In this document: in pieces, positions 1 through 64,000 of the stretch
Layout of the letters: every line of letters starts with the position of its first letter
Numbering within the stretch: position 1 is the stretch's first letter
Assembly: GCA_963782055.1 (NCBI GenBank)
Contig: CAWAIF010000002.1
Span: forward strand, 160,001 to 224,000
Reading direction: 5' to 3'
Origin: an uncultured delta proteobacterium
Lineage (GTDB): Bacteria; Myxococcota_A; Polyangia; Polyangiales; Polyangiaceae
DNA: 64,000 nt
Translations under genes and position numbers: made by a program
Notes under the pieces: generated by a model
Databases searched by the model: none
What the model was told of the DNA's origin: nothing
The model's input: the letters and a program-made list of their open reading frames with translations, nothing else

Positions 1-768
1 ACGCTGGATTGCCCCAACTGCGGCGCCCCGCTGGCGTCGCTCCGCGGGGACGTGTGCAGCTATTGCCACCAGCAGGTCGGGATGGGGCGCTTCGACTGGT
101 CGGTGACGACCGTCGCGCGGATGAAGACCGAGACACGCCCGCCGCTCATGACGAGCGACGTGGCGGAGGAGGGCACCAACCTGCCCACCGTGCGGTCTCC
201 GGGCGTGGACCAGCGTCTCGCGGCCATCTCGCAGAAGGACCCGACCTTCGCCTACAACACGCTGCTGCAGCGGGTGAACCTCATCTTCCAAGAGATGCAG
301 GCGGGGTGGTCCAACCGCGACCTCTCGCGCTCGCGGCCGTTCCTCAGCGACAACCTCTTCCAGTCGCAGATGTACTGGATCGATCTGTACACGCAGAACC
401 GCGCGCGCAACGTCACCGAGAAAGCGCGCATCACGCACGTCGACCTCGCCGAGGTCGCCGGCGACGCACACTTCGATTCGATCACCCTGCGCATCTTCGC
501 CACGGGCCTGGACTACACCATCACCGACGAGGGCAAGGTCCTCTCCGGCAGCCGCCACCGCGAACGCCCCTACAGCGAGTACTGGACGCTCATCCGCGGC
601 GCCGCGCGCAAGGGCCCGACGCACACCGCCCCCGAGTGCTCCAACTGCGGCGCCCCGCTGAAGGTGAACATGGCGGGGAGCTGCGAGTACTGCAAGGTGA
701 AGGTCACCAGCGGGGACTTCGACTGGGTGCTCTCCCGCATCGAGCAGGACGACAGCTACACCGGGTGA
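1..768 (+). CDS. Tim44-like domain protein with CxxC zinc ribbons (5' truncated by window edge)
   Basis: Frame is open from base 1 (TLDCPNCGAPL...CSYC). A Tim44-like region (YSEYWTLIR) is followed by a second CSNCGAP...CEYC ribbon and DWVLSRIEQ. Confidence 0.7.
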   Translation, partial: TLDCPNCGAPLASLRGDVCSYCHQQVGMGRFDWSVTTVARMKTETRPPLMTSDVAEEGTNLPTVRSPGVDQRLAAISQKDPTFAYNTLLQRVNLIFQEMQAGWSNRDLSRSRPFLSDNLFQSQMYWIDLYTQNRARNVTEKARITHVDLAEVAGDAHFDSITLRIFATGLDYTITDEGKVLSGSRHRERPYSEYWTLIRGAARKGPTHTAPECSNCGAPLKVNMAGSCEYCKVKVTSGDFDWVLSRIEQDDSYTG

Positions 769-816
769 AAACGCGGGGACTTGGGGGCCGCCGAGCTTCG
801 TGTCATAACCCCCGGG

Positions 817-2217
817 ATGCGAGTGCCTGCGCACGTGTTCCGCGAATACGACGTCCGGGGGGTCGCCGACAGGGACCTCGACGACGAGCTCGTCCATGCC
901 CTGGGCCTGGGTATCGGCACCATCCTCTCCGGCGGGTCGCGCCTGCGTATCGCGCTGGGCCGCGACTGCCGCGTCTCCAGCGAGCGCCTCTACCGCGCGC
1001 TGGTGCAGGGGCTGGTGTCCGCCGGCGTCCACGTCATCGACGTCGGAGTGGGGCCGACCCCGCTGCTCTACTTCGCCGTCCACCACCTCGACGCCGACGG
1101 CGGCGTGATGATCACCGGAAGCCACAACCCGGCCGAGGACAACGGCTTCAAGATCATGCGCGGCCGCGCCAGCTTCTTCGGCAAGGACATCCAGGAGCTG
1201 CGGCGCATCATCGAGAACGAGGAGCTGGTGCGCACGCCCGGCGGGAAGGTGGAGGCGATCGACGTCTCCGACGACTACGTGCAGGCCACGACGAAGGACA
1301 TCGTCCGGCCCACGCTGCCGCTGCCGGTGGTCGTCGACGCGGGTAACGGCTCCGGCGGCCCGCTCGCGCTGCGGTGCCTGCGCGCCATCGGCGTGGAGCC
1401 GGTGGAGTCGCTCTACTGCGACATGGACGGCCTCTTCCCGAACCACCACCCCGACCCGACCGTCCCCAAGAACCTGGAGCAGCTCATCGCCCGGGTCGCT
1501 GCGACGGGCGCGCGCGTGGGCATCGCCTACGACGGCGACGCCGATCGCCTGGGCGCCATCGACCAGAACGGCGACATCGTCTGGGGCGACAAGCTGATGA
1601 TCCTCTTCTCCCGCGCGGTGCTCGCGAAGAACCCCGGCGCGGCGATCCTCGGCGAGGTGAAGTGCTCGCAGACGCTCTACGACGACATCGCGAGCCACGG
1701 CGGTCGTCCCATCCTGTGGAAGACCGGCCACTCCCTCATCAAGGCCAAGATGAAGGAGGAGCACGCGCTGCTCGCCGGCGAGATGAGCGGCCACCTCTTC
1801 TTCGCCGACCGGTACTTCGGCTACGACGACGCCATCTACGGGTCGCTGCGGCTGCTGGAGATCCTCGGCTCGGACCCGCGCAGCCTGGGGGAGATGCTCG
1901 CCGACGTGCCGCGCACCTTCACGACGCCGGAGATCCGCGTCGACTGCCCGGACGACCTGAAGTTCGACCTGGTGAAGGCGGTCACCCGCCGCTTCGAGTC
2001 CGGCGGATTGCCCGTGGTGAAGGTGGACGGCGCGCGCGTTTCCTTCCCCTCCGGCGGCTCGGCGCCCTCGTGGGGTCTGGTCCGCGCCTCCAACACCGGC
2101 CCGGTGCTGGTGATGCGCTTCGAGGCGGGCTCGGAGGAAGAGCTCGCGCGCATCCGCAAGGAGATGGAGACGGCGGTCGACGAGGAGCGGTCTCGCCTCG
2201 TCACGGGAGCCGCGTGA
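817..2217 (+). CDS. algC: Phosphomannomutase/phosphoglucomutase (AlgC-type)
   Basis: FREYDVRG start, TGSHNP phosphoserine loop, DGDADR metal loop, GEMSGH, RASNT. ATG 817 preferred over TTG 781. Confidence 0.93.
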   Translation: MRVPAHVFREYDVRGVADRDLDDELVHALGLGIGTILSGGSRLRIALGRDCRVSSERLYRALVQGLVSAGVHVIDVGVGPTPLLYFAVHHLDADGGVMITGSHNPAEDNGFKIMRGRASFFGKDIQELRRIIENEELVRTPGGKVEAIDVSDDYVQATTKDIVRPTLPLPVVVDAGNGSGGPLALRCLRAIGVEPVESLYCDMDGLFPNHHPDPTVPKNLEQLIARVAATGARVGIAYDGDADRLGAIDQNGDIVWGDKLMILFSRAVLAKNPGAAILGEVKCSQTLYDDIASHGGRPILWKTGHSLIKAKMKEEHALLAGEMSGHLFFADRYFGYDDAIYGSLRLLEILGSDPRSLGEMLADVPRTFTTPEIRVDCPDDLKFDLVKAVTRRFESGGLPVVKVDGARVSFPSGGSAPSWGLVRASNTGPVLVMRFEAGSEEELARIRKEMETAVDEERSRLVTGAA

Positions 2218-3086
2218 CCCAGAGCGAGCGGACCGAGCCGTGGACGATCGCCGCCGTGCTCCGCTGGGCGGCCGATGACTTTCGCTCGCGCGGGATCGAC
2301 AACCCGCGCCTGGACGCCGAGGTCCTGCTCGCCCACGCCCTGTCCGTCTCGCGCACGCAGCTCGTCATCGACGGCCCCAAGCCGCTCGCGGCGGAGGAGC
2401 TCGGCCGCTTCCGCGAGCTGGTGAAGCGCCGCCGGTCGCGCGAGCCGGTGGCGTACCTGCGGGGGGAGCGCGAGTTCTACGGGCGGCGCTTCGCGGTGGA
2501 CTCGCGCGTGCTCATCCCGCGGCCGGACACCGAGGCGCTCGTCACCGTCGGGCTGGAGCGCACGCGGCACCTGTCCCTCTGCGCGCGGACGGCCGACCTC
2601 TGCACCGGGAGCGGGTGCGTCGGCGTCACGCTGGCGCGGGAGCGCCCCACGACGAAGGTCACCCTCGCCGACGTGAGCCCCGACGCGCTGGCGCTCGCCC
2701 GGCACAACGCCGCGCGCCTCGGCGCGTACAACGTGGCGTTTGCGCTGGCGGACGTCTTCGGGGAGCTCGCCGGGCCGTTCGACCTGGTCACCGCCAACCC
2801 GCCTTACATCCCGGCCGCCGAGGTGCCCGGCCTCTCGCCCGACATCGTGCGCTTCGAGCCGCGCCTCGCGCTGGATGGCGGGCCGGCGGGGCTGGACGTC
2901 ACCGCACGCATCGTCGCCGACGCGCCCGCGCGCCTGGCGCCCGGCGGCGTGCTCGCGATGGAGGTGGGCGCCGGGCAGGCGGACGCCGTGGCCGCCCTCC
3001 TCGGCGAGCGCGGCTTCGCCGATGTCGTCCGCACGCGCGACTACGCCCGCATCGAGCGGGTCGTCTCCGGCGTGTGGAGAGGCTGA
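2214..3086 (+). CDS. prmC: Release factor glutamine methyltransferase
   Basis: RLDAEVLL, EPVAY, VLIPRPDTE, DLCTGSG, NPPY, EPRLALDGG. GTG overlaps the upstream TGA (GTGA). Confidence 0.93.
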   Translation: MTQSERTEPWTIAAVLRWAADDFRSRGIDNPRLDAEVLLAHALSVSRTQLVIDGPKPLAAEELGRFRELVKRRRSREPVAYLRGEREFYGRRFAVDSRVLIPRPDTEALVTVGLERTRHLSLCARTADLCTGSGCVGVTLARERPTTKVTLADVSPDALALARHNAARLGAYNVAFALADVFGELAGPFDLVTANPPYIPAAEVPGLSPDIVRFEPRLALDGGPAGLDVTARIVADAPARLAPGGVLAMEVGAGQADAVAALLGERGFADVVRTRDYARIERVVSGVWRG

Positions 3087-3093
3087 GCTGGTG

Positions 3094-4329
3094 ATGCGTC
3101 TGACGGGCTTCCTCGTCTTCCTCACCGGCGCGTCGGCGCTGGTCCACGCCATGCTCTACGTCTGGGCGGTGGACGCGTTTCCGTGGGTGCGCGCGCGCAA
3201 GCGCCTCCTGCGTCGCGTGCTCTATGGAGTGGTGGCCGTGCTCCCGGCGGTGCGGGCGGTCACGCTGGTGTCGCAGTCCTCGGTGGCGGGCGCCGCCCTG
3301 GCGTTGCTCACCACCGAGCTGGTCGTGGTCTTCTTCGCGTCCCTCCCGATGATCGCGGTGCGCGGCGCGTCGCGCGCCATCTTCCGCGACAGGTCGGGCA
3401 AGCTGGGGCGGGCCGCGCCTGCCGCGCCCGCTGCCCCCGGGGCGCAGCTCGCGGACGAGCGCGCCACCCCCCCTGCGCACGTCACCCGCCGGCAGCTCCT
3501 CGAGGGAGGCGGCGGGATCCTCGCGCTCGGCACGACGGGCGCCGTCATGGGGTGGGGTGCCCTGCGAGGTCGCTACGAGTTCGGCATCCAGGAGGTGCCG
3601 GTCCGCATCCCGGGACTTCCCCGCGCGCTGGACGGGTACACCATCGGCCAGGTGTCCGACCTGCACGTCGGCACCTTCCTCTCCGAGCACGCGCTCCGCC
3701 AGGGCCTCGGCGAGCTGGCCCGCGTGAAGGCGGACATGGTGGTCGTCACCGGCGACATGGTGGACTTCGACCCGCGCTACATCCCGGCGATGGTGCGGGC
3801 GCTGGGTGGCATCCGTGCGCGTGATGGCGTCTACTCCATCCTGGGCAACCACGACTACTACACCGGCGCGGCCGCGGTGACCGCTGCGCTCCGGCAGGGT
3901 GGCGTCGACGTGCTCGTCAACCAGGGGCGGCTGGTGCGGCCCAAAGACGGCGGCGGCTTCGCGCTCCTGGGGGTCGACGACCTCTGGGGTGCGCACACCG
4001 GCGGCCCCGGCCCGCGGCTGGATCGCGCGCTCTCCGCGGTGCCGGAGGACCGGCCGCGCGTCCTGCTCTCCCACCAGCCGCGGTCGGTGGACCTGTGGGC
4101 GGGGCGCGTGGCGCTGCAGCTCAGCGGACACACCCACGGCGGGCAGATCAACCCCGGCTTCCGCCCTGCCGACATGCTCATGAAGTACGTCGCCGGTCGC
4201 TACGACGTGCCGAGCCTCGGCGCCTCCTCCACCACGCTGTACGTCAACCGCGGCTTCGGCGTGGCGGGCCCGCCGGTGCGCGTCGGCGCCCCGCCGGAGA
4301 TCACCAAGATCATCCTCGTCGCGGCCTGA
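3094..4329 (+). CDS. Membrane-anchored metallophosphoesterase (YkuE-like)
   Basis: N-terminal TM helices, then SDLH, TGD, GNHD, LSH and SGHTHGGQ calcineurin-like motifs. Confidence 0.88.
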   Translation: MRLTGFLVFLTGASALVHAMLYVWAVDAFPWVRARKRLLRRVLYGVVAVLPAVRAVTLVSQSSVAGAALALLTTELVVVFFASLPMIAVRGASRAIFRDRSGKLGRAAPAAPAAPGAQLADERATPPAHVTRRQLLEGGGGILALGTTGAVMGWGALRGRYEFGIQEVPVRIPGLPRALDGYTIGQVSDLHVGTFLSEHALRQGLGELARVKADMVVVTGDMVDFDPRYIPAMVRALGGIRARDGVYSILGNHDYYTGAAAVTAALRQGGVDVLVNQGRLVRPKDGGGFALLGVDDLWGAHTGGPGPRLDRALSAVPEDRPRVLLSHQPRSVDLWAGRVALQLSGHTHGGQINPGFRPADMLMKYVAGRYDVPSLGASSTTLYVNRGFGVAGPPVRVGAPPEITKIILVAA

Positions 4330-4347
4330 CGCTGCTACGTTGCAACC

Positions 4348-5547
4348 GTGGCGTGCGTCCGGACTCGCGGTCTAGGAGGGCGAAGGCTCGCGGGCGCGGC
4401 GCTGCTCCTCGCGCTCGCCGCGGCGTGCGGGTGGGCCCGGCCCGCTGCGGCGGACGACTCTGCGGGCGAGGACGCGCTGGCGCGCGCGCGCTTCCTGGAT
4501 CAGCAGGGCGTGCGCGCCTACGCCGAGGGCCGCTACCTGGACGCGGCGACCCTCTTCCGCGAGGCGTATCGCTCCGGGGGCCCGCCGAGCGAGCTGTGGA
4601 ACATCGCCAAGTGCCACCTGAAGATGGACGACGGTCGCGGCGCGGAGGCCAACCTGCGGGAGTACCTGGCGCAGGACGGTCTGAGCGCCGGCGACAGGGC
4701 CGAGGGCGAGCGCATGCTGGCCGAGGTGGAGAGTCGCCCGTCCACCTTCGTCGTCGCCTCCGACCCCGACGGGGCGACCGTCTACGTCGACGGCACGCCC
4801 GTCGGCACGACGCCGCTCACCACCACCATCGCCTCCGGCGACCACGACGTGCGCGTGGCGCGCGCGGACGCGCCGCCCCACGACGACCACGTCCGCGCGC
4901 GCGACGGCGCGCCGGTGGTGCTGAGCGTCCCGCTGCGAGGCGGCGGCCCCGACCGCGGCGAGCCCCGGCGCGGCCCGCGTCGCTTCTCGGTGCAGCTCGG
5001 CCTGGGGCCGAACATCGGCGTGCACGGCGCCGACGGCCCGCACCTCTTCGTCGTCGGCTCGCTCGCCGTCGGCTACTCCTTCTGGGTCAGCCGCTCCGCC
5101 CTCCTCGGCGTGGCGCTGCGTGCGGCGCTGACGGGCGACCAGTGGACCACCACCCCGGGCGTGCCCAACACCACCGCCGGGTGCACCCCCCCCGCCGACT
5201 TCGCCGGCGCGGAGGTGGAGCTCACGCCCGTGCTCTACGGCGCGGTGCGCGTCGGCCGCGTCTCGGTGGGCGCCAAGCTGGGCGTGGGCGCGTCGCTCTA
5301 CTCCACCGGCACACCCATCGGAGGCGACCTCTTCTATCCCGCGTGCGACGCCTCGCCTGGTCCGGTGGTGGACGTCTACGGCGGCCTGGAGATCTCCCTC
5401 CCTGTGACGCCGGCGTTCCGCGTGGTGGTCGCCCCGCTCGAGGTGGACGGCCACGCCGCGTTCGACGGCGCGCGCACCACGCCGCTGGACGTGACCGGCC
5501 CGTGGCTGCGCTTCGCCAGCACCATCGGCGCGGCCGTCGACTTTTGA
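4348..5547 (+). CDS. Secreted TPR + PEGA domain protein with C-terminal beta-rich region
   Basis: Signal peptide, TPR-like helices, PEGA motif SDPDGATVYVDG..GTTP, and C-terminal Phe. Confidence 0.75.
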   Translation: MACVRTRGLGGRRLAGAALLLALAAACGWARPAAADDSAGEDALARARFLDQQGVRAYAEGRYLDAATLFREAYRSGGPPSELWNIAKCHLKMDDGRGAEANLREYLAQDGLSAGDRAEGERMLAEVESRPSTFVVASDPDGATVYVDGTPVGTTPLTTTIASGDHDVRVARADAPPHDDHVRARDGAPVVLSVPLRGGGPDRGEPRRGPRRFSVQLGLGPNIGVHGADGPHLFVVGSLAVGYSFWVSRSALLGVALRAALTGDQWTTTPGVPNTTAGCTPPADFAGAEVELTPVLYGAVRVGRVSVGAKLGVGASLYSTGTPIGGDLFYPACDASPGPVVDVYGGLEISLPVTPAFRVVVAPLEVDGHAAFDGARTTPLDVTGPWLRFASTIGAAVDF

Positions 5548-5620
5548 GCCGGCGCCCCCGGTTTGGCCGTAGAGTACCGGCCCGCCGGCCGCATTTCGGA
5601 CCGGACGCAGCAGGTCGCTC

Positions 5621-6280
5621 GTGATCGCCACGCTCTTCGATTTCAACGGCGTCCTCGTCGACGACGAGCTCGTCCACATGGAGGCGTTCCGCGAGGTGCT
5701 CGCCCCTCGCGGGGTGGTCCTGGAGGAGGCGCAGTACGTGGAGCGCTATCTCGGCTTCGACGACGCCGGCGCCTTCCGCGCCATCCTGACCGACCGCGGG
5801 ATGCCCGCCACCGACGCCGAGATCGCCGCGCTCATCGAGGCGAAGAAGCCGGTCTACATGCGCCGGATCGAGGGCTCGCTGCGCGTCTTCCCCGGCGCGA
5901 GGGAGATCGTCGCGCGCCGCGCCGCGCGCGGGACGGTGGGGATCGTCTCCGGCGCCCTCCGCCACGAGATCGAGCACTGCCTCGGGATCATGGGCGTGCG
6001 CGAGCACGTGGCCTTCATCGTCTCCGCGGAGGACACCACCGCCTGCAAGCCGGATCCGCAGGGCTACCTCCTGGGCGTCGCGCGGCTGCCCGCCGGCGCG
6101 CGGGCGGTCGCGGTGGAGGACTCCCTCGCCGGCGTGCGCGCGGCCAGGGCCGCCGGCCTGCGGTGCGCGGCGGTCACGCACGCCTACCCGGCCGGGCGGC
6201 TGCGCGACGCCGGCGCGTTCGTCGCGGTCGCCACCCTCGTGGATCTGGACGACGCGAAGCTGGACGGGGGAGACGCTTGA
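5621..6280 (+). CDS. HAD-family phosphatase
   Basis: FDFNGVLVD motif I, VSG, KPDP and VEDS motifs. Confidence 0.88.
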   Translation: MIATLFDFNGVLVDDELVHMEAFREVLAPRGVVLEEAQYVERYLGFDDAGAFRAILTDRGMPATDAEIAALIEAKKPVYMRRIEGSLRVFPGAREIVARRAARGTVGIVSGALRHEIEHCLGIMGVREHVAFIVSAEDTTACKPDPQGYLLGVARLPAGARAVAVEDSLAGVRAARAAGLRCAAVTHAYPAGRLRDAGAFVAVATLVDLDDAKLDGGDA

Positions 6281-7407
6281 TAGGTCAATGGATCGCCGGC
6301 GGCTTCCTCGCCGCGCTCGCCGCCACCGGCCCCATGCCCGGCGCCGACGGCTGGCGCGCGGCCGGGCTGGATGCGATCCGCGGCGTCACCATCGGCCCCA
6401 TCGAGAACGGCTACCACCCCGGAAAGGGCTACGGCACCGCGGCGTACGATCGCTCCCTCCAGGAGTGCCGGGCGCTCGGCGCCACGTGGGTGGCGATCAC
6501 CCCCTTCGGCCGCGTCAACGATCTCTCGGGCACCGGCGTGGACCTCACCTTCGAGGCGCCCTTCGAGAAGAACCGCGAGGACGTGGCGCGCGCCATCCGC
6601 ATGGCGCACGCGCGCGGCCTGCACGTGATGCTGGTGCCGCACCTCTGGGTGGAGTCCGGCGAGTGGCGCGCGCTCATCGACCCCAAGACCGACGAGGGCT
6701 GGTCGCGATGGACGCGGAGCTACGGCGACTTCGTGCTCACCTGGGCGCGCGTCGCCGAGCAGGAGCACGCCGAGATGTTCAGCGCCGGCGTGGAGCTGCG
6801 AAGCTGGGTGACGAGCGGCCACGCGACCAGCTTCCTGGATCTCATCGACGCGGTGCGCCGCAGCTACCACGGCCTGCTGACCTACTCCGCCAACTGGGAC
6901 GACGTGGACCAGACGATCATCCTGGGCGCGCTGGACGTCATCGGGATCAACGCCTTCTATCCGCTCGCGGACCGCCCCGGCGCGACGGAGGAGGAGCTCT
7001 CCCTGGGCGGCGAGAAGGTACGGGCGAAGGTGCACGACCTGGCGGAGACGTGGCGCAAGCCGGTGCTCTTCACCGAGATCGGCTACACCACGCGCCCCGA
7101 CCCGGCGGTGAAGCCGTGGGAGTGGCCGGACGCGATGAAGGGCGTGCGCGTCGACGAGGTGGCGCAGGCGCAGGCGTATCGCGCGCTGGTGCGCCCGCTG
7201 CTGGGGGAGCCGGACTTCATGGGCTTCTTCGTGTGGCGCGTCTACAGCGACCCGGACGACGTCTCGCAGGAGGCGGAGTGGGGCTTCTCCCCGCGGGGGA
7301 AGCTGGCGGAGCAGGTGGTGCGCGACGCGTTCGCGGCGCGGTGGTCGGGGGACGGCGAGCGGTGGACGGGCTGGCCGATGCGCGCGCTCGTGCCCTGGCC
7401 CCCCTGA
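6277..7407 (+). CDS. Glycoside hydrolase, GH113-like TIM barrel
   Basis: GVEL, LTYSANWD, IGINAFYPL and KPVLFTEIGY motifs. TTG start overlaps the HAD stop; start position uncertain. Confidence 0.75.
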   Translation: MIGQWIAGGFLAALAATGPMPGADGWRAAGLDAIRGVTIGPIENGYHPGKGYGTAAYDRSLQECRALGATWVAITPFGRVNDLSGTGVDLTFEAPFEKNREDVARAIRMAHARGLHVMLVPHLWVESGEWRALIDPKTDEGWSRWTRSYGDFVLTWARVAEQEHAEMFSAGVELRSWVTSGHATSFLDLIDAVRRSYHGLLTYSANWDDVDQTIILGALDVIGINAFYPLADRPGATEEELSLGGEKVRAKVHDLAETWRKPVLFTEIGYTTRPDPAVKPWEWPDAMKGVRVDEVAQAQAYRALVRPLLGEPDFMGFFVWRVYSDPDDVSQEAEWGFSPRGKLAEQVVRDAFAARWSGDGERWTGWPMRALVPWPP

Positions 7408-7452
7408 CGCGGCCTGCGGACCCCGCGCCCGTGAGCGCGCGCCCGCCCGAAC

Positions 7453-8490
7453 TTGGCCCGCCTCCGCGGCCTTCCATACAATCTCCCCGTGCGGATCGTG
7501 CGTACTCTCGCGGTGTTTCTCGCCTCCTCGCTCCTCGGCTCCTTCGCCGGGGCGAGCGTGCCGCGCGTGCGTCTCATGCATCCGGTGAAGCTCCCGCCCA
7601 CCGCGGTGCCGCCGCTGGACTCGCCACCCGCCATCGACTCCAGCCTCATCCCCGACCCCGACCCTTACCCGCGCCTCAACCCCACGTGCGACCGCGATCG
7701 CGCCTGGCTCCTCGCCGAGGGGCCGGCCCCGGTGCCCGGCGACGGCCGTCGCTACGTCACCCTCACCTTCGACGACGGGCCCTTCCCGGAGACGACGCCG
7801 GTGGTGCTCGACCTGCTCGCCCGCCACCACGTCACGGCCAACTTCTTCTTCATCGGCAAGTATCTGGTCGGCGACTCCGCGCGCGCCATCGCCTCGCGCG
7901 CGACCGCCCGCGCGGTCGCGGAGGCCGGTCACGTCATCGGCAGCCACACCGAGCACCACGCGCTGCTCACGGTGATGGACGACGACGCCATGCACGCGGA
8001 GATCGACACCGGCCTGGACGCGGTGCAGCGCGCGACCGGCTTGCGCCCGCACTTCTTCCGTCCGCCCTACGGCCGCCTGGACTCCCGCGGGGAGGACGCC
8101 CTCTGCGCGCGCCACCTGGAGCTGGTGCTCTGGAGCGTGGAGGCGGAGGACATGGAGCAGGACGACGTGGGCGCCATGGTCGACCGCCTGGAGACGGAGA
8201 TCGACTTCAACGGCGGCGGCACCGTCCTCTTGCACGACGTCCGCTGGAGCTCGGTGCACGTGCTCGAGCGCCTGCTCACCTGGCTGGACCAGCACGCCTG
8301 GAACCCGGCGCGCCCCGCGGACGTCGGCTATGTCATGGTCGATCTCCCCGACTACCTGCGCGTCACGTCCAGCCACCCGCAGCCCTACGCCGACCGCAAG
8401 GATCTGGAGGATGCGCGCGCCGCCGCCTGGCGCGCCGAGCACCCCAGGGCCGCTGCCCCCAAGCCTGCGGCCCAGGAAGCCGCCCAGTAG
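7453..8490 (+). CDS. Polysaccharide deacetylase (CE4/NodB)
   Basis: LTFDDGP, SHTEHH, FRPPYG, LWSV and VLLHD motifs. True start may be GTG 7489. Confidence 0.88.
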   Translation: MARLRGLPYNLPVRIVRTLAVFLASSLLGSFAGASVPRVRLMHPVKLPPTAVPPLDSPPAIDSSLIPDPDPYPRLNPTCDRDRAWLLAEGPAPVPGDGRRYVTLTFDDGPFPETTPVVLDLLARHHVTANFFFIGKYLVGDSARAIASRATARAVAEAGHVIGSHTEHHALLTVMDDDAMHAEIDTGLDAVQRATGLRPHFFRPPYGRLDSRGEDALCARHLELVLWSVEAEDMEQDDVGAMVDRLETEIDFNGGGTVLLHDVRWSSVHVLERLLTWLDQHAWNPARPADVGYVMVDLPDYLRVTSSHPQPYADRKDLEDARAAAWRAEHPRAAAPKPAAQEAAQ

Positions 8491-8527
8491 CGCCGCTTCA
8501 CACCCGCGAGAGGGCCGGGGGGTGAGG

Positions 8528-9211
8528 TCAGCCCGTCGGGCTCTCGCACAGGCGCGCGGCCGGGCCTGTCGTCTCGCCGTCCTTGATCTGCACCGGGCAA
8601 TAGCCGCCCTTGCGGATGTCGTCGATGAGCTCCACCACCGCGCTGTTGGACCACTCCCGCGCCCCGTCGAAGCGCGCGCGGATGATGCCGCGCTTGTCGA
8701 TGATCCACGTCTCGGGGAACAGGTGCGTGCCGAACTTGCCCATCACGACGTTGTCGCCGTCCGGGTCGAAGAGGATCGGGAAGGGGGGCTTCTGCCCGTT
8801 GAGGACCGTCTTGAGGGTGTCGGTCACTTCATCCGGGCCCTGATCGATCGAGATCGCGACGACGGCGGTGTCCGTCCGGTCCTTCAGGATGCGCGCGAGG
8901 TCGGCGATCTCCGGCATCTCCTCGAGGCAGGGGCCGCAGGTGCGCGTCCAGAAGTTGAGCACCACCACCTTGCCGCGGTAGCTGGACAGAGAGACCGACT
9001 TGCCCGTCATGTCCTTGAGGGAGAAGTCGGGCGCCCGGCGGTTGGCGCCGGCGTAGTTGGGGTGCAGCAGGCAGAGCGCCGAGCAGCGCCGCCGCGACTC
9101 GCCCTCGCGGGCGACGGACACGAAGCTGTAGACGAGCACTGCTGCGGCGATGACGAACGCCACGTACGCGGCGAGAGGAGCGGCGCCCTTGCTCGGCTCG
9201 GGAGTGGCCAT
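8528..9211 (-). CDS. TlpA/ResA-family thiol-disulfide oxidoreductase
   Basis: N-terminal TM, APDFSL, LNFWTRTCGPC (CxxC), FPET cis-Pro loop. Confidence 0.88.
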   Translation of the reverse strand: MATPEPSKGAAPLAAYVAFVIAAAVLVYSFVSVAREGESRRRCSALCLLHPNYAGANRRAPDFSLKDMTGKSVSLSSYRGKVVVLNFWTRTCGPCLEEMPEIADLARILKDRTDTAVVAISIDQGPDEVTDTLKTVLNGQKPPFPILFDPDGDNVVMGKFGTHLFPETWIIDKRGIIRARFDGAREWSNSAVVELIDDIRKGGYCPVQIKDGETTGPAARLCESPTG

Positions 9212-9261
9212 CGGTGCTCCTCTGTATAGTCGCCCGGCGGCGCGCTGTCACACCGGCTCGC

Positions 9262-10761
9262 TCACACCGGGGCGATGGCCAGGCTCCGCCTCGGCCGGGC
9301 CTTCCCCGGCGCCTCGAGCGCGGCGAAGGCACGCTTGTAGGCCGCAAAATCAGCGCCCTGCTCCACCGCCTGGAGCACGGCGAGGCCCTCGGCCTCGGCG
9401 CCCTGCGCCAGCACGTACTCCACCCAGGCCCACTTGGCGCTGGTGGAGCGCACGTCCGCCTTGCCCTTCAGCCCGGAGCGCAGCCGCGCGAGCCGGTCCT
9501 GCACCAGACGCACCCCGGCGAAGGGCTGACCGTCCATCGGCGTGTTGCGCTTGGCGCAGAAGGGCGCGATCCCGAGCGACACCGGCACCACGCGCGACAG
9601 CTCCCCCACGAAGCTCGCGCACTCGTCGATGTCGGCGTCGGTCTCGGTGGGGAGGCCGATCATCAGGTAGAGCTTCAGCCGGTCCATGCCGTGCGCCTTG
9701 GCGAGCGCGGCGCAGCGCTCCAGGTGCTTGACCTTCGCGCGCCGCTCCAGCGACGCGCGCAGCCGCTCCGATGGGCCGTCCATCGCCGTCGTGAGGGTGC
9801 GGTAGCCCCCGCGCTTCAGCGCGCCGACGAGATCGTCGTTCAGCCTGTCCGGCCGCAGCGAGGAGAGCCCCACCTCGCGCCCCTGGTCGGCGAGGGTGTT
9901 CACGATCTGCGCGATACGCGGGTGATCGCTCACGGCCGCGCCGACGAGCCCCACGCGCTTCGCGTCCGGGGGCACCAGCCCCAGGATCGTCTCCATGGGC
10001 ACGAGGCGCATGCCGCCGTTGGTGCTCCGCCGCATGACGCAGTAGGTGCAGGTGCGCGAGCAGCCGCGCTCCGTCTCCACCAGGAACATGTCCTTGAGCA
10101 CCGCGTGCGGGGTGCGGATCGCCGCCCACGCGGGGACCATCTCCGGCGGCGCCTTCGCCACCAGCGGCAGCACCGACCCGTGGTGCTCCGGCACGAAGAC
10201 GTGGGGGATGCGCGCGAGCGCGGCGAGGCGCGCCGCCTTCCCCGCCGTGCCCTCCAGCGTGCGCAGCACCTCCACGACCAGCGCCTCCGCCTCCCCCACC
10301 ACGATGGCGTCGGCGAAGGGCGCGAGCGGCAGCGGGTTGGAGAAGGTGAGCGGCCCGCCGGCGAGGACGAAGGGGTCCTTCTCCCCGCGCTCGTGGCGCA
10401 GCGGCGGGATGCGCGCGGCCTGGAGCATCCGCAGCATGCCGGCCATCTCCAGCTCGTAGGCCACGCTGAAGGCGACGACGGGCAGCTCCTCCATCGGCCG
10501 GAGCGACTCGTAGGTGCGCGGTCGCGACTGCCTGGCGAGGCGGCCCTCCGCATCGTCGTCCAGGAAGACGCGCTCGCACGCCAGGCCGTCGGCCTCCTGG
10601 ATGGCGCGGTAGATGCGCTGGTAGCCGAGCGAGCTCATCCCCGCCGCGTAGGGCGAGGGGTAGGCGAGGGCGACGGTGAAGGGCGCCTGCTTGGGCAGGG
10701 CCCCCACCTCGTCCGCGAGCCGTGTCCGGATCAGCGCGTCCTGTCGCACGACACGCTCCAT
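9262..10761 (-). CDS. Radical SAM protein with N-terminal B12-binding-like domain
   Basis: YPSPYAAGMSSLG, FSVAYEL, ERGCSRTCTYC (CxxxCxxC), KLYLMIGLPTET. Confidence 0.85.
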   Translation of the reverse strand: MERVVRQDALIRTRLADEVGALPKQAPFTVALAYPSPYAAGMSSLGYQRIYRAIQEADGLACERVFLDDDAEGRLARQSRPRTYESLRPMEELPVVAFSVAYELEMAGMLRMLQAARIPPLRHERGEKDPFVLAGGPLTFSNPLPLAPFADAIVVGEAEALVVEVLRTLEGTAGKAARLAALARIPHVFVPEHHGSVLPLVAKAPPEMVPAWAAIRTPHAVLKDMFLVETERGCSRTCTYCVMRRSTNGGMRLVPMETILGLVPPDAKRVGLVGAAVSDHPRIAQIVNTLADQGREVGLSSLRPDRLNDDLVGALKRGGYRTLTTAMDGPSERLRASLERRAKVKHLERCAALAKAHGMDRLKLYLMIGLPTETDADIDECASFVGELSRVVPVSLGIAPFCAKRNTPMDGQPFAGVRLVQDRLARLRSGLKGKADVRSTSAKWAWVEYVLAQGAEAEGLAVLQAVEQGADFAAYKRAFAALEAPGKARPRRSLAIAPV

Positions 10762-10813
10762 ACGTCCTGGGCGGCCGGGCGCAAGCAAAACGTGCAATCT
10801 GCACGCATGCTCG

Positions 10814-11404
10814 TCACCGCCGGCTGCTGGGCGCCTCGCTGCGGGTGGTACGCGGTGCGTCGCTGTTGCGGACGCGCGGGGTCGGCGGGTCGGAGGGGAG
10901 CGTCGCGCGGCCGTTGGCCAGCCGGTCGATCTGGCGCATCATGTCGCCGACCAGGGTGCGCAGCGCGAGGATGCTCGCCGCGTGGTCCCGGCTCTCCCCC
11001 GAGCGGCGCCCGCGCCCCGCCGTGGGCGGCTCCCACGAGGCCTTCTCCAGGTCCTCCACCTGCCGGCGCAGCTCCGCCATGCGGGCGTCCTGCACCGTGC
11101 GCTCCTCGTTCAGCTTGGCGAGGGTCTTCTCCAGCTGGGAGACCCGTTGCTCCGCTTGCGTCGCCCGCGCGATGAGCCGGCCGAGGAGCACGTCCAGGTC
11201 CCCCTCCGCCTGCGCGCGTTCCTTCGCGAGCTCCACCTCGACGGAGTTGTTCCGCGGATGGCGCTTGGAGCCCTCCACCTTCGGGAGGTCCGACTCGCTC
11301 ATGCGCCCCCGGCGCGAGGACGCCTCGTTGGGGGGCATGGTATCGACGCGCGGGTCTCGCTTCGCTCGGCCTAGCTTGGTGGTGGGGCGGCGCTGATCGC
11401 TCAT
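10814..11404 (-). CDS. Hypothetical coiled-coil protein
   Basis: Heptad-like central region with GC3-rich codons; start uncertain. Confidence 0.5.
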   Translation of the reverse strand: MSDQRRPTTKLGRAKRDPRVDTMPPNEASSRRGRMSESDLPKVEGSKRHPRNNSVEVELAKERAQAEGDLDVLLGRLIARATQAEQRVSQLEKTLAKLNEERTVQDARMAELRRQVEDLEKASWEPPTAGRGRRSGESRDHAASILALRTLVGDMMRQIDRLANGRATLPSDPPTPRVRNSDAPRTTRSEAPSSRR

Positions 11405-11564
11405 GAGTGGCGGACGACGATGATGCCTCAACTGCGGGGGAGCCCGCCGCTCTTTTTGCGAGCGCGCCCCGGCGTGACGTTCGTGCGAAAAGACGCCCCG
11501 CCCCTGGCGAAAGCGCAGGGTTCCCTACATACTATGGTCCACCTTTTTTTGCGGCGGAGGCTTC

Positions 11565-14135
11565 ATGGCGACGGCTTGGACGTGGGGGGTGCGGCTGGGG
11601 ACGGTGACGGCGGCGCTCTGGCTGGCGGTGGGGGCCGCGACCGGCTGCTCCGACGACAACGGCACCTCGCCCGACGCCGGCCAGCCCGACGCCGGCGGGG
11701 ACGTCACGGCCGACGCGCCCTCGCAGGGGGACATGCTGCCGCCCAACGCTCCGGACAAGGTGACCGAGTGCAACCGTCCGGACATCCCGCCTGCCACCAC
11801 AGGCACGTGCTCCGTCACCGCCGGCACCAAGGGCAAGCTCTTCCGCGGCACCGTGCTCGCCCCGCACGAGGTCCTGCACAAGGGCGAGGTGCTCATCGAC
11901 GACGCCGGCATGATCGTGTGCACCGGCTGCGACTGCTCCAGCTCGCCCGATTACGCCGCGGCCACCGTCGTCGCCTGCGCCGACGGCGTCATCTCCCCCG
12001 GCCTCATCAACCCGCACGATCACATCACCTACGCCAACAACGCGCCGGTCCCGCCCTCGACGGAGCGCTACGACCACCGCAACGAGTGGCGCAAGGGCCT
12101 CAACGGGCACCCGCCCATCTACACCAAGAGCGGCGCCAACACGCAGGTCCAGCTCTACGCCGAGCTGCGCTTCGTCATGAGCGGCGCCACCAGCCTCATC
12201 GCCTCCGGCGGCAAGAAGGGCCTCGCCCGCAACCTGGACGCCAACGACCCGATGCTCCACGAGGGCGTGCCCATCCAGGGCGCGGACTACGACACCTTCC
12301 CGCTCGACGACTCCGACGGCACGATGCTCACCTCCGGCTGCGCGTACGGTTCCCGTCGCACCAAGGCCGCCACGGTCGCGCACGACCAGGCGTACGTCCC
12401 TCACCTCGGCGAGGGCGTCAGCGCCGCGGCCCACAACGAGCTGCTCTGCACCAACAACTCCGCCGGCGACTACAATCTCTTCCAGCCGCCGACGTCCATC
12501 ATCCACTCCGTCGCCGCCCTCCCCGACGACGCCGCGCAGATGCGCACCGACCAGACGCGCATCATCTGGTCCCCGCGCTCCAACCTCTCGCTGTACGGCA
12601 ACACCGCGCCGGTCACCATGTACGACGCCATGGGCGTTCCCATCGCCCTGGGCACCGACTGGATCCCCTCCGGCGGCATGAACATCCTGCGCGAGCTCAC
12701 CTGCGCCGACTCCCTCAACCAGAAGTATTTCGGCAAGCACTTCAGCGACGCCGACCTCTGGCGCATGGTCACCCTGAACGCCGCGTACGCCGGCGGCGCG
12801 GGCGGGGTGCTCGGCGCCCTCAAGCCCGGCTACCTGGCCGACATCTCCATCTTCGACGGCAAGGTCAACAAGGACCACCGCGCGGTGATCGACGCCGGCG
12901 TGGAGGACGTGGTGCTCGTGCTGCGCGGCGGCAAGGTCCTCTACGGGGACGACGCGCTCGTCGCCGACCCGGCCATCGGCGGGCAGAGCTGCGAGTCGAT
13001 GGGCGACGTGTGCGGCCGCGCCAAGCGCGCCTGCGTCGCGCAGGACGTGGGCGGCACCACCACGCTGGCCACCCTGCACGCGGCGGGCGACCCCATCTAC
13101 CCGCTCTACTTCTGCAAGGATCAGACGCCGACGGACGAGCCCACGTGCACGCCCTACCGCGACACCTACCCCAACGGCATCACGGCGACGGACAAGGACG
13201 GCGACGGCATCGACGACGCCTCCGACGACTGCCCCGACGTCTTCAACCCCATCCGCCCGATGGACGACGGCAAGCAGAGCGATCAGGACAGCGACGGCAT
13301 CGGCGACGCGTGCGACAAGTGCCCGCTCGACGCCGCCAACGCCTGCGCCCGGCCCAACGCCCAGGACATCGACGGCGACGGCATCGTCGACGACCTGGAC
13401 GACTGCCCCCGCGTGGCGGACCCGTCGCAGGCGGACGGCGACGGCGACGGCGTGGGCGACGCGTGCGACAGCTGCCCCGTCAAGAACCCCGGCGCGACGC
13501 CGTGCCCGCTCTCCATCGAGACGATTCGCGACCCCAAGGCCGCCAACCACCCGCCGCCCGACGCCATCGTGGTCTTGCCGCCCGCCTACGTGACCGAGTC
13601 GGTCTCCGGCGCCAACGGCGGCTTCTCCATGCAGGACGACACGCTGGCGCCGTACAGCGGCATCTACGTGACGTACGGGTCGGGCGCCTCGTCGATCAAG
13701 CGCGGGAACAAGGTCGTGGTCACCGGCGTCGTCATCGACGGGTTCGGCCTCGGCACCATCATCGCGTCGGACGTGCAGGTGGTCGACTCGGGCACCACCC
13801 TGCCCTTCTCGCCCATCCCGGTCTCCACGCAGGACATCGGGACGGGCGGCCCGCTCGTCGACACCTACCAGAGCATGCTGCTCACGCTCTCCAACGTCAC
13901 CATCACCGACGACATCCCCGACGGCGCGAACAGCAAGTTCTACGAGTTCGTCGTGAACGGGAACGTGCGCATCGACGACCAGTTCTACACGCGCTACGGC
14001 ACGCCCACCAACGGCCCGTACCCGCCCACCGGCTTCACCAAGGGCACGACCTTCACCACGCTCACCGGCGTGCTGGGCTACTCCTTTTACAACTCCAAGC
14101 TCTGGCCCAGGGACTCCGGCGACATCGTTCCCTGA
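11565..14135 (+). CDS. Lipoprotein amidohydrolase with thrombospondin type-3 (Ca-binding) repeats and C-terminal OB-like domains
   Basis: GGAGG RBS, lipobox [26 protein letters not shown] and LGTDW amidohydrolase motifs, and repeated DxDGDGIxDxCDxCP. Confidence 0.8.
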
Positions 14136-14263
14136 GAAGGACGGCCGCCCACGCGGTGTCCTCCCGGGGCCCTTTTCCCGGGCAATCCGTGGTATCTGCA
14201 AGGTCCGGGTGGATCCGGGCCTCCGGGCCTCGGGGGGCCCGCCCACTCCACGGAGGACCTCGG

Positions 14264-15415
14264 ATGGCGCGCGTGAGCCTGCGTACAGTCCTGCTGGTCG
14301 CCGCGGCGGCGTGCGTCGCGGCGGTCGCCGGCTGCAAGTCCAACAAGAACCAGATCGTGGTGGGGGCCTACCTCTCCCTCTCCGGCCCGGACACCACCTT
14401 CGGCACCGACACCCGCGAGGGCATCGAGCTCGCCCTGGACGAGGTGAACGCGAAGGGGGGCATCAAGGGCAAGAAGGTGAAGGTGCTGTACGAGGACGAC
14501 AAGTCCAACACCAACGAGGCGACCAACAAGGTCCAGCAGCTCATCGACCGCGACCACGCGGTCGCCGTCCTGGGGGAGGTGGCGTCCAGCCGGTCGCTCG
14601 CCGGCGGCCTGGTCTGCAACAAGAAGCACGTGCCGATGGTCACGCCCTCCTCCACGGCGGTCGAGGTGACGAAGGACCGCGAGTGGGTCTTCCGCGTCTG
14701 CTTCACCAACGACCAGGAGGGCGACGTCGCCGCCCGCTTCCTCCACGACACCCTGAAGAAGAAGGACGTGGCCGTCTTCTACGTCGCGCAGGACACCTAC
14801 TCCTCCGGGCTGGCCCAGGCCTTCAAGGACAGCTTCCAGAAGCTGGGCGGGCACATCGTCATCGAGAAGGGCTACCAGAAGGGGGAGACCAACTTCACCA
14901 CGTACCTGGATGACATCAAGGCCGCACACCCGGACGTCATCTACACGCCCGTCTACTACAACGACATGGTGCAGATCGCGCGGGACGCCCACGAGGCGGG
15001 CATCCCCGGCAGCACCTTCTTCGGCGGCGACGCGTGGGACTCGGCGAACCTCATCGAGGGCGCGGGCGGCCTGCTGGAGGGCGCCTACTTCACCGACCTC
15101 TACGCGCCGGACGTGCCGTGGCCGAGCTCGCACGCCTTCCTCTCCGGGTACACCAGGAAGTACGGCCACGCGCCCTCCAGCATGGCGGCGCAGGGCTACG
15201 ACGCCGCGCGCCTCCTCTTCGACGCCATCGGCCGCGCCAGGCAGCCGAAGCCACAGGACATCAAGGACGCCCTGGCGAGCACCAAGGACTTCCAGGGCGC
15301 CACCGGGACCTTGACCATCGACAAGGAGCACAACGCCAACAAGCCGATCGTCGTCGTCCAGATCAAGAACAAGAAGTTCACCTACTCCACGCAGCTCTCC
15401 TCCGCCTCGGAGTGA
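14264..15415 (+). CDS. Branched-chain amino acid ABC transporter substrate-binding lipoprotein (LivK/LivJ family)
   Basis: GGAGG RBS, lipobox VAGC, NAKGGIKG, YEDDKS, FRVCF, GYDAA, FQGATG. Confidence 0.9.
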   Translation: MARVSLRTVLLVAAAACVAAVAGCKSNKNQIVVGAYLSLSGPDTTFGTDTREGIELALDEVNAKGGIKGKKVKVLYEDDKSNTNEATNKVQQLIDRDHAVAVLGEVASSRSLAGGLVCNKKHVPMVTPSSTAVEVTKDREWVFRVCFTNDQEGDVAARFLHDTLKKKDVAVFYVAQDTYSSGLAQAFKDSFQKLGGHIVIEKGYQKGETNFTTYLDDIKAAHPDVIYTPVYYNDMVQIARDAHEAGIPGSTFFGGDAWDSANLIEGAGGLLEGAYFTDLYAPDVPWPSSHAFLSGYTRKYGHAPSSMAAQGYDAARLLFDAIGRARQPKPQDIKDALASTKDFQGATGTLTIDKEHNANKPIVVVQIKNKKFTYSTQLSSASE

Positions 15416-15440
15416 GGGGCGCGGGCGCCGGGACGCACAC

Positions 15441-16355
15441 GTGGAGAAGCTCGTCAGCGCGCTGGTGACCGGTCTCGCCCAGGGCGCGATGATCGCCCTC
15501 GTCGCGCTCGGCTACTCGATGGTCTACGGCGTCCTGAAGCTGATCAACTTCGCCCACAGCGAGGTGTTCATGATGTCCGCCTACGCGGGCCTCTTCGCCA
15601 TCGCGGCGCTCGGCGGCGAGGCCCACCCGCTGCTCGCCGGCGTCGCGGGCACCGTCGTGGCGATGGGCGCCGCCGCCGTGCTGGGCATGACGATCGAGCG
15701 CGTGGCCTACCGCCCCCTGCGCGGACGCGGCAGCGGCACGCTCGCCCGCGTGACCCCGCTGGTGACCGCGCTCAGCGTCTCGGTGCTCCTGCAGAACCTG
15801 GCGCAGCTCCTCTTCAGCGCGCGCTACCGCCCGTACCCGCCGCTCTTCCGCGGGGTCTCCGCGCTCAAGATCGGCTCCCTCGACGTCGGCCCGTCGCGCG
15901 TGGTCATCGTCGTCGCGGCGGTGGTGGTGATGGGCGCGCTGGAGCTCATCGTCCGCCGCACGTGGTTCGGCAAGGCGATGCGCGCCCTCTCCGCCAACGA
16001 GGAGGCGGCCAGGCTGATGGGCGTCAACACCTCCCGCGTCATCGCCCTCACCTTCGCGCTCGGGTCCAGCCTGGCGGCGGTGGGCGCGGTGCTCTTCTGC
16101 CTGGACCAGTCGCAGGTCTACCCGGTCATGGGCGTCATCATCGGCACACGCGCCTTCGTCGCGGCGGTGCTCGGCGGCATCGGCAACGTCACCGGCGCCA
16201 TGCTGGGTGGCCTGCTCCTCGGCGTCCTGGGCGAGCTGGTCAAGCTGACCGACTACTCCGGCGGCGTGGACGTCCTGGTCTTCGTGGTGCTCATCGTCGT
16301 CCTGCTGGTGCGTCCGGCGGGCCTGCTCGGCAGCACGCGCACGGAGAAGGTATGA
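15441..16355 (+). CDS. livH: Branched-chain amino acid ABC transporter permease
   Basis: ALGYSMVYGVLKLINFAHSE, GKAMRA, ARLMGVN, AAVLGGIG, RPAGLLG. Confidence 0.9.
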   Translation: MEKLVSALVTGLAQGAMIALVALGYSMVYGVLKLINFAHSEVFMMSAYAGLFAIAALGGEAHPLLAGVAGTVVAMGAAAVLGMTIERVAYRPLRGRGSGTLARVTPLVTALSVSVLLQNLAQLLFSARYRPYPPLFRGVSALKIGSLDVGPSRVVIVVAAVVVMGALELIVRRTWFGKAMRALSANEEAARLMGVNTSRVIALTFALGSSLAAVGAVLFCLDQSQVYPVMGVIIGTRAFVAAVLGGIGNVTGAMLGGLLLGVLGELVKLTDYSGGVDVLVFVVLIVVLLVRPAGLLGSTRTEKV

Positions 16356-16990
16356 AGGGCTCCCTGCTCGGCGTCTTCTTCGCCTCCGGCTTCGCCGCGC
16401 TCCTGTACCAGGTGGTGTGGCAGCGGTCGCTCTACGCCATCTACGGGATCAACATCGAGTCGGTCACCGTCGTCGTCACCGCCTTCATGCTCGGCCTCGG
16501 CCTGGGCAGCCTGGCCGGCGGCGCGGTGTCGAAGAACCCGAAGCGCCCGGCGCTCCTGGTCTTCGCGCTGGTGGAGATGTCCATCGGCGTCTTCGGCGTC
16601 CTCTCCCTGCCGCTCTTCCACTGGGCGGGCGCCCTCACCCTGGGCCTCTCCCCGCCGCTCACCGCCCTCTTCACCTTCCTGCTGGTGCTCTTCCCCACCA
16701 TGCTCATGGGCGGCACGCTCCCGCTGCTCGTCGCCCACGCGGTGCGGACGTCCGGCAACGTGGGGAAGGCGGTCGGCGCGCTCTACTACGTCAACACGCT
16801 GGGCTCGGCGTTCGCCTCGGTGCTGGCGGTGCTCGTCCTGATGGGCCGGCTCGGCCAGCAGCACACCATCTTCGTCGCCGCGGGCATCAACGCGCTCGTC
16901 GGGCTCACGGTGCTGCGGATGCACCTGCGCGAGCGCAGAGACGAGCGCGGGGCGGCCGCAGGCGCGTCGCCCGCGGGGGGTGACGCGTGA
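16352..16990 (+). CDS. Membrane domain of the fused MFS/spermidine synthase family (stand-alone N-terminal half)
   Basis: FFASGFAALLYQVVW, FMLGLGLG, PTMLMGGTLP, LYYVNTLG. ATGA overlap with livH. Confidence 0.8.
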   Translation: MKGSLLGVFFASGFAALLYQVVWQRSLYAIYGINIESVTVVVTAFMLGLGLGSLAGGAVSKNPKRPALLVFALVEMSIGVFGVLSLPLFHWAGALTLGLSPPLTALFTFLLVLFPTMLMGGTLPLLVAHAVRTSGNVGKAVGALYYVNTLGSAFASVLAVLVLMGRLGQQHTIFVAAGINALVGLTVLRMHLRERRDERGAAAGASPAGGDA

Positions 16991-18555
16991 CCTTCGCCGT
17001 CGCCCTCTTCATCGCCGCGGCCACGGGCTTCATCGCCCTGTCGTACGAGATCGTCTGGTACCGCGTCGTCGCCTTCCTCACGTGGAGCTCGCCGGCGTCC
17101 TTCGGCATCCTGCTCGGGGCGTACCTCACCGGCATCGCGCTCGGCTCGGCGGCGAGCGGGCGCTTCTGCCGCGATCCCGGCGCGCGGGGGCAGCCGCGCT
17201 ACCTCAGGGCGCTGGCCGCGTTCGTCTTCTTCGCCAACGTGGCGAGCTTCTTCGTGGTGCCGTCCATCGCCTACGCCGCGACGCGCGGGTCAGTCCTCTG
17301 GCCGCTCGTCGCCATCGCGGCCGCCGCCGGGCTGATGGGGGCGATCCTGCCGCTCCTCGCCCACTTCGCCATCGCCCCCGACGATCACGCCGGCCAGCGC
17401 CTCTCGTACCTGTATCTCGCGAACATCGTGGGCTCCGCCCTGGGCAGCCTGATCACCGGCTTCGTCTTCCTGGACCGGATGACCTTGCGCCAGGTGTGCG
17501 TGCTGCTCGCCCTCTCCGGCTTCGTCCTCGGGGCGCTGCTCTGGGTGGCCAGCCGCCCCGGCGTCGCGCGCGCGGCCGCCGGCGTCACCCTGGCCGCGGC
17601 GGCGTGCTTCGGCGCGTCGCGCGGGTCGACGTCGCTCTTCGACCGCATCTACGAGCGACTGCACTACCGCCATTTCTACACCGGCCAGCGCTTCGCCGAC
17701 GTCGTCGAGACGCGGAGCGGCGTCATCACCGTCACGCAGGACGGCGTGGTCTACGGCGGCGGGGCGTACGACGGCAGCATCAACACCACCCTCACCGACG
17801 ACCGCAACCACGTGGTGCGCATCTACGCCGCGCTCGCCATGCACCCGCACCCCCGGAAGGTGATCATGATCGGCCTCTCCTCGGGCTCGTGGGCGCAGAT
17901 CATCGCCAACGACACGCAGGTCGAGCACGAGACGGTCATCGAGATCAACCCGGGCTACCTCGGCATCATCCGCAAGTACCCGCAGGTCTCGTCCCTCCTT
18001 CACGACCCGAAGGTGGACATCCAGATCGACGACGGTCGCCGCTGGCTGCTGCGCCACCCCGACGCCAAGGCGGACCTCTTCGTCATGAACACGACGTGGC
18101 ACTGGCGCGCCCACTCAACCAACCTGCTCTCGCGCGAGTTCATGGAGATCGTCCGCGCGCACCTGCTCCCCGGCGGCATCCTCTTCTTCAACACCACCTC
18201 GTCCGGAGACGTGCAGAAGACGGCGGCGACGGTCTTCCCCTACGCTTACCGCGTCGTGAACTTCATGGCGGTGAGCGACAGCCCCTTCGCCCTCGACCCG
18301 GCGCGGTGGCGCGGTCTGCTCGAGACCTTCCGCGTGGAGGGCGACCCCGTCATCGACACCTCCACCGAGGCCGGCCGCACCCTCATGGCCAAGCTGATGA
18401 AGCTCCCGGCGTCGCTCTACTGGGACCCGCCCTCGGAGTGGGGAATGGAGTCGCGCGACAGCGTGCTCCGGCGCACCGCGCACGCGCGCATCGTGACCGA
18501 CGACAACATGGCCCCGGAGTTTTACCGGCCGCTGCGCTTCCCCGACCCGAATTGA
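16987..18555 (+). CDS. Fused membrane/spermidine-synthase-like SAM-dependent protein
   Basis: GFIALSYEIVW and YLANIVG TM repeat, then IGLSSG, IEIN, DDGRRWL, LSREF, LLPGG, TDDN. Confidence 0.8.
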   Translation: MTFAVALFIAAATGFIALSYEIVWYRVVAFLTWSSPASFGILLGAYLTGIALGSAASGRFCRDPGARGQPRYLRALAAFVFFANVASFFVVPSIAYAATRGSVLWPLVAIAAAAGLMGAILPLLAHFAIAPDDHAGQRLSYLYLANIVGSALGSLITGFVFLDRMTLRQVCVLLALSGFVLGALLWVASRPGVARAAAGVTLAAAACFGASRGSTSLFDRIYERLHYRHFYTGQRFADVVETRSGVITVTQDGVVYGGGAYDGSINTTLTDDRNHVVRIYAALAMHPHPRKVIMIGLSSGSWAQIIANDTQVEHETVIEINPGYLGIIRKYPQVSSLLHDPKVDIQIDDGRRWLLRHPDAKADLFVMNTTWHWRAHSTNLLSREFMEIVRAHLLPGGILFFNTTSSGDVQKTAATVFPYAYRVVNFMAVSDSPFALDPARWRGLLETFRVEGDPVIDTSTEAGRTLMAKLMKLPASLYWDPPSEWGMESRDSVLRRTAHARIVTDDNMAPEFYRPLRFPDPN

Positions 18556-18623
18556 GAGGACGCGCGCGCGGCGCGGTTTGGCCGACGGCCGCCCGCACGG
18601 GAGAGTAGACTCCGCCTCCGTCC

Positions 18624-21608
18624 GTGAAGCGTCTCCGCAACCTTCTCGCGCCGCTCGTCGTCCTCGGGGCGACTGCCCTGGCGATGCCGGCCCGCGCGGC
18701 GGGTGACCCCAATCTGAAGTGGGAGACGATCGAGACGGCCCACTTCCGCGTGGACTACTACTCCGGCGAGCGCGAGATCGCCGAGCGCCTGGCGGATCTC
18801 TCGGAGGCCATCTACGGGCGGCTGGTGCCGGCGGTCGGCTGGCCGCCCAGCGAGAAGGTGGAGCTCTCGGTCACCGACCAGACCGACAGCGCCAACGCCT
18901 TCACCTCCGCGCTGCCCTACGACTCCATCCGCTTCTTCGCCACCGCCCCGGACGACCTCTCCCCGCTCGGCGACGTGGACGACTGGTACGTGGAGCTCGT
19001 CACCCACGAGTTCACCCACATCCTGCACACCGACCACATCCGCGGCATCCCGGCGATCATCAACATGATCCTGGGCAAGACGCTCGCACCCAACCAGGTG
19101 GAGCCGCGGTGGATCCTGGAGGGCCTGGCGGTCTACGAGGAGAGCTCCAAGACGTCCGGCGGGCGCCTGCGCTCCTCCATCTGGAACATGTTCATGCGCG
19201 CCGACGTGCTGGAGAACAACGTCGCCCCGCTGGACGTCTTCTCCAGCAACGTGCGCCGCTGGCCGCAGGGCAACCTCTGGTACCTCTACGGCTCCTTCTT
19301 CATGCAGTGGATCGCCGAGACGTACGGCGAGCAGGCGATCCGCGACATGATCGACGACTACGCCTACCAGCTCATCCCGTACGGCATCAACCGGTCCATC
19401 CGCCGCGCCACCGGCGTCACCTACGAGCAGATGTACCCCGCGTGGGTCGGCACCATGCGCCGCGAGTACCAGGCGCAGGCCGCCGCCATCCGCGCGCGCG
19501 GTCTGCGGGAGGGCACGCGCGTCACCTTCGGCGGGCAGAACGCGCGCACCCCACGCTTCATCCCGCCCAACGCGTGGGCCGGCGCCGGCGGCGACCTCGT
19601 CTACTACCGCGACGACGGCCACCGCACCGCGGGCATGTACCGCGTGCCGCTCCGCCGTCTCCGGACGGGGTACGTCGTCGCCGCCGGCAAGGACTCCGAC
19701 GACGAGCTGCTCGCGCGCACCCTCGGCGGCGGCACCGCGGCCTTCACCCCCGGCGGCGGCGTGGTCTTCGATTCAGTGGAGACCTACAACAACCTCTACG
19801 GCTTCGACGACCTCTTCTACCTCCCGCGCGGCGCGAAGAGCCCCGGCGGCCTGGAGGCCGCGCGGGTGCGCCTCACCCGCGGCTTCCGCGCCACCAGCCC
19901 GGACGTCTCGCCCGACGGCCGGCACGTCGTCTTCGTCTCCAACCACCGCGGCACCAGCTACCTGCAGATGGGCGACCTGGACCTCCCTGCGGGCAAGCTG
20001 CGCAACGTCCACGCCCTGGTCCGCTCCGAGCGCTTCAATCAAGTCTACTCTCCGCGCTTCTCCCCCGACGGCCGCACCGTCGCCTACAGCGTGTGGCTGG
20101 CAGGCGGCTACCGCGACGTGCACCTGGTCGATCTCGCCACCGGCCGCGTCACCGAGGTGACGCACGACCGCGCCCTGGACGGCTCCCCCTGCTTCTCGCC
20201 CGACGGCAAGCTCCTGTACTTCCACTCCGATCGCACCGGCGTGATGAACATCTACGCGTACGACCTCGCGTCGCACGCCCTCGCCGAGGTCACCAACGTC
20301 ATCACTGGCGCCATGCAGCCGGAGGTCTCGCGGGACGGCAAGACCCTCGCGTACCTCGGGTACACGCACGCCGGCTACGACGTCTACCTCATGCCGCTCG
20401 AGCGCTCGCGCTGGCTCCCCGCGGAGCCGTACGCCGAGGATCGGCCGCCGCCGCCGCCGCCGCCGGTGCACCACGCCTATCATCCGCGCCCGTACAACCC
20501 GATCTACACGCTCGTCCCGCGGCACTACACCGCGAACACCCAGCCCGGTGACTTCGGCCAGGAGTTCTCGGTCACCGTGAGCGGCAGCGACATCGCCGGG
20601 CACCACGCCGTCGGCCTCACCCTCGCCACCCAGACCGAGAGGCCCGACCCGCAGGTGGACCTCACCTACACCTACAGCCGCCTCCCCTTCGACCTCTCCT
20701 TGCGCGGCTACCGGTCCATCTCACCCGGCGGCACCTACTCGGTCGGCCCGAGCAAGCAGACGTGGGTGGCCGATGTCCTCGGCGCGCAGTCGAGCCTCTC
20801 CTACAGCATCCGCGGCGCCTTCGCGACGCACGACTTCAACGTCGGCTACAGCGTCAACTCGGTGAGCGGCGATACCAACCTCGGCAAGGACGCCGGCCTC
20901 GACCCGTACGACACCCCACGCATCCCGCAGCGCCTGCTCGCCGGCGTCCTGAGCTTCAACTGGTCCTGGAGCAACGCGCAGCGCTACCTGTGGAGCGTCA
21001 GCGCGGAGAAGGGCTTCTCCCTCTCGGCGGGGATCGACCTCACCCACCCGGTGCTCGGCAGCGACTACCGCGGCTTCCGCACGCACGCCGACCTGGAGGC
21101 GTACTACGCGATGCCGTGGCTGCGGCACCACGTCCTCGCCTTCCACGCCGGCGGCGGCCTGAGCGGCGGCTTCTTCCCCGGCGGCCCCTTCTACGTCGGC
21201 GGGTACGTCGACGTGGCGCCGCTCGATCAGCTCCGCTCCGCCGTCCAGAACGGGAGCTTCCTCACGCAGGGGGGCATCGTCCTGCGCGGCTACCCGGTCG
21301 CGGTCGAGACCGGGGCGTACTACACGCTCCTCAACGCCGAGTACCGCTTCCCCATCGTGAACATCGACCGCGGCCTCTCCACGCTCCCGGTGATGCTCAA
21401 CCGCATCTCGGGCAACGTGTTCGTCGACTACGGGAGCGCGTTCAACACGCCGGAGACGGCGATGTTCAAGACCGGCGTCGGCGCCGAGCTCTGGGTGGAC
21501 CTCACCATCGGCTACTTCCTCTCGCTGTACTTGCGCGGCGGCTACGCGCGCGGCCTGGCGAGCGGGGGGATCGACAAGGTGTATCTGGTCGCCGCGGTGC
21601 CCTACTGA
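18624..21608 (+). CDS. Secreted protein: gluzincin-like peptidase + PD40/TolB propeller + Omp85/BamA-like barrel
   Basis: Signal peptide, HEFTH...WILEGLA, repeated SPDG motifs, LRGY and AEYRFP barrel motifs. Confidence 0.8.
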   Translation: MKRLRNLLAPLVVLGATALAMPARAAGDPNLKWETIETAHFRVDYYSGEREIAERLADLSEAIYGRLVPAVGWPPSEKVELSVTDQTDSANAFTSALPYDSIRFFATAPDDLSPLGDVDDWYVELVTHEFTHILHTDHIRGIPAIINMILGKTLAPNQVEPRWILEGLAVYEESSKTSGGRLRSSIWNMFMRADVLENNVAPLDVFSSNVRRWPQGNLWYLYGSFFMQWIAETYGEQAIRDMIDDYAYQLIPYGINRSIRRATGVTYEQMYPAWVGTMRREYQAQAAAIRARGLREGTRVTFGGQNARTPRFIPPNAWAGAGGDLVYYRDDGHRTAGMYRVPLRRLRTGYVVAAGKDSDDELLARTLGGGTAAFTPGGGVVFDSVETYNNLYGFDDLFYLPRGAKSPGGLEAARVRLTRGFRATSPDVSPDGRHVVFVSNHRGTSYLQMGDLDLPAGKLRNVHALVRSERFNQVYSPRFSPDGRTVAYSVWLAGGYRDVHLVDLATGRVTEVTHDRALDGSPCFSPDGKLLYFHSDRTGVMNIYAYDLASHALAEVTNVITGAMQPEVSRDGKTLAYLGYTHAGYDVYLMPLERSRWLPAEPYAEDRPPPPPPPVHHAYHPRPYNPIYTLVPRHYTANTQPGDFGQEFSVTVSGSDIAGHHAVGLTLATQTERPDPQVDLTYTYSRLPFDLSLRGYRSISPGGTYSVGPSKQTWVADVLGAQSSLSYSIRGAFATHDFNVGYSVNSVSGDTNLGKDAGLDPYDTPRIPQRLLAGVLSFNWSWSNAQRYLWSVSAEKGFSLSAGIDLTHPVLGSDYRGFRTHADLEAYYAMPWLRHHVLAFHAGGGLSGGFFPGGPFYVGGYVDVAPLDQLRSAVQNGSFLTQGGIVLRGYPVAVETGAYYTLLNAEYRFPIVNIDRGLSTLPVMLNRISGNVFVDYGSAFNTPETAMFKTGVGAELWVDLTIGYFLSLYLRGGYARGLASGGIDKVYLVAAVPY

Positions 21609-21628
21609 GAGACGTGCGCCCGCGGCGC

Positions 21629-22114
21629 TCAATCCGCGATGCGGACCGTCGGGAACTGGGCGTGCTGCTCCGGGCCGTCGGGGCGGATCACGTCCACCCG
21701 CTCGCCCAGCACGCCGACGTCACCGTCGGTGCGCTCCTCGCCGTCCAGCAGCCACGCCGTCTTGTAGCGATGCCACGCCTGCTTGATCGTCGTCACGTGC
21801 AGGTCGCCCTCGTCCACGCGATACCACCCCAACCGCACCACCACGTCGGCGCGGTCCGCGCCCTTCATCCGCATGCCGGCGGTCTCCGCGTCGGTCACGC
21901 GGATCGGCCCGCCCCAGAGCCGGTGCCGCTTGGTGAACTCCTTCTGGTAGTTCGGCGCCACGTCCTCGAAGGCGAGCGCCATCCGCCCGAAGCGGGTGTT
22001 CACGTTGAACTCCTCCGTCGTCTGCTGGACGAGCGCGGCGCCGGTGGGCTGATTCAGACACCCCAGGCCGAGCGCGGCCGCGAGGGAGACGAAGACCAAG
22101 CGTGAGGGTCGCAT
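21629..22114 (-). CDS. Hypothetical lipoprotein
   Basis: Lipobox LGLGC after a hydrophobic signal; GC3-rich codons. Confidence 0.65.
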   Translation of the reverse strand: MRPSRLVFVSLAAALGLGCLNQPTGAALVQQTTEEFNVNTRFGRMALAFEDVAPNYQKEFTKRHRLWGGPIRVTDAETAGMRMKGADRADVVVRLGWYRVDEGDLHVTTIKQAWHRYKTAWLLDGEERTDGDVGVLGERVDVIRPDGPEQHAQFPTVRIAD

Positions 22115-22173
22115 GCCTGCAAGCTACCGGCGCGCGTCGCCCCGGCCCACTTTTCGGCGGACCTCGAGGAAGG

Positions 22174-22314
22174 TCAGGCCTTCTTCTTCGTCGGCTTCTT
22201 CACGCCCCGCGCCTTGGCCTTCTCGGTGGCCCGGCGCTTGAGGCGGTCCTTCTTCTTGGCTTGCGCCTTGCGGCGACGCATCTTCTCGGAGGCCCGGCGA
22301 TCGAACTTACCCAT
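22174..22314 (-). CDS. Small highly basic protein (46 aa), absent from the ORF track
   Basis: Read directly: MGKFDRRASEKMRRRKAQAKKKDRLKRRATEKAKARGVKKPTKKKA. Lys codons are consistently AAG. Confidence 0.6.
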   Translation of the reverse strand: MGKFDRRASEKMRRRKAQAKKKDRLKRRATEKAKARGVKKPTKKKA

Positions 22315-22359
22315 GGTGGCGGCGCACCATGCCGGCCTCCCCTCGAGACGTCAAGCCCC

Positions 22360-22608
22360 TCAGCCTGCGCTCTCGGCGACGGCGTCTTCCCGGCCGCGGA
22401 CCTCGAGGCGGTAACGGCTGTTGATCGTCTCGATGTAGAAGACCTCGCGCCCGGCGATGCGCAGCACCCGCTTGACCGGAGTCGTCACGTACTCATGCAT
22501 GCCATCGGGGAACTCGATCACAACGACCGATCCCTTTCGTGGCGCCCGCACGAGGCGGCCCGCCACCGCACGCGAGCCCTTTCCGAGCTTCCGCAGAACG
22601 ACGTCCAC
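22360..22608 (-). CDS. Small hypothetical beta-rich protein (82 aa)
   Basis: GTG start (VDVVLRKLGKG...IETINSRYRLEV); protein-like composition at the 3' end of a long shadow ORF. Confidence 0.6.
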   Translation of the reverse strand: MDVVLRKLGKGSRAVAGRLVRAPRKGSVVVIEFPDGMHEYVTTPVKRVLRIAGREVFYIETINSRYRLEVRGREDAVAESAG

Positions 22609-22851
22609 GCTTCCAATGTAGCATCGCCGCGGCATGCGTCTACAGGTCCATGCACCCGCGGGGCGAGCTTTGTCGGCACAAAGGCCTCCAGTGTGGGACA
22701 CGCGCCCGGAGGCCTGTGCATGATGCACGGATGAGCAGCGGTCACGGCGCCGACCATCCCCTCCGCCGGTCACCCGAGCCTTGTGCCCCTGCCTCCAAGC
22801 CCGGGGCCTCCCGCCTTCTTTTGTGCGCGAAAGTCGGGTAAGGGCCACCCC

Positions 22852-23472
22852 ATGGCGCACGCCTCCCATGTCGATCGCGAGCACGGCGAGCACCTGGGGC
22901 AACCCCGGGCGCGGGACGGGCGGCAGGGCTGCGTCGAGGTGGTGTGCGGCTCCATGTTCAGCGGCAAGACCGAGGAGCTCATTCGGCGCATGAAACGCGC
23001 GCGCCTGGCGCGCCTGCCCATCGTCGTCTTCAAGCCGCGTGTCGACAACCGCTACGACGAGGTGAAGGTCGTCACGCACGAGGGCATCGGCACCGACGCC
23101 GTGCCCGTCGGCGGCGCGAAGGAGATCACCGGCCTCGTCGGGCCCAACGTCGCGGTCGTCGGCATCGACGAGGTGCAGTTCTTCGAGCCGGACCTGGTGG
23201 ATGTGGTGGAGGACCTCGCCAACCGCGGCGTGCGGGTCATCTGCGCGGGGCTGGATCAGGACTACCGCGGGCAGCCCTTCGGGCCCATGCCGGCGCTCAT
23301 GGCCATCGCCGAGTACGTGACCAAGCTGCACGCGGTCTGCGCGCGGTGCGGCGGCGAGGCGTCGCGCTCGCAGCGGCTGGTCGCGGCGGAGGCGCAGCTC
23401 TTCGTGGGCGGGGCCGCCGCCTACGAGGCCCGCTGCCGCCGCTGCTTCGTCGACCACCCCGTGGAGGCGTGA
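22852..23472 (+). CDS. tdk: Thymidine kinase (type II)
   Basis: GSMFSGKTEELI P-loop, IDEVQF, AGLDQDYRGQPF, CxxC...YEARCRRC. Confidence 0.95.
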   Translation: MAHASHVDREHGEHLGQPRARDGRQGCVEVVCGSMFSGKTEELIRRMKRARLARLPIVVFKPRVDNRYDEVKVVTHEGIGTDAVPVGGAKEITGLVGPNVAVVGIDEVQFFEPDLVDVVEDLANRGVRVICAGLDQDYRGQPFGPMPALMAIAEYVTKLHAVCARCGGEASRSQRLVAAEAQLFVGGAAAYEARCRRCFVDHPVEA

Positions 23473-23473
23473 G

Positions 23474-24814
23474 CTACTTGCGCCGGTGCGCGCCGTGGCG
23501 CGATCCGGAGCGCTTCGACCTCGGCTTCTGGTGCGAGGTATGGTGGGCGTCGCGCTCGCCGCGGAAGTAGTCGCGGAGCATCTCCCGGGCGACGACGTTG
23601 GCCTTCACGTGCCAGAGCGGGTGGTTGACGACCAGCACCGCGATGGCCACCTGCTTCTCACCGGCCTTCGGGTGGACCGGGGCAAAGCCGGTGAACCAGG
23701 AGTACAGGTGCTGCCGATCGGGGTCGGTCAGCGTGCCCGTCTTGCCCGCGGCGATGACACCGGCGGGCAGGTAGGGCGTGCGGTGCGCGTCGTGGAAGGC
23801 GCGGTAGCTCGTCCCCTCGCTGACGGTGCGCTCCATCATGCGCGTCAGCGCGGCGGCGGTCTGGGGGGAGGTCACGCGGCGGCCTGTCGGGCCCGGCGCC
23901 TCCCACACCTTCGAGCCGCCCGGGTCGTCCAGCTCGCGCACCACGAAGGGGCGCATCTGCTCGCCGCCGTTGGCCACGGTCGCGCTGATGAGCGCGGCCT
24001 GCAGCGGGGTGAGCGTGGAGTTCCAGAACCCGGCGGACGTCCGCGCGAAGCCGAGCGGGTCCTCCGGCACGTGGACCGCGCTCTGCTGCACCGTCACGTC
24101 GAAGGAGGGCGCGCCGCCGTACCCGTACGACTTTGCGGTCTCGGTCTCGATCGCGGGCGTGAGGTCGCGCGAGGCGAGCCGGGCGAACACCGCGTTGGTG
24201 CTGTGACCGAGCGCCTTGGCGATGGAGACGCACCACTTGTCGCGGTGCGGGTCCACCACCAGGTCGCGCTGCGTGATGCGCTGGCTCCCCCCGCCCGCGT
24301 AGCACTCGCGCGTGTCCGGCCCGAGCTTCGCGTGGTCGACGAGCGCCGTCGCCGTCACGATCTTGAACACGCTCGCCGAGGGGGCCCGCGCCTCCGCGCA
24401 GATGTCCCGCGCGCGCCCCGACTGCACGTGGCTCGCGTAGACGAGCAGCGCGCCGGTCTTGGGGTCGATCATGACGATGGCCGCCTCGGGCAGGCGGTGC
24501 GCGCGCATGAGGCGCTCCGCCGCGTGCTGCAGCCGTGCGTCCAGGGTGAGCTTGGCGACGCGGTTGCCCGCGTCGGCGGTGGCGCCGTCATCGCTCAGGT
24601 GCACGTGCACCAGGTCCAGCCCGGCGAAGGGAGGTCCGGCGACCGCGGCGGGCCTCTTCGCCGCGACGGGCGCCACCTTGACCGCGGCCGGGGCCTCCAC
24701 CTTCATCGCGAGCGCGGTCTGGGCCGCCGCCGCGCGCGGGGAGAAGTGCCGCAGCAAGCTCACGCTCCCGGTGATGAGCGCGAACGCAGAAAACCCAACC
24801 AGCCAGCGCCGCAT
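23474..24814 (-). CDS. Penicillin-binding transpeptidase-domain protein
   Basis: SVFK (SxxK), STN (SxN) and KTGT motifs; N-terminal anchor. Confidence 0.88.
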   Translation of the reverse strand: MRRWLVGFSAFALITGSVSLLRHFSPRAAAAQTALAMKVEAPAAVKVAPVAAKRPAAVAGPPFAGLDLVHVHLSDDGATADAGNRVAKLTLDARLQHAAERLMRAHRLPEAAIVMIDPKTGALLVYASHVQSGRARDICAEARAPSASVFKIVTATALVDHAKLGPDTRECYAGGGSQRITQRDLVVDPHRDKWCVSIAKALGHSTNAVFARLASRDLTPAIETETAKSYGYGGAPSFDVTVQQSAVHVPEDPLGFARTSAGFWNSTLTPLQAALISATVANGGEQMRPFVVRELDDPGGSKVWEAPGPTGRRVTSPQTAAALTRMMERTVSEGTSYRAFHDAHRTPYLPAGVIAAGKTGTLTDPDRQHLYSWFTGFAPVHPKAGEKQVAIAVLVVNHPLWHVKANVVAREMLRDYFRGERDAHHTSHQKPRSKRSGSRHGAHRRK

Positions 24815-24885
24815 GCTCTCTTCGATGGCACACGCGGCGCGAAAGGGACAAACAAACGGCGCAAGGGCTCGTCTAAGCTTTCCCC

Positions 24886-27354
24886 ATGATCGCAGGCCCC
24901 AACCGCCACCTCGCCCTCCTCCTCGGCGCCGGCGCGCTCGCGCTCTCGCCGCGCGTCGCCCACGCGGCGAGCACGGCCTCCTCGCCCGCGGGCGGCGGCC
25001 TGCAAGCGGTCACGGCGAGCGTCGACACGGCCCACGCGCGCCTGGCCTACGGCACGTGCGCGGCCGCGCCGTGCGCGACGAGCGCCGGCGTGCCCGTCGA
25101 CCTCGGCGGTCAGCCCATCGCCCGCGGCGGCGCGCAGGTGCACGACGTCTCCGTCGGCCGCGGGCGGCACGCGCTCTGGGTCCACGTCGCCGCGGCGGAC
25201 GGCGAGCACACGTGGGACGCCGTGCTCGTCGGCGACAAGGCGTCGCCCGTGCGCTTCGCTGGCGCCGCCGGGCGTCGCGCGGGCCAGAGCGGTGACATGG
25301 ACGGCGAAGCCGTGGAGGTCATCGCCGGCAACGGGATGAGCTTCATCGCCAAGGGAGCCGTCAGCGACGACATCCGCCTCTGCGGGCAGAAGCGCACGCT
25401 GCTCCGGACCAGCGTCCTCGACGCGAAGACGATGCAGTGGCACGTCGCGAGCATCCAGCGCGTCCCCGCCGCCCAGCAGGCGAAGGCGAAGCGCGTCGTC
25501 GCGGTGGCGCGCACCACGCCCGCGCCCCGGCCCCTCGCCCAGCTGCTGGCGACGCACGCCGCCAGCAGCAGCGATCACGGGTCCCCCGGCGCCATCGCCG
25601 ACATGAACCCCGCGACGACGTGGAGCGAGGGCAAGACCAGCGCGGGTCGCGGCGAGTTCGTCCTCTTTCGCACCCCGCGGGAGGTGCCCATCGCCCGCCT
25701 GGCGATCACCGTGGCGCCGCCCCCGCCCGCCGGCGACGCCCCGCCGTCGCAGCCGACGAAGGGCGGCGCGGCGCCGAAGAGCTTCTTCCTGGTGACCGAC
25801 GACGAGACCTACGCGGTCACCATGCCCGAGGACGCGTGGCAGCACCCCGGCGCGTCGTACGACATCCCGCTGCAGGAGCCCCTCCGCGCCTCGTGCCTGG
25901 CGCTGGTGCTGGACGACGCCTACGCCCGCGGCAACGCGTCGCCGGTGGTCACCGTCGCCGAGCTCTCCGCGTACAGCTCCTTCGATGTCTCCGGCGCCAC
26001 GATGGAGACGGTGGCGCGCACGCTGGACGGCTCCGGCGGCCGCCTCGCCGACGCGGCGGAGAAGATCCTGGACCGGGTGGGCGACGCGGCGATGCCCGCC
26101 GTCGCCGCGGCCTACGCGAAGCTGGACCCGTCCGGACGGGAGCGCGCGGTGAACGTGGCCAGCTCCGCCTCGTGCGGTCCCGCGCCCACCCAGGTCTTCC
26201 TCCGCGCCCTGTGCGACGCCGACACGCGGGTGGAGCACAAGGCGGAGAACGCGCTGCAGGTGTGCGGGCACCGCGCGCAGATCGTCACCGCCGTGAAGGC
26301 CGCGCCCGACGTGGCGTGCCCCAAGGTGTTCACCTACCTCGCCCTGCTCGGTCGCAGCGGCGCGCTCGACGTGCTGGCGGACCGCCTGGCGAAGAAGGAC
26401 AAGGTCGCCGCCCGCACCGCCTTCGCCACCGCCGCGCGCGACGCGACGCCCGAGCGGCTGACGGCGCTGGTGGCCGACACCGCGCGCGCCCCCGCCGTGA
26501 AGCTGGAGATGCTGCGCGCCCTCGGCCCGCGCGTCGCCGAGATCGCGCCGGAGGCGCTGCGCCAGCTCGACGCGATGCTCGCGGGCTCGCCCACCCTCGC
26601 GACGCGCTACCTCGCGCTGGGGCCGCTGGCCCAGCTCGCCGCCGCCGGCGACGCCCCCGCACGCGATCGCGTGGCGCGCATGCTCGCGTCCGACCCCGAC
26701 TGGCCGGTGCGCGCGCACGCGGCGGAGGTCGCGCGCCGGGTGCCGTCGCTCCAGGCCGGCGTCGTCGCCGCGGCGGGCGACCCGCAGCCGCGCGTGCGGA
26801 TGGCGGCGCTCGACTCCTCCGCCGAGCTGCGCAGCGCGGCCGTCGTGGCGCGCGCCGCCCCGCTCCTCGCGCACGATCCCTGGACCTTCGTCCGCGTCTC
26901 CGCCGCGCGCGCGCTTGGCGCGGGGCCGGCCTCGCCGGCCGCGGACGGGGCGCTCGCCGCCGCGCTGAAGGGCGACGCCTCCCCGGAGGTTCGCGGCACC
27001 GCCGTCGACGCCCTCGCCGGTCACCGCGCGCGCGCCTACGCCGGCGCGGTGCGCGATTGCCTGGACGACGAGGACGAGACCATCGCCGTCCGCGAGGCCG
27101 CGGCCCGCGCCCTCGGCGCCATGTGCGCCGTGGAGTCGGTCGACCGCCTCACCGAGCTCGCCCACGCCGCGGCCCAGCCGCTCGCGGCTGACGCCGACGC
27201 GCTCGTCCTCGGCCTCGCCGCGCTGGAGGCGCTCGGGCAGCTCCACCCCGCCGACCTCGCCTCCCGCCTCGCCCCCCTGCGCGGCAAGAACGTGCGCGAC
27301 GCCGTGCGCGCCGCCGCCGAGCGCGCCCTGGTCACGCGCGGCCGCTGCCACTAA
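24886..27354 (+). CDS. Secreted HEAT-repeat protein with central discoidin-like beta domain
   Basis: Signal peptide, ADMNPATTWSE discoidin-like motif, C-terminal VRxxAAxALG repeats. Confidence 0.7.
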   Translation: MIAGPNRHLALLLGAGALALSPRVAHAASTASSPAGGGLQAVTASVDTAHARLAYGTCAAAPCATSAGVPVDLGGQPIARGGAQVHDVSVGRGRHALWVHVAAADGEHTWDAVLVGDKASPVRFAGAAGRRAGQSGDMDGEAVEVIAGNGMSFIAKGAVSDDIRLCGQKRTLLRTSVLDAKTMQWHVASIQRVPAAQQAKAKRVVAVARTTPAPRPLAQLLATHAASSSDHGSPGAIADMNPATTWSEGKTSAGRGEFVLFRTPREVPIARLAITVAPPPPAGDAPPSQPTKGGAAPKSFFLVTDDETYAVTMPEDAWQHPGASYDIPLQEPLRASCLALVLDDAYARGNASPVVTVAELSAYSSFDVSGATMETVARTLDGSGGRLADAAEKILDRVGDAAMPAVAAAYAKLDPSGRERAVNVASSASCGPAPTQVFLRALCDADTRVEHKAENALQVCGHRAQIVTAVKAAPDVACPKVFTYLALLGRSGALDVLADRLAKKDKVAARTAFATAARDATPERLTALVADTARAPAVKLEMLRALGPRVAEIAPEALRQLDAMLAGSPTLATRYLALGPLAQLAAAGDAPARDRVARMLASDPDWPVRAHAAEVARRVPSLQAGVVAAAGDPQPRVRMAALDSSAELRSAAVVARAAPLLAHDPWTFVRVSAARALGAGPASPAADGALAAALKGDASPEVRGTAVDALAGHRARAYAGAVRDCLDDEDETIAVREAAARALGAMCAVESVDRLTELAHAAAQPLAADADALVLGLAALEALGQLHPADLASRLAPLRGKNVRDAVRAAAERALVTRGRCH

Positions 27355-27364
27355 CGTCCGGCCC

Positions 27365-27802
27365 ATGTCGATCACCCACCTCACGCCGGCCGAGGCGGCC
27401 GCGAAGATGAAGGACGGTTACAGCTACGTCGACGTGCGGACCGAGGCCGAGTTCGCCGAGGGGCACCCGCACGGCGCCCTCAACGTGCCCATCACCTTCT
27501 CCTCGCCGGGCGGCATGGTCCACAACGCCGACTTCCTGCCCGCCATGCGCGTCCTCTTCCCCGACCTCACCGCCGCCCAGCTCATCCTGGGCTGCCGCTC
27601 CGGTCGCCGGTCCATGCGCGCGGCGGAGGAGCTGTTGCGTGCAGGATACACACATGTCTTCGAGCAGAGCGCCGGCTGGGACGGCGCCCGCGATGCCTTC
27701 GGTCAGATCACCGAGCCTGGCTGGTCTCGCGCCGGCCTCCCCGTCGACTCCGGGGACCCCGAGCACCGCTCGTGGGCGGCGATCAAGAAGCGCATCGCCT
27801 GA
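27365..27802 (+). CDS. Rhodanese-like domain protein
   Basis: DVRTEAEFAEGH, ALNVP, CRSGRRS. Confidence 0.9.
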   Translation: MSITHLTPAEAAAKMKDGYSYVDVRTEAEFAEGHPHGALNVPITFSSPGGMVHNADFLPAMRVLFPDLTAAQLILGCRSGRRSMRAAEELLRAGYTHVFEQSAGWDGARDAFGQITEPGWSRAGLPVDSGDPEHRSWAAIKKRIA

Positions 27803-27826
27803 GCGGCCGCCCCCTCGCGCCGGACC

Positions 27827-28471
27827 TCACCCGCCGCCGCCCCCGTCGCGCGGCGGCACCGCCCTGCCGGCGGCGCGGTCGTAGTCGTCCGCCGACGCGC
27901 GCACGCTCTCCAGATCGCGGGAGGCCCGCTCGCTCTCAGCGACCAGGTCCGCGGTGAAGAGCGTCAGCCCCCAGATGCCGTTGTCCCGCCGGCGGAAGGA
28001 GTAGTGCGTCCCTCGCGCGGTCACCACGGTGGCGCGCGGCCCCTCGATCTCCACGCTGCGCACGCCGGAGAGGTCCTTGCGCAGCCGCGCGACCCAGCCG
28101 CGCTTCCGCGCCAGCAGGGCGAAGACGTCGGCCCCGTCCGGCGCGTTCGCCTCGGCGGAGTACGCCGCCAGCAGCCCGTCGCGCTCCTTGCCCGGCGGGT
28201 AGCTGCGGCGGATGCGATCGCACGCCTTCCGGCGCATGTCGCGGATGGTGTAGCTCGCCCACCGCCCGTCCTCTTCCAGGAAGGGGAAGGCGCCCTGCGG
28301 GTCGTCCTCCGCGATGGACTTGGCGATGCGCGTGTACGCCCCCGCCGGCGTGTCGACCTTGGGGAAGGGGCGGTAGATCAGCGCGAAGAGCGCGCCCGCC
28401 ACGACCACCAGGGCGACGACGACGAGGCGGCGGCGCTTCTTGCTGGCGGGCGGCGGAGGGGACGCGGTCAA
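27827..28471 (-). CDS. Hypothetical membrane-anchored protein
   Basis: Basic stretch followed by an N-terminal TM helix; GC3-rich codons. Confidence 0.6.
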   Translation of the reverse strand: MTASPPPPASKKRRRLVVVALVVVAGALFALIYRPFPKVDTPAGAYTRIAKSIAEDDPQGAFPFLEEDGRWASYTIRDMRRKACDRIRRSYPPGKERDGLLAAYSAEANAPDGADVFALLARKRGWVARLRKDLSGVRSVEIEGPRATVVTARGTHYSFRRRDNGIWGLTLFTADLVAESERASRDLESVRASADDYDRAAGRAVPPRDGGGGG

Positions 28472-28520
28472 GGCCCACCAGTGCTAGCCCACCTCGCCGC
28501 CTCGGTGCTACAGCCTGCGC

Positions 28521-29324
28521 GTGCTTCACGGGTCCCGCGTCGTCGTGGTCGTGCCGGCGCTCGACGAGTCGCCGCGTATCGGGCGCGTGCTGCGCACCAT
28601 GCCGGCCGAGGTGGACCGCGTCGTCGTCGTGGACGACGGCAGCCGCGACGCCACGGCCGAGGTGGCGCGCGCGTCCGGCGACCCGCGCGTGGAGGTGGTG
28701 CGCCACCCGGCGCGCCGGGGCGTCGGGGCGGCCATCGTCACCGGCTACGAGCGCGCGCTGGAAGAAGCCGGCGGCCCGCGCGACGCCTTCGTCGTCATGG
28801 CCGGCGACGGCCAGATGGACGGACGCGATCTCCCCGCCCTCGTCGCCCCGCTGGCGCGCGGGGAGACCGGGTACGTCAAGGGCAACCGCTTCGCGTGGCA
28901 TGGCCGGACCCCCATGCCGCTGCCCCGACGCGTGGGCGGCGCCGTCTTCTCGCGCCTGACCTCCGCCGCGCTCGGCATGGCCATCCACGACAGCCAGTGT
29001 GGCTACACCGCCCTCGCGCGGTGGGCCGCCGCTCGCCTCGACCTCGCCGCCCTCTGGCGCGGCTACGGTTACCCGAACGATCTGCTCTCCCTCGTCACCT
29101 GCGCGGGCGTGGCCGTCGCCGAGGTGCCCGTTCGCCCCGTCTACGCCGGCGAGCCGAGCAAGCTCCACCCCCGGCACCTGCCGCGCATCGGCTGGATCGT
29201 GGCGCGGGCGTACGTGCGACGCCTGCAGACCCGGCAAAAGAGCGCCGCGGCGCCCGCGCCGCCGCCTCCAGAGATGCCTGCGGGCGGACCGGACCGCGCC
29301 CCTCCCGGCGCCGCCCTTTCGTGA
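28521..29324 (+). CDS. Glycosyltransferase family 2 (DPM1-like)
   Basis: VVVPALDE, VVDDGSRD, GVGAA, GDGQ, KGNRF, DSQCGY. Confidence 0.88.
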   Translation: MLHGSRVVVVVPALDESPRIGRVLRTMPAEVDRVVVVDDGSRDATAEVARASGDPRVEVVRHPARRGVGAAIVTGYERALEEAGGPRDAFVVMAGDGQMDGRDLPALVAPLARGETGYVKGNRFAWHGRTPMPLPRRVGGAVFSRLTSAALGMAIHDSQCGYTALARWAAARLDLAALWRGYGYPNDLLSLVTCAGVAVAEVPVRPVYAGEPSKLHPRHLPRIGWIVARAYVRRLQTRQKSAAAPAPPPPEMPAGGPDRAPPGAALS

Positions 29325-29437
29325 CTGGCAGCACCGGACAAGACGTACTACATTGCCCCCCTCTCGCCGCGGCGCCGGGGGCGCGAAGTCCCCGGGTCCC
29401 CGCGTGCGAGGCCCGGAAAAGAGTCAGGAGCAACGCG

Positions 29438-29815
29438 ATGCAAGGTGGTTATCCCCCTCCCCCGCCCGGTGGTTTCGGTCCTCCGCCCGGAGGCTATGGT
29501 CCCCCGCCCGGTGCCTACGGCAGCCCGCCGCCCGCCCCCGGCATGATGCAGCCGAACGCCCCGTACGGCATAGACCCGATGAGCGGCATCCCCTACTCCG
29601 ACAAGACCAAGATGGTCGCGGGCCTCCTGCAGATCTTCCTCGGCAGCTTCGGCGTCGGCCGCTTCTACCTCGGGTACACCGGCCTGGGCATCGCGCAGAT
29701 CGCCGCCGTGTGGCTCACCTGCGGCCTCGGCGCCGTGTGGCCGCTCATCGACGGCATCATGATGCTGACGGGCAAGGTCCCCGACGCCCAGGGCCGCCCG
29801 CTCCGCGACGGTTGA
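29438..29815 (+). CDS. TM2 domain protein with Pro/Gly-rich N-terminus
   Basis: AGGAG RBS, PPPGG repeats, KTKMVAGLLQIFLGSFGVGRFYLG. Confidence 0.85.
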   Translation: MQGGYPPPPPGGFGPPPGGYGPPPGAYGSPPPAPGMMQPNAPYGIDPMSGIPYSDKTKMVAGLLQIFLGSFGVGRFYLGYTGLGIAQIAAVWLTCGLGAVWPLIDGIMMLTGKVPDAQGRPLRDG

Positions 29816-29830
29816 CGCCCCCGCCGTCGC

Positions 29831-31045
29831 GTGGCTGACGGCCGGCAGATCCTCCACGTGGACATGGACGCGTTCTTCGCGTCCGTGGAGCAGCGCGACG
29901 ACCCGCGCCTGCGCGGCAAGCCCGTGCTCGTCGGCGGGCGCTCGCCGCGCTCCGTCGTGGCGGCCGCCTCCTACGAGGCGCGCCCCTTCGGCGTCCACTC
30001 GGCGATGCCCATGATGGAGGCCCTGCGCCGCTGTCCCCACGCCGTCGTCGTCGTGCCGAGCCGCGGCCGCTACGAGGAGGCGAGCCGCCACATCTTCGCC
30101 GTCTTCCAGCGCTACACCCCGCTCGTGGAGGGCCTCTCCATCGACGAGGCCTTCCTCGACGTCACCGCCAGCCGCGGCCTCTTCGGCGACGCTGCCGCCA
30201 TCGCCCGCCGCATCAAGGAGGACGTCCGTCGCGAGACCGAGCTCACAGCCTCCGCCGGCGTGGCGCACTGCAAGTTCGTGGCGAAGGTGGCGAGTGATCT
30301 GCGCAAGCCGGACGGCCTGGTCGTGGTCCCCGAGGCCGAGGCCCGCGCCTTCCTCGCGCCGCTCCCCATCGAGCGCATGTGGGGCGTCGGTCCGAAGACC
30401 TCCCCGCGCCTGCGCGAGCTCGGCTACCGCACCCTCGGCGATCTCGCCGCCGCCCGCCCGGCGGACCTCTCGCGTCTGCTGGGCGAGTGGGGCGCGCACG
30501 TCCACGCGCTGGCTCGCGGCGAGGACACACGCGAGGTGGATCCGCGCGGCGTCGCCAAGAGCATCGGCGCGGAGGAGACCTACGACCAGGACCTCACCAC
30601 GCGCGCGGAGGTGGAGCGCTGCCTGCTCGACCAGGCCTCCCGCGTCGCCCAGCGCCTCGTCGCCGAGGGCATGTCCGCCGACGTCGTCGTGGTGAAGCTC
30701 AAGTGGGCCGACTTCACGCTGCGCTCCCGGCAGCTGCAGCTAAGGCAGCCAGTGTGCGACACCCTCTCGCTCCACCGCGCCGCCGTCCACCTGCTCGATC
30801 GCTTCGACTTGCAGGGTGCACGCATCCGCCTGACGGGCGTCGCCGTGGGCGGTCTGCGGGAGGGCCCGCCGCCGCGCCTGCTCTTCGACGTGGGCGACGC
30901 GGAGCGTGGGCGCAAGCTGGAGGAGGTCACCGCCCGCATCGCCCAGAAGCTGGAGACCACCCTCACGCGCGCCGAGCTACTCGACAAGCCGCGCAGCCGC
31001 TCCGCCAACGCCGACACCACCCGTCACCGCAAGGACCGGCGCTAA
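29831..31045 (+). CDS. dinB: DNA polymerase IV
   Basis: HVDMDAFFASVEQ, SYEAR, SIDEAFLD, KPDG, WGVG. Confidence 0.95.
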   Translation: MADGRQILHVDMDAFFASVEQRDDPRLRGKPVLVGGRSPRSVVAAASYEARPFGVHSAMPMMEALRRCPHAVVVVPSRGRYEEASRHIFAVFQRYTPLVEGLSIDEAFLDVTASRGLFGDAAAIARRIKEDVRRETELTASAGVAHCKFVAKVASDLRKPDGLVVVPEAEARAFLAPLPIERMWGVGPKTSPRLRELGYRTLGDLAAARPADLSRLLGEWGAHVHALARGEDTREVDPRGVAKSIGAEETYDQDLTTRAEVERCLLDQASRVAQRLVAEGMSADVVVVKLKWADFTLRSRQLQLRQPVCDTLSLHRAAVHLLDRFDLQGARIRLTGVAVGGLREGPPPRLLFDVGDAERGRKLEEVTARIAQKLETTLTRAELLDKPRSRSANADTTRHRKDRR

Positions 31046-31046
31046 T

Positions 31047-32351
<1,305 letters not shown>

Positions 32352-32736
32352 GCTCACGCGGTTACCACAGACGCAGGCCGCGGAGCCCGCCGAACGCGAG
32401 GCGGAGCCCTCCCGCGTACAAATTAGGCATGGCTGCAACGCGCCTGCAAGATGCCGGAATTGTTGCGCAAATATCGCGCGGCCCCGACCGAGCTTCGCGC
32501 ATGGCTATTGACGGTCCGCGCGCCGGATGGTCTACCCGCAATCCAGCGGGGCGGAGGCATCTCGACCCTCCTCGCGCGCAGCGCGGGCCGGAGCCCATCG
32601 CCTTACCCTTTCTTTACCTAGGCTCTTGACTCTGAGGTGGGTAGCTCTGGCTCACAAAGCACGTATAGAGCGGCGCGCTGGCCTTCGTCTGCGGGACCCA
32701 CGCGCCTTTCTCACATCCACGAGGAGACATCGACAA

Positions 32737-32946
32737 ATGAAAAGAGTTCTTGGTTTGGCACTCGCGCTCGCCACGGCGGCTCCCGCCCTGGGCTGCGCTT
32801 ACGGCGACATCGCCACCACCCAGGACGGCACCAAGGTCGTCATTACGCGTCAGGACAGCTTCCTCTTCGGAGCTCTGCGCAAGGTGTTCGTGTGCAAGGT
32901 GACCGATGCGGGCGTTGCGGCCTGCAACGAGTCCGAGAGCCCGTGA
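32737..32946 (+). CDS. Small lipoprotein, tandem paralog 1 (69 aa)
   Basis: GAGGAG RBS, lipobox ALGC; near-identical to the next ORF. Confidence 0.8.
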   Translation: MKRVLGLALALATAAPALGCAYGDIATTQDGTKVVITRQDSFLFGALRKVFVCKVTDAGVAACNESESP

Positions 32947-32990
32947 CGCGGGTCTGACTTCCAAAGTTTGCTTTCCAAGGAGATTTTTCG

Positions 32991-33200
32991 ATGAAGAAGA
33001 TGACTGCTCTTGTGCTCGCCATCGCGACGCTGGCCCCGCTTGCGGGCGGCTGCGCGTACGGCGCCATTGCCACCGCGGGTAACGACAAGGTCGTGATCAC
33101 CCGCCAGGACAGCTTCCTGTTCGGCGCCCTCCGCAAGGTGTTCGTGTGCAAGGTGACGGACGCGGGCGCTGCCGCCTGCCAGTCGTCCGAGAGTCCCTGA
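32991..33200 (+). CDS. Small lipoprotein, tandem paralog 2 (69 aa)
   Basis: AAGGAG RBS, lipobox AGGC; shares 27 identical consecutive residues with paralog 1. Confidence 0.8.
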   Translation: MKKMTALVLAIATLAPLAGGCAYGAIATAGNDKVVITRQDSFLFGALRKVFVCKVTDAGAAACQSSESP

Positions 33201-33222
33201 GATTCGTCTCGGAGGAAACCCC

Positions 33223-33268
33223 ATCGCTTCGCGGATGCCGCAACCCGGCTCCGCGAGGCGATTTTTTT
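33223..33268 (+). terminator. Rho-independent terminator
   Basis: Long stem ATCGCTTCGCGGA...TCCGCGAGGCGAT followed by a T-run. Confidence 0.75.
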
Positions 33269-33279
33269 AGGAGGCACGA

Positions 33280-33738
33280 GTGAAGGCAAAGGTGCTGGCC
33301 GCGCACGCCCTCCTGGCGGCGAGCGCGCTCGCAGGCTGCCACACGTCGTCGTCGTCGTCGGAGAAGAAGCCCCCCGCGGCCGTCGAGTACGGCGCGCCCG
33401 TCGGCATCCAGTTCGGCGGCTCCGGAGGCCTCCCTGTCTTGCTCGCGGCCGCGGCGGCTCCCAAGAGCGAGCCCGCGCTCGACGACGCCGTCGTCCCCGA
33501 TCTCGCCACGGCGCTCTACGCCGCCGCCACGCACTGCCCGGACCTCATGACCGTCGTCGGCAACGGTGACGCTGTCTCGGTGCGCTTCGGGGTGGCGGGC
33601 GAGGTGCTCAAGAGCGGCGCAGAGGGCGACGACCCCGTCGGCAAGTGCATGGCGCAGGCCATGGATGGCAAGCACGTGAAGGGCCTGCACGGCAGCAGCG
33701 TGCTCATCCAGGTGATGGCGCAGCAGAAGAAACCATGA
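33280..33738 (+). CDS. Hypothetical lipoprotein
   Basis: AGGAGG RBS, lipobox LAGC, two further Cys. Confidence 0.7.
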   Translation: MKAKVLAAHALLAASALAGCHTSSSSSEKKPPAAVEYGAPVGIQFGGSGGLPVLLAAAAAPKSEPALDDAVVPDLATALYAAATHCPDLMTVVGNGDAVSVRFGVAGEVLKSGAEGDDPVGKCMAQAMDGKHVKGLHGSSVLIQVMAQQKKP

Positions 33739-34484
33739 GCGTTCGCGCCGCCGGCGTCGTCCTCGCCTTCGTCCTCTTGCCCGCGGTCGCCCTGGCAGCC
33801 GACCCGGTCGCGCTGGACGCCGGCGTGGCCGCGGCGAACCCGCCGGCGCTCGACGCCGGCGCCGCCCCCGATCTCGACGCGGCTCCCGCGAGCGACGCGG
33901 CCCCGACCGACAGCGACGCGGGGGCTCCCACCGCCGCGACGGCAGCGCCGGCGGCGACGGCCGTGATGGCCGCGGATGCCGGCGTCGCCGCCCCCGCCGC
34001 GGACGCCGGCGCGCCCGCCGCCCCGCCGCCACCCATCGTCAAGGCGCCCCCGCCGCAGGGGCAGAGCGTCAACGCCTTCTACAAGGCCAACACCTGGGAC
34101 CTGAACGTGGAGGGCGCGTTCGGCTACTCCGCCGCAGGTCCGGGCCACATCATGGGCATGGGACGCGTGCGCGCAGGCGTGATGCTGGCGCGCTGGCCGA
34201 CCTTCCTGATGTTCGGCGCGACGTACGAGATCAGCAACCTCTCGCTGGCGACCTTCGGCCTGCAGGCGGAGCTGATGAGCCTCGCCGTCGGCTTCTGGGG
34301 ACAGGTGGGCGCGATGATCGACACCAGCGCGCACGTGGGCGGCATGGTCTCGGTGGGCTGGAGCATCCTCGGCGTGGAGGGCCAGTACCGGGGCTTCGAC
34401 GACGACGGCTACGGCTTCGTCGTCCTCGGCAAGATCCGCATCCCGATCGGCTTCATCGCCTACGCCTTCTCCAAGTCGAAGTGA
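33735..34484 (+). CDS. Secreted protein with Ala/Pro (DAG-repeat) linker and probable small beta-barrel
   Basis: ATGA overlap, signal peptide, low-complexity linker, amphipathic beta strands. Confidence 0.65.
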   Translation: MSVRAAGVVLAFVLLPAVALAADPVALDAGVAAANPPALDAGAAPDLDAAPASDAAPTDSDAGAPTAATAAPAATAVMAADAGVAAPAADAGAPAAPPPPIVKAPPPQGQSVNAFYKANTWDLNVEGAFGYSAAGPGHIMGMGRVRAGVMLARWPTFLMFGATYEISNLSLATFGLQAELMSLAVGFWGQVGAMIDTSAHVGGMVSVGWSILGVEGQYRGFDDDGYGFVVLGKIRIPIGFIAYAFSKSK

Positions 34485-34563
34485 CGGCGGGGCCGAGCGC
34501 CGCCCGCCCGATCGTCCGCGTGCTCGCGATCGGACGGGCGCTCCTGCGGCGGCGGGCGCCGGC

Positions 34564-34641
34564 TCAGGCGGACGTGCGGTGGGCGATGAACGCCATCACG
34601 TAGATGGCGAAGACGATGGCCAGGGTCTCGGTGGGGCTCAT
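34564..34641 (-). CDS. Putative 25-aa single-TM microprotein, absent from the ORF track
   Basis: AGGAGG 7 nt upstream of ATG; MSPTETLAIVFAIYVMAFIAHRTSA; every sense codon ends in G or C. Confidence 0.6.
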   Translation of the reverse strand: MSPTETLAIVFAIYVMAFIAHRTSA

Positions 34642-34735
34642 GGGCCACCTCCTGTGTCTGCGGTTCGTGTGCAGACTGCACGTATCGCGTGGCGAACAAG
34701 GAGGCGCCGCGTGAACTCGACGTGACGAACCGCCG

Positions 34736-35656
34736 TCAGGCCCCGCGGAGCACCCGGTCGTGCCAGAGCAGCATCTCGTACGCCCCCGGCCCGCGGTTGA
34801 AGGGGTAGTCGTGGGGGCCAGGCAGCTCGGCGAAGTCGTGCGCGATGCCCGCCTCGGTCCACGCGTGATCCAGCTTGTTCACCACGCGCCGGTAGTAGTC
34901 CTCGTGGCTGGTGGTCAGGCGCAGGGCGAGATCTTTGCGACGTGCGCGCGCCGCGCGGCAGAGATCGGTCAGCTCGCGCACCCGCTCGTCGCCGATGGCC
35001 GGCTGCAGCGCGCCGACGGCGCCGAAGGTCTCCGGCATGGCCAGGCCGGCGCGCAGGGCGATCGCCCCACCGAGAGAGACGCCGTCGATGCCCGTCGACT
35101 CGGGGGCGGCGAGCGCGGGCGTCTCCTTGCGCACCCGCGGCAGGAGCACCTCGGCGAGGAAGCGGCCGTAGCCGAGCACATCCTCGTCCTTCTCGAGATC
35201 GAGGTCCGGCACGTACGGGCACGCGACGATGAGCCCGCGCAGCGGCCGGGAGGCGAGGGAGCGGTTCACCTCGGCGAGGTGGTCAGGCTCGACGAAGCCC
35301 TCGAAATCGTCCGCCGTGAGCGGGGGCGCACATGCGCGGGAGATGGCGCGGCGCAGCGCGTAGTCGCGCGGCCAGCCGAGGGCGCCCTCCTCCGGGTCCT
35401 TGAGCGCCTCGCCGCGGCCGTGCAGCGCGACGAGCACCGGGAAGCGCGCCGACGGGCTCCACGCGGGGACGATGACCGCGGCGCGCGTGGAGACGCCCTG
35501 CAGCGACCACTCCAGCAGCTGCGTCGTGCCGCGCTCCGGGACCGGGAAGGGGGCGGGCTCCGGCGGCGGGGCGGAGGCCGCGGCGGCGTGCGTCTCGCGG
35601 CGCGAGCACGCGAGCAGCGACGCGAGCCCGGCGAGCAAGCCTCGCCGGGAGAGCAT
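34736..35656 (-). CDS. Esterase-family alpha/beta hydrolase, probable Tat lipoprotein
   Basis: SRRGLL twin-Arg and LLAC, ALHGRGE, GVSLGG nucleophile elbow, PGPHDY. Confidence 0.82.
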   Translation of the reverse strand: MLSRRGLLAGLASLLACSRRETHAAAASAPPPEPAPFPVPERGTTQLLEWSLQGVSTRAAVIVPAWSPSARFPVLVALHGRGEALKDPEEGALGWPRDYALRRAISRACAPPLTADDFEGFVEPDHLAEVNRSLASRPLRGLIVACPYVPDLDLEKDEDVLGYGRFLAEVLLPRVRKETPALAAPESTGIDGVSLGGAIALRAGLAMPETFGAVGALQPAIGDERVRELTDLCRAARARRKDLALRLTTSHEDYYRRVVNKLDHAWTEAGIAHDFAELPGPHDYPFNRGPGAYEMLLWHDRVLRGA

Positions 35657-36051
35657 CAGCCGTCGTCGTCCGGGATGCGAGGCGCCTCCCCGGTGGCCTG
35701 CTTCACCAGATCGGCGAGCGTCGGGTCCGTCGCCATGCGATCGCGCAGCAGCGTGCGGATGTCGTCGAGCTGCGCGGGTGTGACGCCGCGCAGGTGGACG
35801 GTGGCCTCCTGCACCTTCTGGTCGAGGTAGCCGTCCATGTCGATCTTCCCCGCCTTGAGCTGCTCGAGCGGGGAGGCGCCGGCGGCGTGCACCTGACCGG
35901 CCTGCGCGGCGGACGAGGCGTGCTCGGCCGCGGGCTTGGCGCCGGGCTTCTCCGCCTCGAAGGGGCGGCCCGTCTTCTGCGCGCCGGAGGCGCCGGGGGT
36001 CGCCCCCGGAGGGGGCGCCGAGCCACCTTTGCCGATGCGATCGATGCCCAT
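35656..36051 (-). CDS. Hypothetical protein
   Basis: MGIDRIGKGG start, disordered N-terminus, helical C-terminus; its stop overlaps the esterase ATG. Confidence 0.65.
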   Translation of the reverse strand: MGIDRIGKGGSAPPPGATPGASGAQKTGRPFEAEKPGAKPAAEHASSAAQAGQVHAAGASPLEQLKAGKIDMDGYLDQKVQEATVHLRGVTPAQLDDIRTLLRDRMATDPTLADLVKQATGEAPRIPDDDG

Positions 36052-36117
36052 GCGAAACCTTTCTACCACAGCGGCCGCGGGCGCGCCGCGGCTGTCGAAG
36101 GCGCGGCGCGCCGGCCC

Positions 36118-36621
36118 TCAGCGGATGTTGCCGATCGCGTTCTTCACGGTGTCGTGCTCGGCCTTCATCACGTTGGAGAGCGTCGTGAAGGTGCGGTTCT
36201 GGGCGTCCACCTGCTGCTGGATCTGCAGGTAGTAGAGGTTCATCTCCTGCGCCTGCTGGAGCGAGCCCTGGATGCCGCCATCAGCGCCGGTGCCGGTCGC
36301 GCCGCCCGCGGCCGACCCGCCGCCGTCGAGGCCGGAGGCCATCGGGCCCTCGGGCGCCGATGCGCCGGCCCCCATGTTGCCTGCGCCGCTCATCGTCTGC
36401 GTCGGCCCGCCGATGAACCCGCTGGCGCCGCCGCGCAGGGCGGTCGCCACGAGCGGGCCGCCCGGCAGGACGTTCATCGCCGCCTCGGCCCCGGCGACGA
36501 GGGTCTGCGCGCCACGGGCGAGCACCTCGCCGAAGTTGACGCGGATGGGCTTGGGTGTGGGCCGCGGCGCGCTCTGCACGCCGACGACGTCCGGCCGAAA
36601 GGGGGGAATGCGGTTGTCCAT
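36118..36621 (-). CDS. Hypothetical protein with type III needle/filament-like C-terminal helix
   Basis: C-terminus LQIQQQVDAQNRTFTTLSNVMKAEHDTVKNAIGNIR; Gly/Ala-rich middle. Confidence 0.65.
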   Translation of the reverse strand: MDNRIPPFRPDVVGVQSAPRPTPKPIRVNFGEVLARGAQTLVAGAEAAMNVLPGGPLVATALRGGASGFIGGPTQTMSGAGNMGAGASAPEGPMASGLDGGGSAAGGATGTGADGGIQGSLQQAQEMNLYYLQIQQQVDAQNRTFTTLSNVMKAEHDTVKNAIGNIR

Positions 36622-36720
36622 GGGTTCCTCGCTTGGGCCCGACGGGTGACGGGCCGTTCGTGGTCCCTTCGGCCCCGTGTTTGGGGAGGTTTCGCGAAAA
36701 AGCGGTATTGTGGAGGCCTC

Positions 36721-38577
36721 ATGGCGGAGCGCACACCCGACTACCAGCCCGGGCAGATGATCCCCGGCACGGTCTACCGGGTGCACCGCGTGCTCGGCGC
36801 GGGGGGCATGGGGACCGTCTACGACGTCGAGGACACGACCATCGGCAAGCGCTACGTCCTCAAGACCCTGCACGGCGACCTCGCCGACCGGGCCGACCTC
36901 GCCGCGCGCCTGGCGCGGGAGGCGCGGGCGCTGGCCAAGCTGCAGCACCCCAACATCGTGGAGGTGTACACCTCCGGCACGACGCAGGACACGCTGCGCC
37001 TGCCCTATTACGTGATGGAGCGGCTGCAGGGGCAGAGCCTGCGCGTCGCGCTGGAGCGCAAGGGGCGGCTGACGCTGGAGCAGTCGTACGACATCGCCAT
37101 CGACCTGCTCGACGCGCTGGACCACGCGCACGAGTTCGGCATCGTGCACCGCGACGTGAAGCCGGACAACCTCTTCATCACCCGCGGGCGGGACGGGCGC
37201 GCGCTCGCGAAGCTGCTGGACTTCGGCATCATCAAGCTGGCCACGGGCAGCACGCAGCACACCGGCGGGCGGTTCATCGGGACCTTCCGCTACGCGCCGC
37301 CGGAGCAGATCCTCGGCCGGGACGTGACCGCGCAGAGCGACCTCTACGCCGCCGGCCTGGTGCTCTACGAGATGCTCGCCGGACGCGGGCCGTTCGACGA
37401 CTTCGCCGGGGAGGTGGAGATCGGCAAGGCGCACATCGACGTGCAGCCGCCGCCGCTATCGCGCTTCGTGCAGGTGCCGCCGGAGGTGGAGCGCCTCGTC
37501 GCGTCGTCGCTCGACAAGAAGCCGGAGAACCGGCCGAAGGACGCGTTCTCCTTCGCGTCCGCCCTGCGCGAGCTGAAGAAGCAGCTCGCGTCGCGGGTGA
37601 AGGACGTGGGCGCCCAGGCGACGGTGGAGCAGGTCGTCACGCAGACGCCCGCGTCGTCCGCGCAGCCGCCGCGGCCGATGGTCACGTCGGGGACGCTCGG
37701 GCGCACCGGGACGATGCGCATGGACGTCGTCCCGCTCTCCGGTCCGGACACCCGGCTGGAGTCGCCCGCGGCGATCCACGCGGCCACCTCGCCCGGGCCG
37801 CCGGTGAGCGGGCCGGCGTCGCCTCGCCTGGCGCACACCGCGGACTACGGCACGCCGCTCCCTCCCGGCGCCACCGTGGCGGAGGCGCCGCAGACGATGA
37901 CCCACGCGCCCGCCTCGGCGCAGCCCTTCGTGCTGGGCCACGGGCCCGGCGTCGACCGCAACGCCGAGACGCGCGCGTCGGCGCCGCTGCCGGCATCGAT
38001 GCAGCGGCCCAGCAGCGACACCGCGGCGATCCCGCTGGTCTCGGCGCGCTCGCCGTCGCCGTCGTCGCCGCCGGAGTATCAGGCGCCGGTGCAGCAGGCG
38101 GAGACCTTCGGCGCACAGACGACCGACGCCCCCGCCCGGCGTCGCGGCGCGAGCGGCGGTCTCGTCGCCGCGCTGATCGGGGTGCTGGTGCTCGTCGGGG
38201 CGGGGATCACCGGGCTGGTCGTGTGGAAGCACTCGCGGACGGAGGAGACCTCGCCGGGCGACACGGCGAGCGTGACCAGCGTGGAGACGCCCCCCGCATC
38301 CAGCGCGTCGGCCGCACCCGTGGAGGCGACGGCGTCGGCCGCATCCGTGGAGGCGACGGCATCGGCGGCGGAGAGCGCCACGCCCGCGTTGCTCCCGGCG
38401 GCGCACGGCGCGTCACCCGCCTCCGCGGCGCCGCACGCCACGGCCGCGCCGGCCGTCAAGCATCCCGTCACGCCGCCGCCGGTGGCGACGTCGCACGCGC
38501 ACCCGCACGCCACCGCCACGTCAACGGGAGGCGGTGCGCCGACGGCGACCGTCCACCGGCCCGGGTCGGGCCTGTGA
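36721..38577 (+). CDS. Membrane Ser/Thr protein kinase (Hanks type)
   Basis: GGAGG RBS, GAGGMG, VLK, HRDVKPDN, DFG, YAPPE, then TM helix and low-complexity tail. Confidence 0.92.
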   Translation: MAERTPDYQPGQMIPGTVYRVHRVLGAGGMGTVYDVEDTTIGKRYVLKTLHGDLADRADLAARLAREARALAKLQHPNIVEVYTSGTTQDTLRLPYYVMERLQGQSLRVALERKGRLTLEQSYDIAIDLLDALDHAHEFGIVHRDVKPDNLFITRGRDGRALAKLLDFGIIKLATGSTQHTGGRFIGTFRYAPPEQILGRDVTAQSDLYAAGLVLYEMLAGRGPFDDFAGEVEIGKAHIDVQPPPLSRFVQVPPEVERLVASSLDKKPENRPKDAFSFASALRELKKQLASRVKDVGAQATVEQVVTQTPASSAQPPRPMVTSGTLGRTGTMRMDVVPLSGPDTRLESPAAIHAATSPGPPVSGPASPRLAHTADYGTPLPPGATVAEAPQTMTHAPASAQPFVLGHGPGVDRNAETRASAPLPASMQRPSSDTAAIPLVSARSPSPSSPPEYQAPVQQAETFGAQTTDAPARRRGASGGLVAALIGVLVLVGAGITGLVVWKHSRTEETSPGDTASVTSVETPPASSASAAPVEATASAASVEATASAAESATPALLPAAHGASPASAAPHATAAPAVKHPVTPPPVATSHAHPHATATSTGGGAPTATVHRPGSGL

Positions 38578-39408
38578 GGGGCGCATCTCCTTGAGGTAGG
38601 CGTCGACCTTCTCGCGCCGGCGCCACGTCACGGCGGCCACCGCGCGGGCCCTGAGGTCCGGCCCCAGGCTGCGCGCGCGCGCGAGGGTGGCGCGCGCCAC
38701 GTCCATGTCGTGGATCTCGCCGAGGCGCTTCTGGAAGCGTGCGGCAGGCGCCGCCATCGCCGCGACGTCGGAGGGGAGGGCGTCGCCCAGCAGCTCGGTC
38801 GTGTAGCGCAGGCCCTTGTAGGCGATGCGCAGCTGATGGAGGCCGGCGACATCGTCGGTCTCCACGTCGCGCCGCTTCTCCACCTCCCGGCGGGCGCGCT
38901 CGGCGGCGCGGCGGGCGAAATCGGCGAGGGGCACGCGGCGCCTGGGCGGCACCGGCAGGGCGATCATCGCGCGGAGCAGGCGCAGGGCGCGGCGCAGGAT
39001 GCCCGTGCGCAGGCGCTGGAGCATCGCCCGGCGCAGCACCTCCTCCCGGGCGGCGCGGCGCCGCACCCACTCGCCGAAGGCGGGGTCGGCGATGTGCAGG
39101 GTGCCGAAGGTCTCGCGCAGCACCTCCTCGTCCCGCAGCGCGCCGCTGGCGCGGTGCACGTGCGTGAGCAGGGCGCGCACGGCATCGGCGTGGAAGCGGC
39201 CGTAGACGGGGCGCGCGAGCTTGAGCAGGACGCGCATGCGGCGGATGACGACGCGCATGTCGTGGATGGCCTCGTCGTCGTCGCTCGTCATCACGCGGGG
39301 GAGCGTCGCCTCCAGCTCGAGGGCGAGACGGCGGAAGCGCGCGGCGAGGAAGGGGCCCGTCGCCGCGGCCCGGACCGGACGCGGGCGAGGTGCCACGCGG
39401 GGGCTCAC
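38521..39408 (-). CDS. CHAD domain protein
   Basis: AIHDMRVVIRR, LRDEEV, LHQLRIAYKGLRY, LGEIHD. GTG start overlaps the rnj stop. Confidence 0.85.
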   Translation of the reverse strand: MSPRVAPRPRPVRAAATGPFLAARFRRLALELEATLPRVMTSDDDEAIHDMRVVIRRMRVLLKLARPVYGRFHADAVRALLTHVHRASGALRDEEVLRETFGTLHIADPAFGEWVRRRAAREEVLRRAMLQRLRTGILRRALRLLRAMIALPVPPRRRVPLADFARRAAERARREVEKRRDVETDDVAGLHQLRIAYKGLRYTTELLGDALPSDVAAMAAPAARFQKRLGEIHDMDVARATLARARSLGPDLRARAVAAVTWRRREKVDAYLKEMRPSQARPGPVDGRRRRTASR

Positions 39409-41051
39409 GAGCCCTCTGCCTCGACGACCGTGACCACGGTCATCGGCTTGATGCGGAGGGCCTTGCCGAGGACGCGGCGCACGGCGAGGCGGGCGGCGTC
39501 GGCGCCGTCGTCGTCGCGGCGACCGCGCGCGTCGCCGGAGGCGGCGTCGGTGAAGGCCTCGCGCGCCTGCCGTGCGGCGTCGGCGAGGAGGGCGGCGTTC
39601 TCCGTCTCGTCGAGCACGCCGCGGGTGACGATGCGCGCCTCCACCCCGGCCTTGCGGACGACGATCGTCACGGCCACGACGCCCTCCGCCGCGAGGGCGG
39701 CGCGCTCCTTGAGCTGCGCGGCGCGGATGGGCCGGCCGGCGTAGACGTGGACGCGGCCCACCGGGACCGACCCGCGCTTGCCCAGGCCCGACTCGTCGAG
39801 CACGCCGACGTCGCCGTTCTCCAGGACGCAGACGCTGGGGACGCCCGACTCGCGGCCGAGCTCGGCGTGGCGCGTGAGGTGGTGGAGCGTGCCGTGCACG
39901 GGCACGAAGCAGCGTGGGCGCGCCAGCTCCAGCATGCGCTTCTGCTCCACGCGGTGGGCGTGGCCGCTCACGTGGATGGGGCGGTCGGTGATCCAGGTGC
40001 GCAGGTGCACGCCGCGGCGCAAGAGGTCGCCGATCATGGAGAAGACCTGGGGGGCGTTGCCGGGGATGGTGCGCGCGGACAGCAGCACCGTGTCCCCCGG
40101 CTCCAGCTTGAGGGACGGGTGCTCGCCGCGGGCGAGACGGGAGAGGGCGCCGCGCGCCTCCGCCTGGGTGCCGCTGGCGACGGCGAGGATGCTGGAGCGC
40201 GGCAGCTCCCCCACGCGCTCGGAGGGGAAGACGAGGTCGCTCGGCCAGTCCAGGTAGCCGACGCGGCGCGCGACGCGCGCGTGGGTCTCCACGCTGCGGC
40301 CGAGCAGCACCAGGCGGCGGCGGGCGTGGCGGGCGATCTCGCCGAGCATGCGCAGGCGGTGGACGTTGGAGGCGAAGGTGCCGACGACGACCGCGCCCTC
40401 GGCGTGGGCGATGGCCTGGTGCATGGCGTCGCCCACACCACGCTCGCTGCCGGTCTCGCCGGCGGCGTCGATGTTGGTGGAGTCGGAGAAGAGCAGGGCG
40501 ATGCCCTTCTCCCCGAGCTCGTCGACGCGGTCCACGTCGAAGGCCTCGCCGTCGGGTGGGGTGGCGTCGAACTTGAAGTCGCCGGTGTGGAGCACCGTCC
40601 CCGCGTCGGTGGTGATGGCGAGCGCGGTGGCGTCGGCGATGGAGTGGGTCACGCGGATGGGCTCGACCAGGAAGGAGCCCACCTTGTAGAGGCCGCGAGG
40701 CGTGGTCTCCACGATGCGCGCGTGCTCCAGGACCTCGTGCTCGCCCAGCCGCTCCTCGATGAGGCCCTTGGCGTAGCCCGGCGCCCAGACGGGCACGTCG
40801 AAGCGGGAGAGGAGGTACGGCAGGGCGCCGATGTGGTCCTCGTGGCCGTGGGTGATGAAGACGCCGGCGATGCGGTCGCGGTAGGCCTCCAGCGCGGAGA
40901 AATCCGGGTGGACGACGTCCACTCCCAGGCCGCGGTTGTCGAAGGTGACGCCGCAGTCGACCAGCATGACCTCCCCCCTTTGCTCCAGGGCGAGGCAGTT
41001 CATGCCCACCTCCCCCAGACCCCCCAGCGCGAAGAAGCGTAGCCGTGCCAT
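39405..41051 (-). CDS. rnj: Ribonuclease J
   Basis: LGGLGEVGMN, THGHEDHIG, HSI, HTGDFK, DSTN, FASNVHR, HVSGHA, PVHG. Confidence 0.95.
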   Translation of the reverse strand: MARLRFFALGGLGEVGMNCLALEQRGEVMLVDCGVTFDNRGLGVDVVHPDFSALEAYRDRIAGVFITHGHEDHIGALPYLLSRFDVPVWAPGYAKGLIEERLGEHEVLEHARIVETTPRGLYKVGSFLVEPIRVTHSIADATALAITTDAGTVLHTGDFKFDATPPDGEAFDVDRVDELGEKGIALLFSDSTNIDAAGETGSERGVGDAMHQAIAHAEGAVVVGTFASNVHRLRMLGEIARHARRRLVLLGRSVETHARVARRVGYLDWPSDLVFPSERVGELPRSSILAVASGTQAEARGALSRLARGEHPSLKLEPGDTVLLSARTIPGNAPQVFSMIGDLLRRGVHLRTWITDRPIHVSGHAHRVEQKRMLELARPRCFVPVHGTLHHLTRHAELGRESGVPSVCVLENGDVGVLDESGLGKRGSVPVGRVHVYAGRPIRAAQLKERAALAAEGVVAVTIVVRKAGVEARIVTRGVLDETENAALLADAARQAREAFTDAASGDARGRRDDDGADAARLAVRRVLGKALRIKPMTVVTVVEAEGS

Positions 41052-41147
41052 TCGGAGCCATCGGTACTAGCACGGGCGGGCGCGCTAGAAGAGGGTCGCC
41101 GGTCGCGTCGCGCGCCGGCCGCGCGCCGTGCTAAAAGGCGCGGGAGG

Positions 41148-42065
41148 ATGGCGGCCGAGGCGCACAAGCGATTCCTCATCGTCACGGGCAAGGGCGGCGT
41201 CGGCAAGACGACTGTGTGCGCGGCGCACGCGCTCGCCCTCGCGCAGCAGGGCAAGCGCGTGCTCATCGCCATGTGCAACGCCAAGGAGCGCCTCTCCGCC
41301 ATGCTGGGGAGCGACCTCATCGGGACCGAGGTGATCCAGGCGGCGCCCAACGTGTGGGCGGTGAACATGACGCCGGACGTCGCGCTCGAGGAGTACGGGA
41401 TGCTCGCCCTCAAGTCGAAGACGGTCTACTCCCTGCTCTTCGACAACCGGTACGTGCGGGTCTTCTTCCGGGCGGTGCCCGGCATCCACGAGTGGTCGAT
41501 GCTCGGCAAGGCGTGGTGGCACGCCACCGAGAAGCTGCCCGACGGCCGCGACCGCTTCGACGTGGTGATCCTGGACGCGCCGGCGACGGGCCACGGGCTG
41601 GACATGCTCCGCGTGCCGAAGGTGATCGTGGAGGTGGTGCCGCCGGGGCTTTTGCGCCGCGACGCCGACGCCGCGTGGGCGATGTTCCGCGATCCGGAGC
41701 AGACCGGGGTGGTCCTGGTCACCCTCCCGGAGGAGATGCCGACCACCGAGACGGTGGAGCTCGCGGCGGCGCTCACCGGCGAGCTGGGGATGACGATCGA
41801 CAAGGTGGTGGTCAACTGCGTGCTGCCGCCGCTCTTCTCGCGGGAGGAGCGCGCGACGCTCGAGGGGCTGGCGGAGGTGGAGCCGGTGGACGCCGGGGCC
41901 TCGGCGCTCGTCGCGGCCAGGCTCCGGGCGGTGCGGGAGCACGTGCAGGCGGCCTCGCTCGCCCGGCTGGCGCTGCAGTTGCCGGTGCGCACGGCGTTCC
42001 TGCCGCTCCTCTTCCAGGACGCGGCCACCCCGCAGGCCATCCGGGAGCTCGCGAAGCGGCTCTAG
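41148..42065 (+). CDS. ArsA/GET3-family P-loop ATPase
   Basis: GKGGVGKTT, PGIHE, LDAPATGH, VVVN. Confidence 0.85.
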   Translation: MAAEAHKRFLIVTGKGGVGKTTVCAAHALALAQQGKRVLIAMCNAKERLSAMLGSDLIGTEVIQAAPNVWAVNMTPDVALEEYGMLALKSKTVYSLLFDNRYVRVFFRAVPGIHEWSMLGKAWWHATEKLPDGRDRFDVVILDAPATGHGLDMLRVPKVIVEVVPPGLLRRDADAAWAMFRDPEQTGVVLVTLPEEMPTTETVELAAALTGELGMTIDKVVVNCVLPPLFSREERATLEGLAEVEPVDAGASALVAARLRAVREHVQAASLARLALQLPVRTAFLPLLFQDAATPQAIRELAKRL

Positions 42066-42127
42066 GCAGGATTTTCGTCGATTCGGGCCCAAGTGCACCG
42101 GGGGGCCATCGCGTCTACACTCATGCC

Positions 42128-45100
42128 GTGCGCTTCTCTCGCTCCGTCACCGCGCTGGCGCTCCTCTGCGCGATCTGTGCGTCCTCGCAGGCGTTCGGGC
42201 AGGATTTCGACCCCAACGGCCGCCATCACCACCCGCCGCCGAGAGGGCATCACCCGCCGACCGGCCACCACCCCCCCGTTCACGCCGTCGTCGGGCCCCA
42301 GGTCCTCATCGACCGCTACACCAAGATCGTGCTGGCGCAGCCGGGCTCGCCGTTCCCGCTGCAGCGCCTCGCCCAGCTCTACCGGGAGAAGGACGGCAAC
42401 CTGAAGAACCTGGTGGCGGACTTCGAGAAGCGCGCCGCCGCCTCCGGCGCCCAGCAGTACGCCGCCACCGTCACCCTCGCGGGCATCTACAAGGTGGAGG
42501 GTCGGGTGGAGGACGCCATCTCCACCTTCGAGAAGGCCATCCCGCTCAAGCCCGCCGACCCCGCGGCCGTCCTGGCGCTCGCCCACGCCTACCAGGACCG
42601 GGGCGACGTGAAGGCGGCGCGCGCGCGCTTCGAGCAGGCGCTGCCGCTGCAGAAGGCCAAGACGGACAAGGAGCAGACGCTCCGCACCCTGATGACCATC
42701 GCCCTGGACGCCAAGGACTGGCCGGGCGCGAGCGGCTATCACCAGCAGCTCGTCAAGCTGGAGCCCACCAGCCTCTACGTGAAGGGGGAGCTCGGCCGCG
42801 AGCTCTACTCGCGCGGGGAGTACGAGAAGGCGGAGGCGGAGCTGGAGACGGTGGTGAAGGCCGCCACGGGCGACAACCGCGCCCTCGCCCCAGCGCTCAA
42901 GGACCTCGGCCGCGCGCAGGCGAAGGCGCACGAGAACCAGAAGGCGCTCGCCACGCTCAAGCGCGCGCTGCAGGTCGCCGGGCAGGCGGCCTCGGTGCGG
43001 ACCGAGATCTTCCAGACCATCGCCGAGATCTACCGCGCCGACCAGCAGCTCCCGGTGCTCATCAAGCAGCTGGAGGACGAGCACGCCAGCGACTTCGGAC
43101 GGCTGCGACTGCTCGGCTCGCTCTACGAGGAGACGGGCGACGCGGTGAACGCCATCGCCACCTACAAGCGCGCGCTCGCGCGCAACCCGCGCGACATCGA
43201 CATGCGCCTGAAGATGGTGCGCCTGCTGCAGTCGCAGGGGGAGCTCGACAAGGCCATCACCGAGTACGAGGGCCTCATCCGCGCGGCGCCGAACAACCCG
43301 CAGTTCGTCTTCGAGGAGTGTGACGCCCTCTTGCAGCGCGGGGACCGCGCCCGCGCGCTGAAGCTCTTGGGCGAGCTGGAGGCGCGCGCGCAGCGCGACG
43401 AGGACGCGCTCAGCCGGCTCGCCGACTTCTACGGCCGCATCGGCGAGGCCGGGAAGTCCATGAAGGTGCTGCAGCGCCTGGCGACGGTGGCCGGCTCCGA
43501 CCCGACGCACCTGGTGGACCTGGGCGACCGCTACTACCAGGACGGCAACACCGCGATGGCGATGCAGACGTGGAAGCGCATCCTCACCACGGTGACGCCG
43601 CGGGCGCGGGCGCTCGCCGCGCTGGGGGAGGTGTACCTCGAGCACGACATGACCGACGACGCGCTGACGTCGCTCCGCGAGGCCACGAAGCTCGACCCGT
43701 CCAGCCTCATCTACAAGAAGCAGCTCGCCAGCGCGCTGGAGCGCAAGCAGGACCGCGAGGGCGCGCGCGTCATCTGGGAACAGCTCGCGCAGAAGGCGAA
43801 GAAGAAGGGCGACAAGATCCTGATGCGCGAGGCGCGCAGGCACATCGTGACGCTCTGGGGGCTGGAGCGCGTGCTGGAGCAGCAGCTGCCCTTGCTGGCG
43901 CAGCAGTTCAACGGCAAGCCGCCCGACGTGGAGGCGGGGCGGACGCTGGCGGAGGCGCAGATCCACCTGCGCAAGCTGGGCGACGCCGAGAAGACGCTGC
44001 GCAAGGTGATCGAGCTCGCGCCGGGCGACGAGGAGAGCTACCTCGCGCTGGAGCGTGTGCTGGTGCAGGGCAGCAAGCTGCAGGAGGCCATCGCGGTGCT
44101 GCAGAAGCTCGTCACGGTGCAGCCGAAGCGCGCGCGCGAGCTGTACTCGCGCATGGCGCAGTACGCGATGCAGCTCCACAAGGACGACGACGCGGTGAAG
44201 TACGCGGCGCGCGCGGTCGAGCTCAACCCGGACGACGCGATCGGCCACCAGAAGCTCGGCAAGATGTACCAGGACAGGCAGGACATCGCGCACGCCATCG
44301 TGGAGTACCGCGCGGCGATCGCGAAGAACGACCGCCTCTTTCCCGTGTACTTCGACCTCGCGAAGCTGCTGCTCTCCAAGGGGCAGTCGGAGGAGGCGGA
44401 CCGGCTCTACCGGCGCATCGTCCGCGGGGCCCCCGACGACGAGCTGGTGGGGCAGGCGGTGCACCAGTCGATGAGCATCGAGCAGGGCAAGGGCTCGACG
44501 GAGCCGCTGGAGCAGGACCTCTTGCCGCTCGCCATCGGCAACCCGCAGCGCACCATCTACCGGCGCTCGCTCGTGACGATCTACGGCAACCTCACCTTCC
44601 CGCTGGTGCAGCGCGTGCGGCGCGGCGAGGGCGGGAAGGAGGCGGCGGCGGCGCGCGCGGAGCTGGCGCGCATCGGCGCGCGGGCGGTGAAGCCGCTGCT
44701 CGACACCCTCGCCGACGGCGACGAGACGCAGCAGAAGACCGCCATCGACATGCTCGCCTACGTGCAGAACAAGAACGCGGGGCCCGCGCTCTTCTCCTTC
44801 GCCACCGGGACGGCGGACCAGTCGCTGCGCATCCGCGCGATGGTGGCGTGCGGCGCGCTCGGAGACCCGGGCCTGATCGGGCGCTACCGGGAGCTGCTCT
44901 TCCCCAAGGCGCAGCCCGGCGAGGACGCGATGCCCTCCGACCCGGTGGCCGTCGCGGCGGTGTGGGGGCTCGCCCGGATGAACGACAAGCGCACCCTGGG
45001 CCTTCTGCGCGACCTCGCGCAGAAGGGGACCCCGGAGATGCGCGCGCTCGCCGTCCTGGGCCTGGGGCAGCTCCACGACAAGGCCTCGGTGGCGCGCATC

Positions 45101-46201
45101 GCCGACATCGCCCGGAGCCCCGACGCCGGCAACGTGGCGCGGGCTGGGGCGGCGTACGCGCTGGGCGACCTGGGCGCGGAGGCGGAGGCGCCCACCCTCC
45201 TCGCGCTCGCGCAGGGGACCGACCCTCTCCCGCGGGAGCTGGCGCTCGTCGCCCTGGCCCGCATGGGCGCGCGCAAGAGCGCGGACCCGCCGGGCGGCAA
45301 GGCGGCGATCGCGGCGATGGCCGACGCGGTCTTCGCGGGTGGAGACGTGGAGAGCTCTCGCGCCCGGCAGACCGCCGAGGCGCTGCAGCACGCTGGCGCG
45401 GCGTCGCTGGTGCTGCTGGCCAACCCCGCGCTCGTCCGGACGGCCCCGGAGGAGCTCCCGGTGCCGGACGATCTGCTCGACGTCGAGGCGTCCCTCGCCG
45501 AGCTCGTGCCGAAGGAGGCGGGCGAGAAGCAGCGGGCGGCGGCGCTCGTGCGGTTCGCCGAGCCGCTCCAGCACGCCGCGCTCTCGGCGCTGGAGACGTC
45601 GGGGGACCGCGCGCGCTCGGTGCTGGACGCGCTGGGCACCGGGGAGGGGACCTTCCAGCCCTTCGTGCAGCCGGACGCGGGGTCCGCGGCGGCGGCGGCG
45701 ACGAAGAAGGCGAAGGACATCGCGCAGGCGCTGGAGCCGGCGGTCGTGCCGCTCGCGCGGCACCCCAGCGCGGCGATGCGCACCAAGGCGATCGTGCTGC
45801 TCGCGCACGGGAACACCCCGGCGGCGCTGGCGGCGGTGGTGCGCGCGGTCGACGACCAGGACGAGAGCGTGCAGCGCGTGGCGCTCTCGGCGATGGGCGC
45901 GCGGCCGGACCCGGCGGCGGTGACGGTCGTGGCGCGGCTGGTGAAGACGCACCCCAACTGGGCGATGCGCGTGCTGGGCGCGCAGGCGCTGGGTCGCCTC
46001 GGCGCCGCGGGCTCGGGGGCCGAGGCGGCGCGCGCGCTGCGCGAGCTGGCCACGAAGGACTCGTACGCGCTGGTGCGGGAGGCGGCGCTGGTCGCGCTGG
46101 CGAGCTACGACAAGGCGGATGGCGCGGCGCTGGCGCGGCAGATGAGCAAGGGGGATCCGGAGCCCCGGGTCCGGGAGACGGCGCTCCGGATACTGAGGTA
46201 G
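42128..46201 (+). CDS. Large secreted TPR + HEAT repeat protein
   Basis: GTG start with signal peptide, His/Pro-rich segment, many TPR repeats followed by HEAT repeats. Confidence 0.8.
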   Translation: MRFSRSVTALALLCAICASSQAFGQDFDPNGRHHHPPPRGHHPPTGHHPPVHAVVGPQVLIDRYTKIVLAQPGSPFPLQRLAQLYREKDGNLKNLVADFEKRAAASGAQQYAATVTLAGIYKVEGRVEDAISTFEKAIPLKPADPAAVLALAHAYQDRGDVKAARARFEQALPLQKAKTDKEQTLRTLMTIALDAKDWPGASGYHQQLVKLEPTSLYVKGELGRELYSRGEYEKAEAELETVVKAATGDNRALAPALKDLGRAQAKAHENQKALATLKRALQVAGQAASVRTEIFQTIAEIYRADQQLPVLIKQLEDEHASDFGRLRLLGSLYEETGDAVNAIATYKRALARNPRDIDMRLKMVRLLQSQGELDKAITEYEGLIRAAPNNPQFVFEECDALLQRGDRARALKLLGELEARAQRDEDALSRLADFYGRIGEAGKSMKVLQRLATVAGSDPTHLVDLGDRYYQDGNTAMAMQTWKRILTTVTPRARALAALGEVYLEHDMTDDALTSLREATKLDPSSLIYKKQLASALERKQDREGARVIWEQLAQKAKKKGDKILMREARRHIVTLWGLERVLEQQLPLLAQQFNGKPPDVEAGRTLAEAQIHLRKLGDAEKTLRKVIELAPGDEESYLALERVLVQGSKLQEAIAVLQKLVTVQPKRARELYSRMAQYAMQLHKDDDAVKYAARAVELNPDDAIGHQKLGKMYQDRQDIAHAIVEYRAAIAKNDRLFPVYFDLAKLLLSKGQSEEADRLYRRIVRGAPDDELVGQAVHQSMSIEQGKGSTEPLEQDLLPLAIGNPQRTIYRRSLVTIYGNLTFPLVQRVRRGEGGKEAAAARAELARIGARAVKPLLDTLADGDETQQKTAIDMLAYVQNKNAGPALFSFATGTADQSLRIRAMVACGALGDPGLIGRYRELLFPKAQPGEDAMPSDPVAVAAVWGLARMNDKRTLGLLRDLAQKGTPEMRALAVLGLGQLHDKASVARIADIARSPDAGNVARAGAAYALGDLGAEAEAPTLLALAQGTDPLPRELALVALARMGARKSADPPGGKAAIAAMADAVFAGGDVESSRARQTAEALQHAGAASLVLLANPALVRTAPEELPVPDDLLDVEASLAELVPKEAGEKQRAAALVRFAEPLQHAALSALETSGDRARSVLDALGTGEGTFQPFVQPDAGSAAAAATKKAKDIAQALEPAVVPLARHPSAAMRTKAIVLLAHGNTPAALAAVVRAVDDQDESVQRVALSAMGARPDPAAVTVVARLVKTHPNWAMRVLGAQALGRLGAAGSGAEAARALRELATKDSYALVREAALVALASYDKADGAALARQMSKGDPEPRVRETALRILR

Positions 46202-46218
46202 GGGTATGCTGGTCCCAC

Positions 46219-46722
46219 ATGGGGACACTGCGCGCTCCGGGGGTGATGATGGTGACGCTGGCGCTCGCCGCGTGTCAAGACGCGTCGCGCTTCTCCACCG
46301 GGACCGACCACTACGAGGGCGTCGTCGTCGCCGGCAGCTTCGTGCGCGCGGGCATCGACGAGGGCACCCGCATGTGCATGACCTTCGACGCCAACCACAT
46401 CCAGGACGCACCGGGGACGCTCACCACGTCCGACGGCCGCTTCAAGAACTCGCCGCTCCGGCCGATGCCGCAGATCTGGCACGACCCGCTCTCCACGCTG
46501 TCGTTCGGCGAGGGGCGCTCGCAGAACATGATGTACGTCGCGGCGCCGGACTCCGCGGTGGATCCGCAGGGGGACGTGACGGTCGTCGTGTCGCTCATGG
46601 AGTCGGGGAGCGTGGAGGTCCGCCTGATGCGCGGCGCGCCCGCGCCGCCGGGCGGGACGTCACCGCCGCCGCTCTTCGCGGTGTTTCCGCTGGACATGAC
46701 GCCCGGCGAGTGTCCGTTCTAG
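46219..46722 (+). CDS. Hypothetical lipoprotein
   Basis: Lipobox LAAC; GC3-rich codons. Confidence 0.65.
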   Translation: MGTLRAPGVMMVTLALAACQDASRFSTGTDHYEGVVVAGSFVRAGIDEGTRMCMTFDANHIQDAPGTLTTSDGRFKNSPLRPMPQIWHDPLSTLSFGEGRSQNMMYVAAPDSAVDPQGDVTVVVSLMESGSVEVRLMRGAPAPPGGTSPPPLFAVFPLDMTPGECPF

Positions 46723-46808
46723 CCGAGGGTGGACGCACCCCGCGACCTCCGCCGGCCACGTGGTCGTCGACGTCCACGCAGGCGAGCACGAAGGAGAAGA
46801 CGCGCGCG

Positions 46809-47252
46809 CTACCCCGTCCCGCCACCAGCCCGCGCCACGGAGGCGTTGAGGATGGCGGTGCGCAAGTCGTCCAGATCGAAGGGCTTCCAGAACACCGCCG
46901 CCGCGCCGAGCCGCGCCGCGAGCGTGCGCACCGAGCTGTCACGCTGCGCGGTGATCAGCACGACCGGCACGTTCCACCTGGAGCGACGCAGCGTGCTCAG
47001 CACGCCCAGCCCGGAGAAGCCGGGCATCAGCACGTCGGTGACGACCACGTCCGGCCGCCTCAGCGGATGATCGAAGGCGTCGCTCAGCAGCTCCAGCAGC
47101 TCCGCGCCGTCCTTCGCCTCGACGACCTCGTAGCCGTCCGATCGCAGGCCCTCGCCGATGAGGTTGCGCATGTCCTCGTCGTCCTCGGCGAGGAAGATGG
47201 TGGTCGGCCGGCGCGGCGCCGGATCGCGGCCGCGGGTTAGCGGGTACTTCAT
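46809..47252 (-). CDS. Single-domain response regulator
   Basis: LAEDD, VTDVLMP (phospho-Asp), ITA, KPF. Confidence 0.88.
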   Translation of the reverse strand: MKYPLTRGRDPAPRRPTTIFLAEDDEDMRNLIGEGLRSDGYEVVEAKDGAELLELLSDAFDHPLRRPDVVVTDVLMPGFSGLGVLSTLRRSRWNVPVVLITAQRDSSVRTLAARLGAAAVFWKPFDLDDLRTAILNASVARAGGGTG

Positions 47253-47264
47253 GCTCGACGTTCA

Positions 47265-47280
47265 TGCAGGGGGCGTGCCG
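47265..47280 (-). promoter_or_regulatory. Putative sigma54 promoter P1 (for the response regulator)
   Basis: Minus strand reads CGGCACGCCCCCTGCA = GG-N10-GC with GGCACG; ATG lies 14 nt from the -12 C. Confidence 0.65.
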
Positions 47281-47321
47281 CGCGGCGTCCGCGCGTGGGC
47301 TCAACACGAGCATTCGAGCGA

Positions 47322-47336
47322 GTGACTTTTTGCTAC
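47322..47336 (-). promoter_or_regulatory. Putative enhancer (UAS) GTAGC-AAAAA-GTCAC
   Basis: Imperfect palindrome 42 nt upstream of the P1 GG; the same motif recurs at 57279. Confidence 0.55.
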
Positions 47337-47365
47337 ACGTATCGAGATAGCGTGCTACCCCAGAA

Positions 47366-48754
47366 GTGATGATGCGCAGGGTCCTCATCATCGATGACGA
47401 CGAGAGTCTGTGCGAGCTGCTCGCCAGCGGCCTGGCCTCGCGCGGGTTCGACGCGTCCTTCCGGACCGCGCCGTCGGCGGCTCTCGATGCGCTCGCCGCC
47501 GACCACTACGACGCCGTCGTCACCGACCTGCGGATGCGCGAGATGAGCGGCATCGAGCTCTGCGATCGCGTCCTGCTCACCCACCCAGACGTGCCGGTGG
47601 TCCTCATCACGGCCCACGGGGACGTCGACGCCGCGGTGGCCGCGCTCCGCGTCCGCGCCTTCGACTTCCTCTCCAAACCCGTGGACGTGGAGCTGCTCGC
47701 CTCCGTGCTCGCGCGCGCCACCAGCCGCCCCCCGGCGCACCAGGCGCGGCGGCGCTCCCGCCGCAACAAGGGGGCTGACCCGGCCGACGGGCTCATCGGC
47801 GAGAGTGCGCCGATGCAGGCGCTCCGCGCCCTGATGGATCGCGTGGCTCGGGTGGACACCTCGGTGCTCATCGGCGGCGAGACGGGCACGGGCAAGGAGC
47901 TGGTCGCCCGGGGCCTCCACGCGCTGAGCGCGCGCAGCGACGGTCCCTTCGTCGCCATCAACTGCGCGGCCCTGCCGGAGAGCCTGCTCGAGGCGGAGCT
48001 GTTCGGCTACGCCAAGGGCGCCTTCACCGACGCGCGGACGGACCGCTCCGGCCTGTTCGAGCGGGCGCGAGGCGGCACCTTGCTGCTGGACGAGATCGGC
48101 GAGATGCAGCTCGGCCTGCAGCCCAAGCTCCTGCGCGTGCTGCAGGAGCGGGTCGTTCGCCCCGTGGGCAGCGACCGCGAGATCCCCACCGACGTGCGCG
48201 TCATCGCGTCCACCAACCGGGATCTGCAGACCGCCGTCGCGGCGAAGCAGTTCCGCGAGGACCTGTTCTACCGCATCGACGTCATCGAGATCCGCGTCCC
48301 GCCGCTGCGCGAGCGCGGATGCGACGCACTGCTGCTCGCCGCGCACTTCGTCCGGGAGTTCTCCCGCGGGACCGGCAAGTCCATCGAAGGCCTCACGCCC
48401 GGCGCGAGCGAGAAGATCGCCTCGTACACGTGGCCCGGGAACGTCCGGGAGCTGCGCAACTGCATCGAGCGGGCCGTCGCCCTCACCACGGCCGACCGCA
48501 TCGGCCTGGACGACTTCCCCGATCGGGTGCGGCGCGTGCCCTCGCTCCCCGAGACCTCCGAGCTCAGCGAGCTCCTCCCGCTGGTAGAGGTGGAGCACCG
48601 GTACATCCAGCGTGTGCTCGACGCGGCGCACGGCAACAAGAGCCTCGCCGCGCGGATCCTCGGGGTGGACCGCCGCACGCTCTATCGCAGGGAGGAGCAC
48701 CGGCACCTCACCAAGGCGGACGAGCCGGTGGACCTGACGCGCCCCCGGAAATGA
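47366..48754 (+). CDS. Sigma54-dependent response regulator (NtrC family: REC-AAA+-HTH)
   Basis: [47 protein letters not shown], Fis-type HTH. Confidence 0.95.
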
Positions 48755-48824
48755 TTTCGGACGTGTGGCGCTTTTGCACGCAGGTCTCGCCATCCGCGGG
48801 CCGCAAGCTGGCGGAAAGGTGAGA

Positions 48825-48840
48825 GGGCATGAGGGTTGCA
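48825..48840 (+). promoter_or_regulatory. Putative sigma54 promoter P2 (hybrid kinase-gvp operon)
   Basis: GGGCATGAGGGTTGCA = GG-N10-GC matching TGGCACG-N4-TTGCW; in-frame ATG at 48854. Confidence 0.7.
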
Positions 48841-48853
48841 GCCCCGTGGCCGA

Positions 48854-50851
48854 ATGCCCATCCTCGCGCAGCGGTCCGGCACGCGCGTTCTCGTCGTGGC
48901 AAGCGATCCCGCCAAGGCCGACCTCCTTCGCCGCTGCGTGAGAGACGGCAGCGGGGGAACGTTCGAGGCCTGGCAGGTCGACACGACCGCGGGAACCGCC
49001 GAGGCGGCCCAGCAGGCGCGCGCCCACGTGCTGCTGCTGGACCCGGCGAGTGACCGGACCGCCCTCGCGACTGTCCGCGCGAGCGTTCCGGAGCTGCCCA
49101 TCGTGGTGCTCGTCGCGCCCCGCGACTTCGCCTCCAGCGTGCGGTCGCTGCGGACCGACGCCGACGACGTGCTCTTCGAGTGGGAGCTGGAGCCGCACCT
49201 CTTGGTGTGGCGCCTCCGCCTGGCTATCGAGCGTCACGAATCGGAGCGCAAGCTGACCCAGGCTCGCGACCTCGCGGAGAACGCCAACCGTCACAAGTCG
49301 GAGTTCGTCTCGCAGGTGAGCCACGACATCCGCACGCCGATGAACACGGTGCTGGGGATGGCAGAGCTCCTCGGCGAGACCCACCTGACCAAGAAGCAGC
49401 AGCAGTACGTCCAGACGCTGCGGCGCGCCGGCGATCACCTCCTCGCCCTCCTGGACGACGTGCTCGACCTCGCCCGGATCGAGGCGGGACAGATGGAGAT
49501 CGAGGCGACGAGCTTCCGGCTGGGCGAGGTGCTGGAGACGGCGCTCGACCTCGTCCGGGTGCAGGCGACGCGCAAGGGGCTGGCGCTGGAGGTCGACGTC
49601 TCGCCCGACATCCCCGACGCCTTCCGCGGCGATCCGCGCCGGCTGCGGCAGATCCTGGTAAACCTCCTCGCGAACGCGGTGAAGTTCACCGAGCGCGGGT
49701 ATGTGCGCCTCGCGGTGACCGCCGACGGCGGGACGCCCGGCGCCACGGCCCTCCACTTCAGCGTGCAGGACACCGGCATCGGCATCCCCGCCGAGAAGGC
49801 GGACGACATCTTCACGAGCTTCGTGCAGGGAGGAAGGAGCTTCGAGAAGCGCTACGGCGGCGTCGGGCTGGGCCTCGACATCGCGCGTCGCCTCGCGGAG
49901 CTGATGGGAGGCCGCATCTGGGTCGAGAGCACCGGCGGGGGCTCGACGTTCCACGTCAGCCTCGCGCTGCCCACCGAGAGGGGGAGGCCGCGACCCTCAT
50001 TCCCGGACGCCGCCGAGCAGGAGACGGCCCTCTCCGGGCCGGGCGGTCGCCGCCTGAAGGTGCTCCTGGTGGACGACTCGGAGGACAACCGGATGCTGAT
50101 CGCAGCGTACCTGGCCCCCGCCAACGTGGCGCTGGACTACGTGAGCGACGGACCGGAGGCGGTGCGGCGCGTGGAGACCACCGCCTACGACATCGTCCTG
50201 ATGGACCTGCAGCTGCCCACGATGAACGGCTTCGCCGCGACACGTGAGCTCCACGCCGCGGAGCGAGCGCTCGGCCGGCCGCGCACGCCCGTGATCGCGC
50301 TGAGCGCGCACGCGCTTGCCGACACCGTCCTGCGCGCGCAAGAGGCGGGCTGCGCGATGCACCTGGCGAAGCCGATCCGCAAGCGAACGCTGATCGCAGC
50401 GCTCGCTCGGGTCGCCCACGCCATCACCGCCGACCCGGCCGAGGACGTGCCAGTACGCCGCGTGCCCGACGACGCCCTGCGCCTCTTCGGCCGGTTCCTG
50501 CAGAACCGGAGGCGCGATCTCACCGACATCGAGAAGGCGCTCACGAGCGGCGACTTCGACGCGGTGCGGACCCTGGGGCACAACATGCAAGGCACCTGCG
50601 CGGCCTACGGCGTCCCGGAGCTGGGTGAGCTCGGCACGCGGCTGGAGGCGGCGGCCGACCGGCACGACACGCGAGACCTGCGGCGCATGACGGGCGAGCT
50701 CGCCGCGTGCATCGAGCGCGTGACCGCCCAGCACGAGGCCGGGCGCATCGAGGCGTCTCCGCGTCGGACGCGGTCCGGGCTTCGACCGTCCCACCCCGGC
50801 ACGAAGGACGCGGCGCCACCGCACGGCCGCAGAAGGAACGGCGCATCATGA
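48854..50851 (+). CDS. Hybrid histidine kinase: degenerate REC-HisKA-HATPase-REC-Hpt
   Basis: SHDIRTPMN, NLLANAVKFT, DTGIG, GVGLGL, LMDLQLP, Hpt GHNMQG. Confidence 0.9.
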   Translation: MPILAQRSGTRVLVVASDPAKADLLRRCVRDGSGGTFEAWQVDTTAGTAEAAQQARAHVLLLDPASDRTALATVRASVPELPIVVLVAPRDFASSVRSLRTDADDVLFEWELEPHLLVWRLRLAIERHESERKLTQARDLAENANRHKSEFVSQVSHDIRTPMNTVLGMAELLGETHLTKKQQQYVQTLRRAGDHLLALLDDVLDLARIEAGQMEIEATSFRLGEVLETALDLVRVQATRKGLALEVDVSPDIPDAFRGDPRRLRQILVNLLANAVKFTERGYVRLAVTADGGTPGATALHFSVQDTGIGIPAEKADDIFTSFVQGGRSFEKRYGGVGLGLDIARRLAELMGGRIWVESTGGGSTFHVSLALPTERGRPRPSFPDAAEQETALSGPGGRRLKVLLVDDSEDNRMLIAAYLAPANVALDYVSDGPEAVRRVETTAYDIVLMDLQLPTMNGFAATRELHAAERALGRPRTPVIALSAHALADTVLRAQEAGCAMHLAKPIRKRTLIAALARVAHAITADPAEDVPVRRVPDDALRLFGRFLQNRRRDLTDIEKALTSGDFDAVRTLGHNMQGTCAAYGVPELGELGTRLEAAADRHDTRDLRRMTGELAACIERVTAQHEAGRIEASPRRTRSGLRPSHPGTKDAAPPHGRRRNGAS

Positions 50852-51231
50852 GCATGACGGTGCGCTCCTCCGATCGCAACGGCGGCGCCAGCCTGGTCGA
50901 TGTCCTCGACCGTGTCCTCGACAAGGGCCTCGTCGTCGCCGGCGACATTCGCGTCGCCCTGGCGGACGTGGAGCTGTTGACCATCCGCATCCGGCTGATG
51001 ATCTGCTCCATCGACAAGGCGCAGCAGGTGGGCCTGGACTGGTGGCGCCACGATCCGCACTTCGCGCCCGCTGGCAACAAGCTGCTCGGCGGCGACGCCG
51101 CGCTCCGGAAGCAGGTCGCCGCCCTCCAGCGACAGATCGCCAAGCTGGAGAAGGCCGCGACGTCCACCCGCCGCACCCGCTCATCGTCACCGAAGACATC
51201 GAAGAGAAAGAAGACGCGCCATGCCGATTGA
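50848..51231 (+). CDS. gvpJ: Gas vesicle protein, GvpA/J family (GvpJ-like)
   Basis: [39 protein letters not shown], coiled coil, basic tail. Confidence 0.85.
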
Positions 51232-51538
51232 ACGCAGCTCCGGCGGAACCAACCTGATCGACGTGCTGGACCGCGTCCTCGACAAGGGCATCGTGATCGA
51301 TGCCTGGCTGCGCGTACAGCTCGTGGGCATCGATCTGCTGACCGTGGAGGCCCGCGTCGTGGTCGCTTCGATCGACACGTACCTGAAGTACTCCGAGGCC
51401 GTCGGCGGGGCGGGCGCCGCCGCGCGGCCCACGCTTCCCGCCGCCCAGGTGCCGGAGTCCCTGCCGGCGCCGAAGCCGAAGCCGCGGACGCGTGCTCGGG
51501 CGAAGACCACCACGAAGACGAGGGCGCGCAGGACGTGA
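51221..51538 (+). CDS. gvpA: Gas vesicle major structural protein with basic C-terminal extension
   Basis: [51 protein letters not shown]. Confidence 0.93.
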
Positions 51539-53682
51539 GCAGCCCCGCGGTCGTCGCCTCCGCCACCAGGAACGGCGCGCCCCCCACGACTCATCGGGGC
51601 GAGGCCAGCGGCCGCATGCTGCTCTTGCAGTCGCTGCTCGCGGCGGAGACGGTGACCGAGGCGGCGCGTCGCGTCGTCGAGTACCTCCACACACACGTCG
51701 GCGCGAGGCGGGTGGTCTACCTCGGGACCCACGACGCCGATGCCCGCCTGCAGGGGCTCGCCTCACGCGGCGTGGACGAAGCGCACGCGCTGGCGCTGGA
51801 GGTCGACCTGGACGTCGGCACTCACCCGCTGCTGCGCACGCTCTCGCCGCGGAGTCCCACTCCGGTCGAGATCCCCGACCTCGCGCGGCTCTTTCCGGGT
51901 GGTCGGCTGATGGTGACGCCGGTGCCGCTTCCCCTGACGCGGGTGGGGGAGCCCCTCGCGCTCCTGCTCACCGAGCCGCGCGCCGCGCTGGAGGAGGAGC
52001 TCGGCTGGGTGGCCTGCGTGCTGGGGCCGGAGCTGGCGCGCGCTCGCCGGCACGAGGATCTGAGCCGCGCCTACGCCGGAGCCCAGCGCGACGTGGCCCT
52101 GATGCGGGGGGTCCTCGATGCGGTGCCCGAGCCGGTGCTGCTTGCCGACGGCGACAGCAACGTGCTGCTCGCCAACTCTGACGCCGCGCTCTACTTCGCC
52201 TCGCCGGAGGAGGGGAGCAGCGAGGGGAGGCGGCGCGCGCTCGCGCTCAACCGGATGCTCCTCTCCGCCGTGCTCGCCAGCACCCGCAGCGCGGGGACGC
52301 AGATCCGGGAGGTGGCCGTCGTCGACCCGAGCGACGGGTCCGACCGCCTCTTCGAGCTGATCGCCGCGCACACCTCCACCGTGGCCGGCGAGGGCACCGT
52401 CGCGGTGCTCCGTAACGTGTCCGATCTCCACTCCGCGATGCGCGAGATCACCGAGAACTACCGTCGCCTGCGCGTGGCCGAGGCCGACGTCCGCGCCGAG
52501 CGCGACAGGCTGGACCTGATCATCGACTCGGTGGCCGACCCGATCATCGTCACCGGCATGCGGGGTGTGCCGCTGCGGATGAACCGCCCGGCGGAGGGGC
52601 TCCTCACGGCGGACCCCGACGCCTCCCCCGCGCGCGCGCAGCGCGTGCGCACCAACGACGCGCGCCTCTCCTCGCACGTGTCCAACGTCTTCTTCACGCC
52701 GGAGCCGCGCGTGCGCGGCGACCTCGACCTGCTCGACCCCGCCGGCATGCGCGACCTGCCGATGGAGGCGGTGAGCCGCAAGCTGATGTCGGCGCACGGG
52801 GAGGTGGCGGCGGTGGTCACCATCCTGCACGACCGCACCGAGGCGGAGGAGAAGCAGCGGCTCAACGAGCAGCTCGAGCAGGCGACGGCGCAGCTGGAGA
52901 AGAAGGTGCAGGAGGCGACGATCGAGCTCGTGAAGCAGAACGAGCTCCTGCGCCGCCAGCACATCCAGCTCGAGCAGGCCTCGAGCCTGAAGAGCCAGTT
53001 CCTCGCGACGATGTCGCACGAGTTCCGCACGCCGCTGAACGCCATCCTCGGCTACACGAGCATGCTGCTCGACAACATTTACGGGGCCCCGCCGCCGCGG
53101 CAGATCCGCTGCCTCGAGCGCGTGGACTCCAACGCCCGGCACCTGCTGGCGATCATCAACGACATCCTGGACATCTCCCGCATCGAGGCGGGCAGCATGC
53201 CGATCCACAGGTCCACGTTCGATGTCGGGAAGCTCTTGACGGAGGTCCTCTCCGAGGTGCGCCCGCTCGTGGCGCGCGACCGCGTCAAGGTGGAGCTCGC
53301 CGTCTCGTCGCGCCTGCCACGCCTGCGGACCGACCGCGCCAAGGTGAAGCAGATCCTGGTCAACCTGCTCTCCAACGCCTTCAAGTTCACCGCGGCCGGG
53401 ACCGTCGCCATCTCCGCGCGCCTCTCACCGCGAGGTCGGTGGTTGCACGTCGCCGTCGCCGACACCGGCGTGGGCGTCGCGCCGGAGGACGCCGAGGTGA
53501 TCTTCCAGGACTTCCGGCAAGCGGACAACTCCACCACCCGGCGCTTCGGCGGCACCGGGCTCGGCCTCGCCATCTCCCGGCGCCTGGCGGAGGTCCTCGG
53601 CGGCCGCATCAAGCTGGTCAGCGAGCTCGGGCAGGGCTCCACCTTCACCCTGATCCTCCCCCGGCGGCGGAGGTCGTCGTGA
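51535..53682 (+). CDS. Cytoplasmic sensor histidine kinase (GAF-like + two PAS-like domains)
   Basis: Two LD(A/S)VxxP(V/I) PAS starts, [33 protein letters not shown]; no TM helix seen. Confidence 0.9.
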
Positions 53683-54116
53683 AACGAGCGGCAGCGAGCG
53701 GCACCTCCCGGCGGCGTCGGGGTCGGTGCGTGCTGGTGGTCGACGACTTCGACGACAACCGCGAGATGTACGCCGAGTACCTCCAGCAGGCGGGGTACCA
53801 CGTGATCCAGGCCGCCGACGGGAAGTCCGCCGTTCAGCTCGCCACCGAGGCGCGCCCGGACCTCGTCGTCATGGACCTCTCCCTCCCGGTGATGGACGGC
53901 TGGGAGGCGACGCGCCTGTTGAAGGCCGACCCACGCACTCGCCGCATTCCGGTCATCGCCCTGACGGGGCACGCGCTCGCGGGGCACTCGCAGGGGGCGC
54001 GGGACGCGGGGTGCGACGAGTTTCTCACCAAACCATGCCTGCCGCGCGCCCTGGTCGACGCGGTGGAGCGGATGCTCGCGCCTCGCGGACGTGGGCGGAA
54101 AGGAGCGTCAGCATGA
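53679..54116 (+). CDS. Single-domain response regulator (DivK/CheY-like)
   Basis: VVDD, VMDLSLPVMDGWEA, ALTGHA, TKP. GTGA overlap. Confidence 0.9.
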   Translation: MKRAAASGTSRRRRGRCVLVVDDFDDNREMYAEYLQQAGYHVIQAADGKSAVQLATEARPDLVVMDLSLPVMDGWEATRLLKADPRTRRIPVIALTGHALAGHSQGARDAGCDEFLTKPCLPRALVDAVERMLAPRGRGRKGASA

Positions 54117-54985
54117 GCAGGAGAACGGCGCGCACCCCGGAGAAGGCCAAGGCGGTGCTGCCCGTCCGTCCCAGGGCGGAGTCGTGGCCCGAGGAAGCGA
54201 CGACGGCGAAGCACCGCGTGCTAAAAGAGCGCGGCGAAGCGCGCGGGCGCTACGTGTACTGCGTCATCGGCTCGACCGGCCACAAGACCTTCGGTCCCAT
54301 CGGCGTCGGCGTGGAGCCGGCGGAGGTCCACACCGTGCGCTTCAAGGACATCGCCGCCGTCACGTCGGACACGCCCATCGAGGTCCACGAGCCGACACGC
54401 CACAACATCCTGGCCCACGAGCGCGTGAACGAGGCGGTCATGCGGGAGCACACCGTCATCCCCATGTCCTTCGGCACCGTCTTCAAGACCGACGACGATA
54501 TCCTGGAGCTGCTCCGCTCCGCGTACGACGCGTTCAAGGACGTGCTCGTCAAGATGGAGGACAAGCTGGAGTACGGCCTCAAGGTGCTCTGGGACCGCGA
54601 CCAGATCGTCCACGCGCTGGAGCTGGAGGACGAGGACATCCGGCGCCTGCGCGCCGAGATCCTCTCCCAGAACGGGTCGACGTACTTCGCGCGCATGCAG
54701 TACGGGCGGCTCGTCGAGGCGGCCCTCGAGACGCGGTGCGAGCGCTACGTCCGCGAGATCTTCGACGAGCTCCGGCCGGTCTCCATCGCCTCGCGCGTGA
54801 ACAAGCCCATCGGTGACAGGATGATCATGAACGCCGCGTTCCTGGTGAGCCGCGAGCGGGAGGCGAAGTTCGACGCCCGCGTCAAGGCGCTCGGCGCCGC
54901 CTACGACAAGCTGACCTTCCGCTACACGGGACCCTGGCCGCCCTACAACTTCGTCAACATCCGGCTGAAGCTGGAGAAGGCGTGA
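54113..54985 (+). CDS. gvpF: Gas vesicle protein GvpF (GvpL/F family)
   Basis: YVYCVI, HERV, VIPMSFGTVF, EYGLK, NAAFLV, TGPWPPYNFV. Confidence 0.88.
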   Translation: MSRRTARTPEKAKAVLPVRPRAESWPEEATTAKHRVLKERGEARGRYVYCVIGSTGHKTFGPIGVGVEPAEVHTVRFKDIAAVTSDTPIEVHEPTRHNILAHERVNEAVMREHTVIPMSFGTVFKTDDDILELLRSAYDAFKDVLVKMEDKLEYGLKVLWDRDQIVHALELEDEDIRRLRAEILSQNGSTYFARMQYGRLVEAALETRCERYVREIFDELRPVSIASRVNKPIGDRMIMNAAFLVSREREAKFDARVKALGAAYDKLTFRYTGPWPPYNFVNIRLKLEKA

Positions 54986-55320
54986 GCATGCTCGTCATCG
55001 ACAGGATGCTGGCCTCCGGTCTGGGGTTCGTGATGCGCCGCATCGCCGAGGCCGCCGACGCTGCGTCCGACCCGACCACCGCCTTGCACGCGGGGTTGCT
55101 GGACGCGCAGGCGAGCCTGGAGCGCAACGAGATCACCGAGGCGGAGTACGAAGCCATCGAGGCGGATCTGCTGGCCGAGCTGCACGAGCGACGGCGAAGC
55201 GAGCGGCCGGCCGTGCTCTCCCACGTGACCGTGGACGTGATCGAGACCCCGCCGGAAGTCGGCGAGAAAGGAGCGCACCATGCCCCGCCGAAGCGCAAGG
55301 CCCGCAAGCGCCGCGTCTGA
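54982..55320 (+). CDS. gvpG: Gas vesicle protein GvpG
   Basis: GLGFVMRRI...LERNEITEAEYEAIEADLLAEL pattern; position after gvpF. Confidence 0.75.
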   Translation: MSMLVIDRMLASGLGFVMRRIAEAADAASDPTTALHAGLLDAQASLERNEITEAEYEAIEADLLAELHERRRSERPAVLSHVTVDVIETPPEVGEKGAHHAPPKRKARKRRV

Positions 55321-56065
55321 CGCGGACGTCGCGACCTACCTCTACTGCGTGGTGGAGGCCCCGCGCATCGACCTCGCGGGCGTCCCGCGCGGCCTGCCCG
55401 GCGCAGGAAAGCCCCGCGCGGAGCCGCTGAAGCCCGGACGGTGGATGATCGTGTGCGACGCGCCGCTCGCCCGCTACGGGCCGGAGGCCATCGAGCGCGC
55501 CACGAGCGAGCTCCGGTGGGTGGCGACCGCGGCGGTCAAGCACTCCGAGGTGGTCTCCTTCTTCGCGCGCGATCTCCCCGTCGTGCCGATGAAGATGTTC
55601 ACACTCTTCTCCGACGACCGGCGCGCCACGCGGGCGCTGCTACGCAAGGGACAATCCATCGACCGTACCTTGAAGCACATTCGCGGCTGCGCCGAATGGG
55701 GCGTCCACATCCTCCCGGCGCCGCGTCGTGCTGCCGCGCGTCGCGCCCCGGCGCCGCGCAGCGGCCGCGCCTTCCTCGTTGCGAAGCGGGAGAAGCTCGC
55801 CGGGGCGCGTGACGATCGCGCTCACCAGCGCGCCGAGGCCCTGCGCGCGCTGGGGGATCTGGAGTCGCTGTCGCGCGCCGCGCAGATGCGCGAGGCGCAG
55901 GCCGCGACGGGACCGGTGGTGGACGGCGTCCTGCTGGTGCCGAACGCGGCGAAGGCGCGGCTCGCCGCGCGCTGCGACCGATGGCGCGAGCAGCTCCAGA
56001 AGCGGGGCCTGTCCCTCCGCGTGACCGGTCCCTGGCCCTGCTACCACTTCGTGGGGGCACGATGA
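55280..56065 (+). CDS. gvpL: Gas vesicle protein, GvpL/F family
   Basis: YLYCVV, HSEVV, VVPMKMFTLF, EWGV, SGRAFL, TGPWPCYHFV. Confidence 0.82.
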   Translation: MPRRSARPASAASDADVATYLYCVVEAPRIDLAGVPRGLPGAGKPRAEPLKPGRWMIVCDAPLARYGPEAIERATSELRWVATAAVKHSEVVSFFARDLPVVPMKMFTLFSDDRRATRALLRKGQSIDRTLKHIRGCAEWGVHILPAPRRAAARRAPAPRSGRAFLVAKREKLAGARDDRAHQRAEALRALGDLESLSRAAQMREAQAATGPVVDGVLLVPNAAKARLAARCDRWREQLQKRGLSLRVTGPWPCYHFVGAR

Positions 56066-56274
56066 GCCCGGCGCGTGCCGCGCCACGCCGGCGGAGCGCC
56101 GCGGACCTCTCGCTCGCCCGCCAGGGGACCCTCCTCGACCTGCTGGATCACGTCCTCGACAAGGGCGTCGTGCTGCAGGGCGATCTGGTGATCTCCGTCG
56201 CCGACGTCGAGCTGGTCTACGTTCGCCTCTCGGCGCTGCTGTGCGGGATGTCATCGCTGGCGAGGAGGCGCTGA
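56062..56274 (+). CDS. Small GvpA-family accessory protein (GvpS/GvpM-like)
   Basis: TLLDLLDHVLDKGVVLQGDLVISVADVELVYVRLSALL. Confidence 0.85.
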   Translation: MSPARAAPRRRSAADLSLARQGTLLDLLDHVLDKGVVLQGDLVISVADVELVYVRLSALLCGMSSLARRR

Positions 56275-56897
56275 TGCTGGCCCTGGTCGCGCTCCTCCGC
56301 GCCGACGACGCCGAGCTCGCGCGCGCCCTCGGGTTCGGCGCGACGGTCGTGCGCGCGGCGTGCGTGGTGCACCGCACGGTTCGCCGCCCCGACGGGCCGA
56401 CGGCCGCGGCGGCGATCCGTCACGACCGTGCCGTGCGGCGGCTCATGTCGCGGGCCACCGCGGTGCTGCCGATGCGCCTCGGCGTCACCGTGAAGGACGC
56501 CGGCGCTCTCCCGGCGCTCCTCGGCTCCCATGACGGCGCCGTCGCCGCGCGCCTGGCGGCGGTGGAGGGCCGCGTGCAGATGACCCTCCGCGTCTACCGG
56601 GGCCCCGGCGCCGCGAGGCGCGTCACCGGAGGTCGGGGGACCCGGTACCTGGCGCGTCGCGGCGCGGAGACCGCCTTCGTCGCGCGCGCGCGCCAGGAGC
56701 TCGGAGCTGCGGTCGCCGACGAGGTGATCGAGCACCACTCCATCGAGCCGCTGCTGGCGAGCGTGTATCACCTGGTGGACAGGGGGCGCGCCGCGGCGTA
56801 CCGCGCCGGTGTCCGCCGGGTCGCGCGCGCGCACCCGGAGGTGCGCGTGGCGGCCAGCGGTCCGTGGGCCCCGTACGCCTTCTGCGCCCTGGAGTGA
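56274..56897 (+). CDS. Third, shortened GvpL/F-family protein
   Basis: HDRAV, VLPMRLG, GTRYL, YHLV, SGPWAPYAF. TGATG overlap. Confidence 0.78.
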   Translation: MLALVALLRADDAELARALGFGATVVRAACVVHRTVRRPDGPTAAAAIRHDRAVRRLMSRATAVLPMRLGVTVKDAGALPALLGSHDGAVAARLAAVEGRVQMTLRVYRGPGAARRVTGGRGTRYLARRGAETAFVARARQELGAAVADEVIEHHSIEPLLASVYHLVDRGRAAAYRAGVRRVARAHPEVRVAASGPWAPYAFCALE

Positions 56898-56900
56898 CCG

Positions 56901-57254
56901 ATGGCGGCCCGGCAATCCACCCTCGTTCGCAAGGCCCGCAGGCGCGAGATCGACGCGCTGCGACACGAGGTCACGCGCAAGAAACGCGGCCGGCTGCGCA
57001 TCGACGCCGACCCCGGCGACGTGGAGCGCTCGCTGGCGCGCCTGGTGCTCTCGCTGGTAGAGCTGCTCCGCGAGCTGATGGAGCGCGAGGCCATCCGCCG
57101 GCTGGACGGCGGCGATCTCACGCCCGACGAGATCGAGGCGGTGGGGACGGCGCTGATGCGTCTGGAGAAGGCCGTGCGCACCCTCGCCCGGCGGTTCGGC
57201 CTCAAGCCGGGCGATCTCAACCTGGACCTCGGGCCGCTCGGCCGCCTGCGCTGA
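56901..57254 (+). CDS. gvpK: Gas vesicle protein GvpK
   Basis: LARLVLSLVELLRELMEREAIRR, LNLDLGPLGRL. Confidence 0.92.
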   Translation: MAARQSTLVRKARRREIDALRHEVTRKKRGRLRIDADPGDVERSLARLVLSLVELLRELMEREAIRRLDGGDLTPDEIEAVGTALMRLEKAVRTLARRFGLKPGDLNLDLGPLGRLR

Positions 57255-57278
57255 CCGTCGTGGCGTGCGCGCACCCGC

Positions 57279-57293
57279 GTAGCGGAATGTCAC
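57279..57293 (+). promoter_or_regulatory. Putative enhancer (UAS) GTAGC-GGAAT-GTCAC
   Basis: Same half-sites and orientation as the site at 47322-47336; 41 nt upstream of the P3 GG. Confidence 0.55.
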
Positions 57294-57333
57294 GATCCCC
57301 GCCCGTCGTCGGACTATCCCGGTCCGTGTAGCG

Positions 57334-57349
57334 AGGCACATGCATTGCA
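57334..57349 (+). promoter_or_regulatory. Putative sigma54 promoter P3 (kinase-globin gene)
   Basis: AGGCACATGCATTGCA = GGCAC-N5-TTGCA; ATG at 57365. Confidence 0.75.
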
Positions 57350-57364
57350 GCGGTCTCTCCGTCC

Positions 57365-59665
57365 ATGGTCCCTGCCGAAGCGGGTGAAGGTGCCGCGTGG
57401 ACGCCGCCGTCGAGGATGGACGGCTTCGAGCTCGTCGAGCTGCTGGGCGAAGGCGGCATGGGCCGCGTCTACCTCGCGCGGGAGCGCTCGCTCGACAGGC
57501 TGGTGGCGATCAAGTTCATGACGGTCGCCCCGACCATGCCCGGCGCCCGCGCCCGCTTCCGGGCCGAGGCGCGCGCGCTCGCACGGCTGAATCACCCCAA
57601 CGTGGTCGGGGTCTATCGCTTCAACGAGGTGGAGGGCAGGCCGTACATCGCCTACGAGTACGTGCGCGGCAAGAGCCTGGACCGAATCGCCAAGCCGATC
57701 CGGTGGACGGCGAGCCTGGTCATCGCGGCGTCGGTCGCGCGGGGCCTCGCTGCCGTGCATCGCGCCGGCCTGCTGCACAGAGACATCAAGCCGGCCAACG
57801 TGATGGTGGCCGCGACGGGCGCGGTGAAGCTGGTCGACTTCGGCCTGGCGCGTCTCGCCGATGCGGAGGGGCGCTGGAGTCCCGACAGCGAGGAGTCTCC
57901 GGAGGCCGCGCTGGCGCTGTCCTTCGACGATCTGGTCGAGGCCGGGGCCCACGCCTCCGCCGTGGCCCGCGGGTCGGCCGTGTCGCGTGGCATGCGAACG
58001 GCCTCCAACCTCGCCGTCGGGACCCCGCGCTACTGGGCCCCGGAGCAGTGGCTGGGCGGGGAGGCCGACGCGAAGAGCGACGTCTACGCGCTGGGTCTGG
58101 TGATCTACGAGATGGTCACCGGGACGGCGCCGTTCGCCGATGTGGCCGGGGACGATCTGATGCACGCCGTGCTGGAGGTGGGTGTGCCTCGCGTCCAGCA
58201 CGACTCCGTCCCGGAGGCCTTCGGCGCGATCATCGACCGCTGCCTCCGGCGTGACCCGCGCGAGCGGTGGGACACCGCCACCGATCTCGCCCGCGCGCTC
58301 CTCCAGCTCCAGCGCGTCTTCGTGGCCGCGACGCCGGAGGCGCTCACCCGACCGTTGAACGACGAGGCCGCAATCGTCGCGGCGTCGTGGTCGCGCCTCC
58401 TGCCGTGGCGCGCGGCGCTGATCGCGCGCGTCTACCGCGAACTCTTCGCGGCGCACCCGGAAGTCCGCGCGCTCTTCCCCCTGGATCTCGCCGCGCAGCA
58501 GGCGAAGCTCACCCACGCCCTCGATCTCACGTTGCAGGGACTCCACGAGCCCGACGCCGTGGCGCCGATGCTCCGGGAGCTGGGCAGCCGTCACGTCGAC
58601 TACCACGTCGAGCCGCGCCACCTGGAGATGCTGGGCAAGGCATTGCTGGACGCCCTGCCCGTCTTCGACCGCAAGTGGGACGAGGCGACACGCCAGGCGT
58701 GGAAGCACGGCTACACCTTCATCGCCGCCACGATGTGCGCCGGGATGGCGAGTCACACCGAGCCAGTCGCCATTCCCCGCACGCCACCGCCCGCCGGCTC
58801 CCCGCATCCGGCGCCCCTCGCGGTGATGCCACCCGCGCAGTACGCCTCCGACGGCAACGTGGTCTATGCGGAGCTGGGAAAGGGACCGCCGGCGCTGGTC
58901 TTGTTGCCCGGTCGTGTCACGCACCTGGAGATGACCTGGTCGCACCCCGCGCCCGTCTGGCTCCTCGCCCAGCTCGCCGCGTTCTCCCGCGTCGTGCTCC
59001 TCGACCTGCGCGGCACCGGCATGGCCGATCGCATCCCGGACCCGACGGTGGAGGACGGCGTGCAGGACATTCTCTCCGTCATGGACGCCGCGCACATCGA
59101 CCGCGCGGTGCTCGTCGGCGCGGGCGACGCCGGGCCGATCGCCGTGTCGGCCGCCGCCGCGCACCCCGATCGAACCGCCGCGCTGGTGCTGGTCGGGTCG
59201 ACGCCGCGGCCCGCCTGGGCAGAAGACTTCCCCTTCGGGCGCACGAGGGCGGCGTTCGACGAGGCGTACAAGGAAGCCGCGGAGCACTGGGGGACGGCCT
59301 CCCACGTCGCGCGGGAGAACCCGGCGGCGGCGCGTGACAGGACCTTCTGCGAGTGGCTCGCCTCCTACCAGCGCATCGCCGCGGGCCGGCGCCGGGCGCT
59401 CGCGCTGCTGCGCGTCGCCGAGGAGCCCGACGTGCGCGCGCTGCTCCCGGCGGTGCAGGCGCCCACGCTGGTGCTTCACCGGGTCGGCGATCCGGTCTTC
59501 CCCGGGGCCGTCGGTCGCTTCATCGCCGAGCGCGTGCCGCACGGGCGGTACCTGGAGCTGCCCGGCAGCGACCACTGCATCTTCGCCGGTGACAGCGCCG
59601 AGCTCGCCCGCGCCATCGAGCGCTTCGTGGCCGGCCTCTCGGCCACGGCCCCCGCCGGATGCTGA
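57365..59665 (+). CDS. Ser/Thr kinase - globin - alpha/beta hydrolase-fold fusion protein
   Basis: Kinase: GEGGMG, VAIK, HRDIKPAN, DFG, GTPRYWAPE. Globin: VYRELF..HPEVRALF..QQAKL..LGSRHVDY..W. Hydrolase fold: DLRGTGMAD, PTLVLH, PGSDH. Confidence 0.88.
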   Translation: MVPAEAGEGAAWTPPSRMDGFELVELLGEGGMGRVYLARERSLDRLVAIKFMTVAPTMPGARARFRAEARALARLNHPNVVGVYRFNEVEGRPYIAYEYVRGKSLDRIAKPIRWTASLVIAASVARGLAAVHRAGLLHRDIKPANVMVAATGAVKLVDFGLARLADAEGRWSPDSEESPEAALALSFDDLVEAGAHASAVARGSAVSRGMRTASNLAVGTPRYWAPEQWLGGEADAKSDVYALGLVIYEMVTGTAPFADVAGDDLMHAVLEVGVPRVQHDSVPEAFGAIIDRCLRRDPRERWDTATDLARALLQLQRVFVAATPEALTRPLNDEAAIVAASWSRLLPWRAALIARVYRELFAAHPEVRALFPLDLAAQQAKLTHALDLTLQGLHEPDAVAPMLRELGSRHVDYHVEPRHLEMLGKALLDALPVFDRKWDEATRQAWKHGYTFIAATMCAGMASHTEPVAIPRTPPPAGSPHPAPLAVMPPAQYASDGNVVYAELGKGPPALVLLPGRVTHLEMTWSHPAPVWLLAQLAAFSRVVLLDLRGTGMADRIPDPTVEDGVQDILSVMDAAHIDRAVLVGAGDAGPIAVSAAAAHPDRTAALVLVGSTPRPAWAEDFPFGRTRAAFDEAYKEAAEHWGTASHVARENPAAARDRTFCEWLASYQRIAAGRRRALALLRVAEEPDVRALLPAVQAPTLVLHRVGDPVFPGAVGRFIAERVPHGRYLELPGSDHCIFAGDSAELARAIERFVAGLSATAPAGC

Positions 59666-59714
59666 GGCCGAGCTGGCGTCCCCTCGCCCCGGCCGATACT
59701 ATCCCTGAAGGGAT

Positions 59715-60122
59715 ATGTCTCGCCTCCGCTCGCCGCTCGCCGTCGTGCTCGTCGCATCGCTGCTTCTTCCCGTCGCCGCGCGCGCCGCGCCCCGCGTCCC
59801 GTACGTGGAGGGTACGCGAGTGCCGCCCGGCTACCACGTCACCTCACGCCCGCGCGTCGGGCTGGTGATCGTGGGGGGCATCCTGTGCCTCCTCTCTGCG
59901 CTGGGGGTAGGCGTCGGGGTGGACGGCGTCTCGCGCCGCGACGACACCGCCGAGGTAGCCGGGTTCGCCTTCGCCGGTCTCACCGCGGCGCCGGGGATTC
60001 CCCTGCTGATGGTGGGCCTGCTGAAGCCGAAGCACTACCTGGTCGCCGACCACGCGTGGCGCCTGCGCCTCGCCCCGGCGACCGCGGGTGTGCGGGGTGT
60101 GTCACTGACCTTGGAGTTCTAG
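59715..60122 (+). CDS. Hypothetical membrane/secreted protein
   Basis: Signal peptide, VPPGYH, two hydrophobic helices, C-terminal LTLEF. Confidence 0.6.
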   Translation: MSRLRSPLAVVLVASLLLPVAARAAPRVPYVEGTRVPPGYHVTSRPRVGLVIVGGILCLLSALGVGVGVDGVSRRDDTAEVAGFAFAGLTAAPGIPLLMVGLLKPKHYLVADHAWRLRLAPATAGVRGVSLTLEF

Positions 60123-60124
60123 CG

Positions 60125-60165
60125 CCTCACCCCCCCCGCCCCCTCTCCCTGCGGGGGAGAGGGAG
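60125..60165. repeat. REP-like hairpin CCTCACCCC...CCCTCTCCC-N5-GGGAGAGGG between convergent genes
   Basis: Perfect 9-bp inverted repeat at 60141-60149 / 60155-60163. Confidence 0.6.
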
Positions 60166-60180
60166 ACGGGAGCGCGATGG

Positions 60181-60543
60181 TCACCGGCGCGTGGTGTGGA
60201 GGCCGACGTGGTTTCCCTCCGTGTCGGCGACGATGGCGTACAGGCCCATCTCCCCGATGTCGGTCTTGGGAACGACGACCGAGCCGCCCGCGGTGGTCAC
60301 GCGGCCGAGGGCGGCGTCCAGCTCCGGCGCGTCGAGGTACACCACGCTCCCGGGCCCGGGAGCGCGACGCGGGTCGGCGACGAGCGCGCCGCTCACGTCG
60401 GCGTTGAGGCGCCGGGCGAAGATGGCGTGCGGGACGCCGGCGAAGTCCTCCCGCTTGAGGGACACGCCGAGGACCTTCTCGTAGAAGCGGGCGGCGCGGT
60501 CGATGTCGGCGACGGGGATCTCGAACCAGTTGATGACGCTCAT
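60181..60543 (-). CDS. VOC/glyoxalase-family protein
   Basis: AGGAG RBS, WFEIPVADIDRAARFY, GGSVVVPKTDI, DTEGNHVGL. Confidence 0.9.
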   Translation of the reverse strand: MSVINWFEIPVADIDRAARFYEKVLGVSLKREDFAGVPHAIFARRLNADVSGALVADPRRAPGPGSVVYLDAPELDAALGRVTTAGGSVVVPKTDIGEMGLYAIVADTEGNHVGLHTTRR

Positions 60544-60606
60544 GGTGGCTCCTTCTCCTGCGGACCGCGACGGCGGCCCGACGAGAGGCACCCTAGCCCC
60601 GGGCGT

Positions 60607-60622
60607 TGACAGCCTTCTGTCA
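60607..60622. promoter_or_regulatory. Palindromic operator TGACAG-CCTT-CTGTCA upstream of the VOC gene
   Basis: Perfect 6-bp arms; overlaps the stop codon of the adjacent HTH-WYL regulator. Confidence 0.65.
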
Positions 60623-61261
60623 GGTTTGTTTGGTCTCCACCACCGCGTGCTCGATGCGGTCGAAGCGCAGCGGCAGGGGCTCCCCGCTCTCGGCCTCGTG
60701 TCCGAGCAGCACGATCATCGTGCGCTCCATGGTGGCGCCGGCGAGGCGCACGCGCCGCCGCTCCAGCTCGCCGTGCGAGTTGCGGTAGCGCACGGCGAGG
60801 ACGCTGCCCTCGAACCACGCCGACTCCACCGCGCGACGCACCGCAGGAGGCGGCGCCAGCACCGGCACCCCCACGAACCGGAGCCTGTCCATGTGGCCGA
60901 GCAGCTCGCGCTGCGCGGACGTGCCGAGCGCCGCGCGCACCTTGTCGAGCGCGCGCTGCAGCGCCTCCGGGAACGGGAGCGATCGCATCTCCACCGCGTG
61001 CCGGACGAGGCTCGCCAGCACCGCCGCCTCGCGCGCGGTGAAGTTGACGGGCGGGAGCGCGTAGCTCTTGTCGAGCGCGTAGCCCCCGCCGCGTCCACGG
61101 TCCGCCTGCACGGGGAGCGCCGCGTCGCGCAGCGTGTCCAGGTCGCGGTAGATGGTGCGCACCGTGACCCCGAACCGCTCCGCGAGCATCTCGGCCGTGA
61201 CGCCGGTGCGCCGCCCGCGCAGGTACTCGGCGATGGCAAAGAGGCGCGCCTGTCGTCGCAC
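60620..61261 (-). CDS. YafY-type wHTH-WYL transcriptional regulator
   Basis: RLFAI, LAERFGVTVRTIYRDL, GRGGGY, LPPVNFT, degenerate WYL (ERRRV...RFDRI). Confidence 0.88.
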   Translation of the reverse strand: MRRQARLFAIAEYLRGRRTGVTAEMLAERFGVTVRTIYRDLDTLRDAALPVQADRGRGGGYALDKSYALPPVNFTAREAAVLASLVRHAVEMRSLPFPEALQRALDKVRAALGTSAQRELLGHMDRLRFVGVPVLAPPPAVRRAVESAWFEGSVLAVRYRNSHGELERRRVRLAGATMERTMIVLLGHEAESGEPLPLRFDRIEHAVVETKQT

Positions 61262-61423
61262 CCCGCCATCCTACCGCGCCCTTCGCTCGCGTGATGCTAC
61301 GCGCGCCTGAAACGCCGGAGCGCCGCGAGATCGAGGGCACGCCTGGCCGAGCATCCGCTTCGGCGCCGGGACCGAGGCGGCGATGTGACGCCTGTCGAGC
61401 GGGCGGCGCGTTGCCGGCCCCTG

Positions 61424-63052
61424 TCAGTAAACGGGCGGCTGCACCTTCAGCGAGAGCGGCGTGTTCGCCTGCGAGAAGACGTTGTCCAGCTCGCCGTCGA
61501 CGACGCGCATCGGGTCGTAGGCGTTCTCCCCCCAGGGCAGGTCGATGCGCATGTCGCCCAGCGCGGTCCTGTACGAGGGCTGCTTGCCGGACAGGAGCGC
61601 GAGCAGGAAGTCCGCCGTCGCCTCGCCGCCGCCCCACACGTACGAGGGCGATCCGTTGACCACGATCTCCAGGTTCCGGGAGCCGCCCGGCTTCATGCGC
61701 AGAAAGTCCTCGTGGTAGTAGTTGTACGAGAGGCAGCTGTTCACGAGCATGATCTGGTAGCGGTCGTTGAAGTTCTGCGGCCCGTACAGCGTCGGCTCCA
61801 GCGGCCCGTGGCCGAAGTGCGAGTGGCCGTTGTAGAGGAAGACGTCGCCGTACCAGAAGGCCTCCAGGTAGCGCCACTGGGCGTGCTGGCGCGCCTCGGG
61901 GGAGCCATCCTCGTAGCCGTAGAAGCTCCGCACCTCCACGGTGAGGTTCTTCGTCGTGCCGCCGTCGCTCACCACCACGGGCAGGTCCCAGTCGATCCAC
62001 CGCTCGGCGAGCTTGCTCATCACCTGCCGGCGCAGGTCGGCGATCTTCGCCTTGTCGTTGCCCACCTCCGGCGGGTAGCCCTTCTTGTCCAGCACCCAGC
62101 GGAACATGTCGTCGTAGGTGACGTTCTGCAGCTTCTGCCCGTCCACCCAGAAGTCGAGCAGCATGGTGAAGGGGTCCGTCTTCACCGGCCGGAAGTTGGG
62201 CTGGCCGTCCAGCATCCTGCGCAGGAAGCGCACCGCCTCCTGGCCGAGGATGTCGTCCGGGTCGTTCTCGTCGGTGTCGACGCCGGAGAAGGCGTACACG
62301 ACGAGGGTGGACCGGGAGTCGTCGTGCAGGGCGAAGAGGCGGTCGTACTCCGGCGAGAAGTCGTGGTTGGGGGTGTTCGCCGCGCCCAGCTTGGCGGTCA
62401 CCGGGGCGAACCAGCGGCCGGCCTCGCTCGGGCCGACGGCGCCGGGGTGCTTCGCAAGCTTCGCCTGCTCCGACTGCACGCGCGCCGCCTCGTCCTGCAC
62501 CAGCGTCTCGCAGGACGGGAGCGATGGCTGGAAGTGGTACCAGAGGGAGTCCACGTCGGTGGTGGTGTCGTCGGAGCAGTCCTGGATCAGCTCGCCCGGG
62601 TGGGCCGCGTAGTCATCCGCCAGCATCACGAAGTCGATCGCGCTGCGGTTGGCGAGCGTCCTGGTGACCACGGCCTTGTCGACGTAGTCGAAGGAGACCT
62701 TGAGCACCTGCCGCGTGACGGCCTGGGTGTCGGGGTCGAGGACGTCCACCAGGGCGCGCGTCCACTTGGAGGGGTCCAGGTTGGACTGCGCGCCGCGGTC
62801 GTCGAAGGCGACCTTGGTGTCGCGCAGCGCTCCGAGCGCCGACTTGATCTGCCGCGCGATGGCGAGCTGGATGTCGGAGTCGGAGGTGCCCGGGTCGACG
62901 TAGACGTACGAGGAGAAGGAAACCGGGCGCTCCACCGAGGTGGTGCCGGTGAGGTCCGACGACCCGGACGCGCCGTCGGACGGCGGGGCAGAGCAGGCGG
63001 CGGCGCCCGCGGCGAGGACAAGCACCCAGACCCAGCGTGACAGCGGCGACAT
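61424..63052 (-). CDS. Hypothetical lipoprotein with possible His/Cys peptidase-like C-terminal domain
   Basis: GGAGG RBS, lipobox AAAC, VFLYNGHS and MLVNSC motifs. Confidence 0.7.
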   Translation of the reverse strand: MSPLSRWVWVLVLAAGAAACSAPPSDGASGSSDLTGTTSVERPVSFSSYVYVDPGTSDSDIQLAIARQIKSALGALRDTKVAFDDRGAQSNLDPSKWTRALVDVLDPDTQAVTRQVLKVSFDYVDKAVVTRTLANRSAIDFVMLADDYAAHPGELIQDCSDDTTTDVDSLWYHFQPSLPSCETLVQDEAARVQSEQAKLAKHPGAVGPSEAGRWFAPVTAKLGAANTPNHDFSPEYDRLFALHDDSRSTLVVYAFSGVDTDENDPDDILGQEAVRFLRRMLDGQPNFRPVKTDPFTMLLDFWVDGQKLQNVTYDDMFRWVLDKKGYPPEVGNDKAKIADLRRQVMSKLAERWIDWDLPVVVSDGGTTKNLTVEVRSFYGYEDGSPEARQHAQWRYLEAFWYGDVFLYNGHSHFGHGPLEPTLYGPQNFNDRYQIMLVNSCLSYNYYHEDFLRMKPGGSRNLEIVVNGSPSYVWGGGEATADFLLALLSGKQPSYRTALGDMRIDLPWGENAYDPMRVVDGELDNVFSQANTPLSLKVQPPVY

Positions 63053-63185
63053 CGAAACGACCTCCCGAACGGCCCCGGGCGGACCGGGGGAGCCGCGTAG
63101 TAACTCAGATGTGAGTGACGCGCAAGAAGCCCGAAATCAGCGGGTTTCCTCGTCGCGGTCGCGCCCGGGGCGGTAGCATCGACGC

Positions 63186-64000
63186 GTGGCCGACACACGC
63201 CGTCTCGGGGGTATCCCGAGCACCATCCTCCGGATCGCGGCCGCCGACACGGCGGTCGCGCCCGCGTCCGGCGGCCACGCCGACACGGCGGTCGCGGTCG
63301 CCCCCCGCGTCTCGGAGGCCGAGCCCCCGCCCGCGGTGGGGGGCCCGCGGTACGAGTCGGTAGGCAGGCTGGGCGAGGGCGGAATGGGGCAGGTGGAGCA
63401 CGCCCGCGACCGCGACCTGCTGCGCGACGTGGCGGTGAAGCTCCTGCGTCCCGAGCTGCGCGGCGACGCGCGCATGCTGGAGCAGTTCCTCTGGGAGGCG
63501 CGGGTCACCGCGTACCTCGACCACCCCAACATCGTCCCGGTGCACGATCTCGGCACGACGCCCGAAGGGGACCTCTTTTTCACCATGAAGCTGGTGCGGG
63601 GCAAGACCCTGGAGGGCGCGCTGGAGGGCGTCCGCGGCGCCGGCGAGAAGGCGGAGGGCGGGCTGACGCTCCCGCGCCGGCTGCGCCTCTTTCTGCAGCT
63701 CTGTCACGCCATCTCCTTCGCCCACGCCCGCGGCGTGCTCCACCGCGATCTGAAGCCGGCCAACATCATGCTCGGCGAGTACGGCGAGCTGATCGTCACC
63801 GACTGGGGCCTCGCGCTGCCGCTGCCCGGGCCGGCCGGAGAGGCGCTCACCGACCTGGCGCCGTCCTGGCTCCTCGCCGAGAGCGCCGGGACCCCCGCGT
63901 ACATGTCGCCGGAGCAGGTGCGAGGCGAGCACCTGGACGCGCGCTCCGACGTGTACACGCTGGGCGTCATCCTCCACGACCTCGTGGCGCTGCGACCTGC
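63186..64000 (+). CDS. Ser/Thr protein kinase (3' truncated by window edge; not in the ORF track)
   Basis: GEGGMG at 63372, VAVK, HPNIVPVHD, HRDLKPAN, DWG, GTPAYMSPEQ. Upstream in-frame stop at 63176. Confidence 0.9.
   Translation, partial: MADTRRLGGIPSTILRIAAADTAVAPASGGHADTAVAVAPRVSEAEPPPAVGGPRYESVGRLGEGGMGQVEHARDRDLLRDVAVKLLRPELRGDARMLEQFLWEARVTAYLDHPNIVPVHDLGTTPEGDLFFTMKLVRGKTLEGALEGVRGAGEKAEGGLTLPRRLRLFLQLCHAISFAHARGVLHRDLKPANIMLGEYGELIVTDWGLALPLPGPAGEALTDLAPSWLLAESAGTPAYMSPEQVRGEHLDARSDVYTLGVILHDLVALRP

Follow-up and report, generated by a model that had tools for sequence, protein, structure and literature searches.

A gas vesicle operon behind a host hybrid-kinase gene in a myxobacterium, beside a kinase-globin gene: a likely case of promoter capture

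Within the 64 kb stretch of DNA analysed here (the window), the region 46809..59665 places a two-component front end, a set of gas vesicle (gvp) genes and a fusion of a Ser/Thr kinase with a globin side by side. An earlier note read them as one circuit: the globin kinase would sense O2 or NO and, together with a phosphorelay and a sigma54 activator, turn on flotation vesicles. Does this neighbourhood reflect such a circuit, or have its parts come together in another way?

Layout and origin of the modules

The gene inventory that had been drawn up for this block is borne out by Pfam, which confirms all 14 genes at their places (Table 1). The coordinates likewise agree with the described packing: from 48854 to 57254 each junction overlaps or leaves at most 3 nt, the stop codon of the hybrid kinase overlapping the start of gvpJ, and these roughly 8.4 kb of coupled genes run without a stop or frameshift. 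The host is a myxobacterium as proposed, its named RecA relatives being Polyangiaceae, Pendulispora and Myxococcales (79-86% identity), and its genome (97% complete) contains rpoN. A recent foreign island is not supported, as the GC of the block matches the host, the GC3 of the gvp genes (0.86-0.96) is like that of host genes, and in a quick tree the PAS kinase clusters, on a long branch, with copies from the same family (SH-aLRT 99). An Rfam search gave no match, and neither a sigma70 promoter nor a terminator was detected on the + strand between 46500 and 60500. The block consists of three modules, namely the gvp operon, a host receiver/hybrid-kinase front end and the globin kinase, and this arrangement is a composite confined to this lineage among the genomes examined.

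Table 1. Genes and putative regulatory sites of the block (positions in the window)
Feature	Position	Strand	Basis or remark
Single-domain receiver, host gene	46809..47252	-	PF00072
Sigma54-type -24/-12 site of receiver gene	47265..47279	-	Pattern; same site in G004, G005, G001
17-bp candidate activator-binding element	47322..47338	-	42 nt above -24 GG; rank 2 of 100
REC-Sigma54_activat-HTH_8 sigma54 activator	47366..48754	+	Pfam
17-bp candidate activator-binding element	48763..48779	+	46 nt above -24 GG; rank 1 of 100, 1 of 1472
Sigma54-type site heading hybrid kinase-gvp unit	48826..48840	+	Pattern; counterpart before orthologous kinase in G004, G005, G001
Hybrid kinase (degenerate N-terminal receiver-like part, HisKA, HATPase, REC, Hpt), host gene	48854..50851	+	Pfam
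gvpJ	50848..51231	+	PF00741; full length against relatives
gvpA, major shell protein, basic tail	51221..51538	+	PF00741; PRK09371; 8GBS, 7R1C; full length
Cytoplasmic GAF-like/PAS/PAS histidine kinase	51535..53682	+	HisKA-HATPase, weak PAS matches; conserved operon part
Single-domain receiver, conserved PAS kinase partner	53679..54116	+	Pfam; 69/69 loci
gvpF	54113..54985	+	PF06386
gvpG, strongly diverged	54982..55320	+	PF05120
gvpL	55280..56065	+	PF06386
gvpS/M	56062..56274	+	PF00741; halo_gas_GvpM under cut-off
Second gvpL/F	56274..56897	+	PF06386
gvpK	56901..57254	+	PF05121
17-bp candidate activator-binding element, weaker	57277..57293	+	41 nt above -24 GG; rank 10 of 100
Sigma54-type site of globin kinase gene	57335..57349	+	Only strict match in window
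Ser/Thr kinase - F-family globin - alpha/beta-hydrolase-like fusion	57365..59665	+	Pkinase-Globin-Abhydrolase_1 (Pfam)

Receiver and hybrid kinase, with their sigma54 sites, are of host origin. Orthologs of the receiver, 62-69% identical, lie beside the hybrid kinase in four gvp-less congeners; among six congeners, four carry the receiver(s) and the kinase, a fifth shows the kinase alone on a short contig, and gvpK occurs in none. The hybrid kinase is the best match in this genome to the kinase of the congeners, where that gene precedes mrp/NUBPL. Present as it is in gvp-less congeners, the front end is not a conserved part of gvp clusters. The activator, which by Pfam is REC-controlled and has no FHA domain, belongs to a clade that also comprises a paralog from the same genome, further copies from congeners and, in the genus g58, copies encoded near gvp. 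In four g58 genomes and at locus L072 a member of this clade is encoded 2-3.5 kb ahead of gvpJ, so the link between activator and gvp may be older; no sigma54 site faces gvpJ at these places.

Of the signalling genes that the earlier note placed within the gvp block, the PAS kinase and its receiver are an old part of the operon; the sigma54 front end is made of host genes. Genes in the order gvpJ-gvpA-GAF/PAS/PAS kinase-receiver-gvpF-G-L-S-L-K form an operon conserved across Myxococcota, Acidobacteriota and Rokubacteria, and its ArsA-bearing form has been in print since Castillo and Saier 2010 (PMC2963123). In loci that are non-independent and often short, at least six of them retrieved by a generic pattern in the contig profile scan and L037 (a partial match with no gvp genes) left out, the PAS kinase has gvpA immediately 5' of it in 78 of 82 (79 with a second L035 copy) and the receiver behind it in 69 of 69 with room for one, and gvpF holds its conserved place in 50 of 53. 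In seven regions with gvp clusters of other types from the phylum, the PAS region found no match. This kinase has 1823 homologs, and its AlphaFold model (pLDDT 87) matches the fold of PAS-array sensors (9-16% identity); the matches to DosP, FixL and LOV proteins are generic. A role as heme-PAS sensor was rejected, as this kinase, like several other members of its family, has another residue in place of the second-helix PAS His, and judging from sequence the kinase is no evident heme sensor.

The operon copy and its missing ATPases

The window's copy encodes three PF00741 proteins (GvpJ, GvpA and GvpS/M) and three GvpL/GvpF proteins. GvpA exceeds the NCBIfam PRK09371 cut-off (107.4 vs 100 bits) and matches the solved GvpA structures 8GBS (E 6.5e-24) and 7R1C, and with GvpJ, S/M, F, L, G and K the full accessory set is present. 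None of the ten operon genes is truncated or frameshifted, and gvpF is 61-78% identical to same-type copies (44% in L036). At conserved columns the operon receiver has changed at 0 of 49, gvpS is unchanged and gvpG differs at 12 of 26; the PAS kinase, gvpA, gvpJ and gvpG are each the most diverged copy among the relatives compared, and in the quick tree of the PAS kinase the branch of this copy measures 1.28 against a median of 0.13. With its genes at full length and its receiver unchanged, the operon is being maintained, and its function may go beyond the one predicted here.

What could such an operon build? Neither the block nor the genome encodes GvpN (best genome score 45 vs a cut-off of 266.8 bits), which the same profile finds in 5/5 other-type gvp clusters and in none of five same-type carriers. 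Likewise, no ArsA ATPase of the gvp type was found in block or genome, tblastn included, the best host ArsA reaching 87 bits on a profile that gives its members 814-940. While 24 of 27 relatives carry a two-domain ArsA between gvpF and gvpL, after gvpG, here gvpG overlaps gvpL and leaves no such gene between; L035, in which gvpF and gvpL lie about 1 kb or less apart, likewise has none. The abutting genes leave no free reading frame between them, nor space in which gvpC, V, H or Z could lie. Because no elongation ATPase is present, flotation is doubtful: in Serratia, according to the available text of PMC4982088, loss of GvpN gives non-floating bicones, and for this operon we predict small bicones at most and no buoyancy. 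At 97% completeness an ATPase may have been overlooked.

Promoters and the globin kinase

Of the relatives' gvpJ genes, 59 of 67 are preceded by a sigma70-like -10 motif and 1 of 69 by a sigma54 site, whereas gvpJ of this window has neither. The three sigma54-type sites that had been placed directly before the units were recovered by pattern search: GGCAY-N5-YTGCW has three matches in the 64 kb window (47279 on the minus strand, 48826 and 57335 on the plus strand), all facing a gene from an intergenic gap of about 100 nt. As the pattern has 100 matches in the genome, and a spacing of 5 is not enriched over others, the evidence for these sites is their position and not the motif alone. The activator gene has no sigma54 site of its own.

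Upstream of each site lies a 17-bp element, first spotted by eye and ranked in Table 1 with a matrix from relatives' elements that were themselves chosen by likeness to that of the window. The copy before the globin kinase gene is identical to the receiver's at 13 of 17 positions. On a weighted score the elements are equalled by 1, 5 and 1 of 600 null triples; on the unweighted score they are weak (56, 12 and 2 of 600). Three promoters with a common upstream element make local co-regulation likely, and the co-regulation of the three units supposed by the earlier note is to this extent probable in this genome. Membership in the NmpR regulon was rejected, since none of the three promoters has the GCGCA-N5-TGCGC core found at 10 of the 100 genome sites. 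Among homologous globin-kinase genes with upstream DNA, 0 of 13 have a sigma54 site; that the site is unique to this genome and has the element at a matching distance suggests selection for co-expression.

The kinase of the fusion protein is of the Hanks type (K50, H138-R139-D140 and D158-F159-G160 are present) and folds like PknB, and its internal globin domain (residues 355-457) finds its best solved matches in the F-family (3WFW, 3S1I and Vitreoscilla haemoglobin). Proximal His410 and Tyr357 occur in 22 of 22 family members, and Phe371 and Gln378 in at least 90% (for all four we assume the usual helix labels). In the hydrolase-like domain Asp709 and His737 are retained, a Gly near residue 587 sits at what we take to be the nucleophile elbow, and the nucleophile Ser is absent in 20 of 22 members and present in two. 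This C-terminal domain matches LipJ at 148.5 bits, under the cut-off of 800, and no solved structure at E 1e-12; the ESM Atlas returned kinase clusters only. The protein at first resembled a singleton, a word-indexed search with its globin region retrieving itself and one flavohemoprotein, a reading that was dropped once a full HMMER search revealed a family, of which we found no published description; its members are matched in 28 of 300 host-family genomes. An FHA-like activator lies beside the gene in 9 of 14 regions. The globin kinase falls outside the PF11563 matches, the protoglobin genes of the genome lying elsewhere.

Does this family travel with gas vesicles? A synteny search, set beforehand as the test that could refute the O2/NO reading, showed no linkage: a globin match occurs near gvp in 0 of 94 operon loci (and in 0 of the 18 whose sequence extends 2.5 kb or more past gvpK), and a PF00741 gene in 0 of 28 same-family globin-kinase carriers, the same search being positive in G000, G455 and G501. 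In G455 and G501 both systems are present, 2.7-2.9 Mb apart. A conserved O2/NO-to-gas-vesicle system is not supported by these genomes.

Explanations and known systems

The reading we prefer, at a probability of about 0.6, is that an ATPase-less gvp operon became fused behind a host hybrid-kinase gene and is likely expressed from its sigma54 promoter, along with a predicted heme kinase nearby, and would make small bicones at most. Since no related genome examined unites these parts, the block is likely a lineage-specific promoter capture, a one-off rewiring and not a conserved oxygen-to-flotation circuit. In this wiring, a phosphorelay, probably through the REC and Hpt domains of the hybrid kinase, would activate the adjacent activator or its paralog, which would bind the 17-bp element and drive three transcripts (receiver, kinase-gvp and globin kinase). 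The GAF/PAS/PAS kinase would signal to its receiver, which has no DNA-binding domain and so probably acts on assembly by protein contact. The globin may bind heme and tune its kinase, the usual target of which is probably the FHA-like activator and not Gvp proteins. The globin kinase would then be an output of the regulon, an input role being hypothetical.

The circuit of the earlier note can draw on adjacency, a common strand, the sites and elements at all three promoters, the retained heme-pocket residues of the globin, and the oxygen-responsive gvp transcription described for Serratia in the available text of PMC4982088. It has little comparative support, however, given the lack of synteny and co-occurrence; moreover, the globin kinase stands downstream and not upstream of the promoter system, the activator answers to a REC and not to an FHA domain, the promoters have no NmpR-type oxygen-regulon site, the PAS kinase offers no conserved heme ligand and the elongation ATPase is missing, so that we regard it as quite unlikely. 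A newly built gas switch, in which the heme Ser/Thr kinase was recruited from its FHA-activator partner to the same sigma54 promoter as gvp and gates ATPase-free vesicle assembly by O2- or NO-dependent Gvp phosphorylation, seems to us similarly improbable.

Could the gvp genes instead be a decaying passenger, stranded behind a host promoter after a rearrangement and making no vesicles, with the element of the globin kinase gene a product of chance? The missing ArsA and native promoter, the long branch, the altered gvpG and the low rank of that element all fit, but the unbroken coupled genes, their host-like GC3, the unchanged columns of receiver and gvpS, and the equally ArsA-less L035 do not, and we hold this to be unlikely. 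Full vesicles powered by a host ATPase under host sigma54 stress control are a still poorer prospect: an ArsA-family gene (41148-42065) lies 4.7 kb from the block and all eight shell and assembly genes are in place, but it encodes the single-domain protein of 87 bits, has several equally distant paralogs, and we found no publication demonstrating ArsA in GvpN's place.

Should the capture reading be true, the locus would offer a natural case of promoter capture with a minimal eight-gene, ATPase-free gvp set, and would bear on what GvpN-less clusters of non-floating bacteria (Streptomyces-type; PMC4982088) build and on whether the ArsA/Get3 ATPase takes over the role of GvpN. A more important lead is the kinase-globin(-pseudohydrolase) family with its recurring FHA-like activator.

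The arrangement has a precedent: a sigma54 activator, a kinase and a regulator within a gvp locus are known from the GvrA/GvrB/GvrC locus of Serratia sp. ATCC 39006 (Tashiro et al. 2016, PMC4982088). Both loci contain an NtrC-like sigma54 activator with further regulators inside, a sigma54 site ahead of the gvpA operon (here from sequence only), and three GvpA-family and three GvpF/L genes; unlike Serratia, with its two operons, gvpN and gvpC, V, H and Z, the present locus is one fused unit whose sigma54 part is borrowed from the host. Cluster 6 of Castillo and Saier (Acidobacteria bacterium Ellin345; PMC2963123) shares gvpJ, K, M, at least two L/F genes and the absence of gvpN. In the accessible portion of that paper, ArsA-type clusters carry the two-domain ArsA that relatives of this operon have and this copy does not, and the embedded kinase-receiver pair goes unmentioned ('histidine kinase' occurs 0 times). 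The cryptic gvpOAFG-JLSK cluster of Streptomyces coelicolor (PMC4982088, PMC9501494) also has a gvpN-less core in an organism not known to float; here, in contrast, GvpA passes the canonical model and a two-component pair is embedded, and the gvpO of that cluster was not found by a search whose control stayed silent as well.

As for the globin kinase, AfGcHK and the NmpRSTU system of Myxococcus xanthus (PMC7475203, PMC11841059) likewise combine a globin-kinase fusion, a myxobacterium, and a sigma54 activator and hybrid kinase nearby, although the promoters here have no NmpR site. The accessible parts of reviews describe globin sensors as S-family globins ahead of an output domain; the present protein has no such N-terminal S-family/protoglobin domain, and its F-family globin, which follows a Ser/Thr kinase and does not precede a histidine kinase, would open a further path by which gas could act on phosphorylation. 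Compared with LipJ-like domains and PknB-type kinases, it has the globin inserted between the two.

Gas vesicle operon with an embedded kinase and receiver

All 14 genes that the earlier note placed in the block at 46809..59665 of the window are borne out by Pfam, and from the hybrid kinase to gvpK each junction overlaps or leaves at most 3 nt, as it had described. The named relatives of the RecA of the host (genome 7.6 Mb, 97% complete) are Polyangiaceae, Pendulispora and Myxococcales, and the GC3 of the gvp operon agrees with that of the host. The observation is confirmed, and the interpretation, a sigma54-run gvp operon whose phosphorelay and globin kinase couple O2/NO sensing to flotation, is partly supported.

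The gvp operon is of an already known type. The kinase between gvpA and gvpF models as GAF-like, PAS, PAS (pLDDT 87), and 1823 of the 8000 candidates scored are its homologs. We collected 94 operon loci, not independent of one another. Five are named genome loci, from Rokubacteria, three Vicinamibacterales and Pyxidicoccus; another 80 are the best of 527 metagenome matches, and nine come from genomes of the order. The search of the order gave matches in 11 of 401 genomes, counting the host G000 and the unpublished G506, which supports nothing else stated here. Where the contig is long enough, gvpA lies directly 5’ of the PAS kinase in 78 of 82 loci, a receiver directly follows the kinase in 69/69, and gvpF comes next in 50/53, so that the kinase and receiver noted inside the gvp cluster prove recurrent in relatives. 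In the accessible part of the literature on gas vesicles of myxobacteria, Anaeromyxobacter, Sandaracinus, Acidobacteria and Rokubacteria, or on two-component control, we found no description of the operon with its kinase.

A two-domain ArsA/Get3 ATPase separates gvpF from gvpL in 24 of the 27 loci spanning both. The window’s operon is without it: gvpG overlaps gvpL, and nothing in the genome scores above 87 bits on the gvp-type ArsA profile, against 814-940 for members. GvpN was likewise not found in the host genome (best 45 versus 266.8 bits), nor in five genomes carrying the same operon type, and it is present in five gvp clusters of the other type in the phylum. All operon genes are full length in the window, but no other copy departs as far at the conserved columns of the kinase (33/245), gvpG (12/26), gvpA (5/52) and gvpJ (4/48); the receiver (0/49) and gvpS (0/10) show no change. 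In the tree, the window’s PAS kinase sits on a long branch among copies from the same family. The DNA-repair and stress genes that flank the operon in two lineages may reflect host synteny.

Features in the window (G000:C2:160001-224000), elsewhere in the host genome (G000) and in other genomes (G) and loci (L); C, contig
Location	Strand	Feature
Window 41148-42065	+	ArsA-family ATPase with a single domain, separated from the block by 4.7 kb; not of gvp type, scoring 87 bits with the gvp-type profile
Window 50848-57254		Arg/Lys-rich tails on GvpJ, GvpA, GvpF, GvpG, GvpK and the receiver; most also in relatives
Window 57365-59665		Kinase-globin-pseudohydrolase gene
Window 60184-61270	-	Glyoxalase-family gene adjoining HTH_11/PafC-type regulator
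Window 61424-63052	-	542-residue reading frame, no Pfam match; DNA 77-79% identical in three congeners
G000:C2:410808		Protoglobin gene
G000:C3:4196448		Protoglobin gene adjoining a sigma54 activator; resembles NmpU/NmpR-type pairs
G000:C3:4383116-4383640	-	Free F-family globin; sigma54-type site at 4383625, two-mismatch NmpR-type site above
G000:C3:6952145-6953398		Partner activator, its coding sequence divided between two reading frames; nothing near it matches kinase or globin
G002:C104:5605-6421		Congener; two convergent globin-like reading frames
L193:8111-12372		FHA-like activator beside kinase-globin(-pseudohydrolase) gene
L194, L196, L217, L219, L221, L222, L223, L225		FHA-like activator beside kinase-globin(-pseudohydrolase) gene
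L036:9739-13484		Pyxidicoccus caerfyrddinensis CA032A; PAS kinase, receiver, diverged gvpA-like and gvpF genes kept; no further gvp match in 21 kb
L074, L098, L112, L129, L134, L144; L032, L135-L149		Operon flanks in two lineages: UvrA, uracil-DNA glycosylase, DUF72, ATP-dependent ligase, alkyltransferase, low-affinity iron permease
G119:C13, G175:C8, G425:C110, G194:C31, G162		gvpN-containing clusters, unrelated to the other gvp cluster type of the phylum; 3/5 adjoin a sigma54 activator

Sigma54 sites and the host front end

The three sigma54-type sites reported ahead of the units hold up as the sole matches in the 64 kb to GGCAY-N5-YTGCW, which we take to be the sigma54 consensus, each pointing at its gene from within an intergenic stretch of about 100 nt. 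The genome has 100 such matches and spacing 5 is no commoner than other spacings, so the evidence for the three sites is their position. Going downstream, only 27-30 nt separate the -24 GG from the first ATGs, which would mean that the leaders are very short or that the true starts are further down.

Is this control a property of the operon or of its present host? In relatives gvpJ opens the operon, and a sigma54 site occurs within 250 nt 5’ of it in one of 69 loci, where it overlaps the start codon. A -10-like motif, from a motif list chosen after the sequences had been seen, precedes gvpJ in 59/67 relatives, and a sigma70 score met by 16% of shuffles is attained by 30 of 61 distinct upstream regions; the window’s gvpJ has neither such a motif nor a score at that level. 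Among six congeners (genomes of the host’s genus) none has gvpK, and four carry the receiver(s) and hybrid kinase, three of these between aldehyde dehydrogenase and mrp genes, with sigma54 sites at matching places. The promoter therefore came with the host genes, the operon having been joined behind these, and the sigma54 link to gvp is local. The association of the activator itself with gvp may be older: its starred clade also holds a paralog in the host (G000:C3:1235017), congener copies, and copies 2-3.5 kb 5’ of gvpJ in four genomes of another genus and in locus L072. No sigma54 site faces gvpJ in these last loci. Of the 28 operon loci with room, 14 have some sigma54 activator no more than 7 kb upstream, and 11 of the 14 come from two lineages.

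The three promoters carry a candidate 17-bp element, GTGTAGCAAAAAGTCAC, GTGTGGCGCTTTTGCAC and GCGTAGCGGAATGTCAC, ending 42, 46 and 41 nt above the -24 GG. Its weighted score is attained by 1, 5 and 1 of 600 null triples, and its unweighted score by 56, 12 and 2 of 600. With a matrix built from four congener elements, chosen by likeness, the kinase-gvp promoter comes first among the 100 sites, the receiver second and the globin kinase tenth. These likenesses support one putative regulon for the receiver and kinase-gvp promoters, and are suggestive that the globin kinase promoter may belong to it. Comparison with the NmpR site, as given in the accessible part of PMC11841059, ruled that site out as the identity of the element.

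Globin kinase and its partner activator

The kinase motifs of the globin kinase are intact, its globin domain retains Tyr357, Phe371, Gln378 and His410, with F-family globins as best solved-structure matches, and its hydrolase domain is without the nucleophile Ser, as in 20/22 aligned members. The fusion forms a family, with globin in 31/31 matches picked for spanning both domains and a kinase match in 30. Matches occur in 28 of 300 genomes of the host family (three over part of the query only) and in 3/400 genomes of the phylum.

As a conserved arrangement, the placing of the globin kinase beside gvp finds no counterpart: the 94 operon loci hold no globin match, and of the 18 that extend 2.5 kb or more beyond gvpK, none has a Ser/Thr kinase there. 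The PF00042 matches of 14 carrier genomes are on separate contigs or at megabase distances, and none of the 28 family genomes with a globin kinase has a PF00741 gene. A sigma54 site precedes 0/13 of its homologs.

An AAA+-HTH activator, FHA-like at its N-terminus and with an atypical loop replacing GAFTGA, usually adjoins the globin kinase gene (9 of 14 regions); seven of the nine served to build the activator profile, and Pfam calls FHA in just 1/7 (E 0.019). A free globin adjoins the kinase-globin gene in 5/14 regions. The split partner activator of the host genome is a pseudogene or a sequencing error. The pair is a candidate module of Myxococcota for gas sensing through a Ser/Thr kinase, of which we found no description in the literature searched. 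For the fusion, the same holds of the accessible literature on globins with Ser/Thr kinases outside subscription globin and kinome surveys, where the family may therefore be listed. The family and its activator partner are a lead worth following.

Proposed wiring and expected product

In the wiring that we propose, the host phosphorelay would switch on the REC-type activator, which would bind the shared element and drive the receiver and the kinase-gvp unit, and probably the globin kinase too. The operon’s own PAS kinase and receiver probably work post-transcriptionally, because they have no DNA-binding domain. The globin would be the sole tie of the signal to O2 here, and it would sit downstream. 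As for the product, Serratia gvpN mutants, according to the accessible part of PMC4982088, form bicones and show no flotation, and by this comparison the window’s operon is predicted to give bicones at most.

Follow-up and report, generated by a model that had tools for sequence, protein, structure and literature searches.

A conserved kinase-globin protein family of Polyangia, predicted to be a new variant of heme-based sensor

Does a globin that follows a Ser/Thr kinase in the same polypeptide sense a gas on behalf of that kinase, and is such an arrangement conserved? The question is raised by gene P0001 (57365..59665, + strand) in the window, the whole 64,000-nucleotide stretch of DNA from an uncultured delta proteobacterium that was analyzed here. 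The gene is an uninterrupted open reading frame of 766 residues. Pfam matches were obtained for Pkinase (E 1.7e-46), Globin (E 1e-11) and Abhydrolase_1 (E 2.7e-13), bearing out the three-domain content of the original prediction, and the domains are arranged as a Hanks kinase, an F-family globin and a LipJ-type alpha/beta hydrolase. No transmembrane segment was found in P0001, as had been claimed; the highest Kyte-Doolittle mean over 19 residues is 1.52. The structure prediction that had been proposed as a check (AlphaFold2, 20-sequence alignment) gave three folded domains with a mean pLDDT of 81.8 and a pTM of 0.51, and low confidence in an activation-loop insert and in both linkers (linkers pLDDT < 50). 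The packing of the domains against each other is, at this pTM, also of low confidence, and the model shows no structural route by which the heme could act on the kinase; both points count against the signaling model favored below.

The kinase domain (57425..58300, + strand; Foldseek best match PknB, E 7.2e-18) contains the Gly loop, the VAIK Lys, the αC Glu, and the HRDxKxxN, DFG and APE motifs, with Lys50, Glu68, HRD138–140, Lys142, Asn145 and DFG158 as the key residues. Lys50, Glu68, His138, Asp140, Lys142, Asn145 and Asp158 are invariant in two sets of relatives (62/62 and 40/40). Judged by its residues, P0001 contains an intact Hanks-type Ser/Thr kinase. The activation loop carries the low-confidence insert of about 55 residues, and Thr213 (codon 58001) has a threonine at the equivalent position in 43 of 54 sequences.

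The middle domain (58355..58750, + strand; Pfam Globin residues 355–457) scores 45.8 bits against a globin HMM cut-off of 22, and PRK13289 also matches this region (residues 348–457). Its best PDB sequence matches (33 in total, best E 1.2e-14) are F-family globins, namely 3wfw, 3s1i, 3ubc, Vitreoscilla hemoglobin and flavohemoglobin. None of the 33 carries a sensor globin name, and Pfam searches of P0001 gave no Protoglobin (S-family) match at E ≤ 0.01 and no match for an FAD/NAD reductase domain. Tyr357 (58433), Phe371 (58475), Gln378 (58496) and His410 (58592) align with the heme-pocket residues of F-family globins of known structure, in agreement with the pocket that had been proposed, including the codon position of the proximal histidine. 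From standard globin numbering, we take these residues to be B10, CD1, E7 and F8. The middle domain is, by sequence, an F-family 3/3 globin with complete heme-pocket residues. The central point of the original prediction, that such a globin follows an intact Hanks kinase in the chain, is upheld by the Pfam order, the PDB matches and the retained catalytic residues.

A query with the globin region alone matched only P0001 and four flavohemoglobin-like proteins, and profile searches were needed to find the family. Searching 61 genomes (P0001's own and 60 relatives) for globins yielded three other kinase-globin genes, one of them with a hydrolase. At E ≤ 1e-80, a profile of these four kinase-globin proteins had matches in 38 of the 401 genomes analyzed from the order, and matches covering both kinase and globin are present in at least 25 of the 401, in five families (own genome and three seeds included), a lower bound by hand count with four candidates scored per genome. 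The protein database contains 130 matches to the family; named members among the 120 matches listed belong to Sorangium spp., Sandaracinus amylolyticus, Nannocystaceae, Polyangia and Myxococcales, and their database names are automated and give domain lists only. Since the named members are myxobacteria, P0001's own organism is most likely a myxobacterium of the Polyangia. Among new representatives at 50% identity, from which multi-kinase and multi-globin matches were left out, 40 of 142 are kinase plus globin. The pooled set consists of 121 proteins (114 after collapsing at 95% globin identity; 76 of these with a hydrolase), for which the order kinase-then-globin was an entry requirement. An assembly artefact, which had been named as a possible source of the fusion, is ruled out by the identical domain order in many other genomes and metagenomes. 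No copy of the fusion turned up in six further genomes of the genus (84–98% complete); therefore, the distribution of the family is patchy.

Of the 114 non-redundant proteins, 38 have no third module (some of those truncated); elsewhere the position is occupied by the hydrolase, by a cNMP-binding plus aminotransferase-V module or by an NTPase. The kinase-globin pair is therefore the core unit of the family, and the hydrolase is optional, so that the original three-domain description holds for the architecture of P0001 but not for the conserved unit. A third module that varies while kinase and globin stay together is as expected for a sensor and its output.

In a quick, unrooted tree of 61 rows, the fused globins group together in one clade, with an SH-aLRT of 97, set apart from stand-alone globins and flavohemoglobins; the fused globin thus arose once. 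The kinase tree, likewise quick and unrooted, had 143 rows, and in it 53 other kinases, mostly nSTAND1-FGE fusions, separate at 98; myxobacterial kinase-nSTAND1-FGE proteins are the nearest kinase relatives of the family. Kinase-hydrolases that lack a globin are placed at three points among the globin-bearing kinases, a pattern that suggests globin losses, provided that the root lies outside. Rows left out were L060 (frameshifted), L074 and L077 in set A4, and L060, L074, L075 and L077 in set A5. The order also contains two kinase...globin fusions of another build, one with Fer2 and one with LRRs; their globins lie outside the fused clade.

The heme pocket is conserved across the 114 non-redundant proteins: TyrB10 is found in 111, PheCD1 in 108, GlnE7 in 102 and HisF8 in 111, the exceptions at F8 being two gaps and one Gln. 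With this conservation and the gene context described below, the most likely reading is that P0001 is a heme- or gas-regulated kinase, as predicted. The same conservation would also suit a globin that responds to the heme supply, to redox state or to a bound lipid, the kinase being switched by an apo/holo or ferric/ferrous change; a parallel is the heme-regulated inhibitor kinase (HRI) of eukaryotes. Lipids are bound in flavohemoglobin pockets (PMC3820574), and no fused reductase is present to hold the iron ferrous. The TyrB10/GlnE7 distal pair, kept in about 90% or more of the family, points instead to a diatomic ligand, and the partner genes encode single-domain globins rather than heme-uptake proteins. 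We consider a heme, redox or lipid signal unlikely.

The third domain of P0001 (58823..59647, + strand) matches the LipJ-type family NF058673 of NCBIfam over residues 487–761 (E 2.4e-43) and Abhydrolase_1 over residues 509–740; the LipJ equivalog score is 148.5 bits against a cut-off of 800. PDB alignments place Gly587 (codon 59123), in the motif G-A-G-D-A-G, at the nucleophile position, a feature overlooked in the original prediction, which had named an alpha/beta hydrolase fold. On account of this glycine, we reject an active esterase output. Asp709 (59489) and His737 (59573) are retained. The nucleophile position is Ser in only 10 of 76 family hydrolases and Gly in 56, compared with Ser in 99 of 119 controls (close hydrolase relatives that have neither kinase nor globin). 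Given the missing nucleophile, the domain is likely a pseudo-enzyme; it is an optional add-on that likely serves to bind a second ligand or as a scaffold, rather than as an enzyme.

Such a nucleophile-less hydrolase might instead provide the main input by receiving a signal in the form of an ester, lactone or lipid, with the globin only modulating or dimerizing the protein. The acid and the histidine are mostly kept (Asp 64/76, His 65/76), hydrolase and globin have similar pairwise dN/dS values, with that of the hydrolase below that of the activation-loop insert (a rough estimate with dS biased by GC), and globin-less kinase-hydrolases exist. However, the latter mostly retain the nucleophile Ser (3/4), and a third of the family (38/114, truncated members among them) has no hydrolase, with other modules substituting for it. 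We regard the hydrolase as main input as quite improbable.

Gene neighborhoods suggest a partner for the kinase. A gene for a sigma-54 activator with an FHA or FHA-like domain lies within 2 kb at 12 of the 30 family loci (10 of the 23 from genomes and 2 of the 7 from metagenomes, several with short flanks), compared with 12 of the 174 kinase ORFs in P0001's genome. These activators stand in divergent, tandem and convergent layouts and fall into three sequence groups; five of the 12 loci come from one family, and related loci are not independent. Adjacency of FHA-domain activators and kinases is a general pattern in myxobacteria, which counts against a specific link. At 18 of the 30 loci, and at that of P0001 itself, no activator gene is adjacent, which also counts against the favored model. 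A clear FHA domain was detected in five of nine partner activators scanned. In clade A, the activator group tied to the palindrome described below, the FHA match is weak (2/5 matched, best E 0.0026, below cut-off).

Clade A activators occur in 89 of the 401 genomes. In a reverse search, a globin gene was present within 1.5 kb of 12 of the 16 next-best non-seed clade A activators, compared with one of the next 10, and this single positive (L107/L126) is a further complete locus with kinase-globin-hydrolase, globin and activator genes. In longer stretches around these loci, several show a small globin gene that overlaps the end of the activator gene, a second stand-alone globin and separate kinase genes; L112, L113, L118 and L120 are split forms in which kinase, globin and activator are encoded by separate genes. 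The occurrence of split and fused layouts ties globin, kinase and activator into what is probably one pathway, though related loci are not independent observations.

The neighborhoods also bear on a different role for the fused globin: it might be a bodyguard or effector, such as an NO dioxygenase tethered to the kinase or a store of O2, and either exert no control over the kinase or be subject to control by phosphorylation itself. Most F-family globins act as NO dioxygenases (PMC3820574), the globin sensors described so far carry an S-family globin at the N-terminus (PMC7475203), and the linkers in the AlphaFold2 model are flexible. An electron-donor domain is missing, however, and a stand-alone globin gene is found in 5 of the 30 loci, so that a second copy of the enzyme beside it would be redundant. 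The fixed kinase-then-globin order with a short linker in 114 proteins, the order being a requirement for entry into the set, likewise speaks against an effector, and we give this role little weight compared with that of a sensor.

A predicted sigma-54 −24/−12 promoter, AGGCAC-N5-TTGCA (57334..57349, + strand), ends 15 nt before the ATG of P0001, and no sigma-70-like site was found in 57150–60300. Further upstream lies the palindrome GTGCGCGCAC (57265..57274), predicted to serve a sigma-54 activator as its enhancer, or upstream activator site; the word recurs ahead of stand-alone globin genes at related loci. The stand-alone globins of L021 and L076 are preceded by GTGCGCGCAC and a −24/−12 element (variants in L060), and among six held-out loci the word stands before the target globins in five, with a clear −24/−12 match in three. 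The combined pattern, which was picked after seeing P0001's site, occurs once in the window and in 0 of 100 shuffles. A looser pattern has three matches in the 7.58-Mb genome, two of them at its only two globin-domain genes, and a relaxed pattern adds one gene resembling a universal stress protein (labeled by eye).

Across 191 genomes of the family, the raw motif count (23) is not above a backwards control (about 30, counted by hand). In 17 of the 23 matches the motif lies within 80 nt of an ATG that opens at least 80 residues, compared with 23.6% of 3000 random positions; only the position before start codons, and not the raw count, is informative. The motif stands before many non-globin genes with diverse targets. 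Since, in addition, clade A is broad, the regulon is not gas-specific, and GTGCGCGCAC is likely a real clade A enhancer that is not specific to globins. A search for the promoter pattern across GTDB genomes gave scattered taxa among the matches listed, which we read as mostly chance and set aside.

At its own locus, P0001 follows a gas-vesicle cluster, in the same orientation as gvpK and 110 nt downstream of it. In the only clade A activator of this genome, some 60 residues are missing, Walker B among them, and the assembly shows a frameshift; the activator looks broken, and about 40 other sigma-54 activators are encoded in the genome. The second globin of the genome lacks the proximal histidine, which counts against the favored model. 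P0001 may thus have been recruited here for oxygen control of the gas-vesicle cluster upstream, or it may be an orphan without its activator; gvpK, like the fusion, was not found in the six other genomes of the genus. Nevertheless, the gene has its own predicted promoter, the kinase and heme residues are all intact, and no gas-vesicle families are present among the 66 neighbor proteins scanned at 20 family loci, where a conserved gas-vesicle link was thus not seen. Local recruitment or orphan status is very unlikely in our estimate.

The architecture, residues, conservation, single origin of the fused globin, neighborhoods and promoter motif described above are observations, from which we infer every biochemical step of the following model. 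P0001 would be a cytoplasmic kinase that binds heme b through His410, with TyrB10 and GlnE7 forming the distal pocket. A change of ligand, NO or O2, would move a dimer contact or the helices of the globin, thereby altering autophosphorylation of the long activation loop (Thr213). The phosphorylated kinase would then bind or phosphorylate an FHA-domain sigma-54 activator, which would bind GTGCGCGCAC and fire sigma-54 promoters, including that of the P0001 gene itself as feedback; in relatives, its targets would include a stand-alone, NO-scavenging globin as well as other genes. NO is favored over O2 because the commonest partner gene encodes an F-family single-domain globin. That NO or O2 binding at the heme tunes the kinase, and that a phospho-Thr signal drives the activator, has in our judgment an even chance of being correct. 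The complete reading, a Polyangia NO/O2 pathway with an F-family globin as the sensor of a Ser/Thr kinase, a phospho-threonine/FHA relay to sigma-54 and a dead hydrolase as second input, is put forward tentatively, at slightly less than even chances.

No description of a Ser/Thr kinase-globin family was found in the open full text of the literature on globins with kinases or myxobacteria, including the available parts of PMC8717448, PMC6194562, PMC7694542 and PMC3631397; a passing mention elsewhere in print is possible. Oxygen sensing in myxobacteria is stated to be open in PMC6194562. Few inputs are known for the hundreds of Ser/Thr kinases that myxobacteria have. F-family globins have so far been treated as NO-scavenging enzymes; if the model is correct, an enzyme branch has been turned into a sensor, and a conserved family of F-family globins with eukaryote-type kinases adds a new sensor class, with the first globin-gated Hanks kinase as a functional replacement for NorR/FixL-type systems. 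With the family come a soluble protein and a candidate ligand, together with a partner activator, its predicted binding site and a target gene, and members in cultured genera (Sorangium, Sandaracinus) make the whole chain testable.

The third domain of P0001 matches the N-terminal part of LipJ (Rv1900c), but the nucleophile Ser is gone in most family members and P0001 has no class III cyclase domain (Pfam/NCBIfam); the closest free relatives of this domain are hydrolase-cyclase and hydrolase-HTH proteins. With PknB-type kinases that have FHA partners, P0001 shares the kinase fold, the RD motif and the activation-loop Thr, and an FHA or FHA-like partner adjoins many family loci; unlike PknB-type/PASTA kinases, it has no transmembrane segment or PASTA sensor (NF033483 225.8, cut-off 450), its candidate sensor being a cytoplasmic globin. 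HRI is a eukaryotic heme-controlled Ser/Thr kinase whose logic P0001 is predicted to share; to our knowledge, HRI has no globin, whereas P0001 does. F-family single-domain globins and flavohemoglobins (Hell's Gate globin 3s1i, the globin-Roadblock fusion 3wfw, Vitreoscilla hemoglobin and Cgb; E 1e-14 to 1e-4) have the same TyrB10, PheCD1, GlnE7 and HisF8, but the fused globins form a clade of their own and P0001 lacks the FAD/NAD reductase of flavohemoglobins.

The closest logic is that of NorR/FhpR, sigma-54 activators that control flavohemoglobin in response to NO (PMC3820574), since the order of NO, sigma-54 activator and NO-scavenging globin is also predicted here. NorR senses NO with a non-heme iron in its own domain, whereas in our model a separate heme kinase would act through a phospho-Thr relay. 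Globin-coupled sensors have an N-terminal S-family globin and a C-terminal MCP, kinase, cyclase or regulatory output (PMC7475203 and PMC3287990). Like HemAT, globin-coupled histidine kinases and diguanylate cyclases, P0001 is a soluble one-component protein that combines a 3/3 globin with a signaling enzyme; unlike them, its globin is of the F family and follows the output, which is a Hanks kinase. P0001 is therefore not a member of the S-family class, and we propose that it works like a globin-coupled sensor, as part of a kinase-globin family that is real and conserved, and that represents, as predicted from its sequences, a new variant of heme-based sensor.

The fusion gene follows a gas-vesicle cluster (50846-57254 of the window, + strand) containing three Gas_vesicle family genes, three GvpL/F genes, GvpG and GvpK, among which lie genes for a PAS histidine kinase and for a receiver. 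Genes for a hybrid kinase and for a sigma-54 response regulator (47366-50851) stand ahead of the cluster. A search of six further genomes from the genus found no gvpK. Downstream of the fusion lie a glyoxalase-family gene (60184-60543, - strand) with a WYL/HTH regulator alongside (60623-61261, - strand), a 542-residue likely lipoprotein without Pfam matches (61424-63052, - strand), and a second Ser/Thr kinase that extends past the window end (63186-64000, + strand).

Elsewhere in the same genome, a second globin (locus L078, 7117-7599, - strand; contig C3, 4383143-4383535) lacks the proximal histidine, as does a similar globin in the related genome G004. In the globin tree its long branch joins the fused globins, and its gene carries the enhancer and sigma-54 motif. 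The divergent neighboring gene encodes a membrane protein with no Pfam match, which we take to resemble a nickel/cobalt transporter. The genome's clade-A sigma-54 activator (locus L079, 7192-8400; C3, 6952245-6953398) is disrupted in the assembly, having lost sequence around Walker B and acquired a frameshift. It is adjoined by DUF262-like and transposase-like genes (labels assigned by eye), and the gene downstream has a sigma-54-like promoter of its own.

Two independent kinase fusions with C-terminal globins were found in other genomes of the order: kinase-2Fe-2S ferredoxin-(cyclase-like)-globin (L024, 7337-9853, - strand) and kinase-LRR-globin (L025, 3708-7001, + strand). Loci L074, L075 and L077 encode a variant of ~1400 residues, ordered kinase-globin-two cNMP-binding domains-aminotransferase class V. 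Four very long proteins (P0126, P0132, P0136 and P0208) contain 8-14 F-type globin domains in tandem.

A family of ~130-residue globins is encoded directly 3' of FHA-like sigma-54 activators (L113-L116, L118-L120, L123 and L125), with overlapping stop and start codons in most loci. These globins form a single clade (SH-aLRT 99) and are possibly a kinase-free or split form of the putative kinase-globin sensor.
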